Source of the DNA: Vicinamibacterales bacterium | Lineage (GTDB): Bacteria > Acidobacteriota > Vicinamibacteria > Vicinamibacterales > SCN-69-37 | Assembly: GCA_035550595.1 (NCBI GenBank) | Contig: DASZOV010000124.1 | Location: 11,135 to 75,134 of the forward strand | Reading direction: 5' to 3' | Length of the DNA: 64,000 bases | Part shown: positions 1 to 64,000 of the stretch, piece after piece | Numbering within the stretch: the stretch's first letter is position 1 | Layout: the number at the start of each line of letters is the position of its first letter | Position numbers and translations under genes: made by a program | Notes under the pieces: generated by a model | What the model was told of the DNA's origin: nothing | What the model saw: the letters and a program-made list of their open reading frames with translations, nothing else | Databases searched by the model: none

Positions 1-499
1 CGTCGAAGCCTTCGTCCGTGCCGCCGTATCGCAGGCCCGCGCGCGGTGAGTCGGGATGCGCGACGACAGCCGCGCCACCGAGCCGGTGGATGTCTTCGAT
101 CACGTCACGCGGCGTGCCGGCGAGCGGATACGGTGACGGGCGTTCGAGCCCGAGGGCGACGATGTGCCCGGCGAGCGTGCTGACTTCGACGGCGTCGATC
201 TCGAGCACGCCATGTCGATACGCGGGCGGATCGGGCGTCCGCATCGCGTCGCCGTGGTCGGTGATGATCACGAAACGCAGTCCGGCGTTCGCCGCCGCGG
301 TCATCACGTCGTCGACGGTCCCACTGCCGTCCGAACGGCGCGTGTGGATGTGGTACGCGCCCATGACGAGCGTGTCCGGCAGCGCGCCCGGCAAAACGAC
401 AGCCCGCGGCGGCAAGGTGGCCGCGATAAATGCGACGAAGGCGCCGAGCAGGACGACGGGCGCCGCAAGCCACGCGAGACTGCGCCGGCCGCGCGTCAT
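1..499 (-). CDS. PHP-domain (CehA/McbA-like) metallohydrolase, N-terminal part; the gene runs off the window start
   Basis: Manual minus-strand translation from ATG at 499-497 gives MTRGRRSLAWLAAPVVLLGAFVAF (signal/TM) ... HIHTRRSDGSG ... RFVIITDHGDAM ... VVAHPDSP, the His/Asp pattern of the PHP fold. It is absent from the ORF track because there is no stop inside the window. Confidence 0.6.
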   Translation of the reverse strand, partial: MTRGRRSLAWLAAPVVLLGAFVAFIAATLPPRAVVLPGALPDTLVMGAYHIHTRRSDGSGTVDDVMTAAANAGLRFVIITDHGDAMRTPDPPAYRHGVLEIDAVEVSTLAGHIVALGLERPSPYPLAGTPRDVIEDIHRLGGAAVVAHPDSPRAGLRYGGTDEGFD

Positions 500-615
500 G
501 CGCACTCACCCGATCGGGGCGTGAACACGATGCCCCTTCCGCGTCCGGACGCCGTGGTATACGCTCGATGGCTTGACGCCGCCCCCGTGGGCGCGGCCAA
601 CCTGACATCCCGATC

Positions 616-1344
616 ATGCCTTCGACGCCCGACGCGCCTGCCCCGCCGATCCTCGACGTGCGCGAATTGTCGGTCGCCTTCGATGCAGCCCCCGTGCTCG
701 ACCAGATCACGTTCTCGCTGCCGGCTGGCGCGTCGCTCGCCGTCATCGGCCCGAACGGGGCGGGCAAGACGGTGCTGTTTCGCGCGCTGCTCGGCGCCGT
801 GCCGCACACCGGCACCGTGCACTGGGCCCCGGGCGTGCGCATCGGGTACGTGCCGCAGAAGCTCGACATCGAACGGGACATCCCCATCACCGGCCGTGAT
901 TTCCTGACGGCGCGACTCGCCGTCGAGCGGGACGCCACCGAACGGCCTGACATCGCAGCCGTGCTTCGTCTGGTCGGCTTGTCGGAGGATACGAGCCGCA
1001 AGCCCATCGGGACGATCTCCGGTGGTCAGTTCCAACGCCTCCTCGTCGCCTTCGCCCTGCTCGGCAACCCGACGGTGCTGCTCCTCGACGAGCCGACCGC
1101 CGGCATCGATCAACCCGGCGAGGAACGGCTGAACGCGATGCTGCACCGACTGCAGCAGGAACGCGGATTGACGATCCTCCTCATCTCGCACGAACTGACG
1201 ATCGTCCACGCGTACGCGACGCACGTCCTGTGTCTCGGATCCGGCCCGGCGTTTTTCGGTCCGCCGAGCATCCTCACGCCGGATCTCCTGGCGAACCTCT
1301 ATCGCGAGCACGTGTCGGTTCACGCCCATACTCATGCTCATTGA
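616..1344 (+). CDS. Metal (Zn/Mn-type) ABC transporter ATP-binding protein, ZnuC-like
   Basis: Walker A GPNGAGKT, signature SGGQFQR, Walker B LLLDEPTAGID. It overlaps the downstream permease by 11 nt. Confidence 0.85.
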   Translation: MPSTPDAPAPPILDVRELSVAFDAAPVLDQITFSLPAGASLAVIGPNGAGKTVLFRALLGAVPHTGTVHWAPGVRIGYVPQKLDIERDIPITGRDFLTARLAVERDATERPDIAAVLRLVGLSEDTSRKPIGTISGGQFQRLLVAFALLGNPTVLLLDEPTAGIDQPGEERLNAMLHRLQQERGLTILLISHELTIVHAYATHVLCLGSGPAFFGPPSILTPDLLANLYREHVSVHAHTHAH

Positions 1345-2104
1345 CGCCATTCTGCTGCCGGCGGCCATGGCCGCGGCGGCCGGTCTCGTGGGCTGTTTCG
1401 CGCTGATGCGACGGATGGTGCTCGCCGGCGACGCGCTGTCGCACGTCGCCTTGCCCGGCATCGGCATTGCGCTCGCGCTCGGCATCCACCCGCTCTTCGG
1501 CGCGCTCACGATGCTCTTCTTCGGGGCGCTGCTCGTCTGGACGCTCGAAGATCGCACACGCATCGCGACCGAGACGATCGTAGGCGTCATCTTCTCGGCC
1601 GCACTCGCCATCGGCAGCATGATCACCTCGGGTGAGGATCTGATCGACGCGCTCGTCGGACACGCGGACGCCGTGCCCTGGCCGGAAGCGGTGTTCGGAC
1701 TGGCGGCGACGGCGCTCATCGTGTGGTTCATCGTGCGCCGGCGGCACGAGCTGGTGCTGGCGCTCGTCTCGCGCGACATCGCGCGCACGGCGGGCATCAA
1801 CGTGCGGCGGCTCGATCTCATCTATCTCGAGATGTTCGCGCTGACCGTCGCGCTCGGCCTGCGATATCTCGGCATTCTGCTGATGGGCTCGCTCATCATC
1901 ATTCCCGCCGCCACGGCCAAGCGCTTCTCGAAGGACCTGACGACGATGCTCGTGCTCGCCGCCGCACTCGGCGCCGGCGCAACCATCCTCGGGTCGATCG
2001 TCGCCCTCTGGCTCCATCGCGACCCGGGGCCGATCATCGTGGCGATCGCCGCGGCGGGATTTCTGTCGACGACCTTCCGCGGCGCGGCGGGCTCGGGGGC
2101 GTAG
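1334..2104 (+). CDS. Metal ABC transporter permease, ZnuB-like (ABC-3 family)
   Basis: 256 aa and polytopic. N-terminus LLPAAMAAAAGLVGCFALMRRMVLAGDALSHVALPGIG is typical of the ABC-3 family. Confidence 0.85.
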   Translation: MLIDAILLPAAMAAAAGLVGCFALMRRMVLAGDALSHVALPGIGIALALGIHPLFGALTMLFFGALLVWTLEDRTRIATETIVGVIFSAALAIGSMITSGEDLIDALVGHADAVPWPEAVFGLAATALIVWFIVRRRHELVLALVSRDIARTAGINVRRLDLIYLEMFALTVALGLRYLGILLMGSLIIIPAATAKRFSKDLTTMLVLAAALGAGATILGSIVALWLHRDPGPIIVAIAAAGFLSTTFRGAAGSGA

Positions 2105-2390
2105 CGCCAGTCATCTTCTTTTGCAGTGGCGCGGGGCCCGGCGCTCGCGTGTCATCTTCTTTGCAATGCGCTGGGGCCCCACCCCCAGCGCTACGCGCTT
2201 CGGCGCCCTCACTATGCTCGCCAGTCATCTTCTTTGCAATGCGTTGGGGCCCCACCCCCAACGCTACGCGCTTCGGCGCCCTCACTACGTTCGGGGCCTT
2301 GCGGTGTCATCTTTTCTTAAATACCCTTCTTCGCGCCTTCGCGTGAGCCCCTTCCGTCCCCTTCGCGATCTTCGCGTCTTCGCGCGAGGC
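2105..2390 (+). repeat. Composite intergenic repeat, copy A: four GTCATCTT boxes, two covarying GC hairpins, UUCG hairpins and a TTCGCG module
   Basis: GTCATCTTC boxes at 2110, 2151, 2224 and 2306. Hairpins at 2168-2191 and 2241-2264. Module cttcgcgatcttcgcgtcttcgcgcgagg at about 2360-2389. Related copies at 34862-35080 and 58631-58853, with a fragment at 53398-53465. Confidence 0.85.
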
Positions 2391-3367
2391 TACTTCTTCG
2401 CCAGATTCGCGAGCGGCACGCTCGCCAGCGTGAACGGCGTCGTCTCCGTGTGCGCGTCGCGCGTGTTGAACTGGGTGTTGACGACGATGAGCCGGTCGCC
2501 GACCTTGGCGGCGGTTGCGGGCCAGGCGAGCGCGGGATCCTTGAAGCGCGAGACGACAGTCCCCGTCGAGAAGTCGCTCGAAAGCTGGACCGTCGCGATC
2601 TCGACGGCCGTCTGCCGCACAGCGTAGAGCGTGTGGTCGTCGAGGACGAGACCGTCCATGCCGGTCAGGTCCGCGCCGCCCGTGTCGATCGCGCTCACAG
2701 CTTTGGTCGCCAGGTCGATGCGGAACAGCAACCCCTTCCCCATCTGCGCGACGATGAGCGACGCGTTGTCGGGCGTGACGGCGATGCCGTTCAGGTTCGC
2801 GCCCGAGTCGTACTGCAGCACCGTGTGATTGAAGTTCAACCACGGCTCGAGGTCGCCAATCGTCTCGCCGTGCGCCTCGAGACGCCAGAGCGTCGGCGCC
2901 TGCGTGTCGGTGAAGTACGCGGCCGAGCCGACGAGCGCGACGTCGTTGATGAGGCTGCCCGACGGGTCCGGCACCTCGACCTGTTTCAGCACGTGGCCCG
3001 TGCGTGCGTCGAGGACGAACATGCGTCCGGTCTTGCCGCCGGCAATCCACAGTCGATGGCTGGCGTCGATCTTCATGCCGAGGATGGCCGGAAACGCGGG
3101 CGTGGATCCGGCCGGGATGAGGACGCCTGCCGGCGCGACAGTTTCGGAGGCGCGCGTCTCGAGGTTCACGCGCACGACCGTCCCCGTTGCCGCGCTGGCC
3201 GTATAGAGCACTTGTTGCGCGGGATCGTAGGTCACGCCTTCGGGGAACGTGACGTCCGCGGGTAACGCCACGCGATCGACGCGGCCGGCCTGATTGGCCT
3301 GTCGCGCGACGACGAACGGCGTGCTCACGAGAACGGCGATCGCCAATGCGGTCGGCCAACGCGTCAT
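2390..3367 (-). CDS. Secreted beta-propeller protein, SMP-30/gluconolactonase/LRE-like
   Basis: Start chosen at MTRWPTALAIAVLVSTPFVVA (signal peptide), inside the longer ORF 2390..3595. Repeated strand-rich segments typical of six-blade propellers. Confidence 0.6.
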   Translation of the reverse strand: MTRWPTALAIAVLVSTPFVVARQANQAGRVDRVALPADVTFPEGVTYDPAQQVLYTASAATGTVVRVNLETRASETVAPAGVLIPAGSTPAFPAILGMKIDASHRLWIAGGKTGRMFVLDARTGHVLKQVEVPDPSGSLINDVALVGSAAYFTDTQAPTLWRLEAHGETIGDLEPWLNFNHTVLQYDSGANLNGIAVTPDNASLIVAQMGKGLLFRIDLATKAVSAIDTGGADLTGMDGLVLDDHTLYAVRQTAVEIATVQLSSDFSTGTVVSRFKDPALAWPATAAKVGDRLIVVNTQFNTRDAHTETTPFTLASVPLANLAKK

Positions 3368-3480
3368 GTCGGTACGCTCCTGAAACGGGATGCCCGCCGA
3401 CGACGCACACGTCGGATGCGCGCGTGGCGGGATGACGTCCAAGGCTAGCGCAGGCGGTGCGAGGCTGTCGACGGGATGAA

Positions 3481-3513
3481 AACTTCGAACTTCGAACTTC
3501 GAACTTCGAACTT
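3481..3513. repeat. Tandem heptamer array (AACTTCG)x4 plus a partial unit
   Basis: aacttcgaacttcgaacttcgaacttcgaactt read directly, in a divergent promoter region. Confidence 0.95.
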
Positions 3514-3563
3514 GGGATGCAGACAGGGCAAGGGCGGCCCTTGCCGACGACTGGCGATCTGTG

Positions 3564-3585
3564 CATATAGTGATATCGCTATATG
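3564..3585. promoter_or_regulatory. AT-rich 22-bp near-perfect palindrome, candidate ArsR/SmtB operator overlapping the arsR-like start codon
   Basis: catatagtgatatcgctatatg is self-complementary except for one symmetric pair of positions. The ATG of the ArsR-like gene is at 3583. Confidence 0.55.
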
Positions 3586-3927
3586 GCCACGCCACTCCAA
3601 GAGGCGAAGAGCGAGCTCTTCCGCGCCCTCGCCCATCCGACGCGCATCCGCCTGCTCGAGCAACTCGTCGGCGGCGAACGTACCGTCCAGGATCTGCACC
3701 AGGCGCTCCACGTTGGCCAGCCGCTCGTGTCCCAGCACCTCGCCGCGCTCCGCGCCCGCCACGTCGTCGTCGTCCGCCGCGAAGGCGCGCAGGCCTACTA
3801 CGCGCTGCGCAGCCCGCTCGTGGCCGACCTCCTGACGGTCGCGCGTGAGCTCCTGACGAACACGTTGTCCGATCAGCGGTCCATGCTCCGCGAACTGCAG
3901 CGGGAACGCCGCCGCGCCGCGCTGTGA
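3583..3927 (+). CDS. ArsR/SmtB family transcriptional regulator
   Basis: ELFRALAHPTRIRLLEQL ... VSQHLAALR winged-helix signature, 114 aa. Confidence 0.9.
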   Translation: MATPLQEAKSELFRALAHPTRIRLLEQLVGGERTVQDLHQALHVGQPLVSQHLAALRARHVVVVRREGAQAYYALRSPLVADLLTVARELLTNTLSDQRSMLRELQRERRRAAL

Positions 3928-5621
3928 CGTTCCCACCGCGCCTCGTCCCCTGGCTGCCGAAGTCCGTCCTCGCGCTTCGGGGCTACACGCCGGACACGTT
4001 CCGCCAGGATCTGCTGGCCGGCGCGACGACCGGACTCGTCGCGCTGCCGCTCGCGATGGCGTTCGCCATTGCATCAGGACTCACGCCACAGGCCGGCCTC
4101 TACTGCGCCGTCGTCACCGGGTTTCTCATCTCGGCGCTCGGCGGGTCGCTCGTCCAGATCGGCGGCCCAACCGGCGCCTTCGTCGTCGTGGTCGCCGGCA
4201 TCGTGGCGAAGTACGGCGTCGACGGTCTGTACACGTGCACGATGATGGCCGGCGTCATGCTCGTGCTGCTCGGCGCGACGCGCAGCGGCAGCGCGGTCCG
4301 GTTCATCCCGCGCCCGGTCGTCATCGGCTTCACCAACGGCATCGCGGTGATCATCGCGAGCACACAGATCCGGGACTTCCTGGGCCTGCGCATCGGCGGC
4401 ACGCCCGGCGACTTCCTCGGCCGCATGCGCGTCATCGTCGGCCACCTGAACACCGCCACGCCCGCCGCCGTCACCGTCGCGGTCGTCACGCTCGCGCTCG
4501 TGGTCGTGTTCAACCGGTTCGTGAAGGCCGTGCCTGGCACGATCGCCGGCATGGTCGGCGGCACCCTGCTCGGATGGCTCAGCGGGTGGCATCTCGAGAC
4601 GGTCGGGTCGCGCTTCGGCGGCGTCCCCTCCGGCCTCCCGCCGTTCCAGTTACCGGCATTCCATCCGTCGGTCGCGCTCACGCTGCTCGCACCCGCGGTG
4701 ACGATTGCGTTGCTCGGCGCCATCGAGTCGCTGATGTCGGCCGTCGTCTCCGATCGGATGACGGGCGACCGACACAACCCGAACGTCGAGCTCATCGCGC
4801 AGGGCGTGGCGAATTTCGTCACGCCGATGCTCGGTGGGCTGCCCGCGACGGGCGCCATTGCGCGCACGGCCACCAACGTCCGGTCCGGCGCACGGACGCC
4901 AGTCGCGGGCATGGTCCACGCGCTGACGCTCCTTGCGATCCTGCTCGTGGGGGCGAAGCTCGCGGCGGCGATCCCGATGGCCGTACTCGCGGGACTGCTC
5001 TTCGTCGTCGCGGCACGGATGGGCGAATGGCACGAGATTCCGCTGCTCCTCCGGCAGACGAAGACCGACGTCGCTGTCTGGCTGGCGACGTTCGCGCTCA
5101 CGGTCTTCGCGGACCTCACCGTCGCGGTCGAAGTCGGCATGGTGCTCGCGGCGCTGCTCTACATCCGCCGCGTGTCGAGCACGACGACCGTGACGCGCGT
5201 CACCGCGGCGTATCTGGAAGAGGGCCGCGAGCACGTCCTGCAGGATCAAGTCATCCCGGACTACGTCGCCATCGTCCGCATCCACGGGCCCTTCCTTTTC
5301 GGCGCGACCGACAAACTCGATGCGCTCGTCGAGACGCTGGATCCGCGCGCGGAGATCGTCATCGTCCGACTGCGGAACATGACGGCCATCGACGCGACTG
5401 GCGTGCGCGCGCTCGAGGACGTCGTCGCGCGGCTCGGCGCGACGAGGCGGACGGCCATCTTCTGCGGCGCGCGCGAACAGCCGAGCGCCGTCCTCCGCCA
5501 GACCGGCTTCGCTGCGACCGCGGGCGAGCTCAACATCTGCCCGAACATCCGCACGGCGCTCGTGCGTGCGCGCCAGATCCACGAAACCGCCACGCACGCC
5601 GCGCGACCGATCGCCGGCTGA
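3924..5621 (+). CDS. SulP family anion permease with C-terminal STAS domain
   Basis: 565 aa. DLLAGATTGLVALPLAMAFAIASG motif, polytopic core, STAS-like tail (VRIHGPFLFGATDKL). GTGA overlap with the arsR-like gene. Confidence 0.9.
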   Translation: MTFPPRLVPWLPKSVLALRGYTPDTFRQDLLAGATTGLVALPLAMAFAIASGLTPQAGLYCAVVTGFLISALGGSLVQIGGPTGAFVVVVAGIVAKYGVDGLYTCTMMAGVMLVLLGATRSGSAVRFIPRPVVIGFTNGIAVIIASTQIRDFLGLRIGGTPGDFLGRMRVIVGHLNTATPAAVTVAVVTLALVVVFNRFVKAVPGTIAGMVGGTLLGWLSGWHLETVGSRFGGVPSGLPPFQLPAFHPSVALTLLAPAVTIALLGAIESLMSAVVSDRMTGDRHNPNVELIAQGVANFVTPMLGGLPATGAIARTATNVRSGARTPVAGMVHALTLLAILLVGAKLAAAIPMAVLAGLLFVVAARMGEWHEIPLLLRQTKTDVAVWLATFALTVFADLTVAVEVGMVLAALLYIRRVSSTTTVTRVTAAYLEEGREHVLQDQVIPDYVAIVRIHGPFLFGATDKLDALVETLDPRAEIVIVRLRNMTAIDATGVRALEDVVARLGATRRTAIFCGAREQPSAVLRQTGFAATAGELNICPNIRTALVRARQIHETATHAARPIAG

Positions 5622-5735
5622 CGCTCCACGCTGAACCTCTGGCGCCTTGACCGGGGCGTGCGAATCCGTTACACATGCGTCGGCCATCACATTGCCGGCC
5701 GGAGCGCGCCGTCATTTCGCGCTCGAGGAGTCCTC

Positions 5736-7088
5736 ATGACCCTGCCTCGACGAAACGCCCTTCAGATGATGTTGACCGGTGCCGGAGCGCTTGGCGTCCT
5801 GACGCCACGCGCGCTCGCCGCCGAGGAGACCGCCGCGCAAGTGACACGCGCGACGCCCATCCCGCGCATCCAGGACATCTCCGTCATCGAGACCGCGCCG
5901 GCGGGTGTCCGGCTGAGCGTCGTGAAGATCACGACCGACCAGGACGGGCTGCACGGGTACGGCTGCGCGACGTTCACACAACGCGCCGATCTCGTGAAGC
6001 CCGCGGTCGAGCGGTACCTGAAGCCGCTGCTCGTCGGCAAGACGACCGACCGCATCGAGGACATCTGGCAGGCCTCGTACGACAGCTCGTATTGGAAGAA
6101 CGGGCCGGTCCTGAACAACGCGATCAGCGGCGTCGATCAGGCGCTCTGGGACATCAAGGGCAAGCGCGCGGGCATGCCGATCTACGACCTGCTCGGCGGC
6201 AAGTGCCGCGAAGCGGCCGCCTGCTACGGACACGCGTCGGGCAACGAGATTCCGCAGGTCATCGAAAGCGCGAAGCGCTACATCGCCGACGGCTTCCGGC
6301 ACGTTCGCGTCCAGGTCGGCGTTCCCGGGATGGACGGCTACGGCGCGGGCGCCGGCACCGCGAAGGTTGAAGCGCTGCACGAGGGTCCGGTGTTCGAGCC
6401 GGCCGCGTACATCCGCCGCGCGCTGCAACTCTTCGACGCGTGCCGCACTCAGCTCGGCGAGGAAATCGAGCTGCTGCACGACGTCCACGAGCGCGTGACG
6501 CCGAATCAAGCCGTCCAACTCGCGAAAGACGTCGAGAAATTCCGGCTGTTCTTCCTCGAGGATCCGCTGTCGCCCGAGGATCTCGATTACTTCCGTCAGA
6601 TTCGCCAGCAGTGCGCGACGCCGATCGCGATGGGCGAGCTCTTCAACAACCCGCACGAGTGGCTGCCGCTCGTCGGCGAGCGGCTGATCGACTACATCCG
6701 CATGCACGTCTCACAGGTCGGCGGACTGACGCCGTGCCGGAAGATTGCGGCGATGGCCGAACTCTACGGCGTGAAAACCGCATGGCACGGGCCCGGCGAC
6801 GTCTCCCCCATCGGGCATGCCGCGAACGTGACGCTCGACGTCGCCTGCTACAACTTCGGCATCCAGGAATACACGCCGTTCAACGAGCGTGTGCAGTCCG
6901 TCTTCAAGGGCTGCCCGGTGATGAAGAACGGCTATCTGTATCCGAACGATGCGCCGGGCTGGGGGATCGAGGTGGACGAAACCGCCGCAGCCTCGTTCCC
7001 GTTCGGCAAGGAGACCGGCGAGCGCGGCCGGCTGAACGGCGGCTGGGGCGAAGTCCGGCGAAGCGACGGCACGATCATCAAGCAATAG
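5736..7088 (+). CDS. Enolase-superfamily dehydratase, D-mannonate/D-galactonate dehydratase (ManD/RspA-like) subgroup, with a Tat-like N-terminal signal
   Basis: Sequence of ManD/RspA type (DQALWDIKGK, LLHDVHER, FLEDP, GELF). Start moved to the ATG at 5736, preceded by AGGAG. N-terminus MTLPRRNALQMMLTGAGALGVLTPRALAA. Confidence 0.8.
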   Translation: MTLPRRNALQMMLTGAGALGVLTPRALAAEETAAQVTRATPIPRIQDISVIETAPAGVRLSVVKITTDQDGLHGYGCATFTQRADLVKPAVERYLKPLLVGKTTDRIEDIWQASYDSSYWKNGPVLNNAISGVDQALWDIKGKRAGMPIYDLLGGKCREAAACYGHASGNEIPQVIESAKRYIADGFRHVRVQVGVPGMDGYGAGAGTAKVEALHEGPVFEPAAYIRRALQLFDACRTQLGEEIELLHDVHERVTPNQAVQLAKDVEKFRLFFLEDPLSPEDLDYFRQIRQQCATPIAMGELFNNPHEWLPLVGERLIDYIRMHVSQVGGLTPCRKIAAMAELYGVKTAWHGPGDVSPIGHAANVTLDVACYNFGIQEYTPFNERVQSVFKGCPVMKNGYLYPNDAPGWGIEVDETAAASFPFGKETGERGRLNGGWGEVRRSDGTIIKQ

Positions 7089-7096
7089 GGGAACGA

Positions 7097-7177
7097 GGGT
7101 TCCGGGGTTCCTGGTTGGAGGTTCCCGGGGTTCTCTGCTCGGGTTCCGGGGTTCGGGTTCCAGGTTCCGGGGTTCAG
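7097..7177. repeat. G-rich tandem array of GGTTCCGG-like 7-8 nt units
   Basis: ggttccggggttcctggttggaggttcccggggttctctgctcgggttccggggttcgggttccaggttccggggttcagg. It overlaps the stop codon of the minus-strand gene ending at 7174. Confidence 0.9.
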
Positions 7178-7737
7178 GATCTCTCCAGGAATCCTCTCCC
7201 TTCGAAGATCGCGGGCATCGCGTTTTCGATTCGCGCCGCCCGCGTCGCCGACTGTTTCGCGGCGGCGAAGTGGTACAGGTAACTCCTCTGCCGCCCGGGC
7301 GTCAGCGCCTCGAAGGCTCGCTTGAAACGCGGGTCTCTCCGGAGCCGCTCGGTCAGCTCCTCGGGAACTGGAAAATCCGACGTCTTCCGCGGCGTCATCC
7401 GCCGTCCGGCCTTCTCGACGGCGATGGCCTCGCGCACGTAGGCTTTGATGATTGCCGCCTTCGACGTGATGTCCTTCGCGCTGGTGAACTTCATCACGCG
7501 CCCGGCGTGTACCTGGCCGAGCTGCACCAGCACCTTCTTCGAGTCCGTCAGCAGGGCGCCTTGGAAGAAACCCAGCGCGAAGTACTCTTTGAAGCCCTGC
7601 ATGATGACGACGTTCTTTCCATCCACCGTGTAGGTGGGCTTCCCCCACTTGCACTCCTCCTTCATCGCCAGGCCCGAGAGCACCCGCCGCATCGCCGCGA
7701 TCTCGGCCTCCCACCGCGCTCGATACATCATCTCCAT
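7174..7737 (-). CDS. YdeI/OmpD-associated family protein (DUF1801-like N-terminal part)
   Basis: 187 aa. C-terminal FEALTPGRQRSYLYHFAAAKQSATRAARI is typical of the YdeI family. Confidence 0.7.
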   Translation of the reverse strand: MEMMYRARWEAEIAAMRRVLSGLAMKEECKWGKPTYTVDGKNVVIMQGFKEYFALGFFQGALLTDSKKVLVQLGQVHAGRVMKFTSAKDITSKAAIIKAYVREAIAVEKAGRRMTPRKTSDFPVPEELTERLRRDPRFKRAFEALTPGRQRSYLYHFAAAKQSATRAARIENAMPAIFEGRGFLERS

Positions 7738-7791
7738 GCGAACACCTCGCGACCTTCACCGCGCCACGGCGATGCCTTTCACCGTCGACCG

Positions 7792-8181
7792 CTAGACGTC
7801 GACCCGGTAGTCCAGACGGATTTCGTCGCCGTGCATGCCGCGGAAGCCCCAATCGCTCGCGGGGACTTCCTGGATGCAGATCTCGACGTCGCGCGGCTCG
7901 ATGCCGATGCGCTCGTGGATGCGATCGAAGAGGAGCCGCACGAGCTTCTTGCGTGCCTCGACCGTTCGCCCTTCGATCATCGTGATCTCGATGATCGTGT
8001 AGGCGTCCGTCCGGCCATCGGGACAGCGCACGTTCTCGGCGTCCATGGGAAAGAACCGGTGCGCGCGCTTGTCGCGGGGAAACTGCAGCGCCTCGACGAC
8101 GCAGTCGTGAATGACGTCGGAGAGCGCGTCACGCACCGGGATCAGGCGCTCCGCGATCCCGTACACCTTGACTTGAGCCAT
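7792..8181 (-). CDS. Tautomerase family protein (4-oxalocrotonate tautomerase-like, long form)
   Basis: Start chosen at MAQVKVYG. The pattern resembles tautomerase-superfamily members that are not Pro1-dependent. Confidence 0.6.
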   Translation of the reverse strand: MAQVKVYGIAERLIPVRDALSDVIHDCVVEALQFPRDKRAHRFFPMDAENVRCPDGRTDAYTIIEITMIEGRTVEARKKLVRLLFDRIHERIGIEPRDVEICIQEVPASDWGFRGMHGDEIRLDYRVDV

Positions 8182-8251
8182 GAGTGGATGCCTTTCGCCG
8201 GCCGCCACGGCGGCGGTGCGAGGGGCATTCTACGCTGCCGGCCGGTGTCCG

Positions 8252-8524
8252 CTACGGCCGGCCTTGCCGGGCCGTCGCTTCCCCGTCGATCGCCGTCAAC
8301 TGGGCTTCGATATCGCGCAGCGCCCGCTCGAGCATCGCGCGGTAGCGCGGCTCCTGGGCGACGTCGAGATCCTGCAGGATTCGCGCGCGGCACAACTGCG
8401 CGTGCACGCGGCGTGCCTGCCGCTCGCGCTCCGCTGGCAACGCTTCGTCGGGAGCCGGAGAGCCGTCGGCGGCGGAGGCCTCGATCTGGGCTTCGACCGA
8501 CTTGCTGTCCCATCCTCGAGCCAT
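8252..8524 (-). CDS. Small conserved hypothetical protein
   Basis: 90 aa with a coding-like, charged, helical composition. No family recognised. Confidence 0.4.
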   Translation of the reverse strand: MARGWDSKSVEAQIEASAADGSPAPDEALPAERERQARRVHAQLCRARILQDLDVAQEPRYRAMLERALRDIEAQLTAIDGEATARQGRP

Positions 8525-8617
8525 GACGCTTCTCTAGAATACAACCGCCGACGGCCGCCACCGGGCGCGTGGTACCATTGACGGTTATCGGCGCCATCCG
8601 CGCGCCGCGAGGAGTCC

Positions 8618-9763
8618 GTGACCGACGACGAGCCCGGGAACACCAGCGACCAAGCCCGCCTGTTGCGGCGCCAGGTCCTGCAACTCTCTGCCCTCATCCT
8701 CGTCGCCATCGCCGCCTTTTTCGTCACCCGGTCTCTTGCCGCGAGCAACCGCGAGATGCGGCTGGCCGACGGGGCGGCGTGGTACGGCCGAGGCCAGCGC
8801 GATCTGGCCGCCGGAAACGTCAAGGCCGCCGTCGACGCGTTCCGGCGGGCGACCGTCGGCAGCAGGACCGACACGCGCTACGTCCTCGCGCTGGCGCACG
8901 CGCTCGCACTCGACGGGCAGGATGACGCCGCCCGCCGCGTGCTGCTCGGGCTGCGCGAGACCGCTCCGGAGAACATCGATATCAATCTGGCGCTCGCGCG
9001 CCTGGCCGCTCGCGATGGCGACGTGACCACGGCCGCGCGCTATTACCACAACGCGCTCTACGTGCCGTGGCCGGACGACCAGACGGCGACGCGCCGCGCC
9101 GTGCGGTCGGAGCTCGCCGATTTCCTGCTCGCGCACGGTCGCACCGCGCCGGCGCTCTCCGAACTGCTCGTGCTCGCGAGCAATCTGCCGGCCGATCCCG
9201 CGCTGCACCGTGACGTCGCCCGCCGCTTTGCCGCGGCCGGCGACAACCGTCATGCGCTCGACGAGTTCGAACACGCTCTACGCGCGGCCCCTGACGATGA
9301 CGAGTCGCTCGCCGGCGCCGGGCAGGCCGCGTTGGCGCTCGGTGACTACGCCCGTGCGCGCCGTTATCTCGATCGCGCGCCCGACCGCATCGCCGGCGTG
9401 GTCGACGCGCGTCAGCTCGTGACCCATGTCATCGATGACGATCCGTTGGCGGCGCGCATCGGCGGTACAGCGCGCGCGAACCGTCTGCGGACGAATCTCG
9501 CTTACGCGGCCGACCGTCTGCGAGCGTGCCTGGCCACGGGACCGGCGGCGGCCACCGACGCCGACCGCGCGCTCGACGCCGACGCGCGGCAATTCGAGAC
9601 CGCGCATCGCGGCTCGACGGCCGAAAACGAAGACGCCGCCGAGGCCGGCGTCGACCTCGCGTCGCGGATCGTCACGGCCGCGACGAGACTTTGCCCACCG
9701 GCCACGCCGCGCGATCGCGCGCTGGTCCTCATCGCCCAACGTCACGGAGACAGCGACCGGTGA
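8618..9763 (+). CDS. Membrane-anchored TPR-repeat protein
   Basis: One TM segment (LSALILVAIAAFFV) followed by repeated A/L/Y/R-rich TPR-like helices. Confidence 0.65.
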   Translation: MTDDEPGNTSDQARLLRRQVLQLSALILVAIAAFFVTRSLAASNREMRLADGAAWYGRGQRDLAAGNVKAAVDAFRRATVGSRTDTRYVLALAHALALDGQDDAARRVLLGLRETAPENIDINLALARLAARDGDVTTAARYYHNALYVPWPDDQTATRRAVRSELADFLLAHGRTAPALSELLVLASNLPADPALHRDVARRFAAAGDNRHALDEFEHALRAAPDDDESLAGAGQAALALGDYARARRYLDRAPDRIAGVVDARQLVTHVIDDDPLAARIGGTARANRLRTNLAYAADRLRACLATGPAAATDADRALDADARQFETAHRGSTAENEDAAEAGVDLASRIVTAATRLCPPATPRDRALVLIAQRHGDSDR

Positions 9764-11544
9764 CCAATCCTCTGCCGCGCACGCTGCAGCTCCGCCTTCG
9801 CGAACATCAGATCTTCCTCGTCCTCTCAATCGTCATCGGCGTCCTCGCCGGACTCGCCGCGGTCCTGTTCACGGTCGCGATCGACCAGACGAGCCATCGA
9901 CTCTTCGGCCTCACGCCATCGCGTCTGCGACTCTTCCTGATTCCGACGCTCCTCAGCGTGCCCACGGGCGTACTGCTCGCGACGATCTTTCCAGGCGTGC
10001 GCGGCAGCGGCCTCCCCCAGACCAAGGCCGCCTACCGGCTGCAGGGCGGATTCATTCGAGCGCGCGTGCCGTTCGGCAAGTTCCTGACTGGCGTGTTGTC
10101 GATCGGCGCCGGCCATTCGATGGGGCCGGAAGGTCCGTCCGTGCAGATCGGCGCCGGCCTGGCGTCGGTCATCGGACGATGGGTCGGGCTCTCGCCGACG
10201 CGCGCGCGTGACCTCGTGCCGGTCGCCGCGGCGGCCGCGCTGGCGTCCGCGTTCAACACCCCTGTCGCCGCCGTGCTCTTCGCGCTCGAAGAAATCATCG
10301 GCGACCTGAATGCGCCGCTCCTCGGCTCGGCCGTCATCGCGTCGGTCGCCTCGGTCATCGTCGAACGCTCGATCCTCGGCAACGAACCGCTGTTTCACGT
10401 CCCGACGTATCACCTCGTGCATCCCGCCGAGCTGGCGGCCTACGCGGTGCTCGGGGTGATCGGCGGCGTGCTGTCACTCGTGTTCTGCAAGGGACTGCTG
10501 GGTGCACGGCTCCTCTTCCGGCGGCTGCCACGGTGGACGATGTCGTTCCAGCCGGCCATTGGCGGCATGCTCGTGGGCCTGGCCCTCATCGCCGCGCCGG
10601 CGGTCATGGGCGTCGGCTACGAGTACGTCGACCAGGCTCTCAACGGCGGGTTGCTGCTGAAGACGATGGCGCTGCTCTGCGTGATGAAGCTCGTGGCCAC
10701 GATCATCTCGTGCTCGTCGGGCGCGGCCGGCGGGATTTTCGCGCCGAGTCTGTACATCGGCGCCATGGCGGGCGGCGCGGTGGGATTCGTCGTGCACCGG
10801 TTCGCGCCGTTTCCAACCGGCGACCCCGGTGCGTACGCCCTCGTCGGCATGGGGACGGTCTTCGCCGGCATCGTTCGCACGCCGATGACGTCCGTGTTCA
10901 TGATCTTCGAGATCACGCAGGACTATCAGATCCTCGTGCCGCTCATGGTCGCCAACATGCTGAGCTTCCTGATCTCGAAGCGTTACCAGCCGTTGTCGAT
11001 CAACGACGCGATCCTGCAGCAGGACGACGTCCATCTGCCGCCGCCCGCCGCGGATCAGGCTGCGGCGACGAGCGTCACGGCTCGCGCGCTCATGCGGGCC
11101 GATGCCCCGTTGTTCGATCCGGCGATGACGATTGCGGCCGCCGCCGCGCGGTCCGCGCAGGATCGAAGCACCGCGTGCCTGGTCGGCACCGGACGACGTC
11201 TGCTCGGTATGGTGACCGCCGAACATCTGGCGGCGGCGCTGGCGGCGGGCCGCGGTGCCGAGCCGCTCAAAGAGCTCCTCGATCCCGACGCCGACACGTT
11301 CGTCCACGTCCATCCCGACCATCCGGTCGAGACGGTGTTCGATCGCTTCGGACAAAGCGGCGGCGTGCTTCCCGTCGTGAGCCGCACCGACGCGCGCCGC
11401 GTCGAAGGCGTGGTCACACTCGACGATCTGGTCGCGTTCGGTCGACCGAGGCGGCAGGCGCCAAAGCCACATGTCGAGCCGGCGCCGCCCGTCTCGACGT
11501 CGGCGCCGAGCACGCCGGCGTCGTCAATCGACACGCCTTCCTAG
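9760..11544 (+). CDS. ClC family chloride channel / H+-Cl- exchanger with C-terminal CBS pair
   Basis: GSGLPQ, GPEGPSVQIGA and GIFAPSLYIGA selectivity motifs. Start set at GTG 9760 (GTGA overlap with the upstream stop) rather than the ORF-track start at 9526. Confidence 0.88.
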   Translation: MTNPLPRTLQLRLREHQIFLVLSIVIGVLAGLAAVLFTVAIDQTSHRLFGLTPSRLRLFLIPTLLSVPTGVLLATIFPGVRGSGLPQTKAAYRLQGGFIRARVPFGKFLTGVLSIGAGHSMGPEGPSVQIGAGLASVIGRWVGLSPTRARDLVPVAAAAALASAFNTPVAAVLFALEEIIGDLNAPLLGSAVIASVASVIVERSILGNEPLFHVPTYHLVHPAELAAYAVLGVIGGVLSLVFCKGLLGARLLFRRLPRWTMSFQPAIGGMLVGLALIAAPAVMGVGYEYVDQALNGGLLLKTMALLCVMKLVATIISCSSGAAGGIFAPSLYIGAMAGGAVGFVVHRFAPFPTGDPGAYALVGMGTVFAGIVRTPMTSVFMIFEITQDYQILVPLMVANMLSFLISKRYQPLSINDAILQQDDVHLPPPAADQAAATSVTARALMRADAPLFDPAMTIAAAAARSAQDRSTACLVGTGRRLLGMVTAEHLAAALAAGRGAEPLKELLDPDADTFVHVHPDHPVETVFDRFGQSGGVLPVVSRTDARRVEGVVTLDDLVAFGRPRRQAPKPHVEPAPPVSTSAPSTPASSIDTPS

Positions 11545-11553
11545 CCGACCGCG

Positions 11554-12360
11554 TCACTGCGCCGCCGCGCGCGCGAGCCGCAGCGACGCCCAGTATTTGA
11601 GCGGTTCCTGCCGGCCCTCCGAGAACTGTCCCCCGTTGAAACCGCCAGTGCCGACGCCGCCGATCCGGCCACCGAGCGGGCCCATCGGCCGGCCGCCGCG
11701 ACCGCCCATCCGGCCGCGCGGGGTCGGTGACGCGATCGATTCCAACCCGATGCCGATCGTCGCGCCAGGTGCCACGCCCACGGCATACAGGCGATTGGCG
11801 TCCTTTGCGAGCGGCACTTTCAACTCGTAGGTCAACACGCCGCGGTCTTCGATCGCCGCCAGCTCCATGCCGAGCGAGGGATCGAGACGAACGAGATGCC
11901 GCTCCTTCTCGCCAGGACCGTAGACGTCGAACTGCGTGATCGACGTGGCCGGCTCGGGCAGGAGCACGCCTTCGGTGGGTGGCGGCAGCCGGCGCGATCC
12001 GGCGGCGCCAGGTTCAACGACACCAGGAATGCCGATGCCGAACGTCTTCTTCTTGTGATCGGTCGCGTCGAGCCAGACGATGAGGCCCTGCCCGAGCGTC
12101 TGCCGAAGCGTCTGATCGCTCGTTGTCGCGATGACGTAGAGCGCATCGGTATCGTTGGCGACGCCGATGGCCGGACCGTCTTCGATGACGGCGAGCGGCC
12201 CCCATTCGGTGTTCTCGCCGTCGACGTGAATGTCCTGCGTGCGCCATTGGCTCGCGAGCGCGTGATCGGTGGCGTGCAGCGACGAAGCCGTCAGCGCCAC
12301 GGCCACGGCGCTGCAGGCGGTCCAAATCCAGGGACGAAACATGCGCGAAAAGGAAGACAT
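11554..12360 (-). CDS. Secreted hypothetical protein with Gly/Arg-rich C-terminal tail
   Basis: Start at MSSFSRMFRPWIWTACSAVAVALTASSLHA (signal peptide). Tail RGRMGGRGGRPMGPLGGRIGGVGTGGFNGG. Confidence 0.5.
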   Translation of the reverse strand: MSSFSRMFRPWIWTACSAVAVALTASSLHATDHALASQWRTQDIHVDGENTEWGPLAVIEDGPAIGVANDTDALYVIATTSDQTLRQTLGQGLIVWLDATDHKKKTFGIGIPGVVEPGAAGSRRLPPPTEGVLLPEPATSITQFDVYGPGEKERHLVRLDPSLGMELAAIEDRGVLTYELKVPLAKDANRLYAVGVAPGATIGIGLESIASPTPRGRMGGRGGRPMGPLGGRIGGVGTGGFNGGQFSEGRQEPLKYWASLRLARAAAQ

Positions 12361-12423
12361 GAAGACGCTCCGGCAGGCACCCTCCATTAGAGCACCGATG
12401 CCGCGTACGTTTATCCTGAAGGC

Positions 12424-13422
12424 ATGCCCGAGGAGATTCCTGTCCGCGACGCCGATTCAACCGCTGATGCGGCGGCGCTCAACCAGCAGGCGTCGGTTCT
12501 CATGAAGCGCGGGATTGCCTGTCTCGAGGCCGGGACGGCCGCGGCCTGGACCGAGGCGATCCCCTTCTTCGACCGCGCCATCGAGATCCGGCGCGCCCTG
12601 CCGCTCGACCGGAATCCGATGTTCCGCTACGGGCTCGCCGCCGGCTGGATGAACCGGGCCGATGCGTTGACGCGGCTCGGGGGCGCGGAGCATCTCGACG
12701 CCGCCATGGCAGCCTACGACGAAGCGATTGGCGTGCTCGGCGCGTTGAACATCGACGCGTCGCCGCTCTTCCGGCGGCGCCTCGCCATGGCGTGGCAGAA
12801 TCGCGGCCTCACGGCGGAACGACGCGCGAGCCCGGCCGAAGCCGCGCGGTCCTTCGACGCGGCGATTGCCGCGCTCAGCGTCGAGGCGGCGGACACCATC
12901 GACGATCGTGACGTGATCCTCGCCGTCGCCTGGACGAATCGCGCGCGCCTGTACGCCGTGGCCGACGAAACGGCGCATGCGCGGCGAGGCGCCCACACTG
13001 CGATCTCGCTCGTGCGCGACCGCGAGCACGCCGACGAGCTGGCCGCTGAAGCGGGGCTCACCGCCCGTCACGTGTTGTGCCAGGCGCTCGCGCAGGCAAT
13101 CGAGGCACACGAGGGAGAAGCGCCGCCTGACGAGCTGAACGAAGCGACCGATGCCGTCGACGACGGGATGGCGTTGGCGCGGCACTGGGAACGGCGCGGC
13201 GTCGAGCGATTCCGTCCGTTGGCGTTCGATCTCTTCCGATTCGGCGTGCGCGTCTATCATGCGCATCAGCCGCACTTCCTGAACGAGTTCGTGCTCGAAA
13301 ACGTCGACCCGGACGCCTCGTCGGGCGCCTTCGTCGGCAGTCCCGAAATGCGCGCCGCCACGCTCGAATCGCTCTGGCTCTCGTTCCGCGGGCCACGCGC
13401 TGGAGATCGGCGTCAAGAGTGA
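12424..13422 (+). CDS. Hypothetical helical-repeat (TPR-like) protein
   Basis: 332 aa with repeated A/L/R-rich helices. No family recognised. Confidence 0.45.
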   Translation: MPEEIPVRDADSTADAAALNQQASVLMKRGIACLEAGTAAAWTEAIPFFDRAIEIRRALPLDRNPMFRYGLAAGWMNRADALTRLGGAEHLDAAMAAYDEAIGVLGALNIDASPLFRRRLAMAWQNRGLTAERRASPAEAARSFDAAIAALSVEAADTIDDRDVILAVAWTNRARLYAVADETAHARRGAHTAISLVRDREHADELAAEAGLTARHVLCQALAQAIEAHEGEAPPDELNEATDAVDDGMALARHWERRGVERFRPLAFDLFRFGVRVYHAHQPHFLNEFVLENVDPDASSGAFVGSPEMRAATLESLWLSFRGPRAGDRRQE

Positions 13423-13450
13423 AACGCTACGCTGCAGGCACTTCGTCCGT

Positions 13451-13485
13451 CGTTCGAAGTTTGAAGTTCGCAGTTCGAAGTTTGC
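13451..13485. repeat. Tandem heptamer array (GTTYGMA)x5, reverse orientation of the 3481 array
   Basis: gttcgaa gtttgaa gttcgca gttcgaa gtttgca, between convergent genes. Confidence 0.9.
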
Positions 13486-13492
13486 ATACCGC

Positions 13493-14620
13493 CTAATCGT
13501 GCGGCGGCTCGACGTTCACGAGCGGCGGCTTGGCGACCGGCGGTTCGTCGCGCGCCTGGCCTTCGTCGGGTCCAGGCTCGTGTCCGTCAGACGGAAGCGA
13601 GACGGGCTCGCCTCGTCGCGCGGACTCGTACAACGCTTCGACGATGCGCACATCGCGCGCCCCCTCTTCGCCTGACGGCTCGGGCGCACGACCCTGCCGG
13701 ATGCAATCCGCGAAATACAGGATCTCGGCCGCGAATTGATCGCGTCGCCGTCCTTTGCGATGGATGGGCCGTCCGCCGGACGTCAGCGTGTATTCCAGCG
13801 GGTCGACGTACTCATAGGCGGGCTGCATGACGAGGTCGCCTTCGGTGCCGACGACGCGGAAGCTGGACACGTCGGCGGCGGCAAAGCTCGTCGTGAAGGT
13901 CGCGTGACGGCCGTTGTCGAAGACGAGCACGGCCGACGTCATCTCATCGATACCGGGCAATCCGGCGCGGTCGCCCGGCGCTGCGTGCGCGAACACCTGC
14001 AAGGGTTCGCCGTCGAGCGTCGTGCGTGCCGCGTTGATGCAGTAGACGCCGAGGTCGTACAGCGTGCCGCCGCCGAGTTCCGGCCGCGTGCGGATGTTCC
14101 CGGGCTTCACGGTCATCGAGAATGACGACGCGAAGTACTTCACGTCGCCGATGTCGCCAGCGCGGACGCGCGACAACGCTTCGATGGCCAGCGGATCGAA
14201 GTGGAGCCGATATGCCGTCATCAGAAGGACGCCAGCCTGCCGGCACGCATCGATCATCGTGCGCGCATCGTCGGTCGTCGCCGCCAAGGGCTTCTCGCAT
14301 AGAACGTGCACGCCGACCCGCGCAGCGCGTACCGCGTGGCTCGCATGTTCGGAATTGGGTGTCGCGATGTACGCCGCGTCGCACTCGGCGAGGAGCCGTT
14401 CGAGGTCGTCATAGCCGCCACGTGACGGCACGTCGTACCGGTCACCGACGTCGCGCAGTTTTTCGACGTCGCCGCTCACGATCGCCTGAAGGCGCGCTCG
14501 CGGCCCGGCGTGGGCGAACGCCGGCAGGACGGCCACCTGCGCAATGTGCCCCAGCCCGATGACGGCAAACCGTACCGGCTTCGCGCGCGGCGTGCGCGTG
14601 TGTTTCGTTGCCAACGCCAT
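13493..14620 (-). CDS. Gfo/Idh/MocA family oxidoreductase
   Basis: N-terminal Rossmann motif VRFAVIGLGHIAQ and EKPLA motif, 375 aa. Confidence 0.88.
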   Translation of the reverse strand: MALATKHTRTPRAKPVRFAVIGLGHIAQVAVLPAFAHAGPRARLQAIVSGDVEKLRDVGDRYDVPSRGGYDDLERLLAECDAAYIATPNSEHASHAVRAARVGVHVLCEKPLAATTDDARTMIDACRQAGVLLMTAYRLHFDPLAIEALSRVRAGDIGDVKYFASSFSMTVKPGNIRTRPELGGGTLYDLGVYCINAARTTLDGEPLQVFAHAAPGDRAGLPGIDEMTSAVLVFDNGRHATFTTSFAAADVSSFRVVGTEGDLVMQPAYEYVDPLEYTLTSGGRPIHRKGRRRDQFAAEILYFADCIRQGRAPEPSGEEGARDVRIVEALYESARRGEPVSLPSDGHEPGPDEGQARDEPPVAKPPLVNVEPPHD

Positions 14621-14844
14621 GTCCCCTGCCCTGGCCCGACACCAGAGTCGAGCAAGAGCGGTGCCGGCCGTCGAGCCGTCCCACCCGGTACGGGCGAAGG
14701 CTATCGACTCGGCACGCGGCTGCCCGTTTTCATCCTGCCGATGCGCACGATGGGCACGCCGGATCGCCGCTATGGGCGCACTCGCGCCAGGGACAACCGC
14801 CGTTCGTGGAGTTCGTCTTGCAGCACGTGGAGCAGGAGGTCCCT

Positions 14845-15015
14845 ATGAAGCGCGATCCCGTGTGCGGCATGGAAGTCGACGAAGCGCGCGCACCCGCCAA
14901 GGCGACCTACAAGGGCGAGACGTTCTACTTCTGCTCCGACGATTGCCGCGATCAGTTCCTGCGTAACCCCGACGCCTACGTGGCGCCGCCGGCAACGACG
15001 CGGACGACGACATGA
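14845..15015 (+). CDS. YHS/TRASH-domain metal-binding protein
   Basis: MKRDPVCGMEVDE...YKGETFYFCSDDCRDQFLRNPDAY. Internal ATG at 14845 within ORF 14608..15015. Confidence 0.85.
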   Translation: MKRDPVCGMEVDEARAPAKATYKGETFYFCSDDCRDQFLRNPDAYVAPPATTRTTT

Positions 15016-15347
15016 GCCCGAAAGCGCGCCCCCGTCGGCACGCTCGCGCGTCCCGCGCCACGCGCGGGCGCGCGAGCGGCGCGCGCTGGTCGGGCGACGT
15101 CACCGCACACAGCAACGCGCTGACGCTGGAGCCAGGCGTCTTCCGGCACTGGAGTGCCCGCGCCATTGCGGAGTCGCTGAAACGTTCGGCCGAACACAGC
15201 CGCCGTCGCAAGAGCTCACCCTACCGATCGGCGATGTCGATGCTCACCTTCTACATCAACCGCGCGGGCCGCAATCTTCCGGCGTCGCGCCGACGCACCC
15301 TCGTTCGCGCCAAGACCGAATTGCGACACCTGTTCAAACGCGACTGA
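15012..15347 (+). CDS. DUF3175 domain protein
   Basis: SNALTLEPGVF...IAESLKRSAEHSRRRKSSPYRSAMSMLTFYINRAGRNL matches my memory of the DUF3175 core. ATGA overlap with the YHS gene. Confidence 0.75.
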   Translation: MSPKARPRRHARASRATRGRASGARWSGDVTAHSNALTLEPGVFRHWSARAIAESLKRSAEHSRRRKSSPYRSAMSMLTFYINRAGRNLPASRRRTLVRAKTELRHLFKRD

Positions 15348-15367
15348 TACCAAAAACACGTTTTCAC

Positions 15368-15398
15368 AACTTCGAACTTCGAACGGCGAACTTCGAAC
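15368..15398. repeat. TTCGAAC heptamer array, left arm of an inverted pair
   Basis: aacttcgaacttcgaacggcgaacttcgaac. Confidence 0.9.
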
Positions 15399-15480
15399 GA
15401 ATGGGGCGCCTTCGGCGCGTCTTTTTGAATGTGAAACACGCCCCAATCGCGGGCGCCATGCACCGGGCATGCACCGTTTC

Positions 15481-15514
15481 AAGTTCGAACTTCGAAGTTC
15501 AAAGTTCAAAGTTT
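15481..15514. repeat. TTCGAAC/TTCAAAG heptamer array, right arm of an inverted pair
   Basis: aagttcgaacttcgaagttcaaagttcaaagttt is the reverse complement of the left arm with C-to-T changes. It abuts the stop codon at 15514-15516. Confidence 0.9.
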
Positions 15515-16320
15515 CAGTACCCCTCCGCCTTCGCTTCCTCGCCGATCTTCTTGCCGTTGCGCCAGGTGTTCGCGCACAGCGGATGCGTGAAGACGGACGG
15601 ACCGTCGGCTTCGCTGAACTGGATGTCGTCGACGAACTCACCCTTCGGCGGATCGAGGCTCGCGAGATGTCGCACGCGCTTGGCGATCTCGTGATCGGCG
15701 CACGCCGTGTCCCCGCTCACGCCGAGGCCACCGACGCGCGTGTTGTTGCGATAGAGGGGCACGCCACCGCCGAACGTGATGATGCCGCCGCACACCTTCC
15801 CGTTGCTCGCCGAGGCGTCGTCTGGTGACGCGAGACAGTCAGGATTGAACGTGTTCGACGAGGCGAGGCCCCACAGTGAATGCCCTGGCTGCGTGAGCGT
15901 GTAGAGACGCGCCGTCGAGAGCGGCATGGCGTCGGTGCTGAAGGCATTGGCGGTGTACGCCTTGGCTTTCGCAATCGCTTGACTGCCGGGCCAGGCCGCC
16001 GCCGGATCGTCGGTCGCAACCGCCGTCGCGCAGACTTCGCCCTTGCGGTCGACGACGGCCGCCCACTCCATCTTGCCGGAGAACAATCCGCCGGCCTCGC
16101 CGCCTTCGGCCGGAGCGCGCTGCAGCCACGACTTCAGATCCGAGGCGGACGGCAGATCGCCGCACGCAGCATCCGCCGTGCCCGGCCTGGGTTGGCGCGC
16201 CGCTTCGGCGGCCACGCCCGGTTGCGTCGTCGCAGGACTCGGCTGACTCTGCGACGGCGACCCGCAGCCGCACGCGGCGAGCGCGAGCAGTACGACACCA
16301 GCACGTTTCTCCCATTGCAT
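15514..16320 (-). CDS. Lipoprotein with GlcG/HbpS-like (DUF336) heme-binding-type domain
   Basis: Lipobox LLALAACGCGS. Also GSQAIAKAKAYTANAF ... GGLGVSGDTACADHEIA. Confidence 0.7.
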   Translation of the reverse strand: MQWEKRAGVVLLALAACGCGSPSQSQPSPATTQPGVAAEAARQPRPGTADAACGDLPSASDLKSWLQRAPAEGGEAGGLFSGKMEWAAVVDRKGEVCATAVATDDPAAAWPGSQAIAKAKAYTANAFSTDAMPLSTARLYTLTQPGHSLWGLASSNTFNPDCLASPDDASASNGKVCGGIITFGGGVPLYRNNTRVGGLGVSGDTACADHEIAKRVRHLASLDPPKGEFVDDIQFSEADGPSVFTHPLCANTWRNGKKIGEEAKAEGY

Positions 16321-16338
16321 CGTGCGCCTCCCGTCAGT

Positions 16339-17349
16339 TCAGTGCAGGCTCTGCAGATACGCCACGAGCGCGCCGACGTCGTCCGACGACAAGCCGCCGA
16401 TGTCCGGCATCTTCGCGTCGGGCTTCAGCACCTGCGCATGAACGACCCACGCGGCGAGCGTGCCCGCGTTGCGCTCGTAGCTGTTGGCCGCGAGCCCTCG
16501 CCGGCTCGCGAAGTGCGTGAGATCGGGTCCGACGCCGCCGCGCGCCGTCGTGCCACGAATGCTGTGACAGAGCGCGCACTGCGCGGACATGAACACGTCG
16601 CGCCCGCGCGTGGCCGCCGGAGTCGTGGGCGTTCGGGCCTCGGCCCGTTGATTCGCGGCCCACGCCGCGAAGTCGGCCGGCGCATCCGCCATGACGACGA
16701 GCCGCATCTTGCCGTGTTCGGGCCCGCAGTACTCGGCGCACTGTCCCGTGTAGACGCCCGGCTCGGATGCTTGAATGCGGATGTGGTTGACCACACCCGG
16801 AACGAGATCCACTTTGCCGTGCAGTTGCGGAATCCAGAAGGAATGGATGACGTCGGCCGACCGAAGTTCGATCGTGACCGGCGTCGCGGCCGGGACGTGG
16901 ACTTCATTGGCTGTCATGAACGCCGGCCCGGCGTCATCCGCCAGGTACTGCACTTCCCACCACCACTGATGCCCGACGATGCGAATCGACGCGTCGTCTC
17001 CGTGATCCGCCATCGGGAATGCCGCCATCGTGTGCAGCGTGGCGATGAAGACGATGGCGAGCGTGATAGCCGGAATCGCAATCCCGCCGACGTAGATGAA
17101 CGCGCGGCCGTCTTCCGTCTGCCAGGACGCGTGCTCGTCGAACGTGCCGCGACGCCGCAGGCCGACCCAGAAGATGAGCAGCCACATCACGACGCTGACA
17201 ATCGCGAAGCATACGAGCACCCAGAAGCCGAGCTGCGCAATGCGCGCGGCCGCCGGTCCGGCTGGCGACAGCACGTGCGGAGCGGCGCCGGCCGATCGAG
17301 CAATGCCCGCGAGCAGCACGAACAGGAAGAAGAGTGCGACACGCGTCAT
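16339..17349 (-). CDS. coxB: Cytochrome c oxidase subunit II with fused C-terminal cytochrome c domain (caa3-type)
   Basis: CuA motif HSFWIPQLHGK...CAEYCGPEHGKM and heme motif CALCH. Confidence 0.92.
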   Translation of the reverse strand: MTRVALFFLFVLLAGIARSAGAAPHVLSPAGPAAARIAQLGFWVLVCFAIVSVVMWLLIFWVGLRRRGTFDEHASWQTEDGRAFIYVGGIAIPAITLAIVFIATLHTMAAFPMADHGDDASIRIVGHQWWWEVQYLADDAGPAFMTANEVHVPAATPVTIELRSADVIHSFWIPQLHGKVDLVPGVVNHIRIQASEPGVYTGQCAEYCGPEHGKMRLVVMADAPADFAAWAANQRAEARTPTTPAATRGRDVFMSAQCALCHSIRGTTARGGVGPDLTHFASRRGLAANSYERNAGTLAAWVVHAQVLKPDAKMPDIGGLSSDDVGALVAYLQSLH

Positions 17350-17813
17350 GGTTGCGGCCGATTAGGCTCGGCGTTGGTCCGCATCGACTTGATGTAAGTG
17401 ACGAGCTTCCAGATCTGATCGTCGTTGAGACGCATGCCCCACGCGGGCATGCCGTTGGCGCGTCCCTCCGCGATGCTCGAGAACACCTGGCTGTCGGCAT
17501 GGCCGTAGATCCACGTGCCGTCGCGCAGACTCGGGCCCATGCCGCCACCGCCGTGATCGCCGTGACAGCCGGCGCAATTGAACTGGTTGAAGAGTGTGCG
17601 GCCGTCGGCGAGCGCGGCCGGATTGCCGTCGAACGGACTGCCCGGCTGATTGACCGTCTTGATGGGACCCGGGATCGGACCGACGGCCGTTCGGCCGGGC
17701 GGAATGGCCGAGGCGAGCGGGGTTCCCATTCCGGCGGCCGGTGCGGTCCGGCTGCAGCCGGCCAGCGCGAGGATGACACCGACGACTGCGAGCACGCGCG
17801 TGGTCTTCCTCAC
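17346..17813 (-). CDS. Lipoprotein mono-heme cytochrome c, candidate XoxG-like electron acceptor
   Basis: Lipobox LALAGCS and heme motif CAGCHG. ATGA overlaps on both sides. Confidence 0.8.
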   Translation of the reverse strand: MRKTTRVLAVVGVILALAGCSRTAPAAGMGTPLASAIPPGRTAVGPIPGPIKTVNQPGSPFDGNPAALADGRTLFNQFNCAGCHGDHGGGGMGPSLRDGTWIYGHADSQVFSSIAEGRANGMPAWGMRLNDDQIWKLVTYIKSMRTNAEPNRPQP

Positions 17814-18721
17814 GACGCGCCTCCGCCGGTCGATGCCGATGTCGTGACTGGTTGCGTGTCGCTTGCGCGCGGGACCGAGAAGTTCGCCAGTACGCGATCG
17901 ATCGCCGGTGCATGCGTCGCGATGAACTGATCCAGCGCGCGCCGCAGCACGGCGTCGTCAGCGCGTACGCCCATGGCAATGGCGAACGCAAAGGGCCCAG
18001 CGGATTCGACGGGCTCGAGTCGCAGCGGCGCAGCCGCGCGGCGTGCGAAGAAGCCTGCGATCGGTCCCCACACGACGGCGACGTCGACTCGGCCCGACGC
18101 CACCGCGTCGACGATCGCCCGCGTCGGCGCCGGCTGGTTGTAGTCGCCGTAGACGGGAAATCCTCGAACCTGGCCGGCCAGATGTCTCGTCGCCAACGCC
18201 TCGGCCGCAGGTGGATTGGCGTAGTCGTCGCCAATCAACTGGATGCCGATCGTCAACCGTCGTAGTCGCGGGTCGTCGAACGATCGGATGTCGAGAACGC
18301 GATTGCGCCTCGACACGAAGACGTATGTCGACCGGTAGTACGGGCGCGTCGTCGCGAGTCCGTCGCTCGCCGCCGGCACGCCCATGACGACGTCACAGGT
18401 GCCGGCCTCGAGTGTCCGCCGCAGGAATCCGCGGCGCTGCGGCCACCACGTGTAGATGACGCGACGATGCAGCGCCTGGCCGGCGAGCGAGGCAATCGCG
18501 TTCTCAAAACCTTCTCCGCGCGCATTCGAGAACGGCAGGTTGTTCGGATCCGCACAGACGCGGAGTTCGTCCGCCACTGCGGCGTTCGACGCCTGCGGTC
18601 GCGAGACGACATGCGGCGGCTGACTCGCGGTCACCGCAAGCGTCGGTCGCGCGGCTCCGGTGGCGCTGCACGCGACGGCGGACGTCAGGGTCAAACACAG
18701 GAATCTAGATGCCGAAGACAT
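17810..18721 (-). CDS. xoxJ: MoxJ/XoxJ-like quinoprotein-dehydrogenase-associated periplasmic binding protein
   Basis: LRVCADPNNLPFSN ... YYRSTYVFV ... VDVAVVWGP pattern of the MoxJ family, immediately downstream of the PQQ dehydrogenase. Confidence 0.75.
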   Translation of the reverse strand: MSSASRFLCLTLTSAVACSATGAARPTLAVTASQPPHVVSRPQASNAAVADELRVCADPNNLPFSNARGEGFENAIASLAGQALHRRVIYTWWPQRRGFLRRTLEAGTCDVVMGVPAASDGLATTRPYYRSTYVFVSRRNRVLDIRSFDDPRLRRLTIGIQLIGDDYANPPAAEALATRHLAGQVRGFPVYGDYNQPAPTRAIVDAVASGRVDVAVVWGPIAGFFARRAAAPLRLEPVESAGPFAFAIAMGVRADDAVLRRALDQFIATHAPAIDRVLANFSVPRASDTQPVTTSASTGGGAS

Positions 18722-20546
18722 ACACCACGTCTCCCGGCGCCGTGCGCTTCTTGATGTCTTTCATCGCCCCGACGACGCCGAGCGCCGCGTAGGGGTCATC
18801 GAGCGAAATGCTCGGAAACGCGACAGCGCCCATCCACCCGCCGACACCGGAATACACGGCGACGTACTGTTTGCCGTCCGGACCGAGATACGTCATCGGG
18901 TTGCCGACGATGCCCGAGGCGGTGTGGAACTGCCACAACTGGGCGCCGGTGCGCGCGTCCACGGCGCGGAACCAGCCGTCCATCGTTCCGTAGAAGACGA
19001 CGTCGCCGCCCGTCGCGAGGACGCCGCTGTAGACCGGCAGCACGGTCTCCTTGTCGCCCCACGCTTTGCGCCGGTTCGCGACGTCCCAGGCGACGAGTTC
19101 GCCCTGATAGCCGCCCGGACCGGGAAACATCTTCACGCTCGCACCGAGATAGGGCGTGCCGGCGATGTAGTTGGCGTCGACGCCCTCGTAGTCCATGCAC
19201 GTGTTGTGCGCGGCGATGTAGAGATAGCCCGTGCGTGGCGAGAAGGCCGACGGCACGACCTCCTTCGCGCCGGTCGACGAGGGACAGATGTCCTCGGTCA
19301 CGACGTGCGCGTGCGTCTCCTTGTCCGCGTTCTTGGTCGGCGCACCGGTCGAGAGGTCGTACCCGGATGCCCAATTCGTGGGCTCGAACTCGTCGGCCGA
19401 GAGCACCTCGCCCGTCTCGCGGTCGAGGACGAAGACGAAGCCAGTGCGCCCCGGATGGATGAGCAGCTTGCGCATGCGCCCGCCAACCTGCATGTCGACG
19501 AGGACGTTCTCCATGATCTCGTCGTAGTCCCACGAGTCGTGCGGCACGATCTGATACGCCCATCGCGCCTCGCCGGTGTCGGGATCGCGCGCGATGATCG
19601 AGCACGACCACTTGTTGTCGCCGGGCCGCAGATCCGGATTCCACACGCCTGGGTTGGCGGTGCCGTAGAAGATCAGATTCGTCTCGGGGTCATACGAGAT
19701 CCAGCCCCAGACGGTCGCGCCGCCGAGCTTCCACTGATCGGTTGGCCAGCTCGACACGCCGAGATCCTTGCCCTGATCCTTGGCGTAGAAGGCGTGGAAG
19801 TGCGGTCCAATCTTGACGTCGGCGTCGGGCCCCGTGTTGAACGCGCGCCACAGCTCGCGGCCCGTGCCGAGATCGAGCGCCGCGACATAACCGCGCACGC
19901 CCAACTCGGCGCCCGAGTTGCCAACGATGACCTTGTTGCCGACGACGATGGGCGCGCCGGTCATCGTCTCGCCGACGCCGATCTCGCCGACCTTCGTCCG
20001 CCAGACTTCTTTACCGGTGGCCGCATCGACGGCGACCGTGTGCGCGTCGAGCAGGTTGTAGACGATCTTGCCGTCGGCATAGGCCGCCCCGCGATTGACG
20101 ACGTCGCAGCAGGCGATGCCGACCGCACGTGAATCGGGGTGCGGCTCGTACACCCACTTGATGGCGCCGCCAGGAACGGTGAGGTCGACCGCGATGAGGT
20201 TGTTCGGGTACGGCGTGACGACGTACATCGTGTGGTCGACGACGAGCGGCTGCCCTTCGTGTCCGTGAGGAATCCCCGTGCTGAACGTCGTCGTCGGTCG
20301 CAGGTGCGCGACGTTCGTGGTCGTGATTTGGTCGAGCGGGCTGTAGCGTAGATTGCCCGGATCGCCGGCGGGCGAACGCCATTCGCCGTTCGGCAGATCC
20401 GCCACGAGATGAATGGCGGCGAGCGTGCCTGGAGCCGATGTCGCCGTCGGCGCCTGCTCCGGCGGCGTGGACTGGTGTCGGCTGCAGCCGATCATGGCCG
20501 CTGCGGCCAGTACGCCCACCATCCACACCCTGCCGATCCGTTGCAT
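18705..20546 (-). CDS. xoxF: PQQ-dependent methanol/ethanol-family dehydrogenase, XoxF-like (lanthanide-type signature)
   Basis: Start chosen at MQRIGRVWMVGVLAAAAMIGCS (lipobox). Vicinal Cys GIACCDVVNRG, then GNSGAELGVRG, WGWISYDP and PHDSWDYDE (D-Y-D). Confidence 0.85.
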   Translation of the reverse strand: MQRIGRVWMVGVLAAAAMIGCSRHQSTPPEQAPTATSAPGTLAAIHLVADLPNGEWRSPAGDPGNLRYSPLDQITTTNVAHLRPTTTFSTGIPHGHEGQPLVVDHTMYVVTPYPNNLIAVDLTVPGGAIKWVYEPHPDSRAVGIACCDVVNRGAAYADGKIVYNLLDAHTVAVDAATGKEVWRTKVGEIGVGETMTGAPIVVGNKVIVGNSGAELGVRGYVAALDLGTGRELWRAFNTGPDADVKIGPHFHAFYAKDQGKDLGVSSWPTDQWKLGGATVWGWISYDPETNLIFYGTANPGVWNPDLRPGDNKWSCSIIARDPDTGEARWAYQIVPHDSWDYDEIMENVLVDMQVGGRMRKLLIHPGRTGFVFVLDRETGEVLSADEFEPTNWASGYDLSTGAPTKNADKETHAHVVTEDICPSSTGAKEVVPSAFSPRTGYLYIAAHNTCMDYEGVDANYIAGTPYLGASVKMFPGPGGYQGELVAWDVANRRKAWGDKETVLPVYSGVLATGGDVVFYGTMDGWFRAVDARTGAQLWQFHTASGIVGNPMTYLGPDGKQYVAVYSGVGGWMGAVAFPSISLDDPYAALGVVGAMKDIKKRTAPGDVVYVFGI

Positions 20547-20581
20547 CGCGTCCTCGCTTCCCTTCCGCGCCCGCGCGTGGT

Positions 20582-20980
20582 CTACCGCATTGCCCCGCAC
20601 CCCGACAGCCACACGCTCGACAGTCCGGCCCACACGATGCCAACCGCGAACGCCGCGCTGACGAAAATGCCCGCCGTCACGGCAAAACGCGCCACGCCGG
20701 CCGCCGCCGGCGCAATGTCCCGTCCGATCGCGGCGTCCAAGCGATGCCCTTGCCGCACGCCGACCACGAGCGCGGCGACCGCAACGCCAAGCGCGACGAT
20801 CGACACCGCACCGATGAGGCCGCGCGCCGTGCCGACCGATAGCGGCCGGCACAGCCGTTCGCCGACCCACCAGACGATGAGCCCCTGCGCGATCCATGCG
20901 CAGGGCGCGGCGACAAGAGCGAACCGCAGCGCGGGATGCGCCTGGGACGACACGAGCGGCAGGCGATCGGTGGCGGTCAT
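20582..20980 (-). CDS. Hypothetical small membrane protein (3-4 TM), possibly an accessory oxidase subunit
   Basis: 132 aa, hydrophobic. ATGA overlap with ctaE. Lies 35 nt upstream of xoxF, which has a GGAAG/GAGG-like SD. Confidence 0.5.
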   Translation of the reverse strand: MTATDRLPLVSSQAHPALRFALVAAPCAWIAQGLIVWWVGERLCRPLSVGTARGLIGAVSIVALGVAVAALVVGVRQGHRLDAAIGRDIAPAAAGVARFAVTAGIFVSAAFAVGIVWAGLSSVWLSGCGAMR

Positions 20981-21582
20981 GAGGTGAAATGAGGGACGAC
21001 GTACAGGAGCGCCACGATCAGCACCCAGACGACGTCGACGAAGTGCCAGTAGAGCGCGGCGTTGTGCAGCGGCCGGTGCGGTGGTTTGACGCCTTCACCC
21101 GGCTCCGGCAAGAGGAGCACGTAGACGAGCATCAACACGCCGAGCGTCACGTGCAGGCCGTGAATGCCGGTCAGCGCGTAGAACGTCGACCCGTACGCGT
21201 TCGATGACGGCCGAATGACCTGAAGGCGCTCGTGATATTCGAGTGCCTGCAGACCGAGGAAGGCGAGCCCGCAGAGGACCGTGACCGTGGTTGCAATGCG
21301 GGCGGCCCTACGCTCGCCGCGCCGGAGCCGTCGCTCGCCCCACGCCAAGATGAAGCTGCTCGCCACGAGCACGACGAGCATCAGCAGCGCCAGCGTCAAT
21401 TTCGGCGGCGCATCGCGCCATTCGGGCGAGCCGTAGCCGAGATAGAAGTAGGCGAAGAACAGCATCACGAACAACATCGCTTCGTTCGCGATGAAGAGCG
21501 CCATCGCCGCGGTGCCGCGGCGCGCATCGGGCGCGTACGCAAGTTCGGGTCCGGGAAGCGGCCGTGCCGCGGCGGCGCTCAT
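20977..21582 (-). CDS. ctaE: Cytochrome c oxidase subunit III
   Basis: FIANEAMLFVMLFFAYFYL ... GLHVTLGVLMLVYVL ... YWHFVDVVWV. Start set at the ATG overlapping the ctaD stop (ATGA). Confidence 0.88.
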   Translation of the reverse strand: MSAAAARPLPGPELAYAPDARRGTAAMALFIANEAMLFVMLFFAYFYLGYGSPEWRDAPPKLTLALLMLVVLVASSFILAWGERRLRRGERRAARIATTVTVLCGLAFLGLQALEYHERLQVIRPSSNAYGSTFYALTGIHGLHVTLGVLMLVYVLLLPEPGEGVKPPHRPLHNAALYWHFVDVVWVLIVALLYVVPHFTS

Positions 21583-23423
21583 GCCACTCGCTCCGGCTCT
21601 GGCCACAGCCAGGCCGCCACCGCCCAGAGACTCAGGAGGACGCCCGCCAGAGCCAGCCATAGCAATTCGAACAGCATCGCGGCCGACACGAGCGTGAGCG
21701 CCAGCGCGAGGAACAGCGGCGTCGACGTGTCTTCGGGCATCTTGGCCACGCCCACGACTTCCGCGGTCAGCGGCGAGGTCGAGAGCGTGCCGCGGACGTG
21801 ATCGAGTCGACGCTCGTCGAAGGGATCTTCGCGTTCATCCCAGTCGTCCCAGAGGGGATGGCGGCTCGCGACGAGCGGAATGCGATCGGTGCCGTAGACG
21901 GGCGGCGGCGACGGCATGTCCCATTCGAGCGTGTCGGCGCGCCACGGATTTGCGTCCGATCGCTCGCCGTATCGGTGAACCATCACGACGTTCCACCACG
22001 TCAATAGCAGACCGGCCGCCATGACGTAGGCGCCGACCGTCTCGGTCAGGTTGAGCCCGGTCCATCCGAGACCGGCGCCGTACGTCCACACGCGGCGCGG
22101 CATGCCGAACAGCCCGTTGAAGTGCATCGGAAAGAACGTGACGTTGAATCCGATGAACACGAGCCAGAAACTCCACAGCCCGATCCGTTCGTTCAGGCGC
22201 CAGCCGGTGATCTTCGGCATCCAGTAGTACAAAGCGGCCAGCACGGGAAAGAGATTCGCGCCGATGAGCACGTAGTGCAGGTGCGCGACGACGAAGTACG
22301 TGTCGTGAACCTGCCAGTCGAACGGGACGACGGCCGTCACGATCCCGCTGAGTCCGCCGATGACGAAGATGGCGAGAAAGCCCAATGCGAACCACAGCGA
22401 CGTGGTGCGCACCGGCCGCCCGTGCCACAGCGTCGCAATCCAGGCGAAGACCTGGATGGCGCTGAAGACGGAGATCGTCATCGACGCGGCGCTGAAGACG
22501 CTCATCGCCATCTCGGTCATGCCGATGGCGAACATGTGATGGACCCACACGCCGAACCCGACGAGGCCTGTGAGCACGGTCGCGAGCGCGACGTAGGTGT
22601 AGCCGACGATCGGCCGTCGCGCGAAGACCGGCAGGAGCATCGAGACCATGCCCGTTGCCGGCAGGAAGATGATGTAGACCCAGGGATGTCCGAAGAACCA
22701 GAACAACTGCTGCCACAAGATCACGCTGCCGCCGCGTGACGTGTCGAAGAAGTGCGTGCCCCAGCGGCGATCCGCCTCGAGCATCAGGCACGCGGCCGTC
22801 AGGCCCGGTAGCGCGAACAGGACGGACACCGACACCGTCAAGGTGCTGTACATGACGAGCGGCATGCGCGTAATCGTCATGCCCGGCGCGCGGAGCTGCA
22901 GGATCGTCACGATGAAGTTCACCGCGCCCACCGTTGTCGATACCGTGAGCAGGAGCAGCGCGATGGCGTAGAAGTCCATGTTCAGGCCCGGCGAGTACAC
23001 CTGATTCGTATAGGGCACGTAGGCGAACCAGCCGCCGTTCGGCGCCTGGCCGAGCCATGGACTGACGTAGAGAAAGGCGCCGGAGAACAGAAACGTCCAG
23101 TAGCTGAAAGCGTTCAGTCGCGGGAACGCCATGTCACGCGATCCGGCCAGCAGCGGAATGAGGTAGTTGCCGAAGCCCGAGAGAATCGGCGACGCGTACC
23201 AGAAGATCATCGTGATGCCGTGCAGGCTGAAGATCTGATCGTAGGCCTCCGGCGTCAGCACATGTCCGTTCGGCAGCGCGAGTTGCGTGCGGATGATGAG
23301 CGCTTCGACACCGCCGATGAAGAGGAAGATGGCGGCGGTGACGATGTAGCGGCGGCCGATATCTTTGTGGTCGACGGTCGCGAGCCAGCCGCGCCAGGTA
23401 TGAGGCCGCTCCCAAAGCGACAT
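21579..23423 (-). CDS. ctaD: Cytochrome c oxidase subunit I (heme-copper oxidase), with hydrophobic C-terminal extension
   Basis: WLATVDHKDIGRRY, HGITMIFW, WFFGHPWVYI and HHMF...HFHYVL-type motifs. Start set at MSLWERPHTW. Confidence 0.93.
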   Translation of the reverse strand: MSLWERPHTWRGWLATVDHKDIGRRYIVTAAIFLFIGGVEALIIRTQLALPNGHVLTPEAYDQIFSLHGITMIFWYASPILSGFGNYLIPLLAGSRDMAFPRLNAFSYWTFLFSGAFLYVSPWLGQAPNGGWFAYVPYTNQVYSPGLNMDFYAIALLLLTVSTTVGAVNFIVTILQLRAPGMTITRMPLVMYSTLTVSVSVLFALPGLTAACLMLEADRRWGTHFFDTSRGGSVILWQQLFWFFGHPWVYIIFLPATGMVSMLLPVFARRPIVGYTYVALATVLTGLVGFGVWVHHMFAIGMTEMAMSVFSAASMTISVFSAIQVFAWIATLWHGRPVRTTSLWFALGFLAIFVIGGLSGIVTAVVPFDWQVHDTYFVVAHLHYVLIGANLFPVLAALYYWMPKITGWRLNERIGLWSFWLVFIGFNVTFFPMHFNGLFGMPRRVWTYGAGLGWTGLNLTETVGAYVMAAGLLLTWWNVVMVHRYGERSDANPWRADTLEWDMPSPPPVYGTDRIPLVASRHPLWDDWDEREDPFDERRLDHVRGTLSTSPLTAEVVGVAKMPEDTSTPLFLALALTLVSAAMLFELLWLALAGVLLSLWAVAAWLWPEPERVA

Positions 23424-23619
23424 GAGACGAGCTTCGACGTTAGTCACACATGGCAGGCCGGCATCCGGAGAATCGTGCAATTGGAATACCAGCACAGCAT
23501 CCGGCGGACCGCCGCGCGTGCGATCGACGCCGGCGATGAGGTGCTGAGACTGAGCACGGCGCCGCCCAACCGCAGCACTCACCCGTGGGCACGGGCGAAG
23601 CGCTGATCTGAACGCTATA

Positions 23620-25200
23620 ATGACGACGCGTTCCCCCGAGTCGCTCTGCTGTCACGCCATGCCGCTCAAGGCCGCGCCACTCCTCGCGGCGATCGTCGAG
23701 TCGTCCGACGATGCCATCGTGACCAAGGATCTGAACGGCACGACCACGAGCTGGAACGCGGCCGCGACGCGGCTGTTCGGCTACACCGCTCCGGAGATCA
23801 TCGGCCGCGACATCCGCGTCATCATTCCGCACGAACGGCTCGACGAAGAGGAGTTCGTCCTCGGCCGCGTGCGCAACGGGCTCAGCGTCAATCATTTCGA
23901 AACGGTGCGTCTTCGCAAGGACGGGACGTCGATCGACGTCTCGATCACGGTCTCGCCGGTTCGCGATCGCCGCGGCCGGATCATCGGCGTCTCGAAGATC
24001 GCCCGCGACATCAGCGGCCTCAAGCGCGCGCTCGAGGACGCGCGCCGCGCCAATCAGCTCAAGGACGAGTTCCTCGCCATCCTCTCGCACGAGTTGCGCA
24101 CGCCGTTGAACGCCATCATGGGGTGGGCGGGCTTGCTCGCGACGTCCGCCCCGGACGCGATGACGCGCCGCGCGGCCAGCATCATCCAGCGCAACACGCA
24201 CGCGCAGGCCCGGCTCGTCGACGACCTGCTCGACGTCTCGCGCATCGTGTCCGGCACGCTGGTGCTCGCGCGTGAGCCGGCGGATCTCCGCGATCTGGCC
24301 TCCGCCGCCATCGAAGACATGCGCCCGCTCGCCGCGGCCAAATCCGTCGAGCTACGGCTGGTCGGTGACACTGATGGCCAACCGGCAACGGTCTGCGGAG
24401 ATGCCGCGCGGCTGCAGCAGATCATCTGGAACCTGCTCTCGAACGCGGTCAAGTTCACGCCGCCGCGCGGGCACGTGGTCGTGACGATCCGGCGCGACGC
24501 GGAGACGGTCGAACTCATGGTGGCCGACAGCGGTCAAGGCATTGCGCCAGCGTTCCTGCCGCACGTCTTCGATCGGTTCCGCCAAGGCGATGCCTCGACG
24601 ACGCGTGAGCACGATGGCCTCGGGTTGGGCCTCAACATCGCCGCCGAGCTCACGGCCGCGCACGGAGGCACGATTGCGGTCGACAGCGAGGGCATCGACC
24701 GCGGTGCGACGTTCACCGTCCGGCTGCCCGCGGCGCCCGCACTCGCGCAGCCGGCGGCCGCCGCCGATCCAGCAGCGGCGTGCGACGCCCGACTCGACGG
24801 CATGCGCGTGCTCGTCGTCGACGACGAGCCGGACGCGGCGAGCGCCCTGGCACTGGCGCTCGAACGTCGCGGCGCCGAGGTGACGACGTGTACGAGTGCG
24901 GCCGATGCCCTTGCGGCGATCGAGACCGACAAGGTCGACGTGCTCCTGGCTGATATCGGCATGCCGCGGATGGACGGCTACGAGCTGATGCAGCGCATCC
25001 GGTCATCCCTGCCGCGCCAACGCTGGCCGATCGCCGCGATTGCCGTGACGGCCTACGCGGGTGCCACGGTACGCGCGCGCGTCTTCGAGGCAGGCTTCGA
25101 CGCGCACGTCCAGAAACCCACGCTGCCCGAGCGCGTCATCGCCGTGGTCGCGCAGACTCTGGCGACGCGCACGAGTGCCCATGAGCGGAGCGCGCCATGA
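23620..25200 (+). CDS. Soluble PAS-domain hybrid sensor histidine kinase / response regulator
   Basis: PAS (IVTKDLNGTTTSWNAAATRLFGY), H-box LSHELRTPLN, N/G boxes, receiver (VLVVDDEPD...DIGMPRMDG). No TM segment. An alternative start exists at about 23659. Confidence 0.88.
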   Translation: MTTRSPESLCCHAMPLKAAPLLAAIVESSDDAIVTKDLNGTTTSWNAAATRLFGYTAPEIIGRDIRVIIPHERLDEEEFVLGRVRNGLSVNHFETVRLRKDGTSIDVSITVSPVRDRRGRIIGVSKIARDISGLKRALEDARRANQLKDEFLAILSHELRTPLNAIMGWAGLLATSAPDAMTRRAASIIQRNTHAQARLVDDLLDVSRIVSGTLVLAREPADLRDLASAAIEDMRPLAAAKSVELRLVGDTDGQPATVCGDAARLQQIIWNLLSNAVKFTPPRGHVVVTIRRDAETVELMVADSGQGIAPAFLPHVFDRFRQGDASTTREHDGLGLGLNIAAELTAAHGGTIAVDSEGIDRGATFTVRLPAAPALAQPAAAADPAAACDARLDGMRVLVVDDEPDAASALALALERRGAEVTTCTSAADALAAIETDKVDVLLADIGMPRMDGYELMQRIRSSLPRQRWPIAAIAVTAYAGATVRARVFEAGFDAHVQKPTLPERVIAVVAQTLATRTSAHERSAP

Positions 25201-25649
25201 CACGAGCTCATCGCCAGGCCCGGCATACGTTCTTCGCGGCGCATGGCCTGACGATCGTCGTCGCCGCACTCGTCGGCGCGTGGATCGCCCTGTATGCCGC
25301 GAGCGACGACCAGACGCACGCCGGTGCGTTCTTCGGCAACTGCATCGGCGACTGGCTCGGCGTGCTCGCCATCGTCGTCGTTACGAAATACTTTCGCGAG
25401 GCGCACACGCCCGAAAGCCGTCCGGCGTCGCCGGGCGCCGGCGGTCCACTCTGGCGTGCGCTGCGCGCGCATTCGCTGACGATCGTGCTCGTCGCCACCT
25501 GGATGGTCTGGATCGCGCTTTACACTCGCGCGTCCCCGACCAGTCGATCGGGACAGGTCTACGCCAACATCACGTCGGAATGGGGCCAGCTCGTCGGTCT
25601 GGTCGTGCTGACGAAGTACTTCCGTGAGCGCGGTTCGAAAGACGACTGA
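25197..25649 (+). CDS. Small membrane protein with internal two-fold repeat
   Basis: Each half ends in V(V/L)TKYFRE. ATGA overlap with the kinase stop. Confidence 0.55.
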   Translation: MTRAHRQARHTFFAAHGLTIVVAALVGAWIALYAASDDQTHAGAFFGNCIGDWLGVLAIVVVTKYFREAHTPESRPASPGAGGPLWRALRAHSLTIVLVATWMVWIALYTRASPTSRSGQVYANITSEWGQLVGLVVLTKYFRERGSKDD

Positions 25650-25661
25650 CCCCGACCGCGC

Positions 25662-26237
25662 CTAGGTGCCGAGCTTCCGCGCCAGGGCTTGCGCGCGCGA
25701 AAGGTGATCCTGGAGCGTCGGCAGCGTCCGGCTGGCGAAATCTTTGACCTGGCCGTCTGCGCCTTTCGACGCCGTCGTGAACGCGGCGATCGCCTTTTCG
25801 TGATCGCGCACCATCTGCTGGATGTACGCGCGATCAAACGCCTGTCCCGACAAGCCCTCGAGCTGCCGCTCGACATCCTGCTGCGCCGGCGACGGGTCCG
25901 ACACCGTGACGTTCATCTGCCGTGCGATGGTTTCGAGCTCGGCGTTCGCCTTCTCGTGGTCCCGGTGAAGCCGGTCGGCGTACGCCTTGACCTCCGGACT
26001 CTGCGCTTTGGTCGCCGCCAGTTCCGCGAGCGCGACTTCCGCCCGCCCATCCTGGCCCGCGACGCGAAGAAATCCACGGCTGTCGGGCGAGGCCTGCGAC
26101 GCGTTCTCCTGCGGATTCCCGCCGTTCGCGTCGGTCGCTGACGGTGACGGTGACGTGTTCGTCTGTGCGGCGGCCGGTCCGGCCAATGCGAGCGCGATGG
26201 CCACAGCACCGACGCTTGCGAGCATGTGCTTCCTCAT
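25662..26237 (-). CDS. Secreted DUF4142 domain protein
   Basis: Start at MRKHMLASVGAVAIALALAGPAAA. Duplicated DHEKA motif (HRDHEKANAEL / VRDHEKAIAAF). Confidence 0.75.
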   Translation of the reverse strand: MRKHMLASVGAVAIALALAGPAAAQTNTSPSPSATDANGGNPQENASQASPDSRGFLRVAGQDGRAEVALAELAATKAQSPEVKAYADRLHRDHEKANAELETIARQMNVTVSDPSPAQQDVERQLEGLSGQAFDRAYIQQMVRDHEKAIAAFTTASKGADGQVKDFASRTLPTLQDHLSRAQALARKLGT

Positions 26238-26315
26238 GATGGGGATCTCCTTGGACTCTTGCTGGAGAATGCCCCCAAGGGTGCAATGCCAGTGCCACGC
26301 GCGCGTCACGCGGTA

Positions 26316-27434
26316 CTATCCGCCGCCGTCTGCGTGGCCGCCCGCCGCACCGTCTCCGGCCGCGCGGCCGCTCTCGAGACGCGCCTTGGTCTGTTCGAGC
26401 GACTTCTCGAGTCCGTTGCGGGCGCGGCGCTGGATGATCGGTCGCACGAGCGGGCTGAAGAAGCCGTCGAGCCGATCGATTCGCGCGCGGTTCGCATAGA
26501 GCCAATAGAACGCCGTCGGCGTCGCGTCCTGGACGAGCGCGTTGACCGCGAACTGCCCGTGCAGATAGTGACTCGCGTAGATCTGCGTCGTCGTGATGAT
26601 GACCACGCGCGCGTCCGCGGTCCGATGGACGCTGACGTGGTTCAAGCCCACGACCGGCTTGAAGCCGAACGCCTCCTTCGACCAGTAGTAGAAGTCCGTC
26701 GTGCCGGCCGGCGGCCCAGATGGAAAGTGCCGGATGTAGTCGGCGAAGACGGGCGTGCGGTCCAGCAGCGACGGACGCGCGTCGACGAGGGCCGCGATCG
26801 CCTCGGCCAGCGGCATCGGCGTGTCGTCGTCGGCATAGGGCGGCACGGCGGCCAGGCCGGCGTGGCGGTGCGCGCGCACGCGGTCGAGCAGGATCCGCTT
26901 GTACACCGCTGCCGCTCGATCGGCGGCGTCGGCCGCACGCCAGTCGACGTCGCGCGCGAAATGCTCGATTTCCGACGCGGCGAGTTGCACGTCGCACGAC
27001 CCGACGCGACAACGGCGCAGCGCGTCGAGGTCCTCGCGCTCGATCGTCAGGCCGTCGAGATCCTCGATCCGCGGCTCATCGCTGAAGCGCGCAATCTGCA
27101 GGACGAATTGGCTGCGGCGGAACCCCTGCAGCGTCTGGAACTGCTCGACGAACCCGGGCATCGACGCGCCATCGATCCGGATGCCGCCGACCGTCGCCAT
27201 CTCGCGCTTGGCGTCCGAGGGCAGCGTCTTGACGACCGCACGTCCGCGATCGAGATCGTTGAGGTCATCGTCGGAAAAGTGGAGCGCGCTCTGGACCAGC
27301 GCGTGGAGATCGGTATCGGGCGCCGCGGCGTTGACGACCGTGAACATCGCCGCACCCGACAGCGCGAGCGCCGCGCCGCCGATCACCGCGACGCGGATGC
27401 GGCTTTGTCTGGACGAACGGACCGATCGCGCCAC
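26316..27434 (-). CDS. Hypothetical exported protein
   Basis: 372 aa with an N-terminal TM/signal (VAVIGGAALALSGAAMF). No family recognised. Confidence 0.5.
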   Translation of the reverse strand: MARSVRSSRQSRIRVAVIGGAALALSGAAMFTVVNAAAPDTDLHALVQSALHFSDDDLNDLDRGRAVVKTLPSDAKREMATVGGIRIDGASMPGFVEQFQTLQGFRRSQFVLQIARFSDEPRIEDLDGLTIEREDLDALRRCRVGSCDVQLAASEIEHFARDVDWRAADAADRAAAVYKRILLDRVRAHRHAGLAAVPPYADDDTPMPLAEAIAALVDARPSLLDRTPVFADYIRHFPSGPPAGTTDFYYWSKEAFGFKPVVGLNHVSVHRTADARVVIITTTQIYASHYLHGQFAVNALVQDATPTAFYWLYANRARIDRLDGFFSPLVRPIIQRRARNGLEKSLEQTKARLESGRAAGDGAAGGHADGGG

Positions 27435-27455
27435 GACGCCTCCGTTGTCCTCACT

Positions 27456-29276
27456 CTATCGCCTTCGTCTGTCTCCCGCGTGACGCCGGGTATCGGCGTC
27501 AAGGGCGACCTCGACCCACTCGCGCACGCTGTTGACGAGCCACATCCGTGACACGGACGCGAGGTCGTCCACCGTCAGCACGCGCTCCGAGATGGCGCCG
27601 GCCGACAGCAGCTCGTCGCGAAACGTCCCAGCGAGCAGGCCGCTCGCCACAGGCGGCGTCCAGCGCTGCCCGTCGAGCTCGACGACGAGATTGCCGATCG
27701 TGAACTCAGTGAGCTCGCGATCGTCGTTCCAGAGCAGTACGTCGAACGCGTCACGATATGCCGCACGATGCCGCTCGTAGACGTCGCGATGCGAGGTCTT
27801 GTGGTACAGCCACGCGTCAGCTCGCGAGACGGGCGATCGCGCCAACGCGACGACGGCCACGCCGGCGATTGGCGGATCGAGCCGCCGGCTCTCGACGCAC
27901 ACCTCGCCCGACGGCGACAGCGCGACGCGAACACGACGGGCCTGGCCAACATGCATCGCCGCATGGGCGTCGAGCGCCGCGCGAACGCGCGCGGCATCGA
28001 ACGGCCGGTCGAAATAGGCGGCCGACGAGCCGAGCCGCGCGAGATGGCGATCGAGGCGCGCGTAGACGTCGCCTTCGAGCCGCAGCGTCTCGATGAGGTC
28101 GAAGTGCGGTCGCGGGACCAGGCCAGCGGCCTTGCTCCGCGCCTCCGCGTATTCACCCTCGGCCGTCGAGTCCCACGTAATCCCGCCGCCGATGCCGTAT
28201 TCGGCGCAGCCGCGCTCCACGTCGACGACCATCGTGCGGATGGCGACGTTGAAAACCGCATCGCCGCTCGGCGCCGCGTAGCCGATGGCGCCGCAGTAGA
28301 TCCCGCGTGGCGACGACTCGAGGTCCGCGATGAGCCGCATGCTGCTCGTCTTGGGCGCGCCGGTGATCGAGCCGGCGGGAAACAGCGCGGCGAAGATGTC
28401 GGTGAGCGACCTCCTCGCCTCGAGCCGGCCTTCGACGGTCGACACCATCTGGAACACGGAGGGATGGCGCTCGACGTCGAAGAGCGACGTGGCGCGAACC
28501 GAGCCGATCTCGGCCACACGGCTGACGTCGTTGCGCGCGAGGTCGACGATCATGACGTTCTCAGCGCGGTCCTTGGCCGAGGCCACGAGCTCAGCGGCAG
28601 CCGCACCGTCAGCCGCCGGCGTCAGACCGCGACGCGCGGTGCCCTTCATCGGCTGCGTCACGAGGCGATCGCCCGTGCGGCGAAAGAACAACTCGGGCGA
28701 GAACGACAGGACTCGACACGGCCCCAGATCGAGATCGGCCGCGTAGGGTGCGCGCTGATCGTGCGCGAGTCGGTAATAGCGCGTCGCGAGCGTGGCCGCG
28801 TCAACGGGCGCGCGCAGTCGAAACGTGTAGTTGGCCTGATAACTGTCGCCGCACGCGATCGCCTCTTTCACCGCCGCCACGGCCTCGGCATGTTCGGCAG
28901 GCGTGACGTCGGGCGTCCACGACAGATCCTCGTCGAGGCACCGCGAACGCGCATTCACGTGCGAGGTCTCGCCCCCGCCGCAGCCGCCCGCGTGTGCGGC
29001 CAGCGTGCCGGCCGGCCGCGGCGCACCGAAGATGCCGAACCACAGGAACGGCACGCGTGACGCCGAACGAGTCACGAGCGCGGCATCGAACCCCGGCGCG
29101 GCTTCGTAGGTGACGAAGCCGGCGGCATAGCAGCCAGCGTCGAGCGCCGCATCGACACGACGCATCGCCGGCAGAACGTCATCGACGTGACGCGCGACGA
29201 TGACGTCCAACGGATCGACGAACAGGATGGGATGGGGCCGCCCGGCGGCGTCCTGGAAATCGAAGCGGAGGTGCAC
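27456..29276 (-). CDS. pabB: Fused aminodeoxychorismate synthase component I (PabB) and class IV aminotransferase / ADC lyase (PabC)
   Basis: Chorismate-binding core (PELFF..., GSITGAPK, GIYCGAIGY) followed by a PabC-like C-terminal domain. 606 aa. Confidence 0.85.
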   Translation of the reverse strand: MHLRFDFQDAAGRPHPILFVDPLDVIVARHVDDVLPAMRRVDAALDAGCYAAGFVTYEAAPGFDAALVTRSASRVPFLWFGIFGAPRPAGTLAAHAGGCGGGETSHVNARSRCLDEDLSWTPDVTPAEHAEAVAAVKEAIACGDSYQANYTFRLRAPVDAATLATRYYRLAHDQRAPYAADLDLGPCRVLSFSPELFFRRTGDRLVTQPMKGTARRGLTPAADGAAAAELVASAKDRAENVMIVDLARNDVSRVAEIGSVRATSLFDVERHPSVFQMVSTVEGRLEARRSLTDIFAALFPAGSITGAPKTSSMRLIADLESSPRGIYCGAIGYAAPSGDAVFNVAIRTMVVDVERGCAEYGIGGGITWDSTAEGEYAEARSKAAGLVPRPHFDLIETLRLEGDVYARLDRHLARLGSSAAYFDRPFDAARVRAALDAHAAMHVGQARRVRVALSPSGEVCVESRRLDPPIAGVAVVALARSPVSRADAWLYHKTSHRDVYERHRAAYRDAFDVLLWNDDRELTEFTIGNLVVELDGQRWTPPVASGLLAGTFRDELLSAGAISERVLTVDDLASVSRMWLVNSVREWVEVALDADTRRHAGDRRRR

Positions 29277-29304
29277 GCGCAGGGAGATTATAGAGGCGTC
29301 GCGG

Positions 29305-29334
29305 TTGACACGGCGTCAGGGCCACGGCCATAGT
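29305..29334 (+). promoter_or_regulatory. Sigma-70-like promoter TTGACA-N18-CATAGT
   Basis: Hexamers read directly. They lie just upstream of riboswitch stem P1. Confidence 0.5.
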
Positions 29335-29338
29335 GATG

Positions 29339-29515
29339 GCGCGCTGGTTTCCGGCACGGCCGGAATGAAAAGGGAACCCGGTGAAACTCCGGGGCTGCCC
29401 CGCAGCGGTCAACGAGAACGAACGCCGCACGTGCACTGGTCGTCACGACCGGGAAGCGCGGCCAGTAGGCGCCGGATCGATCGGCACGCTCGTGAGCCCG
29501 AAGACCTGCCCGCGC
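29339..29515 (+). promoter_or_regulatory. Cobalamin riboswitch aptamer (metE leader)
   Basis: aagggaacccggtgaaactccgg, ccgcagcggt, B12 box gcactgg...gggaagcg, 3-prime gcccgaagacctgcc. P1 is ggcgcg/cgcgcc. Confidence 0.88.
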
Positions 29516-29572
29516 CCGGTGTCGATCGACGCCGGTTTCGACCTGGAACGCCTCGTGGGAGGGCGGCTCCAC

Positions 29573-29607
29573 GACGCGACCCGTCGCGTCCGGATGCTTT
29601 CCTTTTT
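29573..29607 (+). terminator. Terminator-like hairpin plus T-rich tract, candidate expression platform of the metE riboswitch
   Basis: gacgcgac-cc-gtcgcgtc (8-bp stem) followed 7 nt later by tttccttttt. Confidence 0.5.
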
Positions 29608-29739
29608 CACGAGGCCATACACGCCCGCGGGGGCGAGGTCGACTGACCGTGCGCGGCGTCGTACGCTGGATCCTCATGTCCGGCGTCGGTCGACCGAGCC
29701 GGCAGGCGCGCGCCTCCGCTCGTGAAGGAGCATCCGTTC

Positions 29740-32058
29740 GTGCCTGTCCCGTCGACCTGTCTCGGCTTTCCCCGTATCGGACGCCATCGCGAGCTGAAAC
29801 GCGCGCTCGAAGCCTACTGGGCCGGCCGCGCGACCGCCGATCACCTACTCGACACGGCCGCGCACATCAGACGCGAACACTGGACCGCGATGCACGAGGC
29901 AGGTCTTCGCGAGGTGCCAGTCGGCGACTTCGCGCTCTACGACCACGTGCTGGACGCGGCGGTGCTCGTCGGCGCCATTCCGAGACGCTACACGGCCGTC
30001 GACGATCCACTCGCGCGCTATTTCGCCATGGCGCGCGGACTGCAGCGCCCGGATCTCGGCGTCGATCTCGCGGCGCTCGAGATGACGAAGTGGTTCGACA
30101 CGAACTACCACTACATCGTCCCCGAGATCGCGGCCGGCCAGACGTTCAGGCTCGATGCCGCATCGCTCTTCCAGCAGCTTGATGAAGCGCGCGCACTTGG
30201 CCTCGACGCTCGGCCGGTGCTCCTTGGGCCCGTGACGTTCCTGCTCTTGTCCAAGTCCGCGGAGAGCCACGCTCACGACGTCACGCCGCTCGATGCGCTG
30301 CCGGCGCTCCTGCCGATCTACGAGGCGTTGCTCAGTGAACTGGCGTCACGTGGCGTCACGTCCGTGCAGCTCGACGAGCCGTGTCTCGTGCTCGATCTCG
30401 ACGATCGCTCGCGCGCGGCCTGTCGCACGGCGTTCACCGCGCTCACGAACGTGCCTGGACGCCCGCGGCTGCAACTCACGACGTACTTCGGCGCGATCGA
30501 CGACAACCTCGAGCTCGCCCTCGCGTCGGGCTGCGACACGCTGCACGTCGATCTGACGCGCGGAGCCGCCGACCTCGAGACCGTCTTTGCGCGTCTGCCG
30601 CGCACGATGTCGTTGTCGATGGGCGTCGTCGATGGACGCAACATCTGGCGCACCGACCTCGACGCCGCGCACGCGCTCGTCCACCGCGCGGTCGAGACGC
30701 TCGGCGCCAATCGCGTCGCCGTCTCGTCCTCGTGCTCGCTCCTGCACGCGCCAATCGACCTCGTGTCCGAATCGCACCTCGACGCGGAACTGACGAGCTG
30801 GTTGGCGTTTGCCGTGCAGAAGCTGTCGGAGATCGCCGCTGTCGCCGACACGGCCGACGCTCCTGTCCCACCTGACACACCAGCCTTCACTGCCGCACGT
30901 GCGGCCCTCGCCAGCCGTCGCGCCTCGCCACGAACGAAACGGCCGGAGGTCCGAGCGCGAGCTGCTGCCGTCGATGCGTCGATGGAGCGCCGCAGCGAGC
31001 CCTTCCCCGCTCGCGCGGCGAAACAGGCTGCGCGTCTGCACCTCCCGCTGCTGCCGACGACGACCATCGGGTCGTTTCCGCAGACACGCGAGGTCCGCGA
31101 TGCGCGGGCGGCCTGGCGGGACGGACGCATGAGCGGTCCTGACTACACGCGCTTCCTTCGGGACGCCATTCGCGCATGTGTCGAGCGGCAGGAGGCCATT
31201 GGCCTCGACGTGCTCGTCCACGGCGAGTTCGAGCGGACCGACATGGTCGAGTACTTCGGCGCCGAGCTCGACGGCTTCGCCTTCACCGAGAACGGTTGGG
31301 TCCAAAGCTACGGCTCGCGCTCCGTCAAGCCGCCCGTGCTCTACGGCGACGTCATTCGCCGGCGGCCGATGACCGTCGACTGGTCGCGCTTCGCCCAGTC
31401 GCTCACCACGCGGCCGATGAAGGGCATGCTGACGGGCCCGGTCACGATTCTCCAATGGTCGTTCGTGCGCGACGACCAGTCGCGCGCCGAGACCTGCCGT
31501 CAGATCGCGCTCGCGCTTCGCGACGAAGTCGCCGATCTCGAAACCGCCGGCCTGGCCATCGTGCAGGTCGACGAGCCAGCCATTCGCGAGGGACTCCCGC
31601 TCCGCCGGCACGATCGGCCGGCGTATCTCGACTGGGCGGTCGCCGCCTTCCGGCTCGCGACGAGCGGTGCGGCATCCGACACGCAGATTCACACGCACAT
31701 GTGCTACTCGGAGTTCGGCGACATGCTACCGGCCATCGCGGCCATGGACGCCGACGTCCTGTCGATCGAAAGCTCGCGGTCGCGCATGGAGCTCGTCGAG
31801 GACTTCGCCACGTTCAGCTATCCCAACGCGATCGGTCCAGGCGTGTACGACATCCACTCGCCGCGCGTGCCGACCGTCGACGAGATTAGTGCGCTCCTCG
31901 AGCGTGCCGCCGCGGTCATTCCCATCGAGCGGCTCTGGGTGAATCCGGACTGCGGCCTGAAGACACGCGGCTGGACGGAGGTCGAGGCAGCGCTCGCCAA
32001 CATGGTCGCCGCCGCCCGGCGCAAGCGCGAAACGCTGGCACTCACTCCGCGCGCATGA
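29740..32058 (+). CDS. metE: Cobalamin-independent methionine synthase
   Basis: [20 protein letters not shown], two homologous halves, C-terminal HMCYSEF Zn site. Start moved to GTG 29740, 9 nt after AAGGAG; the ORF-track start is 29722. Confidence 0.93.
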
Positions 32059-34783
32059 CGACCATCGCGTCGACCTCTGTCGCACGCCGCGCCGGCCACC
32101 AGGCGGCAACGAGCGCGGCGACCGCGACAACTCCTCCGACGACGATGTAGGTCAGGGGATCGCCGGGCCGTACCTCGTACAACCATGCGGTCAGTGTGCG
32201 TGAGGCGCCGAGCGAGATCGCGAGGCCCACGACGAGGCCGACCATCGTCAATCCGAACGCACGGCGCACGATCATCGCGCGCACGGCCGCGGGGCTGGCG
32301 CCGAGCGCCAGCCGAATGCCGATCTCGCGCCGCTCCTGCGCGACCGCGTAGGAGAGCGCGCCGTACAGACCCAGCAGCGCGACGAGAAACGCCGTCGCGG
32401 CGAACGCGACACAGATGGTCAGCATGAAGCGTCGCCAGGCCAGCCACTGCCCCGTGACGTCGTCCATTGTCGAGAACTCGGTCGGCAGTTCGGGATCGAT
32501 CGCGCGCACGATCGCGCGCGCCGGCGCGGCCAGCATCGCGGTCGTGCCGGTCGTGTGCATCACGATCGACAGCGTGCGATCCGGACGCTGGCGATAACAC
32601 GTGTAGACGATCGCCCGCGGCGGCGTGTCGAGTCCCTCGTCGCGGACGTCGCCGACGATGCCGACGATCGTCAGCGGCCGAAGATCGCCGTCCATGTTGC
32701 CGAAGTCGATGCGCTGGCCAATCGGATCCTGTCCGGGCCAGCGCGAGCGCGCCAGCGACTCGCTGATGAGCGCGACGTGTGGCGCGGCCAACGTGTCACG
32801 TTCGTCGAACAGCCGGCCGCGCACGAGCGGAATGCCCATCGCGCGAAAGTAACCCTCGCTCGCCACGCGGTAGCCGGCATACCCGCCCGGCTGATTCGGG
32901 TCGCTCCAGATGTGCCAGAGCGATGACAGATCGCGACGTGCGATGGCGGCGCCAAACGCCGACACGTCCGACGTGCCCGTGAACACGAGAAAGCCGCCGC
33001 TGGCCGTATTGCCCGTGAGAGGCATCGCGTCGACGACACCGACCGCGTCGGCGCCCGGCATCGATCGCAGCCTGGCGGCGATCTCGTCGACCTGCTGCAC
33101 ACGCCGGGCTTTCGCGCCGTCGTCGGCTTCCGGCGGAAAGAAGCCGTGGTCCTCGACCGGCGGCTGGTACAACCGGATCGCCGCGACGCCGTCAGATCGA
33201 AAGCCCGGGTCGGTGTCGACGAGTCGCATCAGGCTGCGGGTCAACAGTCCCGCTCCAACGAGCAACGCGACGCTTGCCGCGAGCTGACCGACGACGAGCA
33301 CACCCCGCAGACGATGCGACGTCACGGCGCGCGTGGCGCCGGGCTCCTGACGCAGTGCGGCGGTCCCAACGGCCGAGGTTGCACGCCAGGCAGCCAGACC
33401 ACCGACCACCAGTCCGACAACGGCAGCAGCGGCAAGAACTGCGAGGACGACGGGCCAGGCGACGTCGAGCTCGCCGGCCCGCGGCAGCATACGTGGCGCG
33501 GTGACGCGAAGCACGTTCGTACTCCACACGGCCACAGCCACCGCCAACACGCCGGCGGCCAACGCCATGAGCAGCGTCTCGACGCCGATGTGCCGCACGA
33601 TGCGCCAGCGGCCGGCGCCAAGCGCCAGCCGCAGCGCCACTTCACGGCCGCGCGCGGCGGCCCGCGCGAGGAGCAGATTGAGGACGTTCGCGCAGACGAT
33701 GAGCAGCAGGAACGACGCAGCACCGAGGAGCATCCAGAGCGCCGGACGCACGTCGCCGACGAGATGGTCCTGCAGACGCGTCACGTCGGCGTCTCGCATG
33801 CTGGTGTCCGAGCCGTACTGGACGGCGAGGCGTCGAGCGATCGACGACAGATCGTCGCGGGCGCGTTCCAGAGAGACGCCGGGAGCCAGCCGGCCGAGTG
33901 CGTAGGAATTCCGTCCTGTTCGGCCCGAGGGATGTTCGCGCCACTGCTCAGTCGACGCCCAGATGTCCGTGCCCGCGGGAAACGCGAACCCCGTCGGCAT
34001 GACACCGACGACCGTACACAAGACGTCACCAACCCGCAGGGCCGCGCCGGCGAGATCGGCCCGGTCGCCGAAGTGCTCTCGCCAGAAGGCGGCGCTCACG
34101 ACGGCCACCGGCGGCGCGCCGAAATGCGACTCGGCGGGAAGAAACGCGCGGCCGCGCGACGGCTGCACGCCGATGACGTCGAAGAATGGCTGAGAAACGG
34201 AGGCGACGCTCGCGAGCAGCGCCTCGCCGCCCACCATGATCGACACGCGGTCGCCATTCTGATACTGGGCGAACACCGACAGACTGTGATTCTGCGCGCC
34301 GAGATCCTCGAAATTCGGATCCGACACCATGACGCGCGCACCCTTCGCCGTCAGTTCGGAGACCTGCACGATGCGGCTCGCGTCTGGATATGGCAGCGGC
34401 CGCAGCAGGACGTCATAGACGACGGTGAAGAGGACGGCACCGGCGCCGAGCCCCATGGCCAGCGTCAGCACGACGACGGCGGCGAACCCCGGCGTCCGGC
34501 GGAGCCCACGCCAGCCGATCCGCACGTCGCGTGCGACGTCGTCGACAAGCGGCAGCCCGCGGCGTTCGCGCACGGCCTCGATGGACGGCACGAGCGCACC
34601 GACGCGACCGACGGCCGCGCGTCTCGCGGCCTCCGGACTGTAGCCGTGCCGCTGCAGCCGTTCGGCTTCGAGATCGAGGTGCAGCCGCAGCTCGTCCTCG
34701 AGATCACGATCGGCCCGCGCCGGCCGCAGCGTGTTCCACAACCGCGCGAGCCACGCCCGAACGGCACCGGAACTCGACCGCAT
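32042..34783 (-). CDS. ADOP-family duplicated FtsX/MacB-like permease
   Basis: 913 aa. N-terminal [21 protein letters not shown] and two MacB-PCD/FtsX halves. No adjacent ATPase. Confidence 0.85.
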
Positions 34784-34861
34784 GCGCTCCTCCTATCCGA
34801 CGTTCGAATGGAGCGTAGCCGAGGCTTTATTGTGTTGTCAAATAGAGACGGGGCGTCGCTG

Positions 34862-35080
34862 GCCCTGTCATCTTCTTTGCAGCGGCGCGGGGGGCCGCTG
34901 TCGCTCTCTTCGGTGCAGCGAGGTCTGCGCGGCGTGACAGTCGTCTTCTTTGCAGTGGCGCGGGGCCCCACCCCCGCGCTACGCGCTTCGGCGCCTCACT
35001 ACGTTCGGGCCTTGCGGTGTCATCTTTTTTCATTTGGTTTGCATTGTCCCCCTTCGCGATCTTCGCAACTTCGCGTGAGG
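34862..35080 (+). repeat. Composite intergenic repeat, copy B
   Basis: GTCATCTTC-type boxes at 34867, 34940 and 35019. Hairpin 34958-34979. gcgcttcggcgc follows. Module ccttcgcgatcttcgcaacttcgcgtgagg at 35051-35080. Confidence 0.85.
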
Positions 35081-35112
35081 CTTCCAGCCTGTCCTTTTTT
35101 TCTCGTTCTGCC

Positions 35113-35141
35113 TTGACATCCCCTCCCCCCAGCCCCAATAT
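35113..35141 (+). promoter_or_regulatory. Sigma-70-like promoter TTGACA-N17-CAATAT
   Basis: Hexamers read directly, about 8 nt upstream of riboswitch P1. Confidence 0.5.
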
Positions 35142-35148
35142 CTAGGCC

Positions 35149-35336
35149 ATCATGGTCGTCCGACCCCACGATGTCGGGCGTGAAGAGGGAATCCGGTGCG
35201 CCGCTCGGGCGGCAAAGCCGGAGCTGACTCCGCAACTGTAAGCGGTGAGCCGTTCGTCGATGTTCTGCCACTGGCCTCGTGCCGGGAAGGCTGGACGAGA
35301 CGGTGACGACCCGCGAGCCAGGAGACCTGCCGTGAT
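35149..35336 (+). promoter_or_regulatory. Cobalamin riboswitch aptamer (nrdAB leader)
   Basis: gaagagggaatccggtg, ccgcaactgtaagcgg, B12 box gccactgg...gggaaggc, 3-prime gccaggagacctgcc. P1 is atcatgg/ccgtgat. Confidence 0.88.
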
Positions 35337-35446
35337 CGAAAGCACGTCCTCGGGCGGGGTGCCCCGAGCGGCGCGATGGCCGTGCCGGCCCTGGCACGGC
35401 GTCGCGTAGTCGTCTCGCGCACCGTCCGCCCCATCGGAGGTTCGCG

Positions 35447-38281
35447 ATGTCTCAGTCGGCTGCGCTCGTCTCGTCTCCACCCGCCGGAATCCCTGCCGCG
35501 CCGCCACCCGCGGCCGCGCCTGCGCTCTACGTCATTCGCCGCATGGGCACGCGTTCGCCATGGGACGCGACGAAGATCGCCGCGGCCATGACCAAGGCGT
35601 TCCTTGCCGTCGAAGGCGAGGGCGCGTTGGGATCGACGCGGGTCCACGAGGTCGTCGCCGCGCTGACACGGCAGGTGGCCGACTCGCTCGAGCGGCGGTC
35701 GGACGGCTCACGCGCGCTGCACATCGAAGACATCCAGGACCAGGTGGAGCTGGCGCTGATGCGCGCCGGACACCACAAGGTCGCGCGCGCCTATGTGCTC
35801 TATCGCGAGTCGCGCGCCGAAGCGCGCCGTGCCGCGGCCGAGACGACGCCGCGTGCGTATCGCGTCCGACAGGTGGACGGCACGCTCGTGCCGCTCGATC
35901 GTGAGGCCTGGCGGCGGAGTCTCGAGGCGGCCTGCCGCGGGCTCGCATCGGTGTCGGCCGATCGCGTGCTCGAGACCGCCGAACCGAACATCTACGACGA
36001 GATCGCCGAAGCCGACCTGATGGTCGCCTCCACGCTCGCGGCCCGCGCGCTCATCGATCGCCAGCCGGAATACACCTACGTCAGCGCGCGTCTCCTGCTC
36101 GCGTCGCTCGCGGTCGAAGCGCTCGGCTTCGTCCAGGGCGAAGCGCCGAGCCCGATGGCGTTCAGCATCGATCGACTCGAGGACGAATACCGGGCCTACT
36201 TCCCCGCGTACATCCAGCGCGCGATCGATCTCGAGCTGGCCGCGCCTGAGCTCGCCTCGTTCGATCTCGATCGACTGGCCGCCGCGATCCGCCCCGAGCG
36301 CGATCGGCAGTTCCAACTGCTGGGCCTGCAGACGCTCTACGATCGCTACTTCCTGCACCACGACGGCGTGCGATTCGAGCTGCCGCAGGCCTTCTTCCTG
36401 CGTGTGGCCATGGGCCTGGCACTCAACGAGCCGGACCGCGAGGCGCGTGCCATCGAGTTCTACGACCTGCTGTCGTCGTTCGACTTCATGTGCTCGACGC
36501 CGACGCTCTTCAACGCGGGCACGCGTCGGCCGCAACTCTCGTCGTGCTTCCTCACGACGGTGAGCGACGACCTCCCGGGCATCTTCAAGGCCATCAGCGA
36601 CAACGCGCTGCTCTCGAAGTACGCCGGCGGGCTCGGCAACGACTGGACGCGCGTGCGCGGCCTCGGTGCGGCCATCAAAGGCACCAACGGCCGCTCCCAG
36701 GGCGTCGTTCCTTTCCTGAAGATCGCGAACGACACGGCCATCGCCGTCAACCAGGGCGGCAAGCGCAAGGGCGCGGTGTGCGCGTATCTCGAGGTGTGGC
36801 ACGTCGACATCGAGGAGTTCCTCGACCTGCGCAAGAACACGGGCGACGACCGCCGGCGCACGCACGACATGCACACGGCAGCCTGGATTCCCGATCTCTT
36901 CATGCAGCGCGTCGAGGCCGACGCGGAATGGACGTTGTTCTCGCCGGACGAAGTGCCCGACCTGCACGATCGCACCGGCTGCGCATTCGCGGAGGCGTAT
37001 GTCGCCGCCGAGGCACGCGCGGACCGCGGCGAACTGCGCGTCTTCCGCCGGATGCGCGCCGTCGATCTCTGGCGCCGGCTTCTGACGATGCTGTTCGAGA
37101 CGGGGCACCCGTGGGTGACGTTCAAGGACGCGTGCAATCTTCGCTCGCCGCAGCAGCACACCGGCGTCGTCCACTCGTCGAATCTGTGCACCGAAATCAC
37201 GCTCAACACGTCGGACGAGGAAGTCGCCGTGTGCAATCTCGGGTCGATCAACCTCGCCGCGCACGTCACGCCCGACGGACTCGACGAGGCGAAGCTCGCG
37301 CGGACGGTGGCGACGGCCGTGCGCATGCTCGACAACGTGATCGACGTGAACTTCTACACGATTCCCGAGGCGCATCGATCGAACGTGCGCCATCGGCCGG
37401 TCGGCCTCGGCCTCATGGGCTTCCAGGACGCGCTGCACACGCTCCGTGTGCCCTACGCGTCGGATGCGGCCGTCGCCTTTGCCGACACGAGCATGGAAGC
37501 GATCGCCTTCCATGCGATCGCGGCGTCCGCGGATCTGGCCGCCGAACGCGGCCGCTATGCGTCGTTCGACGGCTCGCTCTGGAGCCAGGGCGTGCTGCCG
37601 ATCGACTCACTCGATCGGTTGGCCGAGGCGCGCAATCCCGGCGATCTCGAGGTCGATCGCTCGCGCCGCCTCGACTGGGACGCGCTGCGAACACGCGTGC
37701 GCACGGGCGGCCTGCGCCACTCGAACATCATGGCGATCGCGCCGACCGCGACGATCTCGAACATCTGCGGCGTCAGCCCGTCGATCGAGCCGACGTTCCA
37801 GAACCTCTACGTCAAGGCCAACATGTCGGGCAACTTCACGGTCGTCAATCACGCACTCGTGCACGACCTCGAAGCGCGCGGCCTGTGGGACGACGTGATG
37901 GTCAACGATCTCAAGTACTACGACGGGAGCCTGGCCGCCATCGCGCGCGTGCCACGCGATCTCGCTGAGCTCTACGCGACGGCGTTCGAGATCGATCCCG
38001 AATGGCTCATTCGTGCGGGCGCGCGGCGACAAAAGTGGATCGACCAGGCTCAGTCGCTCAACCTATACGTCGCCGAGCCCAGCGGACGCCGGCTCGATGC
38101 CATCTACCGCCTCGCGTGGCGATCGGGACTGAAGACGACGTATTACCTGCGGTCTCGAGGCGCGACACACGTCGAGCGCAGCACGCTCGACGGACCGGAT
38201 CGACGGTTGAATGCCGTCGCCGTTCCCACGAACGGTGCAACGTGCACGCTCGGCGATCCGAACTGCGAGGCCTGCCAGTGA
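35447..38281 (+). CDS. nrdA: Class I ribonucleotide reductase large subunit with N-terminal ATP-cone
   Basis: 944 aa. ATP-cone ([20 protein letters not shown]), catalytic core (SSCFL, NLCTEI, C-terminal CxxC tail [12 protein letters not shown]). GGAGG SD upstream. Confidence 0.92.
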
Positions 38282-39363
38282 GCCCCGCGCGTCTCGATCC
38301 GCAGGCACCGGACACGACCGGGCTCGGCGACGTCGATCGCGGCGGTCACCGCGTGCGCGTCGACGACAAGGCGATGATCAACTGCCGCGCCGACGTGAAC
38401 CAGTTGTTGCCGCTCAAGTACCGCTGGGCGTGGGAACGCTATCTCTCCGCGTGCCGCAACCACTGGATGCCGACCGAGGTCTCGATGCAGGCCGACATCG
38501 AGCTGTGGCGGTCGCGCGACGGCCTCACCGAAGACGAACGGCGCATGGTGAAGCGGAACCTCGGCTTCTTCGCCGCGTCCGAGTCGCTCGTCGCCAACAA
38601 CATCGTGCTGGCCATCTACCGGCACCTCACGAATCCCGAATGCCGGCAGTACCTGCTCCGCCAGGCGTTCGAGGAGGCGGTGCACACGCACACGTTCCAG
38701 TACATCTGCGAGAGCCTGTCGCTCGACGAGGGCGAGCTCTTCAACATGTACCGCGAGGTGCCGTCGATCACCGACAAGGCGGCGTGGGCGCTGAAGTACA
38801 CACAGAACCTGTCCAACCCGGATTTCACGACCGGCACGCCCGCCGACGACCAGGCCTTTCTCCGCGACCTCGTCGCCTTCTACGTCGTCTTCGAGGGGAT
38901 GTGGTTCTACACGGGCTTCGCGCAGATCCTGTCGCTCGGCCGACGCAACAAGATGGTCGGCATCTCGGAGCAGTACCAGTACATCCTGCGCGACGAGTCG
39001 CTGCACTTGAACTTCGGCATCGACGTCATCAACCAGATCAAGGCCGAGAATCCGCACCTGTGGACGGATGCACTTCAGGCCGAGGTGCGCGAGATGCTGC
39101 AGTCGGCCTGCGCGCTCGAGATCGCCTACGGCCGCGACACGATGCCGCGCGGGCTGCTCGGGCTCAACGCCGATCTCTGCCGGGAGTACATGTACGTCAT
39201 CACGAATCGGCGCTGCGTCCAGCTCGGTCTGAATCCCCTCTTCCCCGAGGCACGCAACCCGTTCCCGTGGATGGCCGAGGCCATGGACATCAAGAAAGAG
39301 AAGAACTTCTTCGAAACGCGCGTCATCGAATATCAGACGGGCTCGTCCCTGAGCTGGGAGTGA
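38278..39363 (+). CDS. nrdB: Class I ribonucleotide reductase small subunit with class Ic (R2c-type) signature
   Basis: [10 protein letters not shown] (Glu at first metal ligand), [13 protein letters not shown] (Phe at the radical Tyr position), [16 protein letters not shown] overlap with nrdA. Confidence 0.9.
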
Positions 39364-39877
39364 CGCGCTCGGGATAGGTGATCGTCGTGCCATCGACCAC
39401 GGCCCATGGCGTGAGGACGTGCGGGCGTGTCCTCACACCGCTCGTGATTTCCTCCGCATCGATGCCTCGCACGATGAGCGCGTCGGCGATGAGCGACCGA
39501 TGGCAACGCCACGGAACCCCCTCCGCGCACATCAGCACCGTCGGCTCCTCACGCGCCAACGCGATAGAGCGATCGAGCGCCTCGACGAACGCCGGCGTCT
39601 GCATGTAGTCGGCGTACCCGCGAAAACCAGCGTTCGTCCAGCCGCGATTGATCGAGTCCCGCCGTGGGTGCCGCAGGCCGCCGAGTCCGGCCAGGTGCCG
39701 ATAGTGGAGGCCGGCGCGGTGCAGCGAGGCCGACAGTGCCACGCGGTCGTACTGCGGGTTGTGTCGCGACCGTGGCACCGTTCGGACGTCGATCACCCGT
39801 CCGATGCCGTGCATGCGTAGCAGCCGCAGGAACGACGCGATGGGCCGCGTGGAGTGTCCGATCGTGTAGATGACCAT
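39323..39877 (-). CDS. DUF488 domain protein
   Basis: [11 protein letters not shown]...FLRLL...[11 protein letters not shown]...[13 protein letters not shown]. Confidence 0.85.
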
Positions 39878-39946
39878 CGTACGCGTGTAGGGGCGGCCCC
39901 CAGTGGCCGCCCGGACTGAACGGCCGGCGCGCCCGAGGTGCTTTCT

Positions 39947-41302
39947 TCAGTGTGCCCGAGACACGTCCGACACGCCGCTCTGCGTCGACGAGCCGGCCGG
40001 TACCGGCACGGCCGCGCCAATCGCCTGCCGCACCATCTGCACGACGTAAATACCGCCGGCCATGACCGACGCCGTGAGTATCCAGCCGGCCGCGGCAATC
40101 GCCGTCTGGTGCTGATCGGCCAGCCCCCACGCGAGCAGCGGCACGCCGATCGTCCATCCGGTGAAGATCGTCGCGGCGAATCGTGCCGACGGCAGCTCGT
40201 TCGCGCCTCGGGCCGGTGGCGCGCCCCCACCGAGCGTGAACGCGCGGTACCAGGCGTACAGTGGCACGAGCCGTCCCTGGATGCCGGTGACGATCTGCGC
40301 GAGGAATCCGACGAGACCCGCGACGCCGTACGTCCACATCAGCGGCACGGTCCATTCAGCCGGCACGCCGACGCTCAGCGCCACACCCAACGTGGCGGCC
40401 ACGACCATCCACAAAAGAGCGGCGTGCGCCTGCCACGTCGACCAATCACGCGGCGGCAAGGCGACGGGCCGCGGCATCCGATGCCGCAGCACGCCGCGCA
40501 TCTCGATCACGAAGCTCGCCAGGCCGGCCACGATCAGCCCAGCGCCAACCGGCACGGCCACCGACTGCCGGATGAGCGCGACGACGAGAACGACGAGTCC
40601 GGCTTCCATGAGCACGGCACTGCGACCGAGACGCCAGCCGGACGGCATCTGCGCGGGCAGCATCATCGGGATGAGCCGATACGCGAGGCCGACGACCATC
40701 ATCGCCACCCATCCGACCGCCGCGAGATGCGCATGAGCGTAGGTGGCTGCGATCGGCGAGAACGTGTCGAGACCGCGCGTCCGCACGATCCCGATCGTGG
40801 CGCCGAGCATCCCTGCGGCCAGGATGTTCACGAACGCCAGCGCGACGTGCAGTTTGATTGGAAATGGCACCGCCGCCGTGCGCAGGCCACGCCATGCCCG
40901 CACCGCGACCCAGGCAATCGCACCGATGACCGGTCCCGCGGCCCAGATCATGCCGACGTATTCCCCGATCCAGAAGTGCCCGACCATACCGACGGTGCCC
41001 AACGCGAACGCAGCGAACGCGACCCAGTCCGCGATGCCAACGGGCATCGGCAACCGCAGCGCGAGCGGCGCGACGACGTAGAAGGCGCCGAGAATCGATC
41101 CCGTCAACCACCCCAACGTCACCAGATGGACGACGGCCACCATGCGCGGATGGTAGAAGAACGCACCGGGCAGCGACGGATGCGTCGCGATGACGATGAA
41201 CGCCGTGGCGAGCGCCAGATGCGCGAACCCGAAATACGCGAGCGGCAGCGGCGAGGACGGCGTGAGATCGCGCCTGGAGGCGGGAGCTGGAGACACGGTC
41301 AC
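39947..41302 (-). CDS. Polytopic His-rich membrane protein of unknown function
   Basis: 451 aa with about 10-12 hydrophobic segments by eye. Duplicated H-L-x3-G-W motif (VHLVTLGWLTG and AHLAAVGWVAM). Confidence 0.6.
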   Translation of the reverse strand: MTVSPAPASRRDLTPSSPLPLAYFGFAHLALATAFIVIATHPSLPGAFFYHPRMVAVVHLVTLGWLTGSILGAFYVVAPLALRLPMPVGIADWVAFAAFALGTVGMVGHFWIGEYVGMIWAAGPVIGAIAWVAVRAWRGLRTAAVPFPIKLHVALAFVNILAAGMLGATIGIVRTRGLDTFSPIAATYAHAHLAAVGWVAMMVVGLAYRLIPMMLPAQMPSGWRLGRSAVLMEAGLVVLVVALIRQSVAVPVGAGLIVAGLASFVIEMRGVLRHRMPRPVALPPRDWSTWQAHAALLWMVVAATLGVALSVGVPAEWTVPLMWTYGVAGLVGFLAQIVTGIQGRLVPLYAWYRAFTLGGGAPPARGANELPSARFAATIFTGWTIGVPLLAWGLADQHQTAIAAAGWILTASVMAGGIYVVQMVRQAIGAAVPVPAGSSTQSGVSDVSRAH

Positions 41303-41369
41303 GTCAATGCCTGTGCTATTGTGCGCGGACGCAAATCACCGCGATCTTAATCGAGCCGATACGGCCGCC

Positions 41370-41387
41370 TTTTGCGCCGGCGCAAAA
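41370..41387. promoter_or_regulatory. Perfect 18-bp palindrome in a divergent promoter region
   Basis: ttttgcgccggcgcaaaa read directly. Confidence 0.4.
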
Positions 41388-41517
41388 CGACGGAGCGTGT
41401 CCATCCGTCATCGAGGAACTTCGTGAACGTCGCATTCATCTGGGAAGCTCAGCGCGGCCGATGCCGCTCTGCGCCAGTGATGACCAGCCGTCTCCGACCG
41501 TCGAAAGCGAACGCGAC

Positions 41518-42393
41518 ATGAGCCGCATCGCCGTCGTCGGCCCGGGCGCCATCGGCGGAACCATTGCCGCGTGGCTGTCTCAGCGCGCCGAACATGCCAT
41601 CACGCTCGCAGCGCGCACGTCATTCGACCGCCTCGAAGTGTCGACACCCGACGGCGTGATGTCAGCGACGCTGCGCGTCATCACGCACGTCGAGCAGGGC
41701 TCGCCCGTCGACTGGGTGCTCGTGGCCACCAAAGCCTACGACAGCGCGGCTGCGAGCACGTGGTTCGGCACGCTTTGCGATGCGACGTCGCGGGTGGCCG
41801 TGCTGCAGAACGGCGTCGAGCATCTCGAGCGCTTCGCTCCTCACTTTCCGGTGGACCGCATCGTTCCCGTCATGATCGACTGTCCCGTCGAGCGCGCGGC
41901 GCCGGGGCGAATCCGACAGCGCGGCACGATTCGCATGATCGTGCCGCAGGGGAGCAACGGCGCGGCCTTCGCCGGCCTGTTCACGGATCTGCCGATCGAC
42001 GTCTCGGAGACCACCGACTTCACGACGGCAATCTGGAGCAAGCTCTGCGTCAACAGCGTGGGCGCCGTGTCCGCGGCCATTGTCAAGCCGAACGGCATCG
42101 TTCACCACGACGGCGTGGCCGAATTGATGCGCGGCATCCTTCGCGAGTGCGTAGCGGTCGGTCGAGCGGAAGGTGCGCGGCTGGAAACGTCCGTCGTGGA
42201 GGAGGTGCTCGCGAACGCACGCCGCGCGCCGCGCGATTCGGCGAACTCGCTTTATCAGGATCGGGTGGCCGGCCGTCCGATGGAAATCGACGCGCGCAAC
42301 GGCGTCATCGTGCGGCTCGGCCGCACGCACGGCATTCCCACGCCGATCAATTCGATGCTCGTGGCATTGCTCGAGGCGGCGCAGATGGCGTGA
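41518..42393 (+). CDS. panE: 2-dehydropantoate 2-reductase (ApbA/PanE family)
   Basis: MSRIAVVGPGAIGG Rossmann start, KAYD motif, C-terminal PTPINSML. Confidence 0.8.
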   Translation: MSRIAVVGPGAIGGTIAAWLSQRAEHAITLAARTSFDRLEVSTPDGVMSATLRVITHVEQGSPVDWVLVATKAYDSAAASTWFGTLCDATSRVAVLQNGVEHLERFAPHFPVDRIVPVMIDCPVERAAPGRIRQRGTIRMIVPQGSNGAAFAGLFTDLPIDVSETTDFTTAIWSKLCVNSVGAVSAAIVKPNGIVHHDGVAELMRGILRECVAVGRAEGARLETSVVEEVLANARRAPRDSANSLYQDRVAGRPMEIDARNGVIVRLGRTHGIPTPINSMLVALLEAAQMA

Positions 42394-42459
42394 GGCGCAA
42401 TCCGACAACCTGCGTGGTGGTCGTGGTCCTCGATCGCGCCGAGGCCGCCCACGTGGAGC

Positions 42460-43584
42460 TCATCGTCGTTTGAGAGTTTCCCGCGTCGATACCAGCGTCA
42501 CGACGGTCTCGATGTGCTCCGTGTGAGGAAACATGTCGACGGCTTGTAGTGTGTCGATCGTGTACCCGCCGCCGCGAAGCCGTGACAGATCTCGAGCGAG
42601 CGCATCGGGATCGCACGAGACGTAGACAATCCGCGGCGGGCGAAGACCTTCCGCGAGCGCGTCCAGGACCACTGACGCGCAGCCTTGCCGGGGTGGATCG
42701 AGAATGACGACGTCGAAGCGCTCGCGACCGAGGCGCCGCATGGCGTCCTCGACTCGCGCACGCACGAGCCGGATGCGTGCAGCCGGCACGCCGTTCAATC
42801 GCCCGTTACGCGCGGCGTCGTCGACCGACCGCGCATTCTCCTCCACCGCCGTTACCTGCGCTCCCGCCAACACCAGCGGCACGGCGAACAGTCCGCATCC
42901 ACTGTAGAGATCGAGCACGCGTCGCGCGCCCGTTGCGGCGTCGAGCACGAGACGCAACACGTCTCGTGCCGCGCCGACGTTGGTTTGGAAGAAGGCGTCG
43001 GGCGCGATGAGGAACGACGGTCCCAGTGCGTCTTCGCGCACCGCCGCCCGGCCGGCGATACGGATCGTCTCGCGCCCGGTCATGAGTGGGCCGGGCCGAG
43101 TGTTCACGTTGATGAAAAACCCATCCGGCGGCTCCGGTTTCGCCAGGAACGCCCGCACCGGCGCGCGAAGCGATCGATGATTCTCGGCGACGACCAACAT
43201 GACGGCGGCCTCGGCGCTCGAGTCCGTCGTCCGCACGAGCACGTGCCGCAGGAGCGTGGGATCGACACGAGCCTGCGTCAGCGCGTCGCGAAGCCCAAAG
43301 GCCAGCCGATTGCCGCGATTGCTGTGTACCGGACATTCCTCGATGGGCACGACCGTCCGGCTGCCCGCCGCGTAGTGGCCCATGACGAGTCGGCCTCGGC
43401 GATCGGCGCCGAACACGAACGCGACTTTGTGGCGGAAGCGATCCTCGCGCGGCGAGGGAATCGGCGGAGGCACGGCGACGCCCAGCACCGTGGCAAGACG
43501 CCGGCGCTTGCGCTCGAGTTGTTCGGGATACGGCATCCCCGGCAGGCTGCACCCGCCGCACGTGCCGAAATGACGGCAGATCAC
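42460..43584 (-). CDS. Class I SAM-dependent RNA (uracil-5)-methyltransferase, RumA/TrmA-like with N-terminal Fe-S Cys cluster
   Basis: CRHFGTCGGC, LDLYSGCGLF, DPPRQG and VSCDP motifs. Confidence 0.85.
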   Translation of the reverse strand: MICRHFGTCGGCSLPGMPYPEQLERKRRRLATVLGVAVPPPIPSPREDRFRHKVAFVFGADRRGRLVMGHYAAGSRTVVPIEECPVHSNRGNRLAFGLRDALTQARVDPTLLRHVLVRTTDSSAEAAVMLVVAENHRSLRAPVRAFLAKPEPPDGFFINVNTRPGPLMTGRETIRIAGRAAVREDALGPSFLIAPDAFFQTNVGAARDVLRLVLDAATGARRVLDLYSGCGLFAVPLVLAGAQVTAVEENARSVDDAARNGRLNGVPAARIRLVRARVEDAMRRLGRERFDVVILDPPRQGCASVVLDALAEGLRPPRIVYVSCDPDALARDLSRLRGGGYTIDTLQAVDMFPHTEHIETVVTLVSTRETLKRR

Positions 43585-43591
43585 GCGCCGG

Positions 43592-43891
43592 TCAGCCGCC
43601 CGCCATCGCGCCGACGATGAGGAAGGGTTCCCGGCCGGAGACGACCGCTTCAGGCAGCGGCGCGTCGAGCGGCTCGTGCGATAGGTCGCGCTCGCACGCG
43701 TAGAAACGCACGAGCGGCCGCCGCATCTGCGTGGCGTGGTCGCGAATGGTGCCGGCGAGCATCGGATAGCGTGCCTCGATCGCGTCGATCACCGCGCGCG
43801 GCGTCGCCGGCGCAGCGACGTCGAGATCGACTTCCCCGCCAACGCCGGCAAGCGTTCTCAGGTGCGCCGGCAGCACGACCGTGATCGTCAT
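43592..43891 (-). CDS. MoaD/ThiS-family ubiquitin-like protein ending in Gly-Gly
   Basis: 99 aa from the internal ATG of ORF 43592..44104 ([16 protein letters not shown]...). C-terminus ...IVGAMAGG then stop. ATGA overlap with the upstream BNR gene. Confidence 0.75.
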
Positions 43892-45006
43892 GACGACAGC
43901 GTCTGCACCTCGACCGACAGCACCGGCGGCAGGTCGCGCACGATGGGCGTCCAATGATCGCCGGCGTCGGCCGAGGCATACACCTGACCACCGGTCGTGC
44001 CGAAATACACGCCGCACGAGTCGAGCGCGTCGACCGCCATCGCGTCGCGCAGCACGTTGACGTAGCAGTTTTCCTGCGGCAACCCGTCGGTCAGCGGCTC
44101 CCACTCGTGTCCACCCGAGCGGCTGCGGTACACGCGTAGCTTGCCGTCAGGCGGATAGTGCTCCGAGTCGCTCTTGATCGGCACGACATAGATTGTGTCC
44201 GGTTCGTGCGCGTGGACGTCGATCGGAAAGCCGAAGTCGGACGGCAGGTCGCCGCTGATCTCCTCCCACGACGCGCCGGCGTCGTCGCTGCGCATGACAT
44301 CCCAGTGCTTCTGCATGAAGAGCACGTCGGGCCGCGACGGATGCATCGCGATGCGGTGCACGCAGTGTCCGGCTTCCGCGTCGGGATTCGGAATGCCGTT
44401 CGACTTCAAGCCGCGGTTCATCACCTGCCAGCTCTCGCCGCCGTCGTCGGTGCGGAAGACGCCGGCAGCCGAGATCGCGCCGTAGATACGTTCGGCGCGC
44501 GTTGGGTCGAGCACGATCGTGTGCAGCCCGAGTCCACCCGCGCCCGGCTGCCAGGACGGCCCGGTCCGATGCGTGCGGAGCGCGGGCAGTTCGTGCCACG
44601 TCGCGCCCGCGTCGGTGGATCGAAACAACGCGGCGTCTTCGACGCCGGCGTAGACCGTGTCGCGATCGGCGAGCGCCGGCTCGAGATGCCAGACCCGCTT
44701 GAACTCCCAGGGATGCGGCGTGCCGTCGTACCAGGTGTGTGTCCCCGTCTCGCCGTCATACGCGAACTTGTTCCCGACCGGCGTCCACGTCCGTCCGCCA
44801 TCGTCCGAGCGCTGGATGATCTGTCCGAACCAACCGCTCGTCTGCGAGGCGTAGATCCGGTCCGGGTCGACCGGCGACGCCTTGAGATGGAAGATTTCCC
44901 AACCGCCGAAAAACGGCCCGCTGACGGTCCAGTTTCGTCGCGCGCCATCAGCCGTCAAGGTGAACGCGCCTTTGCGCGTGCCGACGAGTACTCGCACCCG
45001 ACTCAT
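43888..45006 (-). CDS. BNR/Asp-box repeat beta-propeller protein (sialidase-fold, no signal peptide)
   Basis: Repeated S-x-D-x-G-x-T-W boxes: [41 protein letters not shown]. Confidence 0.8.
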
Positions 45007-45085
45007 GCCGCCCTCCGTTGTATGCCGGGCCCTACTCTATCGTCGAAATGGCCTGAAACGACGCGGGATCGGGGAACGACGGCTC

Positions 45086-46621
45086 TCACATCACGGCGCC
45101 GACCTGCCAGGGCACGAACTCGTTGTCGCCGTAACCGAGATCCTCGGACTTGGTCCGCTCGCCCGACGCGACGCGCAGAATCGTCTGGAAGATCTCTTCA
45201 CCCTTCGCCTCGATGCTCACGCCCTCGAGGATGTCGCCGCAGTTGAGATCCATGTCGTCGATCATCCGCTGGTAGGTCACCGAGTTGGTCGCGAGCTTGA
45301 TCGATGGCGTCGGCTTGCAGCCATAGGCCGAGCCGCGGCCGGTCGTGAAACAGAGGATGTTGGCGCCGCCCGCGACCTGGCCCGTGGCCGACACCGGATC
45401 GTAGCCCGGCGTGTCCATGAAGACGAAGCCCTTCGCCGTGACGGGCTCCGCGTAGTGGTACACCGCGCGCAAGGTCGTCGTGCCGCCCTTGGCCGCCGCA
45501 CCGAGCGACTTCTCGAGGATCGTCGTCAGCCCACCGAGCTTGTTGCCCGGCGATGGATTGTTGTTCATCTCCATCAGATTGCGGCGCGTGTAGTCCTCCC
45601 ACCAGCGGATGATCTCGACGAGCGTCTCGCCCACCTCGCGCGTGGCCGCGCGCCGCGTGAGCAGGTGCTCGGCGCCGTAGATCTCCGGCGTCTCCGAGAG
45701 AATCGCCGTCCCGCCATGACGCACGAGCCGATCGACGGCCGCACCGAGCGCGGGATTGGCCGTGATGCCCGAATAGCCGTCCGACCCGCCGCACTGGAGC
45801 GCGAGCACGAGCTCGGATGCCGGCACCGTCTCGCGATGCACGTCGTTCGCCACGGGCAGCATCGCCTTGATGGCTTCGACGCCGGCCGCGACGGTCTTGC
45901 GCGTGCCGCCGGCTTCCTGAATCGTCATCGTGCGGAAGCGCTCGTTCTCCTCGATGCCGTACGCCTGCTTGAACCGCGCAATCTGAAAGCCCTCGCAGCC
46001 GAGCCCGACCATGACGACACCGCCCATGTTGGGATTGGCGGCATAACCCCAACTCGTCCGTTTGAGGATGTCGAAGATCGCGCCGCGATAGTCGATGACG
46101 CAGCCGTTCGCCTGCACGAGTGGGACGATGCCGTCGATGTTCGGATAGTCGGCGAGGATGCCGGACCGTTCGATCTCGCGCGCCATCAGCATGGCGACGG
46201 TCGCCGAGCAGTTCACGCTGCTCAGCACGCCGATGTAGTTGCGTGTACCGACCTTCCCGCTCGCGCGCCGATAGCCCTGAAAGGTCGCGCGCTGTTCAAT
46301 CGGCAGCACCGGCTCGTCCTTCGCATCGACGGCGAAGGCGTAGTCGCGCTGGAAGTCGTGCATGCCGACGTTGTGCTCGTGGATCCAGTCGCCCGGCACA
46401 ATCGGCTTGGTCGCGAAGCCGATGATCTGTCCGAACTTGCGGATTGGCTCACCGACGGCAATCGGCACGACCGCCATCTTGTGGCCGGGCGGAATCCGCG
46501 CGCGTGCCGTGACGCCCTCGGCCTGCATGCCCTTCTCGATGTCGTCGACCGCGACGACGAGATTGTCGGTGGGATTCAGGCGGATGATCCGCGCGTCGGA
46601 CGTGGCTGTCGGTGCACTCAT
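45086..46621 (-). CDS. UxaA-family sugar-acid dehydratase (altronate/galactarate dehydratase-like) with N-terminal SAF domain
   Basis: 511 aa. SAF-like N-terminus (DNLVVAVDDIEKG...IPPGHKMAV) and a UxaA C-terminal core. Confidence 0.85.
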   Translation of the reverse strand: MSAPTATSDARIIRLNPTDNLVVAVDDIEKGMQAEGVTARARIPPGHKMAVVPIAVGEPIRKFGQIIGFATKPIVPGDWIHEHNVGMHDFQRDYAFAVDAKDEPVLPIEQRATFQGYRRASGKVGTRNYIGVLSSVNCSATVAMLMAREIERSGILADYPNIDGIVPLVQANGCVIDYRGAIFDILKRTSWGYAANPNMGGVVMVGLGCEGFQIARFKQAYGIEENERFRTMTIQEAGGTRKTVAAGVEAIKAMLPVANDVHRETVPASELVLALQCGGSDGYSGITANPALGAAVDRLVRHGGTAILSETPEIYGAEHLLTRRAATREVGETLVEIIRWWEDYTRRNLMEMNNNPSPGNKLGGLTTILEKSLGAAAKGGTTTLRAVYHYAEPVTAKGFVFMDTPGYDPVSATGQVAGGANILCFTTGRGSAYGCKPTPSIKLATNSVTYQRMIDDMDLNCGDILEGVSIEAKGEEIFQTILRVASGERTKSEDLGYGDNEFVPWQVGAVM

Positions 46622-46709
46622 GATCGGCTCGGCTCTGTCTTCATGTTAGCGTGTCAGCACCTCGGCGCGTCGCGGGTCCGCATGCGGCGTCCGCCAGGAT
46701 TGTCGTCGC

Positions 46710-47735
46710 ATGCGCACTCGTACGTTCCACGCGCCCTCGGGCGCCACGCTCACGTTCACCGCGCTCGGCCAGGGCTGCGCGCCGCTCGGCAACCTCTATC
46801 GGCCCATCTCGGAACGGCAGGCCCAGGACACGCTCGAGGCCGCCTGGCGAGCCGGCATCCGGCACTTCGACGTCGCGCCGCTCTATGGCCTCGGCCTTGC
46901 CGAGACGCGGCTGAACCACTTCCTGCGCGGCCGGCCGCGCGATCGATACGTCCTGTCAACCAAGGTCGGCCGCCTGCTGACCGTCTGTCCGTCCGCGGAA
47001 CGAACGGGACGAGGCGCGTATTTCGACACGCCGTCGCGACGTGAAGTCTACGACTACACCTATGACGGCGTCATGCGCTCGTTCGAGGACTCACTCGAGC
47101 GGCTCGGCGTGGATCGGGTGGACGTCCTCTACGCGCACGACCTCGACGTCTTCACCCACGGATCAGCGGCCCCGCGCGACGCGCACGTTCGCACGTTCAT
47201 GCGCGGCGGCTACCGCGCGCTCCTCCGGCTGCGCGCGAGCGGTGTCGTCCAGGCAATTGGCGCGGGCGTGAACGAATGGGAAGTGTGTCAGACGCTCGCC
47301 GAGCGCGGCGATTTCGATCTCTTCCTGCTGGCCGGCCGCTACACGCTGCTCGAACAGGACGCACTCGAGACGTTCCTGCCGCTCTGCGAACGGCGCGGCA
47401 TCGGCATCGTGATCGGCGGGCCCTACAACTCGGGCATCCTCGCCACCGGCGCGAAGCCGGGCGCGTTCTACAACTACCGCCCCGCGCCTCGTGCAGTGCT
47501 TGCGCGCGTACGCAAGATCGACGCGGTGTGCCACACGCATGGCGTGGCCCTCGTCGAAGCCGCGCTGCGCTTCCCCTTCGGCCACCCGTCAGTCGTCTCG
47601 GTCATTCCCGGTGCGGCTCATCCACGCGAAGTCGCCCGCAACGTGCGCACGCTCGCGGCGAAAATCCCGCGCGCGCTCTGGACGGACTTGCGTGCGGCTG
47701 GGCTGATTCGTGAGGACGCGCCTCTACCGCGATAA
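46710..47735 (+). CDS. Aldo/keto reductase
   Basis: GCAPLGNLY...FDVAPLYG...YAHD motifs, 341 aa. Confidence 0.85.
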   Translation: MRTRTFHAPSGATLTFTALGQGCAPLGNLYRPISERQAQDTLEAAWRAGIRHFDVAPLYGLGLAETRLNHFLRGRPRDRYVLSTKVGRLLTVCPSAERTGRGAYFDTPSRREVYDYTYDGVMRSFEDSLERLGVDRVDVLYAHDLDVFTHGSAAPRDAHVRTFMRGGYRALLRLRASGVVQAIGAGVNEWEVCQTLAERGDFDLFLLAGRYTLLEQDALETFLPLCERRGIGIVIGGPYNSGILATGAKPGAFYNYRPAPRAVLARVRKIDAVCHTHGVALVEAALRFPFGHPSVVSVIPGAAHPREVARNVRTLAAKIPRALWTDLRAAGLIREDAPLPR

Positions 47736-47757
47736 CGGCGCGCAACCCCGCGGGCTT

Positions 47758-47791
47758 GTGGAGCTCTAGGCCTTCAGGCCCAAGGCTCCAC
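47758..47791. terminator. GC hairpin between convergent genes (no U-tract)
   Basis: gtggagc...gctccac with an inner ggcc-ttca-ggcc. Confidence 0.4.
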
Positions 47792-47799
47792 GGACCTCC

Positions 47800-50574
47800 T
47801 CAGTCCGCACGCAAGGTCTCGATCGGATCGATGCGCAGCGCGCGCACCATCGGCCGCGCGGAGGCGAGCAGGCTGCTGATGACGATGGCGGCTGCAGCGA
47901 TGGCCAGTGTCGCGGGATCGTGACTGCGTGCGCCGTACAGGAATCGATCGGCGAACCGGCCACCCCACCAGGCGAGTAGAACGCCAGCGGCGAGACCGGC
48001 TGTGAGCGGCCGCGCAACGCGCGCAAGAATTGCGGCCGTCACATGCCGCGGCCGGGCGCCGAGCGCCATCCGCACACCGACCTCCTTCCGGTCGCGAACG
48101 ACGACCGAGGACACAAGGCTGTAGACGCCGACGATCGTCAGCACCAGCGCGAGCGCGCCGAGCAGCGTGAGCAGCGCGCGCCCCAGCCGCTGCGGCATCA
48201 GCAAGTCGTCCACCGCCTCACCCACCGTTCGCACCGACTCCACGGAGAAGCCGGCGTCTCGCGCGAACTTCGTGACGGTCGGCACGAACGCGGCGTCCCC
48301 GCTCGTCCGAATGACGACGGGGGCACGCCCACTGCCTGCAGTCAGTCCGGCGAGGAACGCCCGGTTCTGCGATGGCGCCCGATAGATGACGAGCGGCGCC
48401 GTGTCGCGAAGATCGTGCAGAGTGACGTCGGCCGCGACGCCAATCACCAGCGCCGGCGTGCCGGCGAACGAGCGGATCGTCGACGCCGTCAGGTGGTGTC
48501 CGACCGCCGCGCTGTGCGGCCAGAATGCGTGCGCCGCCGACGCGCTCAGAATGACGACGGGTTCTGTACTCTCGGCATCGCTGTCGTTGAATTCCCGCCC
48601 CTGCAGGATGGGCTGCTGAAGCGTTCGAAAATAGTCAGCGGCGGCGTAGGTCTCCACGACAGGTGCGGACGGTGTCGTCGGGACGCCGTCGACGGCCACG
48701 TGTTCGACCGGAAAGTCGAGAAGGTTCACGAGCGGCACCATTCCATCCGTCGCCGCTACGACTCCCGGGAGCTGGCGCACGGCCGCGACGAAGGCATCCG
48801 TCTTCGCCAGCCCGGCGAAGCGGTCGCCGCCGCGGTCTTTGGTCGAAAGCGAGACCGCCAACAGACCGTCGGGGTTGAAGCCAGGATCGATCGCGAGTGC
48901 CGAGACCATGGTCCTCACGAACAAGGCGGCCGCGAAGACGAGCACGACGCCAATCGTGGCTTGCGCACCGACGAGGACGCGTGCCATGTCGAAGCGTCCG
49001 ATCACCGGTCGATGGCGCTGGCCACCGGCGGTCAGGCGCCAGCGCGTCACTCGCGTCGCCGGTGCGATCCCGATCAACACGGCGGCGGCGACGGCCAACG
49101 GTGCCGTCCAGCACAGCACGCGGGATGCGCTCATCGGTGGCAGCGTCGAGACGCTGATCGCACCCGGAAGCACGAAGGCGCTGAACGCGCGTTCGATCCA
49201 TTGCGCCACGACGACCGCGGCCAGTCCCCCGGCGGCCGCGATCACGGCGGCTTCGGCCACGATCGGCCGGATGAGCCGCGCCCGGCTCGCACCGAGCGCC
49301 GCGCGGACGGTGATTTCCTCGTGCCGTTCGTCGACGCGTGCGGCGAGCATGCTCGCGAGATTGGCGCAGCCGAGGAGCAGCGTCAACGCCACCGCGGCGC
49401 CGAGGACAGTCATGAACTGACGGACGGTGGATCTGGCGTCGAGCGGCAGGACCGTGTCGACGAGCGGCACGAGGCGCCAGGAAGCCGCTATCGGTCGATT
49501 CTCAATCACCCCGTTCGCGACGAGCGACGTCAGTTCCGCCTGCGCCGGAGCCAGGCGTTCAGCGGCGACACGCGCGATGACCACGAAGTCCGTGAGAGGC
49601 GACACGTCGGAGATCGTCATCGATGTCGTCGCACCTTGCACGGGCGAGAACATCCCGCCATGCCCGTCGGTCTCGTATCCAGGGCCGACCGCCAGCCGCG
49701 CGCCGGCCATGACCGGCAAGAACACGGCTGGCGGGGTGGCGTCGATTTCCACGTCGGTGAACGTCGCGGGCGCGACGCCGACGATCGTCGTCTGCACGCC
49801 GTTGACGGAGATCGTGCGACCGACCGCCGCCGGATCGGCGGCGAACCGCCGGCGCCAGAACGCGTGGCTCAACACGGCCACGGGCGGCGCAGCCGCATCG
49901 TCCCGTTGCCCGGCGAAGTCGCGCCCGACCGCCATGTCGACACCCAGGACGCGGAAGAAATTGGACGAGACGAACCGGCCGTCCACGGCCTCGGCGGCAG
50001 CGTCGCCGGGCCCAGCCACGACGATCTGACGCGTCGCCGGATCTGCCGCGCGCGTGACGACGGCCACGTCGTCGACCGTACGCATGTTTCGAATGGCCTC
50101 GACGTTCGCCCACCACGTGTAGGTATACGGCGTCGACTTGCCTCGAATGGATATCGTCCGCTCGAACACGAACAGCTGGTCCGGATCGCGGACGTCGAGC
50201 GGGTGCAGCAGAATGCGATCGATGAGCGTGAAGATGGCGAGGTTCGCGCCGACCGCGAGCGCCAAGGTCACGACCGCGCCAATCGCGAACGCCGGCGAGT
50301 GCCGCAGCCGGCGCAGCGCATCGCGCACGTCCTGGACGAGCGCGCCGGCCGTCGATTCCCAACCGATGTCGCGCGCGTAGTCTTTCACCGCCTCGACGCT
50401 GCCCACGTCCAGGCGCGCCGCGCGTTCGGCGTCGCGCAGTCCCAATCCCAATCGCCCGTGCGCCCGCTTCGCCTCTTCGAGATAGCTCGCGAGTTCCTCG
50501 TCGAGCGCCTGCTCGGCGTCATCCCGCCGACGCCACGCCCGCCAGCCGCCGATGAAGCGCGAATACCAGGACAT
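47800..50574 (-). CDS. ADOP-family duplicated FtsX/MacB-like permease (tandem paralogue 2)
   Basis: 924 aa. The N-terminal ~140 aa are nearly identical to the upstream paralogue. Confidence 0.85.
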   Translation of the reverse strand: MSWYSRFIGGWRAWRRRDDAEQALDEELASYLEEAKRAHGRLGLGLRDAERAARLDVGSVEAVKDYARDIGWESTAGALVQDVRDALRRLRHSPAFAIGAVVTLALAVGANLAIFTLIDRILLHPLDVRDPDQLFVFERTISIRGKSTPYTYTWWANVEAIRNMRTVDDVAVVTRAADPATRQIVVAGPGDAAAEAVDGRFVSSNFFRVLGVDMAVGRDFAGQRDDAAAPPVAVLSHAFWRRRFAADPAAVGRTISVNGVQTTIVGVAPATFTDVEIDATPPAVFLPVMAGARLAVGPGYETDGHGGMFSPVQGATTSMTISDVSPLTDFVVIARVAAERLAPAQAELTSLVANGVIENRPIAASWRLVPLVDTVLPLDARSTVRQFMTVLGAAVALTLLLGCANLASMLAARVDERHEEITVRAALGASRARLIRPIVAEAAVIAAAGGLAAVVVAQWIERAFSAFVLPGAISVSTLPPMSASRVLCWTAPLAVAAAVLIGIAPATRVTRWRLTAGGQRHRPVIGRFDMARVLVGAQATIGVVLVFAAALFVRTMVSALAIDPGFNPDGLLAVSLSTKDRGGDRFAGLAKTDAFVAAVRQLPGVVAATDGMVPLVNLLDFPVEHVAVDGVPTTPSAPVVETYAAADYFRTLQQPILQGREFNDSDAESTEPVVILSASAAHAFWPHSAAVGHHLTASTIRSFAGTPALVIGVAADVTLHDLRDTAPLVIYRAPSQNRAFLAGLTAGSGRAPVVIRTSGDAAFVPTVTKFARDAGFSVESVRTVGEAVDDLLMPQRLGRALLTLLGALALVLTIVGVYSLVSSVVVRDRKEVGVRMALGARPRHVTAAILARVARPLTAGLAAGVLLAWWGGRFADRFLYGARSHDPATLAIAAAAIVISSLLASARPMVRALRIDPIETLRAD

Positions 50575-50603
50575 GCCACGGTTTCCTTTTCCAGTGATCC
50601 GAT

Positions 50604-53345
50604 CTATTCCGACCGCAGTGTCTCGATCGGATCGATACGCAGGGCTCGCCGCATCGGCGCCACTGCCGCGAACACGCCGCCCACGATGATCGCGACGACC
50701 GCAATCGCCGTCGTCGTCGCATCGTCACCGTGTAAGCCGTACAGAAAGCGATCCGCGAAGCGCCCGCCCCACCAGACGAGCAGGACGCCGACCGTGACGC
50801 CGGCGGCAATTGGCGCGACCGTGCGGATCATGATTTCCCGGACGATGTGGCCACGGCGCGCGCCAAGGGCCAGGCGCACGCCGATCTCCTTTCGATCGCG
50901 ACTGACGATGGACGAGACCAGGCTGTAGGCGCCGATGAGAGTCAACACCAGAGCGAGCGCCGCGAGCAGCGTCAGCAGTTCGCGGCCCAACCGTTGTGGA
51001 AGGAGAAGCGAGGCGATCGCGCTGTCGACCGAACGCACCGAATCGAGCCGGGAGCCGGTCGCCGCCGCGGCGGCCTTGAGCATGGGCACGACAGGCCTGG
51101 AATCCCCGCTCGTCCGCACGATGGCCCGCGTCACGCCATGGTGGAACCTCGAATAGACGACAAGGAAATAGGGGTTCTGTGACATCGGGCGATAGATCAC
51201 GAGCGGCGCGGTGTCGTGCAGATGGTGCAGCGCGACGTCCGCCGCGACGCCGACGACGACCATCGTATTGCCCTGAAAACTCACCTGGTGCCCAAGGGCG
51301 TCGTCGTTCGGCCACAACAGACGAGCCAGCGACGCGCTCACCACGGTAACCCGGCGCGCTTTGGGCCCATCCCGGTCGTCGAATCCACGCCCACGCAGTA
51401 CGGCCTGTCGCAGGGTCTGGAAGTACTCGTCCGAGACGTTGACGTCGTCTGGCGGCACTGGCAGAGTGACGGGGACCCCGTCCGCCTGGACTTGAAGCAC
51501 GGCGAAACCCAGGTCGTCGACGATCGGCGCCTCGCCGGCGGCCGCGTCCGTCACGCCGGGCAGATGCCGCGCTCGCTCGGCGAAGGCATCGGCCGCCGTG
51601 GCGCCCGCACGCCAGTCGCCACCCTGCACCGACAACGACACGGAGAGGAGATGGTGCGGATCGAATCCGAGATCCATCGTCAGGGCCTTCGTCATGGTCC
51701 GCGAGAACAGAACGGCACCGAACACGAGGACCACGCTGATGGCCGCTTGCGTGGCAACGCACAGGCGGGTCGCACGCAGTCGCCTGGTCGCACCGCGCTG
51801 GCCTTGCATCCCAGGCGTCGGATCGGCGCCGACCGCGCGCGCTGCTGGCATGCACATGACCACCGCGGCGGCGATCATCATCACGACGGCGAGCCCAAGA
51901 TGGCCGCTGTCGTCCGCACGCAAGGCGGCAATGGCCACGCCGTCCGGCAGGACGAAGGTCGCGAGGCTGCGTTCGATGGCCTGCGCCACCAGAGCGGCCA
52001 CCATTCCCCCGCTTGCCACCAGCAGGCCGGCCTCTACGATGATGGGTTGAACGAGCCGGCCGCGACTGGCCCCGAGCGCGGCCCGAATCGCCAGCTCCGG
52101 CCGCCGCCCTTCGACGCGCGCGAGCATCAGGCCGGCCAGATTGGCACATCCGATGAGCAGCGTCAGCGCGACCGCCGCCGCCAGCAACCACACAAAGGTT
52201 CGAACATCCACCTGCGTATCGCGCGTGTGAGAAGAACGGATGCCGCCGGGCAACACGACATCCGCCAGGGGCACGATCGACCAGACCTCGTCGGGCACGC
52301 GAACGTCGAACGTGCCGGAATTGCGAAGGACCTCCAATTCCGCGCGCACGAGCCTTTCACGGCCGGCCGCCACGCGCGCGATGACCGTGAACGCGGACAA
52401 TGGTGTCACGGCCGGGGCCGTCGGCGAGGTCTCGCCGGCCGGCTTCGCACCAGGATCGGTGGCGAGTCGAGAACCGGCCAGGACTGGCAGAAACAGGGCG
52501 GGCGGATTCGTCCCGACCCACACGTCCGCGAACGTCGGTGGCGCGACGCCGACAATCGTCGTGGGCACGCCGTTGACTGTCATCGTTCGTCCGACGATGG
52601 TCGGATCCGCGCCAAATCGGCGGCGCCAGAATGCGCTGCCCAGCACCGCAGCCGGCGGCGCTCGTGGATCGTCCTGTTGAGCGGCGAAGTCGCTGCCGAG
52701 CGCCATCTCGACGCCCAGGACGCGGAAGAAGTTGGCCGAGACGAACCGGCCGTCCACGGTCTCCTCGGCCCGATCGTCCGGACCTGCAATGACGAGATGA
52801 CGAGTGGCCCGGTCGGTGGCCCGCGTGACCACGGCAGCGCCAGCGACTGTACTCATGTGCCGGAGGCGATCGGCGTTCGACCACCAGGTGTCCGACAGAG
52901 GCGTCGCTTCGCCACCAATAACCATCGTCCGCTCGAACACGAACAACTGGTCCGGATCGCGCACGTCGAGCGGGTGCAGCAGGATGCGATCGATGAGCGT
53001 GAAGATGGCGAGGTTGGCGCCGACCGCGAGCGCCAAGGTCACGACCGCGCCGATCGTGAACGCCGGTGAGTGCCGCAGCCGCCGCAGCGCGTCGCGGACG
53101 TCCTGGACGAACGCGCTGGCCGTCGATTCCCAACCGACGTCGCGCGTGTAGTCTTTCACTGCCTCAACGCTGCCCACGTCCAGTCGCGCCGCGCGTTCGG
53201 CGTCGCGCAGTCCCAGCCCCAGACGCCGGTGCGCGTCCCTCGCCGCCTCTAGATAGCTCGCGAGCTCGTCGTCGAGATCCTGCTCGGTGTCGTCCCGCCG
53301 TCGCCACGCGCGCCAGCCGGCGACGATGCGCGAATACCAGGACAT
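50604..53345 (-). CDS. ADOP-family duplicated FtsX/MacB-like permease (tandem paralogue 1)
   Basis: 913 aa. Same architecture, with a 29-nt gap to paralogue 2. Confidence 0.85.
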   Translation of the reverse strand: MSWYSRIVAGWRAWRRRDDTEQDLDDELASYLEAARDAHRRLGLGLRDAERAARLDVGSVEAVKDYTRDVGWESTASAFVQDVRDALRRLRHSPAFTIGAVVTLALAVGANLAIFTLIDRILLHPLDVRDPDQLFVFERTMVIGGEATPLSDTWWSNADRLRHMSTVAGAAVVTRATDRATRHLVIAGPDDRAEETVDGRFVSANFFRVLGVEMALGSDFAAQQDDPRAPPAAVLGSAFWRRRFGADPTIVGRTMTVNGVPTTIVGVAPPTFADVWVGTNPPALFLPVLAGSRLATDPGAKPAGETSPTAPAVTPLSAFTVIARVAAGRERLVRAELEVLRNSGTFDVRVPDEVWSIVPLADVVLPGGIRSSHTRDTQVDVRTFVWLLAAAVALTLLIGCANLAGLMLARVEGRRPELAIRAALGASRGRLVQPIIVEAGLLVASGGMVAALVAQAIERSLATFVLPDGVAIAALRADDSGHLGLAVVMMIAAAVVMCMPAARAVGADPTPGMQGQRGATRRLRATRLCVATQAAISVVLVFGAVLFSRTMTKALTMDLGFDPHHLLSVSLSVQGGDWRAGATAADAFAERARHLPGVTDAAAGEAPIVDDLGFAVLQVQADGVPVTLPVPPDDVNVSDEYFQTLRQAVLRGRGFDDRDGPKARRVTVVSASLARLLWPNDDALGHQVSFQGNTMVVVGVAADVALHHLHDTAPLVIYRPMSQNPYFLVVYSRFHHGVTRAIVRTSGDSRPVVPMLKAAAAATGSRLDSVRSVDSAIASLLLPQRLGRELLTLLAALALVLTLIGAYSLVSSIVSRDRKEIGVRLALGARRGHIVREIMIRTVAPIAAGVTVGVLLVWWGGRFADRFLYGLHGDDATTTAIAVVAIIVGGVFAAVAPMRRALRIDPIETLRSE

Positions 53346-53397
53346 GTACGACTCCTACTCAGCAGAAGACAGGAAGCAGGGAACAGGCAACTGCCCC

Positions 53398-53465
53398 GTC
53401 ATCTTCTCTTGATCCACTAGATGACCGTCGCAGTCTTGCGCCGTTCATCTTGATTGTCAAGATGA
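53398..53465. repeat. Fragment of the GTCATCTTC repeat family forming two hairpins
   Basis: gtcatct...agatgac (53398-53425) and tcatcttga-ttg-tcaagatga (53445-53465), downstream of nagA on the minus strand. Confidence 0.7.
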
Positions 53466-53484
53466 GTCAGGATCCTCGGCGAGA

Positions 53485-54675
53485 TCAGCCTCGGAATACC
53501 CGCTCGCCGGCGAGGTAGGTCTCCTCGACGTGGACTGAGCCGTCGGCAGGATCGACGCGGAACCGCACGAGATCCGCGCGCTCGCCCACCGCCAGCCCCT
53601 GCACGCGTCCCTCGACGCGGCCGGCATTCGCTGGATTGATGGTCGCCATGGTGACGGCATCGGCCAGCGAGACTCCGGCGAGTCGCATGACGCTCGCGAT
53701 CGCATGATCGAGACGCAACGCGGATCCCGCCAGCCGATCGCCGCCCGCGAGGACGACGCGACCGTCGGGCGTGAGGTCGATGGGTTGATCGCCGAGATGG
53801 TAGCGTCCCGGCATGGCACAGGCCGGTGCGCTGGCGTCGGTCACGAGGACGGATTGGCCGACGCCTTTCGCTCGAATGGCCACGGTCAGAAACGACGCGG
53901 GCAGATGGATGCCGTCGACGATAAAGCTGGCCGCCAGGCGATCGTCGGCCAGTTGATCCCAGATGTAGTTGGGATGCCGGCGCATGACGGCGTGCGCGCC
54001 GTTGCCGAGGTGCGTCGACATCGTCGCGCCGGCTGACACGGCATCGGCAAGCTGAGCTGATGTCGCGGCCGTGTGGCCAATCGCGACGACCACGCCGCGC
54101 GCGACGGCCGCTTCGATGTATCGCGTCGCACCAGGCCATTCCGGTGCAAGCGTGACCATCCGCAGATGCCCCTGCGCCGCATCCTGCCAACGCGCGAGCT
54201 CGTCGACGTCCGGCGCGCGCACCCACGCCCTCGGATGCGCGCCGCGTGGGCCATCGTCTGGCGAGATGTGCGGCCCTTCGACGTGGAAGCCATCGAAGAC
54301 ATCACCGAGCGGCAACGTCTCGCGAGCGGCGGCAAGGTTGGCGAGCGCGGCGCAGATCGCCTCGGGCGCTGCCGTAATGACCGTCGGCCACGCGCGCGTC
54401 ACTCCGGTCGACAGCAACGCGTCGATTGATCGGGCGAGATCGTCGATGGGAACGTTCGGCGTGTTGTAGTCGACGCCGCCGAAGCCGTTGACTTGGAGAT
54501 CGATCCATCCAGGCGCGAGATAGCTCTCATCGCCGGACGCGCGCTGTTCGATCGACTCGATGGCTCGATCGAATGTCAGCGCGATCGGCTGTCCCGTGCG
54601 AACGTCGAGCCCGTGCAGCGTCTTCACGTGTGCGTGACGAACGGGCGATGGCGACCGAAAGCCGGCGGCCGACAC
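53485..54675 (-). CDS. nagA: N-acetylglucosamine-6-phosphate deacetylase-like amidohydrolase
   Basis: APGWIDLQVNGFGGVDYN, HVEGP, AIGHTAAT, STHLGNG and LVTDA motifs. Confidence 0.82.
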   Translation of the reverse strand: MSAAGFRSPSPVRHAHVKTLHGLDVRTGQPIALTFDRAIESIEQRASGDESYLAPGWIDLQVNGFGGVDYNTPNVPIDDLARSIDALLSTGVTRAWPTVITAAPEAICAALANLAAARETLPLGDVFDGFHVEGPHISPDDGPRGAHPRAWVRAPDVDELARWQDAAQGHLRMVTLAPEWPGATRYIEAAVARGVVVAIGHTAATSAQLADAVSAGATMSTHLGNGAHAVMRRHPNYIWDQLADDRLAASFIVDGIHLPASFLTVAIRAKGVGQSVLVTDASAPACAMPGRYHLGDQPIDLTPDGRVVLAGGDRLAGSALRLDHAIASVMRLAGVSLADAVTMATINPANAGRVEGRVQGLAVGERADLVRFRVDPADGSVHVEETYLAGERVFRG

Positions 54676-54681
54676 ATGCGC

Positions 54682-56376
54682 CTAGGCCGCCTGTCCACGC
54701 TTCGCGCGGATCTTCGCCATGGCGCTCGCTTCGATCTGGCGGACGCGCTCGCGGCTCAGCATCAACCGCCGCCCTACCTCACCCAGCGTGTGCTCGTGAT
54801 CGGTCGCGAGGCCGAACCGCAGGCGCAGGACTTCGCGCTCGCGATCGGTCAGTCCTGCCATCGCGCGCTCGACTTCACCGGCGAGCTCGCTCGCCATCAC
54901 CGGACTCTCGGGCGACTCGGCCGTCGCGTCCGGCAACAGCTCGCCGAGCTCCGTCTGCTCGTCGCCGCCGACCGGCGTGTGCAGCGAGGCCGGCTGTCGC
55001 GCGGCTTCGAGGAGCAGCAGGACCTTGTCGACCGGCACCTTCATCTGCGCCGCCAGTTCCTGCGGCTGCGGATCGCGGCCGAGCGACGCCGCGAGCGATC
55101 GCCGCTCGCGATTGAGCCGGCCGAGCGACTCGATGACGTGGACCGGCAGACGAATCGTCCGACCGTAATCCGCAATCGCGCGCGTCATGCTCTGACGCAC
55201 CCACCAGGTGGCGTACGTCGAGAACTTGAATCCGCGGCGATATTGAAACCGATCGACGGCCTTCATGAGCCCGATATTGCCTTCTTGGATCAGGTCGAGC
55301 ATCGAGAGACCGCGATTGAGGTGCTTGCGCGCGATCGACACGACCAGCCGCAGATTCGCTTCCACGAACTGGCGCTTCAGATCGAGCAGCGTCTCGTGGC
55401 GCTCGTGCACACGCGCGACGATCTGCTGGAACACGCGAGGCACGAGGCCGCTCTTCTTCGTGACGTCGTGGAGGACGCTCGCCCGATCCGGGCCGGCCGG
55501 TTGATGCCGCGCCTCGGCAATGCGCGCGTCGGCGCGCGTGAGTTCGCCGACCAGCTCGTCGATGACCGACGGACGAATCGGCAGTTTGCCAAGTGCGGTC
55601 GCGATCTTCGCGGTCAGCACGCCAATCGGATCGTCGTCTTTTTCCTTCGCGCGGCGTCGCGCAGGCCGGCGCGATCGCGCGCGGGCTTCAGCGCAAAGCG
55701 CGCAGATCTCACGATGCCAGCGTTCAATCCGACCGAACGCGTTCAGGACGGGCGTCACCTGTGCCGGCGTCAGTTCGCCGCCCTCGGGCAGCAGGATGAG
55801 CGAGGCGGCCGGTGCGGTGCCGCGACGCACTTCGTCGGCGAGTTTGAGGAGCGTCATCCGCGCGCACGGCAATTCGCCGAGCAGCCGCAGCAGATCGGCG
55901 CGCGTTTCCTCCATGCGGCGCCCGAGCGATTGCTCTTGTTCTTTCGTCAAGAGTGGCCGGCGGCCGAGCTGCTGGAGATACACGCGCACGAGATCGGCGT
56001 CGGCCGCGCCCGTTCCTTCGACCGCCTCCTCGCTCTCCGCCTCGTCTTCGTCTTCAGATCCGCGCGCGTCCTCATCATCGGCGTCGACCGCCTGCGCCTC
56101 GAAGGCTTCGGGCTCATCTTCACGAATGAACTGATCGGGCGATCGCAGGACTTCGTCCGACTCCGCGCCGGAGTCCTCGAGCGGGCCGAGGCCGAACTCC
56201 TTCGCACGGCCGCGCCAATCGAGAATCTGCGCGTTCGGCTCCGGCTCTTCCCAGTCGATCAGGGTCTCGCCCGACGTCTGACGTCCACGCGTGGGCGGAC
56301 CGCCCCGCCGGCGTGCCGGCGCCGCGGCCGGCCGGGGACGCGTGCGTGCTCTCGACTTGCGGGGTGCTGCGCTCAT
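54682..56376 (-). CDS. rpoD: Primary-type RNA polymerase sigma-70 factor
   Basis: Acidic region 1.1. Region 2 [42 protein letters not shown]. Region 4 [17 protein letters not shown]. Start set at MSAAPRKS. Confidence 0.88.
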
Positions 56377-56453
56377 GACCGTCACTCTCTTTCGCCCCGG
56401 CAACAGGCCGAGGTGCCCTTTGGGCCATTGTGACATCGACGTGTCGCCACGCG

Positions 56454-57839
56454 TCAGGGTCTGGCGCCAGCGAGGACGACGAGCTCTGCCGCGGCCCGCC
56501 GGCCGCTCTCGACAGCGCCGCTCAGATAGCCCTGCCAGCGCGCGCTCGTGTGCTCACCGGCGAACAGGATGCGCCCGAACGGTCGTCCCAGGTGCGCCCG
56601 CCACTCGGGCTCGAAGCCCGGATGGAAATACGCGTAGCCGCCCTTGGCCCACGGGTCGTCCTCCCACCGGACGACGCGCGTCGCCAGCAATCGAGACGGA
56701 GCGCCCAACCAACGAAGACTTCTGACAACGGCCTGCGGTCCGCCAGCGGCCAGCATCGTCTGGATTTCTTCTGACGCGTGCCCGCCGGCGAGCAGGCTGA
56801 GTATGCCCGGCCCACGCTGCTCTTCGTTGCCCTCCCAGACCGCACCGTGCGGGCGATCGGATCCGAACGCCCGCGCCCGTCCGATGCGCCGCCAGAACCG
56901 GCGGTCGAACTGCAGCAGCACACGCGTCGCCGGACCGTAGCGCAGCGTCCGAATGGCGCGCTGCTGCGCGGCGGGCAATACCGGCTGAAAGCGGACATCG
57001 GCGAGCGTCGACGTGGGCATCGCAGCGATGACGAAGTCGCCACGCCAGATCGCGCGCCCGCTCGGTCCGTCGATTGTCGCGGCCACGCGCCTTCGCGTCT
57101 GGACGACTTGTCGCAGCACGGAGCCGAGACGCGGCCGCGTGCGAAGTGATGCTGCCAGCTTCATCGCCAACTGGTCGTTGCCACCTCTGACGCGGGACGC
57201 GCCGCCAGCGGCGCCGGCTGCCCCATCGGCGAGAAAATCGACGAGCGCGAGAAGGGACAGATCTTCAGGATCGGCGAGGAACAGCCCGCGTAGGCCGCGG
57301 AAACGCTCGAGGACATCGCGACCGGCTCGACGCCGCGTCAGCCAGTCGGCGACCGACTCGCGGCCGAGCGCGCGTGCGATCGTGCTGTCCCAGTTGCGCT
57401 CGGCGAGTTGATAGGCCTCGACGAGGGGCGCAAGGAGCGACCCGATCTCGCCGAACGTACGGTCGAGCGACTGAATGGCGAGGCGGCCGTCAGCGCGTGG
57501 ACCGTAGTAGTCGAATCCTCCACGGAGAATCGGCACGAGCCGAAGGCCCAGGTCACGCGCCAGCGCGACCACCGGTGCCTGCTCGCGCTCGATGATGTCC
57601 GCGCCGCCTTCGGCGTGCTGGCCATCGGCGAAGCCCCTGCGGATGGTCCACAGCCGGCCGCCAACGCGATCGCGCGCCTCGATCAGCGTGACGATGGCGC
57701 CGTCGCGCTCGAGGTCTCGGGCCGCGGAAAGCCCGGCGAGGCCGGCGCCGGCTATGAGGACGCGCCGTCCGCGCAGCCGGCCAGAAGACGCTTGGACAGA
57801 TGACGAGGGCACGAGGACTCTCTCGTCAGAGTAGTGCAA
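56454..57839 (-). CDS. FAD-dependent amine oxidase family protein
   Basis: [17 protein letters not shown]...[13 protein letters not shown] dinucleotide-binding motif, C-terminal FAGEHTS. Confidence 0.85.
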
Positions 57840-57866
57840 GGCGAGAGGCCGCGCCGGCTTCGAACA

Positions 57867-57891
57867 TCACGCGAAGCCGCGAAGTCGCGAA
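57867..57891 (-). repeat. Inverted copy of the TTCGCG module of the composite repeat
   Basis: tcacgcgaagccgcgaagtcgcgaa is the reverse complement of 58825-58850 apart from a 1-nt indel. Confidence 0.85.
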
Positions 57892-57910
57892 AACTGGGAG
57901 GAGCACTCAC

Positions 57911-57957
57911 GAACTTGGAACCCACTTCTGGCTTCTGGCTTCGAACTTCCAACTTGA
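57911..57957 (+). repeat. TTCTGGC/TTCGAAC short-repeat block (partner at 62181-62214, inverted)
   Basis: The core ttctggcttctggcttcgaacttc at 57926-57949 is identical to the reverse complement of 62191-62214. Confidence 0.9.
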
Positions 57958-57968
57958 CGCGTATGGCG

Positions 57969-58612
57969 TCACAGCCCTGTGACGGTGATTTCGGCCACGA
58001 CCGTCTCGCCGCTGACCTTGTCGGTCGCGACATTGATCTGCTGGCGTACGCCGTCTTTCGCCACGACGTTCGTCGTGATGCGGTAGGAGCGGAAGACGGG
58101 CGCGGTGACGCCAGCCGTCGGATCTTGCGTCCCGTTGGCGTCGGCGACCGACGAGTCGTCGAGGATGAACCGCACGTGGTAGTGGCCATCGGCCGCTGCG
58201 GCGACGTAACAGTCGATGTTCGTGCCGACGTTCTGATAGTTGACCGTCGTGATCGGGGTGGCCGCGTTCGGTCCCATCTGGCCGACCATCGGCACGGGAA
58301 CATTCGATCCGAGCCGCAGACTCAGGCCGTTCATGCCCATGCCATCGCCGGTCTCGCCGACCAGCGTGTACGGCAGGCTGCTGACGATCTGATCGCCTTT
58401 CTTGCGTTGGATCAGAACATCGACCCGTACCGGTCGCGCTTCGATCGGCGCCGAGGTGCGCGTCGTCTTCGCGGGCGCAGGCGCCACGGCGGGCTGAGGC
58501 GCCGCGGCCGGCTTGGGCGTCGACGCGGCGTCCCCTTGCCGCGCGATTGCGACGATCGAATCCGCGCCGGCCAGCAGCGCACACGTCAGGATCAGGACAG
58601 AGAACCGGCGCA
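57969..58612 (-). CDS. Secreted hypothetical protein with Pro/Ala-rich linker
   Basis: Start at MRRFSVLILTCALLAGA. 213 aa. No family recognised. Confidence 0.55.
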
Positions 58613-58630
58613 TATGAGGACCTCCTAGAC

Positions 58631-58853
58631 GAGTCATCTTCTTTGCAGTGACGTGGTGCCATCTTTTCTATTTGCTCGCGGGCCCCACCCCCGCTCGCCC
58701 GCTCAGCGCCCCTCCCTTCGTCGCGGGCTTCGTGGACTTCTCTTGATCGCTCGCCGCGCTCGCTACGCTCCGGGGCTCGCGGTGTCATCTTTTCCTAACT
58801 GGTGGCATCACCGATCTCCGTCCTTCGCGATCTTCGCGGCTTCGCGTGAGGCC
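58631..58853 (+). repeat. Composite intergenic repeat, copy C
   Basis: GTCATCTTC boxes at 58633 and 58784. Hairpin 58678-58694. Module tccttcgcgatcttcgcggcttcgcgtgagg at 58821-58851, abutting the stop codon at 58854. Confidence 0.85.
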
Positions 58854-59465
58854 TCAGTTCGCGAGTGGCTCGACACTGAGCGCCGGCACGCGAAGGGGAT
58901 CGGGGGCTTGAAGCGGCGTGGCCTCCGGCTGGACTCCTGCGGCCCAGTCGGCCAGTGGCGGGCCGATACGCACGCGCCCGCTGGCCGCGGCACTGGCCAG
59001 TTGCCGCACGCCCTCGAGCTGGCCGCGCGGCACGACCACGGGCACCGCCGCGAACGCCTGAGACTCGTTCCGGAACGCTCGCGGACTTCCACGCCGTCCT
59101 TCATCCCGCATGCGACTCTCGCGCGTTCGAGCCACAACCGCGGTGGCCGATCGCTCCGCCGCCAAATCCTCAGTCGTCGGCGCCACAGGGTGCGGCGGCG
59201 CCGATTGCGGCACCACCTCCGCATGGGACGACACGGCCCGCGGTTGCACATCGCTCGGCCGGTGTGCCGCCCAGACGACGACCAGCGCAATGGCCGCAGC
59301 CGGGACGATGATGGCCATCGCGTATCGCCGCGTCCGGCGCCGCGCGCCACGATCGGCGTCGATGCGCTGCCGCGCCTGCGCGCCGAAGCCCGGCGACGGC
59401 TCGACGTCGAGCGCATCGGCCAGCGCGCGTAGCGGGTCGTCAGCGTCCATCCGCTCGTCCCTCAT
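58854..59465 (-). CDS. Putative anti-sigma factor (single TM)
   Basis: ATGA overlap with the ECF sigma stop. Short cytoplasmic N-terminus, TM segment AMAIIVPAAAIALVVVWAA, then an extracytoplasmic tail. Confidence 0.6.
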   Translation of the reverse strand: MRDERMDADDPLRALADALDVEPSPGFGAQARQRIDADRGARRRTRRYAMAIIVPAAAIALVVVWAAHRPSDVQPRAVSSHAEVVPQSAPPHPVAPTTEDLAAERSATAVVARTRESRMRDEGRRGSPRAFRNESQAFAAVPVVVPRGQLEGVRQLASAAASGRVRIGPPLADWAAGVQPEATPLQAPDPLRVPALSVEPLAN

Positions 59466-60001
59466 CGCAATTGCTCCTGCAGCCGTCGTCGCGCCTCGAA
59501 CAAGCGCGACTTGACCGTTCCTTCGGCGACGCCGGCGAGCGCGGCGACTTCGCGCGTCGTGTGACCGTCGATGGCGGCCAGCACGAGGACCAGCCGCAGG
59601 CGTTCGGGCAACGCGTCGATCGCCTGCCAGAGCCTCGCCGCCCGTTCGCGCGCGGCGACGTCGACCTCCGCGTTGCCGTGCTGCGGCGCCAGACGCGCCA
59701 CGGCATCCTCCCGCGTCCCACGGCGGCGTCCACTGCGCTGCCAATCGATCGCCATCCGCCAGGTCAGACGCACGAGCCAGGCGCGGAACCGGTCGCGATC
59801 GCGCAGCGCGCCAAGCCGTCGCGACGCCCGGACGAACGCCTCCTGCGCCACGTCCTCGGCATCGGCGTGGTTGCGCAGCACGCTGAACGCGACGCGCACG
59901 GCCAGCGCGGACGATTCGGCCAGCCGGTCATCGAGGTCGCGGACGCGATCCTCCGCGCTCACCACGCGCCCCGCCGGCCACGGTCGCACGATCGCATTCA
60001 T
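59462..60001 (-). CDS. ECF-type RNA polymerase sigma-70 factor
   Basis: Region 2 DAEDVAQEAFVRA...FRAWLVRLTWRMAIDW. Region 4 TTREVAALAGVAEGTVKSRLFEARRRL. Confidence 0.88.
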   Translation of the reverse strand: MNAIVRPWPAGRVVSAEDRVRDLDDRLAESSALAVRVAFSVLRNHADAEDVAQEAFVRASRRLGALRDRDRFRAWLVRLTWRMAIDWQRSGRRRGTREDAVARLAPQHGNAEVDVAARERAARLWQAIDALPERLRLVLVLAAIDGHTTREVAALAGVAEGTVKSRLFEARRRLQEQLR

Positions 60002-60117
60002 CTCGACTCACCCACAAGACGCCGCGGCCGGCCTCGAGGTTCGCGAGCGACACGACCCATGCCCCCGCGCGAGGCCACCGAGTGTCGTAAGTGGATTACG
60101 GCTGCAGTAAGTCATGA

Positions 60118-62132
<2,015 letters not shown>

Positions 62133-62136
<4 letters not shown>

Positions 62137-62191
62137 CTTGACGCCGGGCGAGGGACAGGCGCTCGCGCCGCCCTCGCCCTCTTCAAGTCAG
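62133..62191 (+). terminator. Long two-tier hairpin starting at the CRTAC1-like stop codon
   Basis: Outer stem ctgacttga/tcaagtcag and inner stem gggcgaggg/ccctcgccc. No clear U-tract. Confidence 0.45.
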
Positions 62192-62214
62192 AAGTTCGAA
62201 GCCAGAAGCCAGAA
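62181..62214 (-). repeat. TTCTGGC/TTCGAAC short-repeat block, inverted partner of 57911-57957
   Basis: cttcaagtcagaagttcgaagccagaagccagaa. Confidence 0.9.
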
Positions 62215-62226
62215 AGGCGCCCCGTC

Positions 62227-63401
62227 CTACGGGCGATAGCCGACTTTCGCGTATTCCGGCGCGTGGGGGACGAAGTTGTCGTCGAACTGCGGGTCCGGCG
62301 GGTCGAACGTGTTCTGCGTGCGGTCGATCGTTCCGCGCAGGTCGTTCACCTGTCCGTGGATGAACGTGCCGCGCACGCCCGACGCGTCGCCGATGTCCAG
62401 CTCGTAGCGCGCCCCGGGTGAGATCCCGCCGGCCAGCGTGTCGTTCCAGAAGATCGAGTCCACGTACGTGCTGTTGACCGACTCGTCGTCGGCGCCGGCC
62501 CAGTTGCCGGTGAACGTGCAGCGGTTGACGTCGACGCGCGATCCGGAAAAGACCGTGAGCGCACCCGATCCGTGCTCCGGATGATATTCGCCGCCAGTCA
62601 GCAGCCCGACGTAGTCGACGCCCATGTTCGCGACGTTGCCGACGAACAGACAGTTCTCGACGATCGCGCGACTGCCGCGCAGCAGATCGAGCGCCGCGCC
62701 GGTCGTCTGCGTCCGGTTGTTGCGGAAGATGCAGTGGCGGAAGAGCACGGCGTCCTGGATCTGGCCGAGGTGTTCGACCGACGCGCCCGCGCCGCATGGG
62801 CTCGTGTAGTTGTCGACGATGGCGACGTTCTCGATCGTCGGATAGGACCGCGCGTAAATCTTGATGCCGCCGCCATCGGTGTAGAAATACGCCGTCTTCC
62901 TGATGTCGTCGGATTCAATGGGCGACCGGCCACCGGATCCCGTCGTGAAGTTGTTCGCGCCGGTCACGGTGAAGCCGCGCAAGATCGTTCGACGGGAAAT
63001 GCCGTCTCCGAAATACACGACGTGGTTGACGACGGCGGGATGGCTGGGCGCGTGAGGATCGGCGAGCGCGGGATTGGCGGCGGTGAGCGTCACGTCACCT
63101 ACCGCTTCGAGCGTGATGCCGTCGTGCCGCGCGTTGAACCAGATGAACGCTTGCCCCTTCGCGTCGGGACGATACACGCCGGCGTGGACGCGCACCGTCT
63201 TGTGCTGACTGTCACGCGCAGCGGCATCGAGCGCGTCTTGAATCCGGCCGCCGGGATAGACGTCGTAGCTGCCCGTTTTCGCGTCGAGCGCCACCTCGGT
63301 TGCACCGCTCTTCTGAGGCGTCGCGCCCCACGTCCGAGCCGGCAACGCGCAACCGGCGGCGAGCAGTCCAAGGAACGTGCGGCGAGAGGGCGCGTCGATC
63401 A
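62227..63401 (-). CDS. Tat-exported right-handed parallel beta-helix repeat protein (pectate-lyase fold)
   Basis: Start at MIDAPSRRTFLGLLAAGCAL (canonical SRRxFLG twin-arginine motif). Repeated N-x-hydrophobic beta-helix turns (IENVAIVDN, FRHCIFRNN, VENCLFVGN, VNRCTFTGN). Confidence 0.8.
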
Positions 63402-63464
63402 TGAGGAGGCGCCAGCGAAGAGGGCGCGCCGCCAATCTAGCACAGGGGACGAATGATCCAGGGC

Positions 63465-64000
63465 TCAGGCCGTCAGCAGCAGGCTCCGGCCGAGCACGCC
63501 GGTGATCTGATCCTGAGCGGCGAGCGCCGCCAGACGCGCGGGTGCCGGCAGCGCGTGCGTGCGGTCGGCCTCGTCCCAGGCGAGATCCCTCGCCGCACGG
63601 ACGTTCCAAATGGCGAGCAGGCGGCCAATCCGCCCCGTATCCTGTGCGATCTGGCCGAGCACGCCGACCGCCAGGAATTGCAGCGCCTCGGGCAGCACGG
63701 TCTCGAGGATGTCGTTGACGCGCTCGAAGTCGTCGCGTTCGGGGCCCCCGCGGGCCGGCCACTGGCCAAGCGATTGGTTCGCCGTGATGAGCGCGAGCGG
63801 CAGGTCGTAGTTGATGTGCGCGTTCATGCCCGCCAGCGCGAACTGCACGCGCTCGATCTTCGGCGCGAAGCGGTTCTCGAAGAGCGCCGTCCATGACCGC
63901 GGCACGTCCCCCGCACCAGCGAGCCAGCGCGACAGCGCATCGAAGTAGCGCGCCGCGAAGACGACATCGAGGTACATGAGCCACGCCGCATCGCGCCAGC
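63465..64000 (-). CDS. DUF5995-like protein, C-terminal part; the reading frame stays open to the window end
   Basis: FAARYFDA...GMNAHINYDLPLAL motif. The frame is open upstream of the listed ATG at 63977, so the gene is probably truncated by the window. Confidence 0.6.
   Translation of the reverse strand, partial: WRDAAWLMYLDVVFAARYFDALSRWLAGAGDVPRSWTALFENRFAPKIERVQFALAGMNAHINYDLPLALITANQSLGQWPARGGPERDDFERVNDILETVLPEALQFLAVGVLGQIAQDTGRIGRLLAIWNVRAARDLAWDEADRTHALPAPARLAALAAQDQITGVLGRSLLLTA

Follow-up and report, generated by a model that had tools for sequence, protein, structure and literature searches.

A lineage-restricted modular intergenic repeat of a Vicinamibacterales bacterium ends in a heptad arm found across prokaryotes

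The 64,000-nucleotide stretch of a Vicinamibacterales bacterium genome considered here (GCA_035550595.1, DASZOV010000124.1:11135-75134; hereafter, the window) carries three copies of a real, previously undescribed, lineage-restricted modular repeat, in which short hairpin-bearing units are followed by a terminal array of heptads, i.e., the arm. The original prediction had described this composite as a dispersed intergenic element organized around a hairpin, without seeing that its 3' module belongs to a pan-prokaryotic arm family, a membership that changes what the element is. We tentatively favor, with somewhat less than even confidence, the reading that the composite would be a non-coding, selfish modular element, non-autonomous and derived from a heptad-arm cassette that resembles an intervening sequence (IVS), with its hairpin units amplified.

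The three copies share one orientation, as had been proposed, and occur far above chance (Table 1). The 15-nt box GTCATCTTCTTTGCA has eight matches at up to three mismatches against 0.62 expected, six of them within the three copy loci, and the 30-nt 3' module, with the pattern CCTTCGCGATCTTCGCNNCTTCGCGTGAGG, has three matches against none expected. A mechanical repeat search recovered the same families together with a 73-nt tandem unit (2143-2215/2216-2288, 93% identical), for which TRF reported a period of 73, 2.0 copies, and 94% matches at 2143-2287; the same 73-nt spacing is also present in copy 2. When the window was scanned without filters, a covariance model of 14 units found units only at the three copy loci and always on the + strand, with E-values of at most 2e-20 for those starting at 2224, 2151, and 34940, of 8e-4 for that at 34867, and with the values listed in Table 1 for those at 58633 and 2110. 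A stretch at 53398-53465 that had been counted as a fragment of the family scores 7.1 bits (E=8.7), and its box, with three mismatches, is at chance level; it is not a member.

Regarding the anatomy of the element, each unit reads on the + strand from the box to H1, a GC hairpin with the loop CCCCAC, then to H2, a GCGC-TTCG-GCGC mini-hairpin, and finally to CTCACTnnGnTCG. One to three such units, ~73 nt each, stand head-to-tail with a period of 73 nt, and the inverted pairing of REP type is absent. On their 3' side come a truncated box GGTGTCATCTTTT, a variable spacer of 22-44 nt, and the terminal arm CCTTCGCGATCTTCGCnnCTTCGCGTGAGG, which in all three copies consists of three CTTCGCG heptads at 8-9 nt spacing followed by TGAGG. 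The order of the modules is common to all the copies, in agreement with the original prediction, while the second, degenerate short arm within the spacer of copy 1 (2326-2347) had gone unreported. The earlier statement that the element lacks terminal inverted repeats, target-site duplications, and coding capacity was also borne out: its two ends, box and arm, show no complementarity, no duplication was seen at the composite boundaries (by inspection only), and there is no conserved reading frame because the unit measures 73 nt and the copies differ by 1-nt indels. The ATG in the box does open frames, but these differ between copies for the same reason. Intrinsic terminators and sigma-70 promoters were also sought inside the element, and none rose above the shuffled expectation.

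Table 1. Coordinates of the composite copies, their parts, and the neighboring features in the window
Feature	Position	Strand	Remarks
ABC-3 permease gene	1334-2104	+	
Composite copy 1	2105..2392	+	fills the whole spacer between the ABC-3 permease stop and the SGL-propeller stop
Degenerate first unit, copy 1	2110..2150	+	box GTCATCTTCTTTTGCA and GC palindrome; 16.5 bits, E=0.03
Unit 2, copy 1	2151..2223	+	covariance model 92.6 bits
Parts of unit 2	box 2151-2165; H1 2168-2176/2183-2191; H2 2195-2206	+	H1 loop CCCCAC; H2 is the UUCG mini-hairpin
Unit 3, copy 1	2224..2302	+	covariance model 108.8 bits
Parts of unit 3	box 2224-2238; H1 2241-2264; H2 2268-2279	+	H1 is the GCGTTGGGG/CCCCAACGC variant
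Truncated terminal box, copy 1	2303..2315	+	GGTGTCATCTTTT
Extra short heptad arm, copy 1	2326..2347	+	CTTCTTCGCGCCTTCGCGTGAG; period-8 array 2329-2385
Terminal heptad arm, copy 1	2360..2389	+	CCTTCGCGATCTTCGCGTCTTCGCGCGAGG
SGL-propeller gene	2390-3595	-	
MacB/FtsX-type gene	32042-34783	-	
Composite copy 2	34862..35084	+	between the MacB/FtsX-type gene start and the ribonucleotide reductase promoter/riboswitch
Diverged unit, copy 2	34867-34939	+	stem CAGCGGC/GCCGCTG
Unit, copy 2	34940-35015	+	H1 34958-34979; H2 34983-34994
Terminal box and arm, copy 2	box 35016-35028; arm 35051-35080	+	
Cobalamin riboswitch of the ribonucleotide reductase gene	35136-35348		
Opposite-type arm	57867..57893	+	TCACGCGAAGCCGCGAAGTCGCGAAAA; possible partner of the copy 3 arm, bracketing 57867-58851
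Heptad array	57905..57957	+	CTTCTGG/CTTCGAA/CTTCCAA; just after the stop of the 57969-58613 gene
Gene for a 214-aa protein	57969..58613	-	between two complementary arms; no Pfam match
Composite copy 3	58631..58855	+	between two minus-strand genes; 21.2 bits, E=0.002
Parts of copy 3	box 58633-58647; H1 58678-58694; terminal box 58781-58793; arm 58822-58851	+	weak H1; diverged interior

The three copies differ in gene context, which is convergent at copy 1, divergent at copy 2, and tandem at copy 3, where both neighbors lie on the minus strand. The neighboring products are unrelated and include an ABC-3 permease, an SGL propeller, a MacB/FtsX protein, a ribonucleotide reductase, and two unknowns.

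Outside the window, nhmmer found the units only on the contigs L101 (GCA_964544615.1) and L102 (JGI metagenome) and in the MAG CALFMR01 ("uncultured Acidobacteria bacterium"), where they occupy the loci L012, L026, L052, L057 (two composites), and L071 and reach up to 93% identity with those of the window genome. The ABC-3 protein beside copy 1 is identical on L101 and L102, and these same-species short-read contigs end inside the repeat, as expected for a multi-copy element. The closest named relatives of this protein, at 75% identity, belong to the Vicinamibacterales, and about 78 kb of sequence from relatives whose ABC-3 protein is 73-75% identical contained neither units nor the CTTCGCG arm. 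Searches of viruses and plasmids were likewise negative: a unit 18-mer gave 29 matches in IMG/VR, all of them chance occurrences in GC-rich coding DNA and none fitting the unit HMM, and copy 1 had no blastn match among plasmids. A gapped pattern of box and UUCG hairpin returned 0 matches in a metagenome contig collection, which does not cover this lineage, since L102 should have matched. On the genomes and collections searched, the units are confined to one acidobacterial, Vicinamibacterales-like lineage. Neither an empty nor a filled orthologous site was found, as the ABC-3 homologues of 73-75% identity are not syntenic downstream and exact look-ups of three other window proteins gave no match; mobility is therefore not demonstrated.

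Comparison with Rfam, which the original prediction had suggested with Acido-1 and Acido-Lenti-1 in mind, gave no match for the repeat, to these or to any other family, whether at the gathering or at the E-value threshold. At the gathering threshold only two cobalamin riboswitches pass in the window and only tRNAs in 18 related loci, and at the E-value threshold the best matches on copy 1 have E ~1-3. A Pseudomon-Rho match on the arm was set aside as noise (17.3 bits, where the gathering score is 45).

The central hairpin persists across units, and every stem listed in the original prediction was found again and pairs. In the alignment of 14 units, 90.1% of the H1 and H2 cells pair, compared with 81.0 ± 1.9% after shuffling and with 58% or less once the pairing partners are shifted, and both the percent paired and the covariation score exceed 500 of 500 shuffles. 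The two measures that are robust to relatedness do not rise above their controls: pairs changed on both sides number 4 against 3.9 in shuffled alignments, and further pair types 8 against 7.7. The RNAalifold covariation term is about zero (+0.2). Among the 14 units there are about two independent paired-change events. In the first, H1 has gained or lost a T:A pair (GCGCTGGGG/CCCCAGCGC versus GCGCGGGG/CCCCGCGC); each of the two genomes contains both forms, so that this is a single old event, and because the stem alternates GCGC, the register shifts and several covariations are mimicked. The second, a C:G to T:A change, is carried by the unit at 2224 and its population variants. Two mismatches and one G-U pair also occur among the aligned units. 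H2, i.e., the UUCG hairpin, displays no covariation and has six broken cells, and the 15-nt box is conserved without any pairing. Folds of the whole element give z = -3.8 for the + strand and -1.8 for the - strand of copy 1, and the weak values of -1.8 for copy 2 and -1.3 for copy 3.

The compensatory changes on which the original prediction relied are thus real but few; the retention of the central hairpin is borne out, the robust covariation measures do not support the proposal of selection on structure, and the structural argument as a whole is only weakly supported. Moreover, hairpin-templated repair can likewise produce two such changes in a GC palindrome, which therefore do not show selection on an RNA. 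The data are compatible with an RNA or a DNA hairpin, and with selection or hairpin-templated correction of the palindrome, and cannot separate them.

These results bear directly on the idea, toward which the original prediction leaned, of an independent small-RNA gene on the + strand, with its cUUCGg tetraloop and GC hairpin under RNA-structure selection. Such a gene would agree with the pairing of H1 (90%), with the z value of the copy 1 + strand, and with the GCGC-UUCG-GCGC sequence, which is the canonical stable RNA tetraloop only on this strand and is intact in 11 of the 14 units. We nevertheless consider it very unlikely, as no conserved promoter or terminator was found, the flanks on the upstream side have nothing in common, copies carry different numbers of units, Rfam returns no match, covariation stays at control level on the robust measures, and the + strand is antisense to both neighbors at copy 3.

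A second family of explanations starts from known hairpin repeats. Like REP/BIME elements and MITEs, the composite is short, non-coding, multi-copy, extragenic, and hairpin-containing, and it breaks short-read assemblies; unlike them, it has no terminal inverted repeats, no target-site duplication, and no transposase that could be found, and its units form direct tandems rather than the inverted pairs of REPs. A REP/BIME-type or IS200/IS605-derived (PATE) element, whose hairpins would be recognized by a Y1 (RAYT/TnpA) transposase, is nonetheless highly improbable: hairpins with a conserved loop, extragenic positions, and the lack of both terminal inverted repeats and target-site duplications would suit it, but the direct tandem arrangement of the units does not, there is neither a GTAG-type 5' tetranucleotide nor a conserved target tetranucleotide at the 5' boundary, and a Pfam scan of the immediate neighbors, and of those only, revealed no Y1 transposase.

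The terminal arm leads well beyond this lineage. Its pattern, TTCGCGATCTTCGCNNCTTCGCG, has 21 specified bases and was searched exactly in a 596 Gb genome collection, in which about 0.3 occurrences are expected by chance, assuming uniform base composition. At least 100 contigs, spread over many bacterial phyla and archaea, contain the 21-base core. Among the matches listed are members of the Planctomycetota, Verrucomicrobiota, Acidobacteriota, Chloroflexota, Cyanobacteria (Microcoleus), Hydrogenedentota, Desulfuromonadales, Alpha- and Gammaproteobacteria, and Gemmatimonadota, and methanogenic archaea. A few of the matches fall inside coding DNA, probably by chance. Again among the matches listed, the next bases after the arm are TGA in 43 cases and GTT, GTG, or GTA in another 43, and 32 of the 107 arm occurrences have an inverted partner of GCGAAG type within 150 nt upstream, compared with 4 that have one downstream. 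Paired arms fold into near-perfect stems of 25-45 bp, which surround either a short loop or a small gene and in which the bases separating the heptads frequently fail to match across the two arms. It is the heptad as such that seems to be conserved, and this non-complementarity of the spacers hints that the heptad is read by a protein. In a formal test on 18 complete arm elements, the flanking direct repeats were 0-1 nt long, the same as in shuffled pairs, i.e., no target-site duplication was detected.

The arms of the window, with three CTTCGCG heptads followed by TGAGG in every copy, fit this family, which is taken to be defined by at least three tandem heptads of the CRCNRAG type, 8-9 nt spacing, and outer bases of the ..AC / GT.. 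type. In CALFMR01, arms also stand alone, without units, at the loci L002, L020, L021, L036, and L058, one of them 43 nt after a tRNA-Ser gene. Where a composite has an arm, the arm is on the same side in 8/8 cases, and the composite is therefore one evolutionary unit that includes the solo arm. No GCGAAG cluster, i.e., no partner arm, occurs within 3 kb of copies 1 and 2, so that a stem of RNase III type cannot form there. A literature search with the arm strings found no paper. Two other approaches to the arms were abandoned. An integron attC-like reading of the ..AAC/GTT.. arm ends was rejected in view of the other subfamily, which ends in ..TCAC/GTGA.., and of the ORF inside the arms; an analysis of Pfam enrichment among the genes next to 100 loci was dropped, as crude ORF calls in high-GC DNA were mostly spurious.

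Where paired arms enclose a small gene, it is typically one for a GxxExxY protein. At two loci with arms ~470-490 nt apart, the intervening ORF matches TIGR04256, the "GxxExxY protein" model (E=1.7e-38 and 6.4e-35). A jackhmmer search over the ORFs of the 100 arm loci listed found five GxxExxY genes, and in 5/5 of these loci (L008, L028, L060, L068, and L080) the gene lies exactly between both arms, the 5' arm being (T/A)(T/A)CAC or AAC followed by three CGCGAAGn repeats and the 3' arm three nCTTCGCG repeats followed by GTT or TGA. The 21 specified bases of the composite's terminal arm are the same as those flanking these five genes. Cargo of another kind also occurs between arms, such as a protein at L005 that is lipoprotein-like by eye.

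Because an arm-based search is biased, 80 metagenomic GxxExxY loci were also fetched by protein similarity alone. At least three tandem heptads were present within 160 nt upstream of the gene in 54/78 loci and within 200 nt downstream in 53/77, on both sides in 40/75, and on either side in 64/75, compared with 0/80 in an equal stretch inside the gene. The two flanks are mutually complementary, with a median local score of 35 where mismatched pairs reach 17; in 35/79 loci the score lies above the control's 99th percentile. The heptads around GxxExxY genes follow CRCNRAG (CACAGAG, CACGAAG, CGCAGAG, CACCAAG, CGCAAAG, and CGCGAAG). The literature on GxxExxY, PDDEXK_3, and TIGR04256 yielded no link to flanking repeats, and a survey of PD-(D/E)XK proteins, which lists PF13366 without a known function, notes "multiple transfers" of it between divisions.

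The closest precedent for this architecture is the 23S rRNA IVS. In Coxiella burnetii, a terminal stem of ~28 bp encloses the ORF of S23p, a four-helix-bundle protein; three tandem heptamers (GACAGAT) stand at the 5' side, RNase III cuts at the first repeat, and the IVS is regarded as selfish and sporadic across distant taxa (PMC4990558). The GxxExxY cassettes share with it the inverted-arm stem around a small ORF and the presence of heptamers in the stem, GACAGAT there and CACAGAG/CGCGAAG here. The elements described here differ in lying between protein-coding genes instead of inside rRNA, and the window composite differs further in having a single arm (copies 1 and 2) and no ORF, and in adding 73-nt hairpin units, which are absent from the IVS. 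RNase III cleavage is known only for the rRNA IVS. The arm family is best described as "IVS-like" elements outside rRNA.

Tandem heptamers of other kinds are also on record. STRR/TAACTGA heptamers of cyanobacteria and Beggiatoaceae are intergenic, common to distant phyla, often located just upstream of start codons, and without an evident mechanism of transfer (MacGregor 2015, PMC4679880). They resemble the present arrays in being intergenic tandem heptamers of distant phyla, whereas they form direct arrays only, use another heptamer, and are not described with inverted arms or enclosed genes. In Geobacter metallireducens, intergenic pairs of sites on opposite strands, each with 3-5 tandem 7-9-mers, at variable distance and in tens of copies, are described as "global regulator binding sites" of classes 1-3, with IHF/HU binding suggested for the paired sites (Aklujkar et al. 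2009, PMC2700814). The paired intergenic arrays on opposite strands are a shared trait; the repeats (GTTGCTYN, TCTCCGTS, and MTYCTGA) are different, and the text read reports no link to GxxExxY genes or hairpin units.

The Geobacter sites make it conceivable that the composite acts at the level of DNA, the heptads and perhaps the box being arrays of sites for a nucleoid-associated or regulatory protein. The paired-array architecture with its suggested IHF/HU binding would speak for this, as would the conservation of the heptad sequence rather than of arm-to-arm complementarity, that of the 15-nt box without pairing, and the other intergenic heptad arrays that are also present in the window. 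We regard such a platform as doubtful, since no candidate binding protein can be named, the 8-9 bp period is out of helical phase, and neither the bracketing of GxxExxY genes by the arms nor the crossing of phyla by the arm sequence would be explained.

Copy 3 provides a view of how arms and composite may be combined. The arm at 57867-57893, which the original prediction did not report, lies ~930 nt from the copy 3 arm, which it complements exactly over its first 18 nt, with the CC spacer counted in (18/18). It comes next after the heptad array that follows the gene 57969-58613, whose ribosome-binding site abuts the box end of copy 3. Since complementary arms surround this gene, the segment 57867-58851 may be one arm-bracketed cassette. 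Two unrelated genes, each preceded by a composite, carry the array GAAGTTnGAAGTTnGAAGCCAGAAGCCAGAAGTGGG 2-12 nt past their stop, namely this one and a gene for a 322-aa protein in L057; both products have an N-terminus that is signal-peptide-like by eye, and the L057 protein is PD40/TolB-like, also by eye.

Read from arm to box, i.e., along the minus strand of the window, genes end beside the arm in 6/8 composites and start within ~120 nt of the box in 7/9. In five composites the start is within 45 nt of the box (w3, L052, the two of L057, and L012), and several of these genes are preceded by a purine-rich stretch resembling a ribosome-binding site (w3 and both of L057). The tandem-gene contexts are "sense" in this direction in 4/4 cases, which is only suggestive, as it corresponds to p ~0.06. 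No sigma-70-like promoter was found between copy 3 and the abutting gene. TTGAC-type hexamers, possible promoters by eye, occur between box and gene at copy 2 and L026, and a consensus promoter scan called no promoter at copy 2.

On this ground, the composite could be a cis-acting RNA of host transcripts, read from arm to box, which would serve as a structured intergenic spacer or 5' leader and govern how the transcript of the next gene is processed, stabilized, or translated; the arms would be halves of an RNase III stem where a partner exists. The gene ends and starts just described, the tandem contexts, the missing promoter at copy 3, the exactly complementary partner beyond its gene, the persistent pairing of H1, and the cutting of heptamer-repeat stems by RNase III in the 23S rRNA IVS are all consistent with it. 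We judge it possible though rather unlikely: besides the modest p value of the tandem contexts, copy 1 and L071 have convergent neighbors and nothing downstream, the TTGAC hexamers, if they are real promoters, place the element upstream of the transcription start at copy 2 and L026, the global folds are weak, and H2 exhibits no covariation.

Returning to the selfish-derivative reading that we tentatively prefer, the terminal 30 nt is a solo heptad arm of the widespread family. The ancestor would have been an arm-bracketed cassette with a small cargo gene, typically one for a GxxExxY protein of PD-(D/E)XK fold, from which one arm was presumably kept while the cargo gene was replaced or lost, and the 73-nt hairpin-bearing unit would then have been amplified in tandem to 1-3 units. 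Spread would proceed by a mechanism that leaves no target-site duplication. The element, typically placed after the stop of one gene and before the ribosome-binding site of the next, would usually be co-transcribed with its neighbors from arm to box, on the minus strand of the window. The hairpins may persist either because the machinery of spreading or processing needs them or because palindromes are self-correcting. The shared modules, the lineage restriction of the units, the multi-copy behavior, the unrelated housekeeping neighbors, the arm family with its bracketed GxxExxY genes, the modular reuse of the arm in CALFMR01, and the precedent of the Coxiella IVS argue for this course of events. 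Against it stand the lack of an empty or filled orthologous site, the jackhmmer search that found no GxxExxY ORF in the window, the absence of a transposase or RAYT gene among the immediate neighbors scanned, the absence of a partner arm within 3 kb of copies 1 and 2, the unit identity of up to 93% between genomes, which could mean functional constraint instead of selfish persistence, and the hint of a heptad-reading protein given by the non-complementary spacers, a protein that this explanation does not name.

A broader proposal, speculative and in our judgment unlikely, would join these elements into one system. The CRCNRAG arms would be a pan-prokaryotic IVS-like cassette system outside rRNA, in which the cargo (GxxExxY and others) stands between arms that a dedicated protein, perhaps GxxExxY, reads and/or RNase III cuts, and which spreads across phyla without target-site duplication. 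The window composite would be its non-autonomous lineage derivative, with the 73-nt units acting as a structured leader for the downstream gene, as in 57867-58851 with its gene for a secreted-looking protein.

Considered by itself, the composite is a further lineage-specific intergenic repeat, which matters for the annotation and assembly of Vicinamibacterales genomes because short-read contigs break there. More important is the terminal arm, whose 21-base string is almost invariant, is shared by many phyla and by methanogens, and belongs to a family that brackets GxxExxY genes in most of the loci sampled. It is this arm family and its tie to GxxExxY genes that are most in need of explaining. 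GxxExxY (PDDEXK_3) proteins are abundant and of unknown function, and their link to an IVS-like architecture offers a testable handle on their role, on the origin and movement of IVS-like elements, and on the recurrence of heptamers in distant phyla.

The stretch at 53398-53465, which the original prediction had counted as a partial copy of the composite repeat, turned out to consist of two short palindromes, GTCATCT...AGATGAC and CATCTTGAttgTCAAGATG, placed just upstream of the adjoining start of a minus-strand gene, and it resembles an operator more closely than it does the repeat family. The locus of composite copy 1 (2105-2392) is also represented by two short contigs, L101 and L102, which have an identical ABC-3 gene and end inside the repeat. 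When they are compared with window positions 2151-2264, the T:A form of the stem is present in the first full unit of L101, and the loop is shorter by one C in L102; from one sample to another, therefore, the tandem units either vary or undergo exchange.

Other features of the window are listed in the table below. The two AACTTCG / GTTCGAA arrays around 15346-15513 are mutually inverted, with a loop of ~65 nt, and arrays of this type are a second heptad-arm family of this genome, whose heptad differs from the CTTCGCG of the arm. The stretches at 47804-50000 and 50608-52749, spaced about 2.8 kb apart, share 72-76% identity across segments of 115-300 nt (repeat families D1, D3, and D7), and have the appearance of two paralogous genes in tandem. 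Downstream of composite copy 2, at a distance of ~55 nt, comes the second of the cobalamin riboswitches, which is followed by a gene (35447-38281) for a ribonucleotide reductase that has an ATP-cone domain.

Riboswitches and heptamer arrays in the window
Feature	Positions	Copies	Score (bits)
Cobalamin riboswitch	29328-29527		113.6
Cobalamin riboswitch	35136-35348		121.3
Intergenic tandem heptamers, AACTTCG / GTTCGAA	3481-3513, 13452-13486, 15368-15398, 15481-15513	4-5 per array	
Degenerate array, period 7 or 21, GGGTTCG / GGTTCCGGGGTTCGGTTCCA	7097-7175	~11 of the 7-mer	

In the uncultured Acidobacteria MAG CALFMR01, a tRNA-Ser(GCT) gene (L012, 2311-2404) is followed after 43 nt by a solo CTTCGCG arm (2448-2470). 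A further module, CCCTGGGCCTGAAGGCCCAGGGCTCCACGGA, made of a palindrome and a tail, recurs in the same MAG: at L057, read as the reverse complement, it sits 3' of a gene for 322 amino acids, while at L036 it directly precedes the CTTCGCG arm, and the internal modules that the arms terminate are therefore not all of one type. In the Desulfuromonadales MAG, three adjacent arm-bounded elements occupy about 2900-3900 of locus L068, namely a hairpin devoid of ORFs, a GxxExxY cassette, and a second hairpin. The 30 nt outside the 5' arm are identical in two of the three, and this common outer sequence suggests that whole elements were duplicated locally.

Follow-up and report, generated by a model that had tools for sequence, protein, structure and literature searches.

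The locus analysed here raises the question of why the genes of a PQQ-dependent alcohol dehydrogenase system lie between those for subunits I and III and that for subunit II of a cytochrome c oxidase, and whether the two enzymes work together. It is part of a 64-kb stretch of DNA (hereafter the window) of a soil bacterium of the Vicinamibacterales, in which eight minus-strand open reading frames, running from 23423 to 15514, each have a start codon, a stop codon and the expected length, at the positions given in an earlier note on this DNA. They encode the oxidase subunits CtaD and CtaE, a small membrane protein (Orf132), the dehydrogenase XoxF, its partner XoxJ, a cytochrome c in the XoxG position, CoxB and a DUF336 lipoprotein, and both family profiles and PDB matches agree with the identities proposed at first reading. 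We consider it probable, with odds of about three to one, that this cassette is a self-contained respiratory unit, made up of an XoxF3 system and a type a-II A-family cytochrome c oxidase.

With the exception of a 17-nt overlap between xoxF and xoxJ, every junction in the cassette is either a 4-nt overlap or a gap of 35 nt or less. The two gaps, 35 nt between orf132 and xoxF (with a good ribosome-binding site upstream of the latter) and 18 nt between coxB and the DUF336 gene, were correctly described before, as was the 17-nt overlap. ATGA overlaps are found at the ctaD/ctaE, ctaE/orf132 and cytochrome c/coxB junctions; the one between xoxJ and the cytochrome c gene, also recorded earlier as ATGA, reads GTGA because the start codon of the latter gene is GTG, the sole correction to the original layout. 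The earlier note had named internal promoters or terminators as evidence against a common transcript, and a scan of the intergenic DNA found no terminator-like sites or sigma-70-like promoters between the genes of the cluster, although the 35-nt gap before xoxF could contain a promoter of a kind that such a scan overlooks in Acidobacteriota. Most likely, the eight genes are transcribed together and coupled in translation. The promoter of this operon presumably lies in the 196-nt intergenic region upstream of ctaD (23424..23619), which has no sigma-70 consensus and no Rfam match and separates ctaD from a divergent plus-strand gene (23620-25200) for a PAS-HisKA-HATPase-REC hybrid kinase; this gene is not a conserved neighbour of the cassette in its relatives. 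Directly 3' of the last gene is an inverted repeat (15368..15506) with 32-nt arms of (GAACTTC)n heptads, 81% complementary, around a GC hairpin. Folding of this region gives a z-score of -4.7, and a terminator-like hairpin lies at 15406-15418; the repeat likely marks the end of the operon and may serve as its terminator.

The oxidase shares features with two enzymes in the PDB. CtaD (21579..23423, minus strand, as are all cassette genes; 614 aa) is a haem-copper oxidase subunit I (PF00115, 478 bits; TIGR02891, 670.6, just under the cut-off of 670.75) with a two-helix C-terminal extension, and its best PDB match is QoxB of the Bacillus subtilis aa3-600 oxidase (6KOB), aligned over residues 9-596 including the two extra C-terminal helices. 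CtaE (20977..21582; 201 aa; PF00510, 90 bits) is a short subunit III with five helices, seen as five hydrophobic segments, whose nearest NCBIfam models are actinobacterial CtaE, QoxC and CyoC. The conserved 3-TM protein Orf132 (20582..20980), with invariant W29, C44 and C128, is encoded directly downstream of ctaE in 54 of 57 loci, in the position of subunit IV in qox/cyo operons, and the order of subunit I, subunit III and small 3-TM protein mirrors qoxBCD. A profile search assigned Orf132 to no Pfam family, and its AF2 model, a three-helix bundle (pLDDT 78.6), had no significant fold match in the PDB; it is probably the 'hypothetical' protein of ~110-130 aa noted by Voutsinos (2024; PMC10875860). 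CoxB (16339..17349; TIGR02866, 167 bits against a cut-off of 148) is a subunit II with a fused C-terminal cytochrome c, that is, of caa3 architecture, with a CuA site (H169, then C204-x-E-x-C-x3-H-x2-M) and a haem motif, CALCH, at residue 258. It aligns end to end, cytochrome c domain included, with its best PDB match, subunit IIc of Thermus thermophilus caa3 (2YEV_B; residues 26-335). Unlike the window's oxidase, Thermus caa3 has a fused subunit I+III and a Tyr-Ser motif, whereas aa3-600 has no CuA and uses quinol.

The proton channels set this oxidase lineage apart. Its CtaD has GHPWVY instead of GHPEVY, with Trp for the D-channel Glu in all 53 loci compared and in all 120 closest database homologues, and Gln for the K-channel Lys in 51 of the 53 loci; we found no description of these replacements in the literature. 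Both caa3 and aa3-600 keep the K-channel Lys, and aa3-600 also keeps the Glu, whereas the window's lineage has neither. In addition, the K-channel entry Glu of CoxB is replaced by Tyr. A-family oxidases without a K-channel are known from Fe(II) oxidisers with periplasmic electron donors, where both the Lys and the subunit II entry Glu are likewise missing, although COX1 there is of the A2 type with Tyr-Ser for Glu, while the window's lineage has neither Glu nor Tyr-Ser (bioRxiv 10.1101/2020.03.01.968255). These replacements could mean an unconventional oxidase, namely a low-efficiency or non-pumping electron sink, an enzyme with a different proton route or one favouring another substrate, which we regard as possible but rather unlikely. 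The hallmarks of an O2 reductase are intact: CtaD keeps all six His ligands (the haem ligands and three CuB His), the cross-link Tyr of HPxVY, the Mg-site His-Asp and the Arg pair, and CoxB keeps CuA. The D-channel entrance residues are also conserved, which argues for a working proton path. With the canonical D-channel Glu and K-channel Lys absent, the enzyme need not match an aa3 or caa3 oxidase in turnover or in energy conservation.

XoxF (18705..20546; 613 aa) belongs to the PQQ methanol/ethanol dehydrogenase family (TIGR03075, 614 bits against a cut-off of 480) and, among PDB entries, is most similar to the Ce/La enzyme from M. fumariolicum SolV (4MAE; E 1e-186). Its conserved vicinal CC (146-147) and WDYD motif (339-342), of which DYD is the lanthanide motif, mark it as a lanthanide-type alcohol dehydrogenase, probably lanthanide-dependent, and we infer that it belongs to clade 3 (XoxF3). 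XoxJ (17810..18721; 303 aa), a periplasmic binding-protein-like dehydrogenase partner (TIGR03871, 285 bits against a cut-off of 212), matches XoxJ of M. extorquens (6ONP; E 5.7e-45). The XoxG-position protein (17346..17813; 155 aa) is a monohaem class I cytochrome c (PF13442, PF00034) with a lipoprotein signal, LAGC, and a haem motif, CAGCH, at residue 80; it is weakly cL-like (TIGR03872, 50.5 against a cut-off of 147.8; PDB 2D0W, 1.4e-8). The last gene of the cassette (15514..16320) encodes a 268-aa DUF336 (GlcG/HbpS/EfgA-family) protein (PF03928, 58.7 bits) with a lipobox, LAAC, and weak PDB matches to the PduO DUF336 domain and EfgA (6BWS). Membrane tethering of these proteins is supported by the lipobox-like signals found in the DUF336 protein, in 59 of 77 homologues of the cytochrome c and in many XoxF homologues, the signal peptide of the window's XoxF ending with MIGC.

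It appears unlikely that the in vivo substrate of the dehydrogenase is not methanol but ethanol, another alcohol, an aldehyde or formaldehyde, as for ExaF/PedH or in the side activities of XoxF. XoxF scores far closer to methanol dehydrogenases (SolV XoxF, 625 bits; MxaF, 510) than to ethanol dehydrogenases (PedH, 311; ExaA, 278), and XoxJ is a methanol-dehydrogenase-type partner. In favour of a different substrate, the rest of the 64-kb window lacks methylotrophy genes, the DUF336 family is tied to aldehyde-producing pathways and includes the formaldehyde sensor EfgA (PMC8153426), and XoxF3 has never been characterised biochemically (PMC10875860). Of the published expression data, those from Methylosinus trichosporium OB3b, where XoxF3 and the XoxJ beside it both increase with Ce (PMC12482762), favour the proposed respiratory unit, and those from Methylocella silvestris, where XoxF3 is barely expressed and shows no response to lanthanum (PMC9291206), count against it.

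Among GTDB species genomes, the 80 closest XoxF loci were compared, with flanks of up to 10 kb on each side; 51 of them have the identical split order and 6 more are truncated but compatible with it. The 51 are from Acidobacteriota, Gammaproteobacteria, Myxococcota, Gemmatimonadota, Binatia and Azohydromonas. Three loci reached independently through CtaD homologues, including that of cultured Dyella sp. KRB-257, all had this cassette, just as tightly spaced. Cultured isolates with this order include Steroidobacter flavus, Azohydromonas australica and Dyella sp. Two of the related loci (L009 and L061) belong to MAGs of gp6 Acidobacteria that, to judge by their isolate names, may stem from the Angelo grassland data set used by the XoxF3 literature. 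The DUF336 gene ends the cassette in most related loci (tblastn), its product being 36-45% identical in most non-Vicinamibacterales genomes; stricter clustering unites 29 loci. Most relatives carry, between the orf132 counterpart and xoxF, an extra small cytochrome c gene that is absent from the window. Judging from these loci, the arrangement is far beyond chance. None of the genes outside the cassette is conserved among related loci; it thus behaves as a discrete, horizontally moving module, and its spread between phyla as a unit would best explain this distribution.

The split order is not the only one. An A-family oxidase gene lies within the flanks in 71 of the 80 loci, but some relatives have xoxF-xoxJ-cytc-coxB-ctaD-ctaE, a cyclic permutation of the window's order, and others have coxB-ctaD-ctaE upstream of xoxF. 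The description of the dehydrogenase genes as inserted into a cta operon is one way of putting it among several, and the comparison indicates that the association of xox genes with the oxidase predates the window's particular order.

Could the genes be merely co-located, with a general-purpose oxidase drawing on the common cytochrome c pool and the xox genes as a transcription unit of their own? The 35-nt gap with its ribosome-binding site before xoxF would fit this, as would the 5 of the 80 loci in which cox genes lie on the other strand, the convergent operons of Methylocella, and a Burkholderia multivorans plasmid that carries the same oxidase lineage without a PQQ dehydrogenase, so that this lineage is not exclusive to XoxF. 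However, coxB, which encodes an obligatory subunit, comes after xoxFJG and has a 4-nt overlap with the cytochrome c gene, so that oxidase assembly would depend on read-through of the xox genes, and the order is kept across six lineages whose flanks are not conserved. We therefore consider this quite improbable. The suggestion of one electron path from alcohol to O2 holds up at the level of a single functional unit joining the dehydrogenase to the oxidase, which is strongly backed by the conservation of gene order across phyla and the tight spacing. A one-off rearrangement or assembly artefact, conceivable because the window comes from a metagenome-assembled genome and its Orf132 is 100% identical to a protein of a Vicinamibacterales MAG, is refuted by the recurrence of the order in most of the 80 loci, in cultured isolates and in independent assemblies, including long-read contigs of >1 Mb and a Logan assembly with the same XoxF and the same neighbours.

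The layout, for which the earlier note knew of no description, is in fact common across soil bacteria and already described for XoxF3 systems. Co-localisation of xoxF3 with coxI/II/III has been reported in Acidobacteria, the phylum of the window, and Gemmatimonadetes, and the XoxF3 clusters of these groups and Verrucomicrobia share with the window a lanthanide-Asp xoxF, xoxJ, xoxG, coxI, coxII, coxIII and the short hypothetical gene (Voutsinos, 2024; PMC10875860); Keltjens (2014), as cited there, placed cox/ctaG in xoxF3 operons. Unlike those clusters, the window has no ctaG, NRAMP, YncE or TonB-receptor genes within or beside the cassette. The XoxF3 papers list co-localisation; they take up neither the electron route nor the displacement of coxB nor the channel residues of the oxidase. 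On the oxidase side, the COX operon type a-II likewise has a C-terminal extension of COX1 ('COX1-COX4 fusion') and a five-helix COX3, often with PQQ-dependent dehydrogenases nearby (Degli Esposti, 2014; PMC4013037). One example, plasmid p1 of Methylocella tundrae T4 (L085), encodes a CtaD 57% identical to that of the window, with the same HPWVY motif, and has genes for a Cys-containing protein resembling Orf132 and for a small cytochrome c after cox3. There, a canonical coxB-ctaD-ctaE-orf-cytc unit is convergent to xoxF-xoxJ-cytc-ctaG, whereas in the window all genes point in one direction and coxB follows xoxG. The rus operon of Acidithiobacillus ferrooxidans and other Fe(II)-oxidiser clusters also keep periplasmic carriers together with a dedicated A-family oxidase, although the rus donor is iron (via Cyc2, rusticyanin and Cyc1) and not an alcohol dehydrogenase.

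In the classical methanol chains of Methylorubrum and Paracoccus, electrons pass from MxaFI/XoxF5 to cytochrome cL/XoxG, on to cytochrome cH and then to an aa3 oxidase, whose genes lie elsewhere and which also serves other donors, the soluble cytochrome cH bridging the gap. The window has the same kinds of components, a periplasmic PQQ dehydrogenase, a J-type binding protein, a dedicated c-type cytochrome and an A-family oxidase, but the oxidase is in the same cassette and the cytochrome c fused to CoxB could replace cytochrome cH. In the self-contained respiratory unit that we propose, XoxF, periplasmic, probably membrane-tethered and helped by XoxJ, would oxidise methanol or a similar small alcohol and pass the electrons to the adjacently encoded lipoprotein cytochrome c, from which they would move through the cytochrome c domain of CoxB to CuA and on to the haem and CuB site of CtaD for the reduction of O2; any physical complex among these proteins is likewise putative. 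CtaE and Orf132 would complete the oxidase, and the DUF336 lipoprotein may have an accessory role, as a sensor or in binding a cofactor or an aldehyde. If the dehydrogenase acts on substrates other than methanol in vivo, the cassette would represent a general alcohol/aldehyde scavenging branch.

From gene anatomy and synteny, we consider it likely (roughly three chances in four) that the eight minus-strand genes at positions 23423-15514 of the window, ctaD-ctaE-orf132-xoxF-xoxJ-cytochrome c-coxB followed by a gene for a DUF336 lipoprotein, encode a dedicated periplasmic branch from alcohol to O2. All eight open reading frames listed in the earlier note are present and end where it had placed their stop codons. 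The start codon is ATG in seven of them and GTG in the cytochrome c gene; the ATGA overlaps that had been described were found at the ctaD/ctaE, ctaE/orf132 and cytochrome c/coxB junctions, and the remaining one, xoxJ/cytochrome c, reads GTGA instead. The 17-nt overlap of xoxF and xoxJ and the gaps of 35 and 18 nt are as reported. Upstream of ctaD, 196 nt of intergenic DNA separate it from a divergent gene for a PAS-HisKA-HATPase-REC protein. The coxB gene is located beyond xoxFJG, some 3.2 kb downstream from ctaE, and since this gene is indispensable to the oxidase, its position and its overlap with the gene in the xoxG position provide the strongest sequence argument for co-expression. A promoter scan found no sigma-70-like promoter in the cluster and a terminator scan no terminator-like site in its intergenic gaps, the internal matches all falling within coding sequence, both scans being weak evidence for Acidobacteriota; an Rfam scan of positions 14500-24500 gave no matches.

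Directly 3' of the last stop codon of the cassette, just past the operon, lies a strongly structured inverted repeat (15368-15506) composed of AT-rich tandem GAACTTC/TTCGAAG heptads, with 32-nt arms and a fold z-score of -4.7. The same heptads occur elsewhere in the window at 3484-3510, 13453-13479 and 57940-57952 (14 matches observed against 0.05 expected), and at least two of the recurrent sites adjoin gene ends, so that these repeats look like a dispersed REP-like or terminator-like element. Genes on the plus strand at 14608-15347, encoding a metal-binding protein with a YHS domain and a protein of the DUF3175 type, run towards the cassette's 3' end; neither is a conserved neighbour in related loci. 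Apart from the cassette, the window carries housekeeping genes (those for MetE, ribonucleotide reductase, RpoD, MacB-like permeases, a CLC channel, and the YHS and DUF3175 proteins). Within these 64 kb we found no paralogues of the eight cassette genes, hence no second cta operon, and no recognisable genes for methylotrophy or PQQ synthesis. The orf132 product matches a Vicinamibacterales MAG protein with 100% identity, and an independent Logan contig has the same XoxF with the same neighbours.

The order in which xoxF-xoxJ-cytc stands between ctaD-ctaE and coxB, for which the earlier note had proposed a synteny search, proved to be recurrent and not a one-off. A protein scan with XoxF, one genome per GTDB species, yielded 597 relatives, and the best 80 loci were analysed by tblastn with all eight proteins. 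The split order ctaD-ctaE-(small ORFs)-xoxF-xoxJ-cytc-coxB, usually with the DUF336 gene next, was found in 51 of these 80 loci, and six more are truncated in a manner compatible with it. The cyclic permutation xoxF-xoxJ-cytc-coxB-ctaD(-ctaE) is seen in six loci, coxB-ctaD-ctaE upstream of xoxF in three, and cox genes nearby on the opposite strand in five; the flanks were too short for judgement in five loci, and four had no oxidase despite long flanks. Carriers of the split order comprise 38 Acidobacteriota, five Gammaproteobacteria (including Steroidobacter flavus, Frateuria and a Methylophaga MAG), three Myxococcota, three Gemmatimonadota, Azohydromonas australica and a Binatia MAG. This taxonomic scatter points to horizontal transfer of the cassette; the Steroidobacter XoxF and CtaD are 73% and 68% identical, respectively, to those of the window. 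Clustering of all predicted proteins of the loci revealed no conserved gene beyond the cassette, and its boundaries as originally drawn thus match the conserved unit.

Searches anchored on CtaD gave the same picture: the best 120 database homologues all (120/120) belong to the same lineage, and the three genomic contexts examined, including that of the cultured Dyella sp. KRB-257, have the same cassette and 4-nt overlaps (3/3). Most relatives carry an additional gene for a CxxCH cytochrome c of about 125-130 amino acids between the orf132 homologue and xoxF (for example, at 9367-9966 in locus L019 and at 11225-11599 in the Dyella locus, L082); it is absent from the window (20546 to 20582) and from loci L006, L011 and L084. 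The Dyella cassette is flanked upstream by NRAMP gene fragments (7220-8409) and downstream by a gene for a YncE-like beta-propeller (16945-18060); both are among the accessory genes of PMC10875860, and the window has neither.

The earlier note knew of no description of this layout; the idea that it is undescribed cannot be upheld, as it has already been published for XoxF3 (XoxF clade 3) and for the operon class COX type a-II (PMC10875860, PMC4013037). Voutsinos et al. (2024) found XoxF3 in all twelve Acidobacteria genomes with XoxF and compared gene clusters spanning Acidobacteria and Gemmatimonadetes (PMC10875860); for the cox/ctaG genes of xoxF3 operons, that paper cites the mini-review of Keltjens (2014). 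In Degli Esposti (2014), COX type a-II is characterized by a COX1-COX4 fusion, a five-helix COX3 and the frequent inclusion of PQQ-dependent dehydrogenases (PMC4013037). The C-terminal extension of the window CtaD, its five-helix CtaE and the xoxF gene in the cluster agree with this characterization. Unlike the COX type a-II example from Methylocella tundrae (coxB-ctaD-ctaE), the window has coxB after xoxFJG. On plasmid p1 of M. tundrae T4, coxB-ctaD-cox3-hypothetical-cytochrome c is convergent to genes for a PQQ dehydrogenase, a binding protein, a cytochrome c and ctaG, and a DUF336 'heme-binding protein' gene adjoins the cluster (7414-7809 in locus L085). The window cassette thus adds a Vicinamibacterales genome to the carriers of a widespread type of cassette that has already been published. 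PMC10875860 and PMC4013037 discuss neither the electron path nor the displaced coxB nor transcription.

The identities originally assigned to the dehydrogenase and to the MoxJ-like gene agree with the family scores and PDB matches. XoxF has the eight-bladed PQQ domain of the methanol/ethanol dehydrogenase family (TIGR03075, 614 bits, cut-off 480; PF01011, 230 bits), and among solved structures it comes nearest to the lanthanide-dependent enzyme from Methylacidiphilum fumariolicum SolV (4MAE, E 1e-186); the ethanol dehydrogenases PedH and ExaA reach under half the score of the SolV match. The motifs SWDYDE (residues 338-343), ACCD (145-148), SGAELG and ANPG all align with their counterparts in 4MAE. 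In 4MAE, the metal-binding residues are the extra Asp of the D-Y-D motif, which lies two positions beyond the catalytic Asp, binds the lanthanide and is Ala in MxaF, together with Glu and Asn ligands. Since the D-Y-D motif is conserved, the extra lanthanide-binding Asp is present in the window protein, and the vicinal Cys pair is conserved as well. XoxJ (TIGR03871, 285 bits; PDB 6ONP, E 5.7e-45) is encoded next to xoxF and is followed by the cytochrome c gene, and there is no further small ORF in the cassette that could represent the small-subunit gene mxaI. By domain, motifs and neighbour genes, the predicted dehydrogenase has the features of an XoxF-type lanthanide PQQ methanol dehydrogenase.

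In pairwise comparisons, this XoxF is 51% identical to that of SolV, 47% to that of Methylorubrum extorquens (6OC5), 55% to the cox-linked enzyme of M. tundrae and 57-78% to the cox-linked enzymes of representative related loci. These identities fit a placement in clade 3 and are compatible with it without being decisive; acidobacterial cox-linked XoxF proteins have been stated to belong to clade 3, for which no biochemical data are reported (PMC10875860). Culture evidence on XoxF3 expression is mixed: in Methylosinus trichosporium OB3b, the levels of XoxF3 and of the XoxJ encoded beside it rise with cerium (PMC12482762), and in Methylocella silvestris XoxF3 expression was barely seen (PMC9291206).

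The gene in the xoxG position encodes a monohaem class I cytochrome c with a canonical lipobox. Its membership in the cytochrome cL/XoxG family was rejected, as it scores 50.5 against the TIGR03872 cut-off of 147.8 and matches cytochrome cL structures in the PDB only at 1e-8; by position, it may nevertheless work in an XoxG-like manner. Lipobox-like signal peptides were found in XoxF (...AMIGC), the cytochrome c (...LAGC) and the DUF336 protein (...LAAC), XoxJ having a weak, non-canonical ...AVAC. Among homologues, a crude pattern detected such signals in 59 of 77 cytochromes c and about half of the XoxF proteins, and the same pattern in 13 of 73 XoxJ proteins. Lipobox-like signals common to so many homologues suggest that these partners are tethered to the membrane.

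On the oxidase side, CtaD (614 aa) matches COX1 with 478 bits and scores 670.6 bits against the CtaD_CoxA equivalog TIGR02891, marginally under the cut-off of 670.75; it has two extra helices past residue ~560, which align with the C-terminus of QoxB. CtaE is a short COX3 with five hydrophobic segments. CoxB consists of a CuA domain (PF00116) and a fused class I cytochrome c (PF00034), has a complete CuA motif (CAEYCGPEHGKM and DVIHSFW), and aligns end to end with subunit II of the Thermus thermophilus caa3 oxidase (2YEV_B, E 2.1e-42). In CtaD, H68, H246, H295, H296, H381, H383 and the cross-link Y250 are kept in all 53 lineage members (53/53), and the Mg site and Arg pair are also conserved. 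The predicted complex thus displays the His ligands, the HPxVY Tyr and the CuA site that are hallmarks of A-family haem-copper cytochrome c oxidases.

The proton channels of this oxidase are unusual. In A1 oxidases, the D-channel ends in Glu (xGHPEV) and in A2 oxidases in Tyr-Ser (YSHPxV) (PMC3084760). CtaD has FFGHPWVY at this position, that is, Trp for the A1 Glu (GHPEVY), and lacks the A2 Tyr-Ser. This residue, Trp248 (window 22682-22680, minus strand), is invariant in all 53 locus sequences and in each of the 120 best database homologues, and the D-channel entrance keeps D97, N104, N169 and S162. At the position of the K-channel Lys (K354 in Paracoccus denitrificans, K319 in the bovine enzyme), mapped by alignment to the bovine sequence with 36% identity over 512 columns, CtaD has Gln324 (window 22454-22452, minus strand); Gln is found in 51 of the 53 locus sequences and Ala in the two plasmid examples of the lineage. 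In CoxB, a Tyr at about residue 85 aligns with the subunit II Glu that is regarded as the K-channel entry (E78 in P. denitrificans; LEVVWT in the T. thermophilus caa3 oxidase), consistent with a K-channel that has been lost or altered. Fe(II) oxidisers are reported to have A-family oxidases that lack a K-channel (bioRxiv 10.1101/2020.03.01.968255).

A further residue, Glu40 of CtaD (about 23306-23304), is embedded in the membrane in helix I, is kept in 119 of 122 lineage members and is absent from canonical oxidases; it aligns with an Asp of Bacillus subtilis QoxB. This Asp position presumably corresponds to the quinol-site Asp75 of Escherichia coli CyoB (bo3). Glu40 might be left over from a quinol site, or might carry protons by an alternative route.

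Some XoxF genes lie beside a second, more distant oxidase lineage (loci L001, L002, L008, L044, L016, L050, L057, L067-L071, L077 and L080), whose CtaD proteins are 43-49% identical, keep GHPEVY and have Gln at the K-channel Lys position. Their D-channel entrance is mostly gone: of 11 sequences, two retain its Asp, three its first Asn and none its second Asn.

The idea that the Trp-type oxidase occurs exclusively with XoxF was ruled out by the copy on a Burkholderia multivorans plasmid (L086; NZ_CP020399.1, 260815-266600), which has no PQQ dehydrogenase. There, the arrangement is coxB, then a gene in which subunits I and III are fused (876 aa), then genes for an orf132-like protein and for a cytochrome c of 542 aa. 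With representatives in Methylocella and in B. multivorans without any PQQ dehydrogenase, the lineage is broader than the XoxF clusters.

The product of orf132 (20582-20980, minus strand) has three predicted transmembrane helices. In 54 of 57 loci, a gene of its family directly follows ctaE, and orf132-like proteins are also encoded in the Methylocella and Burkholderia oxidase clusters. Trp29, Cys44 and Cys128 are invariant in the family, both Cys residues being predicted to face the periplasm. We considered whether orf132 encodes a homologue of subunit IV. It has no Pfam or NCBIfam match, alone or among 21 homologues; its AF2 model is a plain three-helix bundle (pLDDT 78.6), for which Foldseek found no PDB match better than E 0.3. 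Because there is no family match and the three-helix fold is generic, such homology could not be demonstrated, and the 'vesicle transport' similarity mentioned in PMC10875860 probably stems from the same generic fold.

The DUF336 protein belongs to the GlcG/HbpS/EfgA family (PF03928, 58.7 bits; cut-off 25) and is weakly similar to EfgA (6BWS; 26.6 bits, E 3.9e-5), the formaldehyde sensor of M. extorquens. EfgA is cytoplasmic (PMC8153426), whereas the window protein has a lipoprotein signal. A sensor pair of the HbpS/SenS type, formed with the divergent hybrid histidine kinase upstream of ctaD, was dropped from consideration because the kinase is not conserved as a neighbour.

Returning to the alcohol-to-O2 branch, the functional reading of the earlier note is a reasonable one. 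XoxF, assisted by XoxJ, would oxidise methanol or a related alcohol and reduce the lipoprotein cytochrome c, which in turn would reduce the c domain of CoxB; electrons would then move on through CuA and reduce O2 at the haem-copper site of CtaD. The lipobox-like signals would hold XoxF, the cytochrome c and the DUF336 protein at the membrane. In classical chains, soluble cytochrome cH bridges cytochrome cL and a shared aa3 oxidase; here, the fused c domain of CoxB could stand in for cytochrome cH.

A more far-reaching proposal, which we regard as tentative and less likely than not, is that the oxidase represents an undescribed A-family subtype. It would be defined by the Trp, the Gln/Ala, the subunit II Tyr, a QoxB-like 14-helix subunit I and the two-Cys 3-TM subunit, and would use a different mechanism of proton delivery or energy coupling. 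Joined by XoxF and XoxG, both lipid-anchored, it would make up a methanol:O2 oxidoreductase that is membrane-bound and dedicated to this reaction, in the XoxF clade most abundant in soil. The case for it is based on the literature searched (on HCO classification, nitric-oxide-reductase diversity, and the Degli Esposti papers), in which we found no description of the Trp/Gln variant.

The value of the finding lies in the uncharacterised status of the XoxF3 system and in its unusual oxidase, whose strict loss of two textbook proton-channel residues is of bioenergetic interest in its own right. In the metagenomes of PMC10875860, from weathered granite and soil, XoxF3 is by far the largest XoxF clade, accounting for 340 of 411 sequences. 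Across Acidobacteriota, Gemmatimonadota, Myxococcota and Proteobacteria, the cassette moves together with its own oxidase, which suggests that methanol or similar alcohols serve these abundant soil bacteria mainly as respiratory electron donors, feeding a short, self-sufficient branch. With cultured carriers identified, namely Dyella sp. KRB-257, Steroidobacter flavus CGMCC 1.10759, Azohydromonas australica DSM 1124, Acidobacteria bacterium AB60 and Methylocella tundrae T4, this idea is testable. If true, such respiratory use of alcohols would matter for methanol sinks in soil, for the biology of lanthanides and for the cultivation of the carriers.
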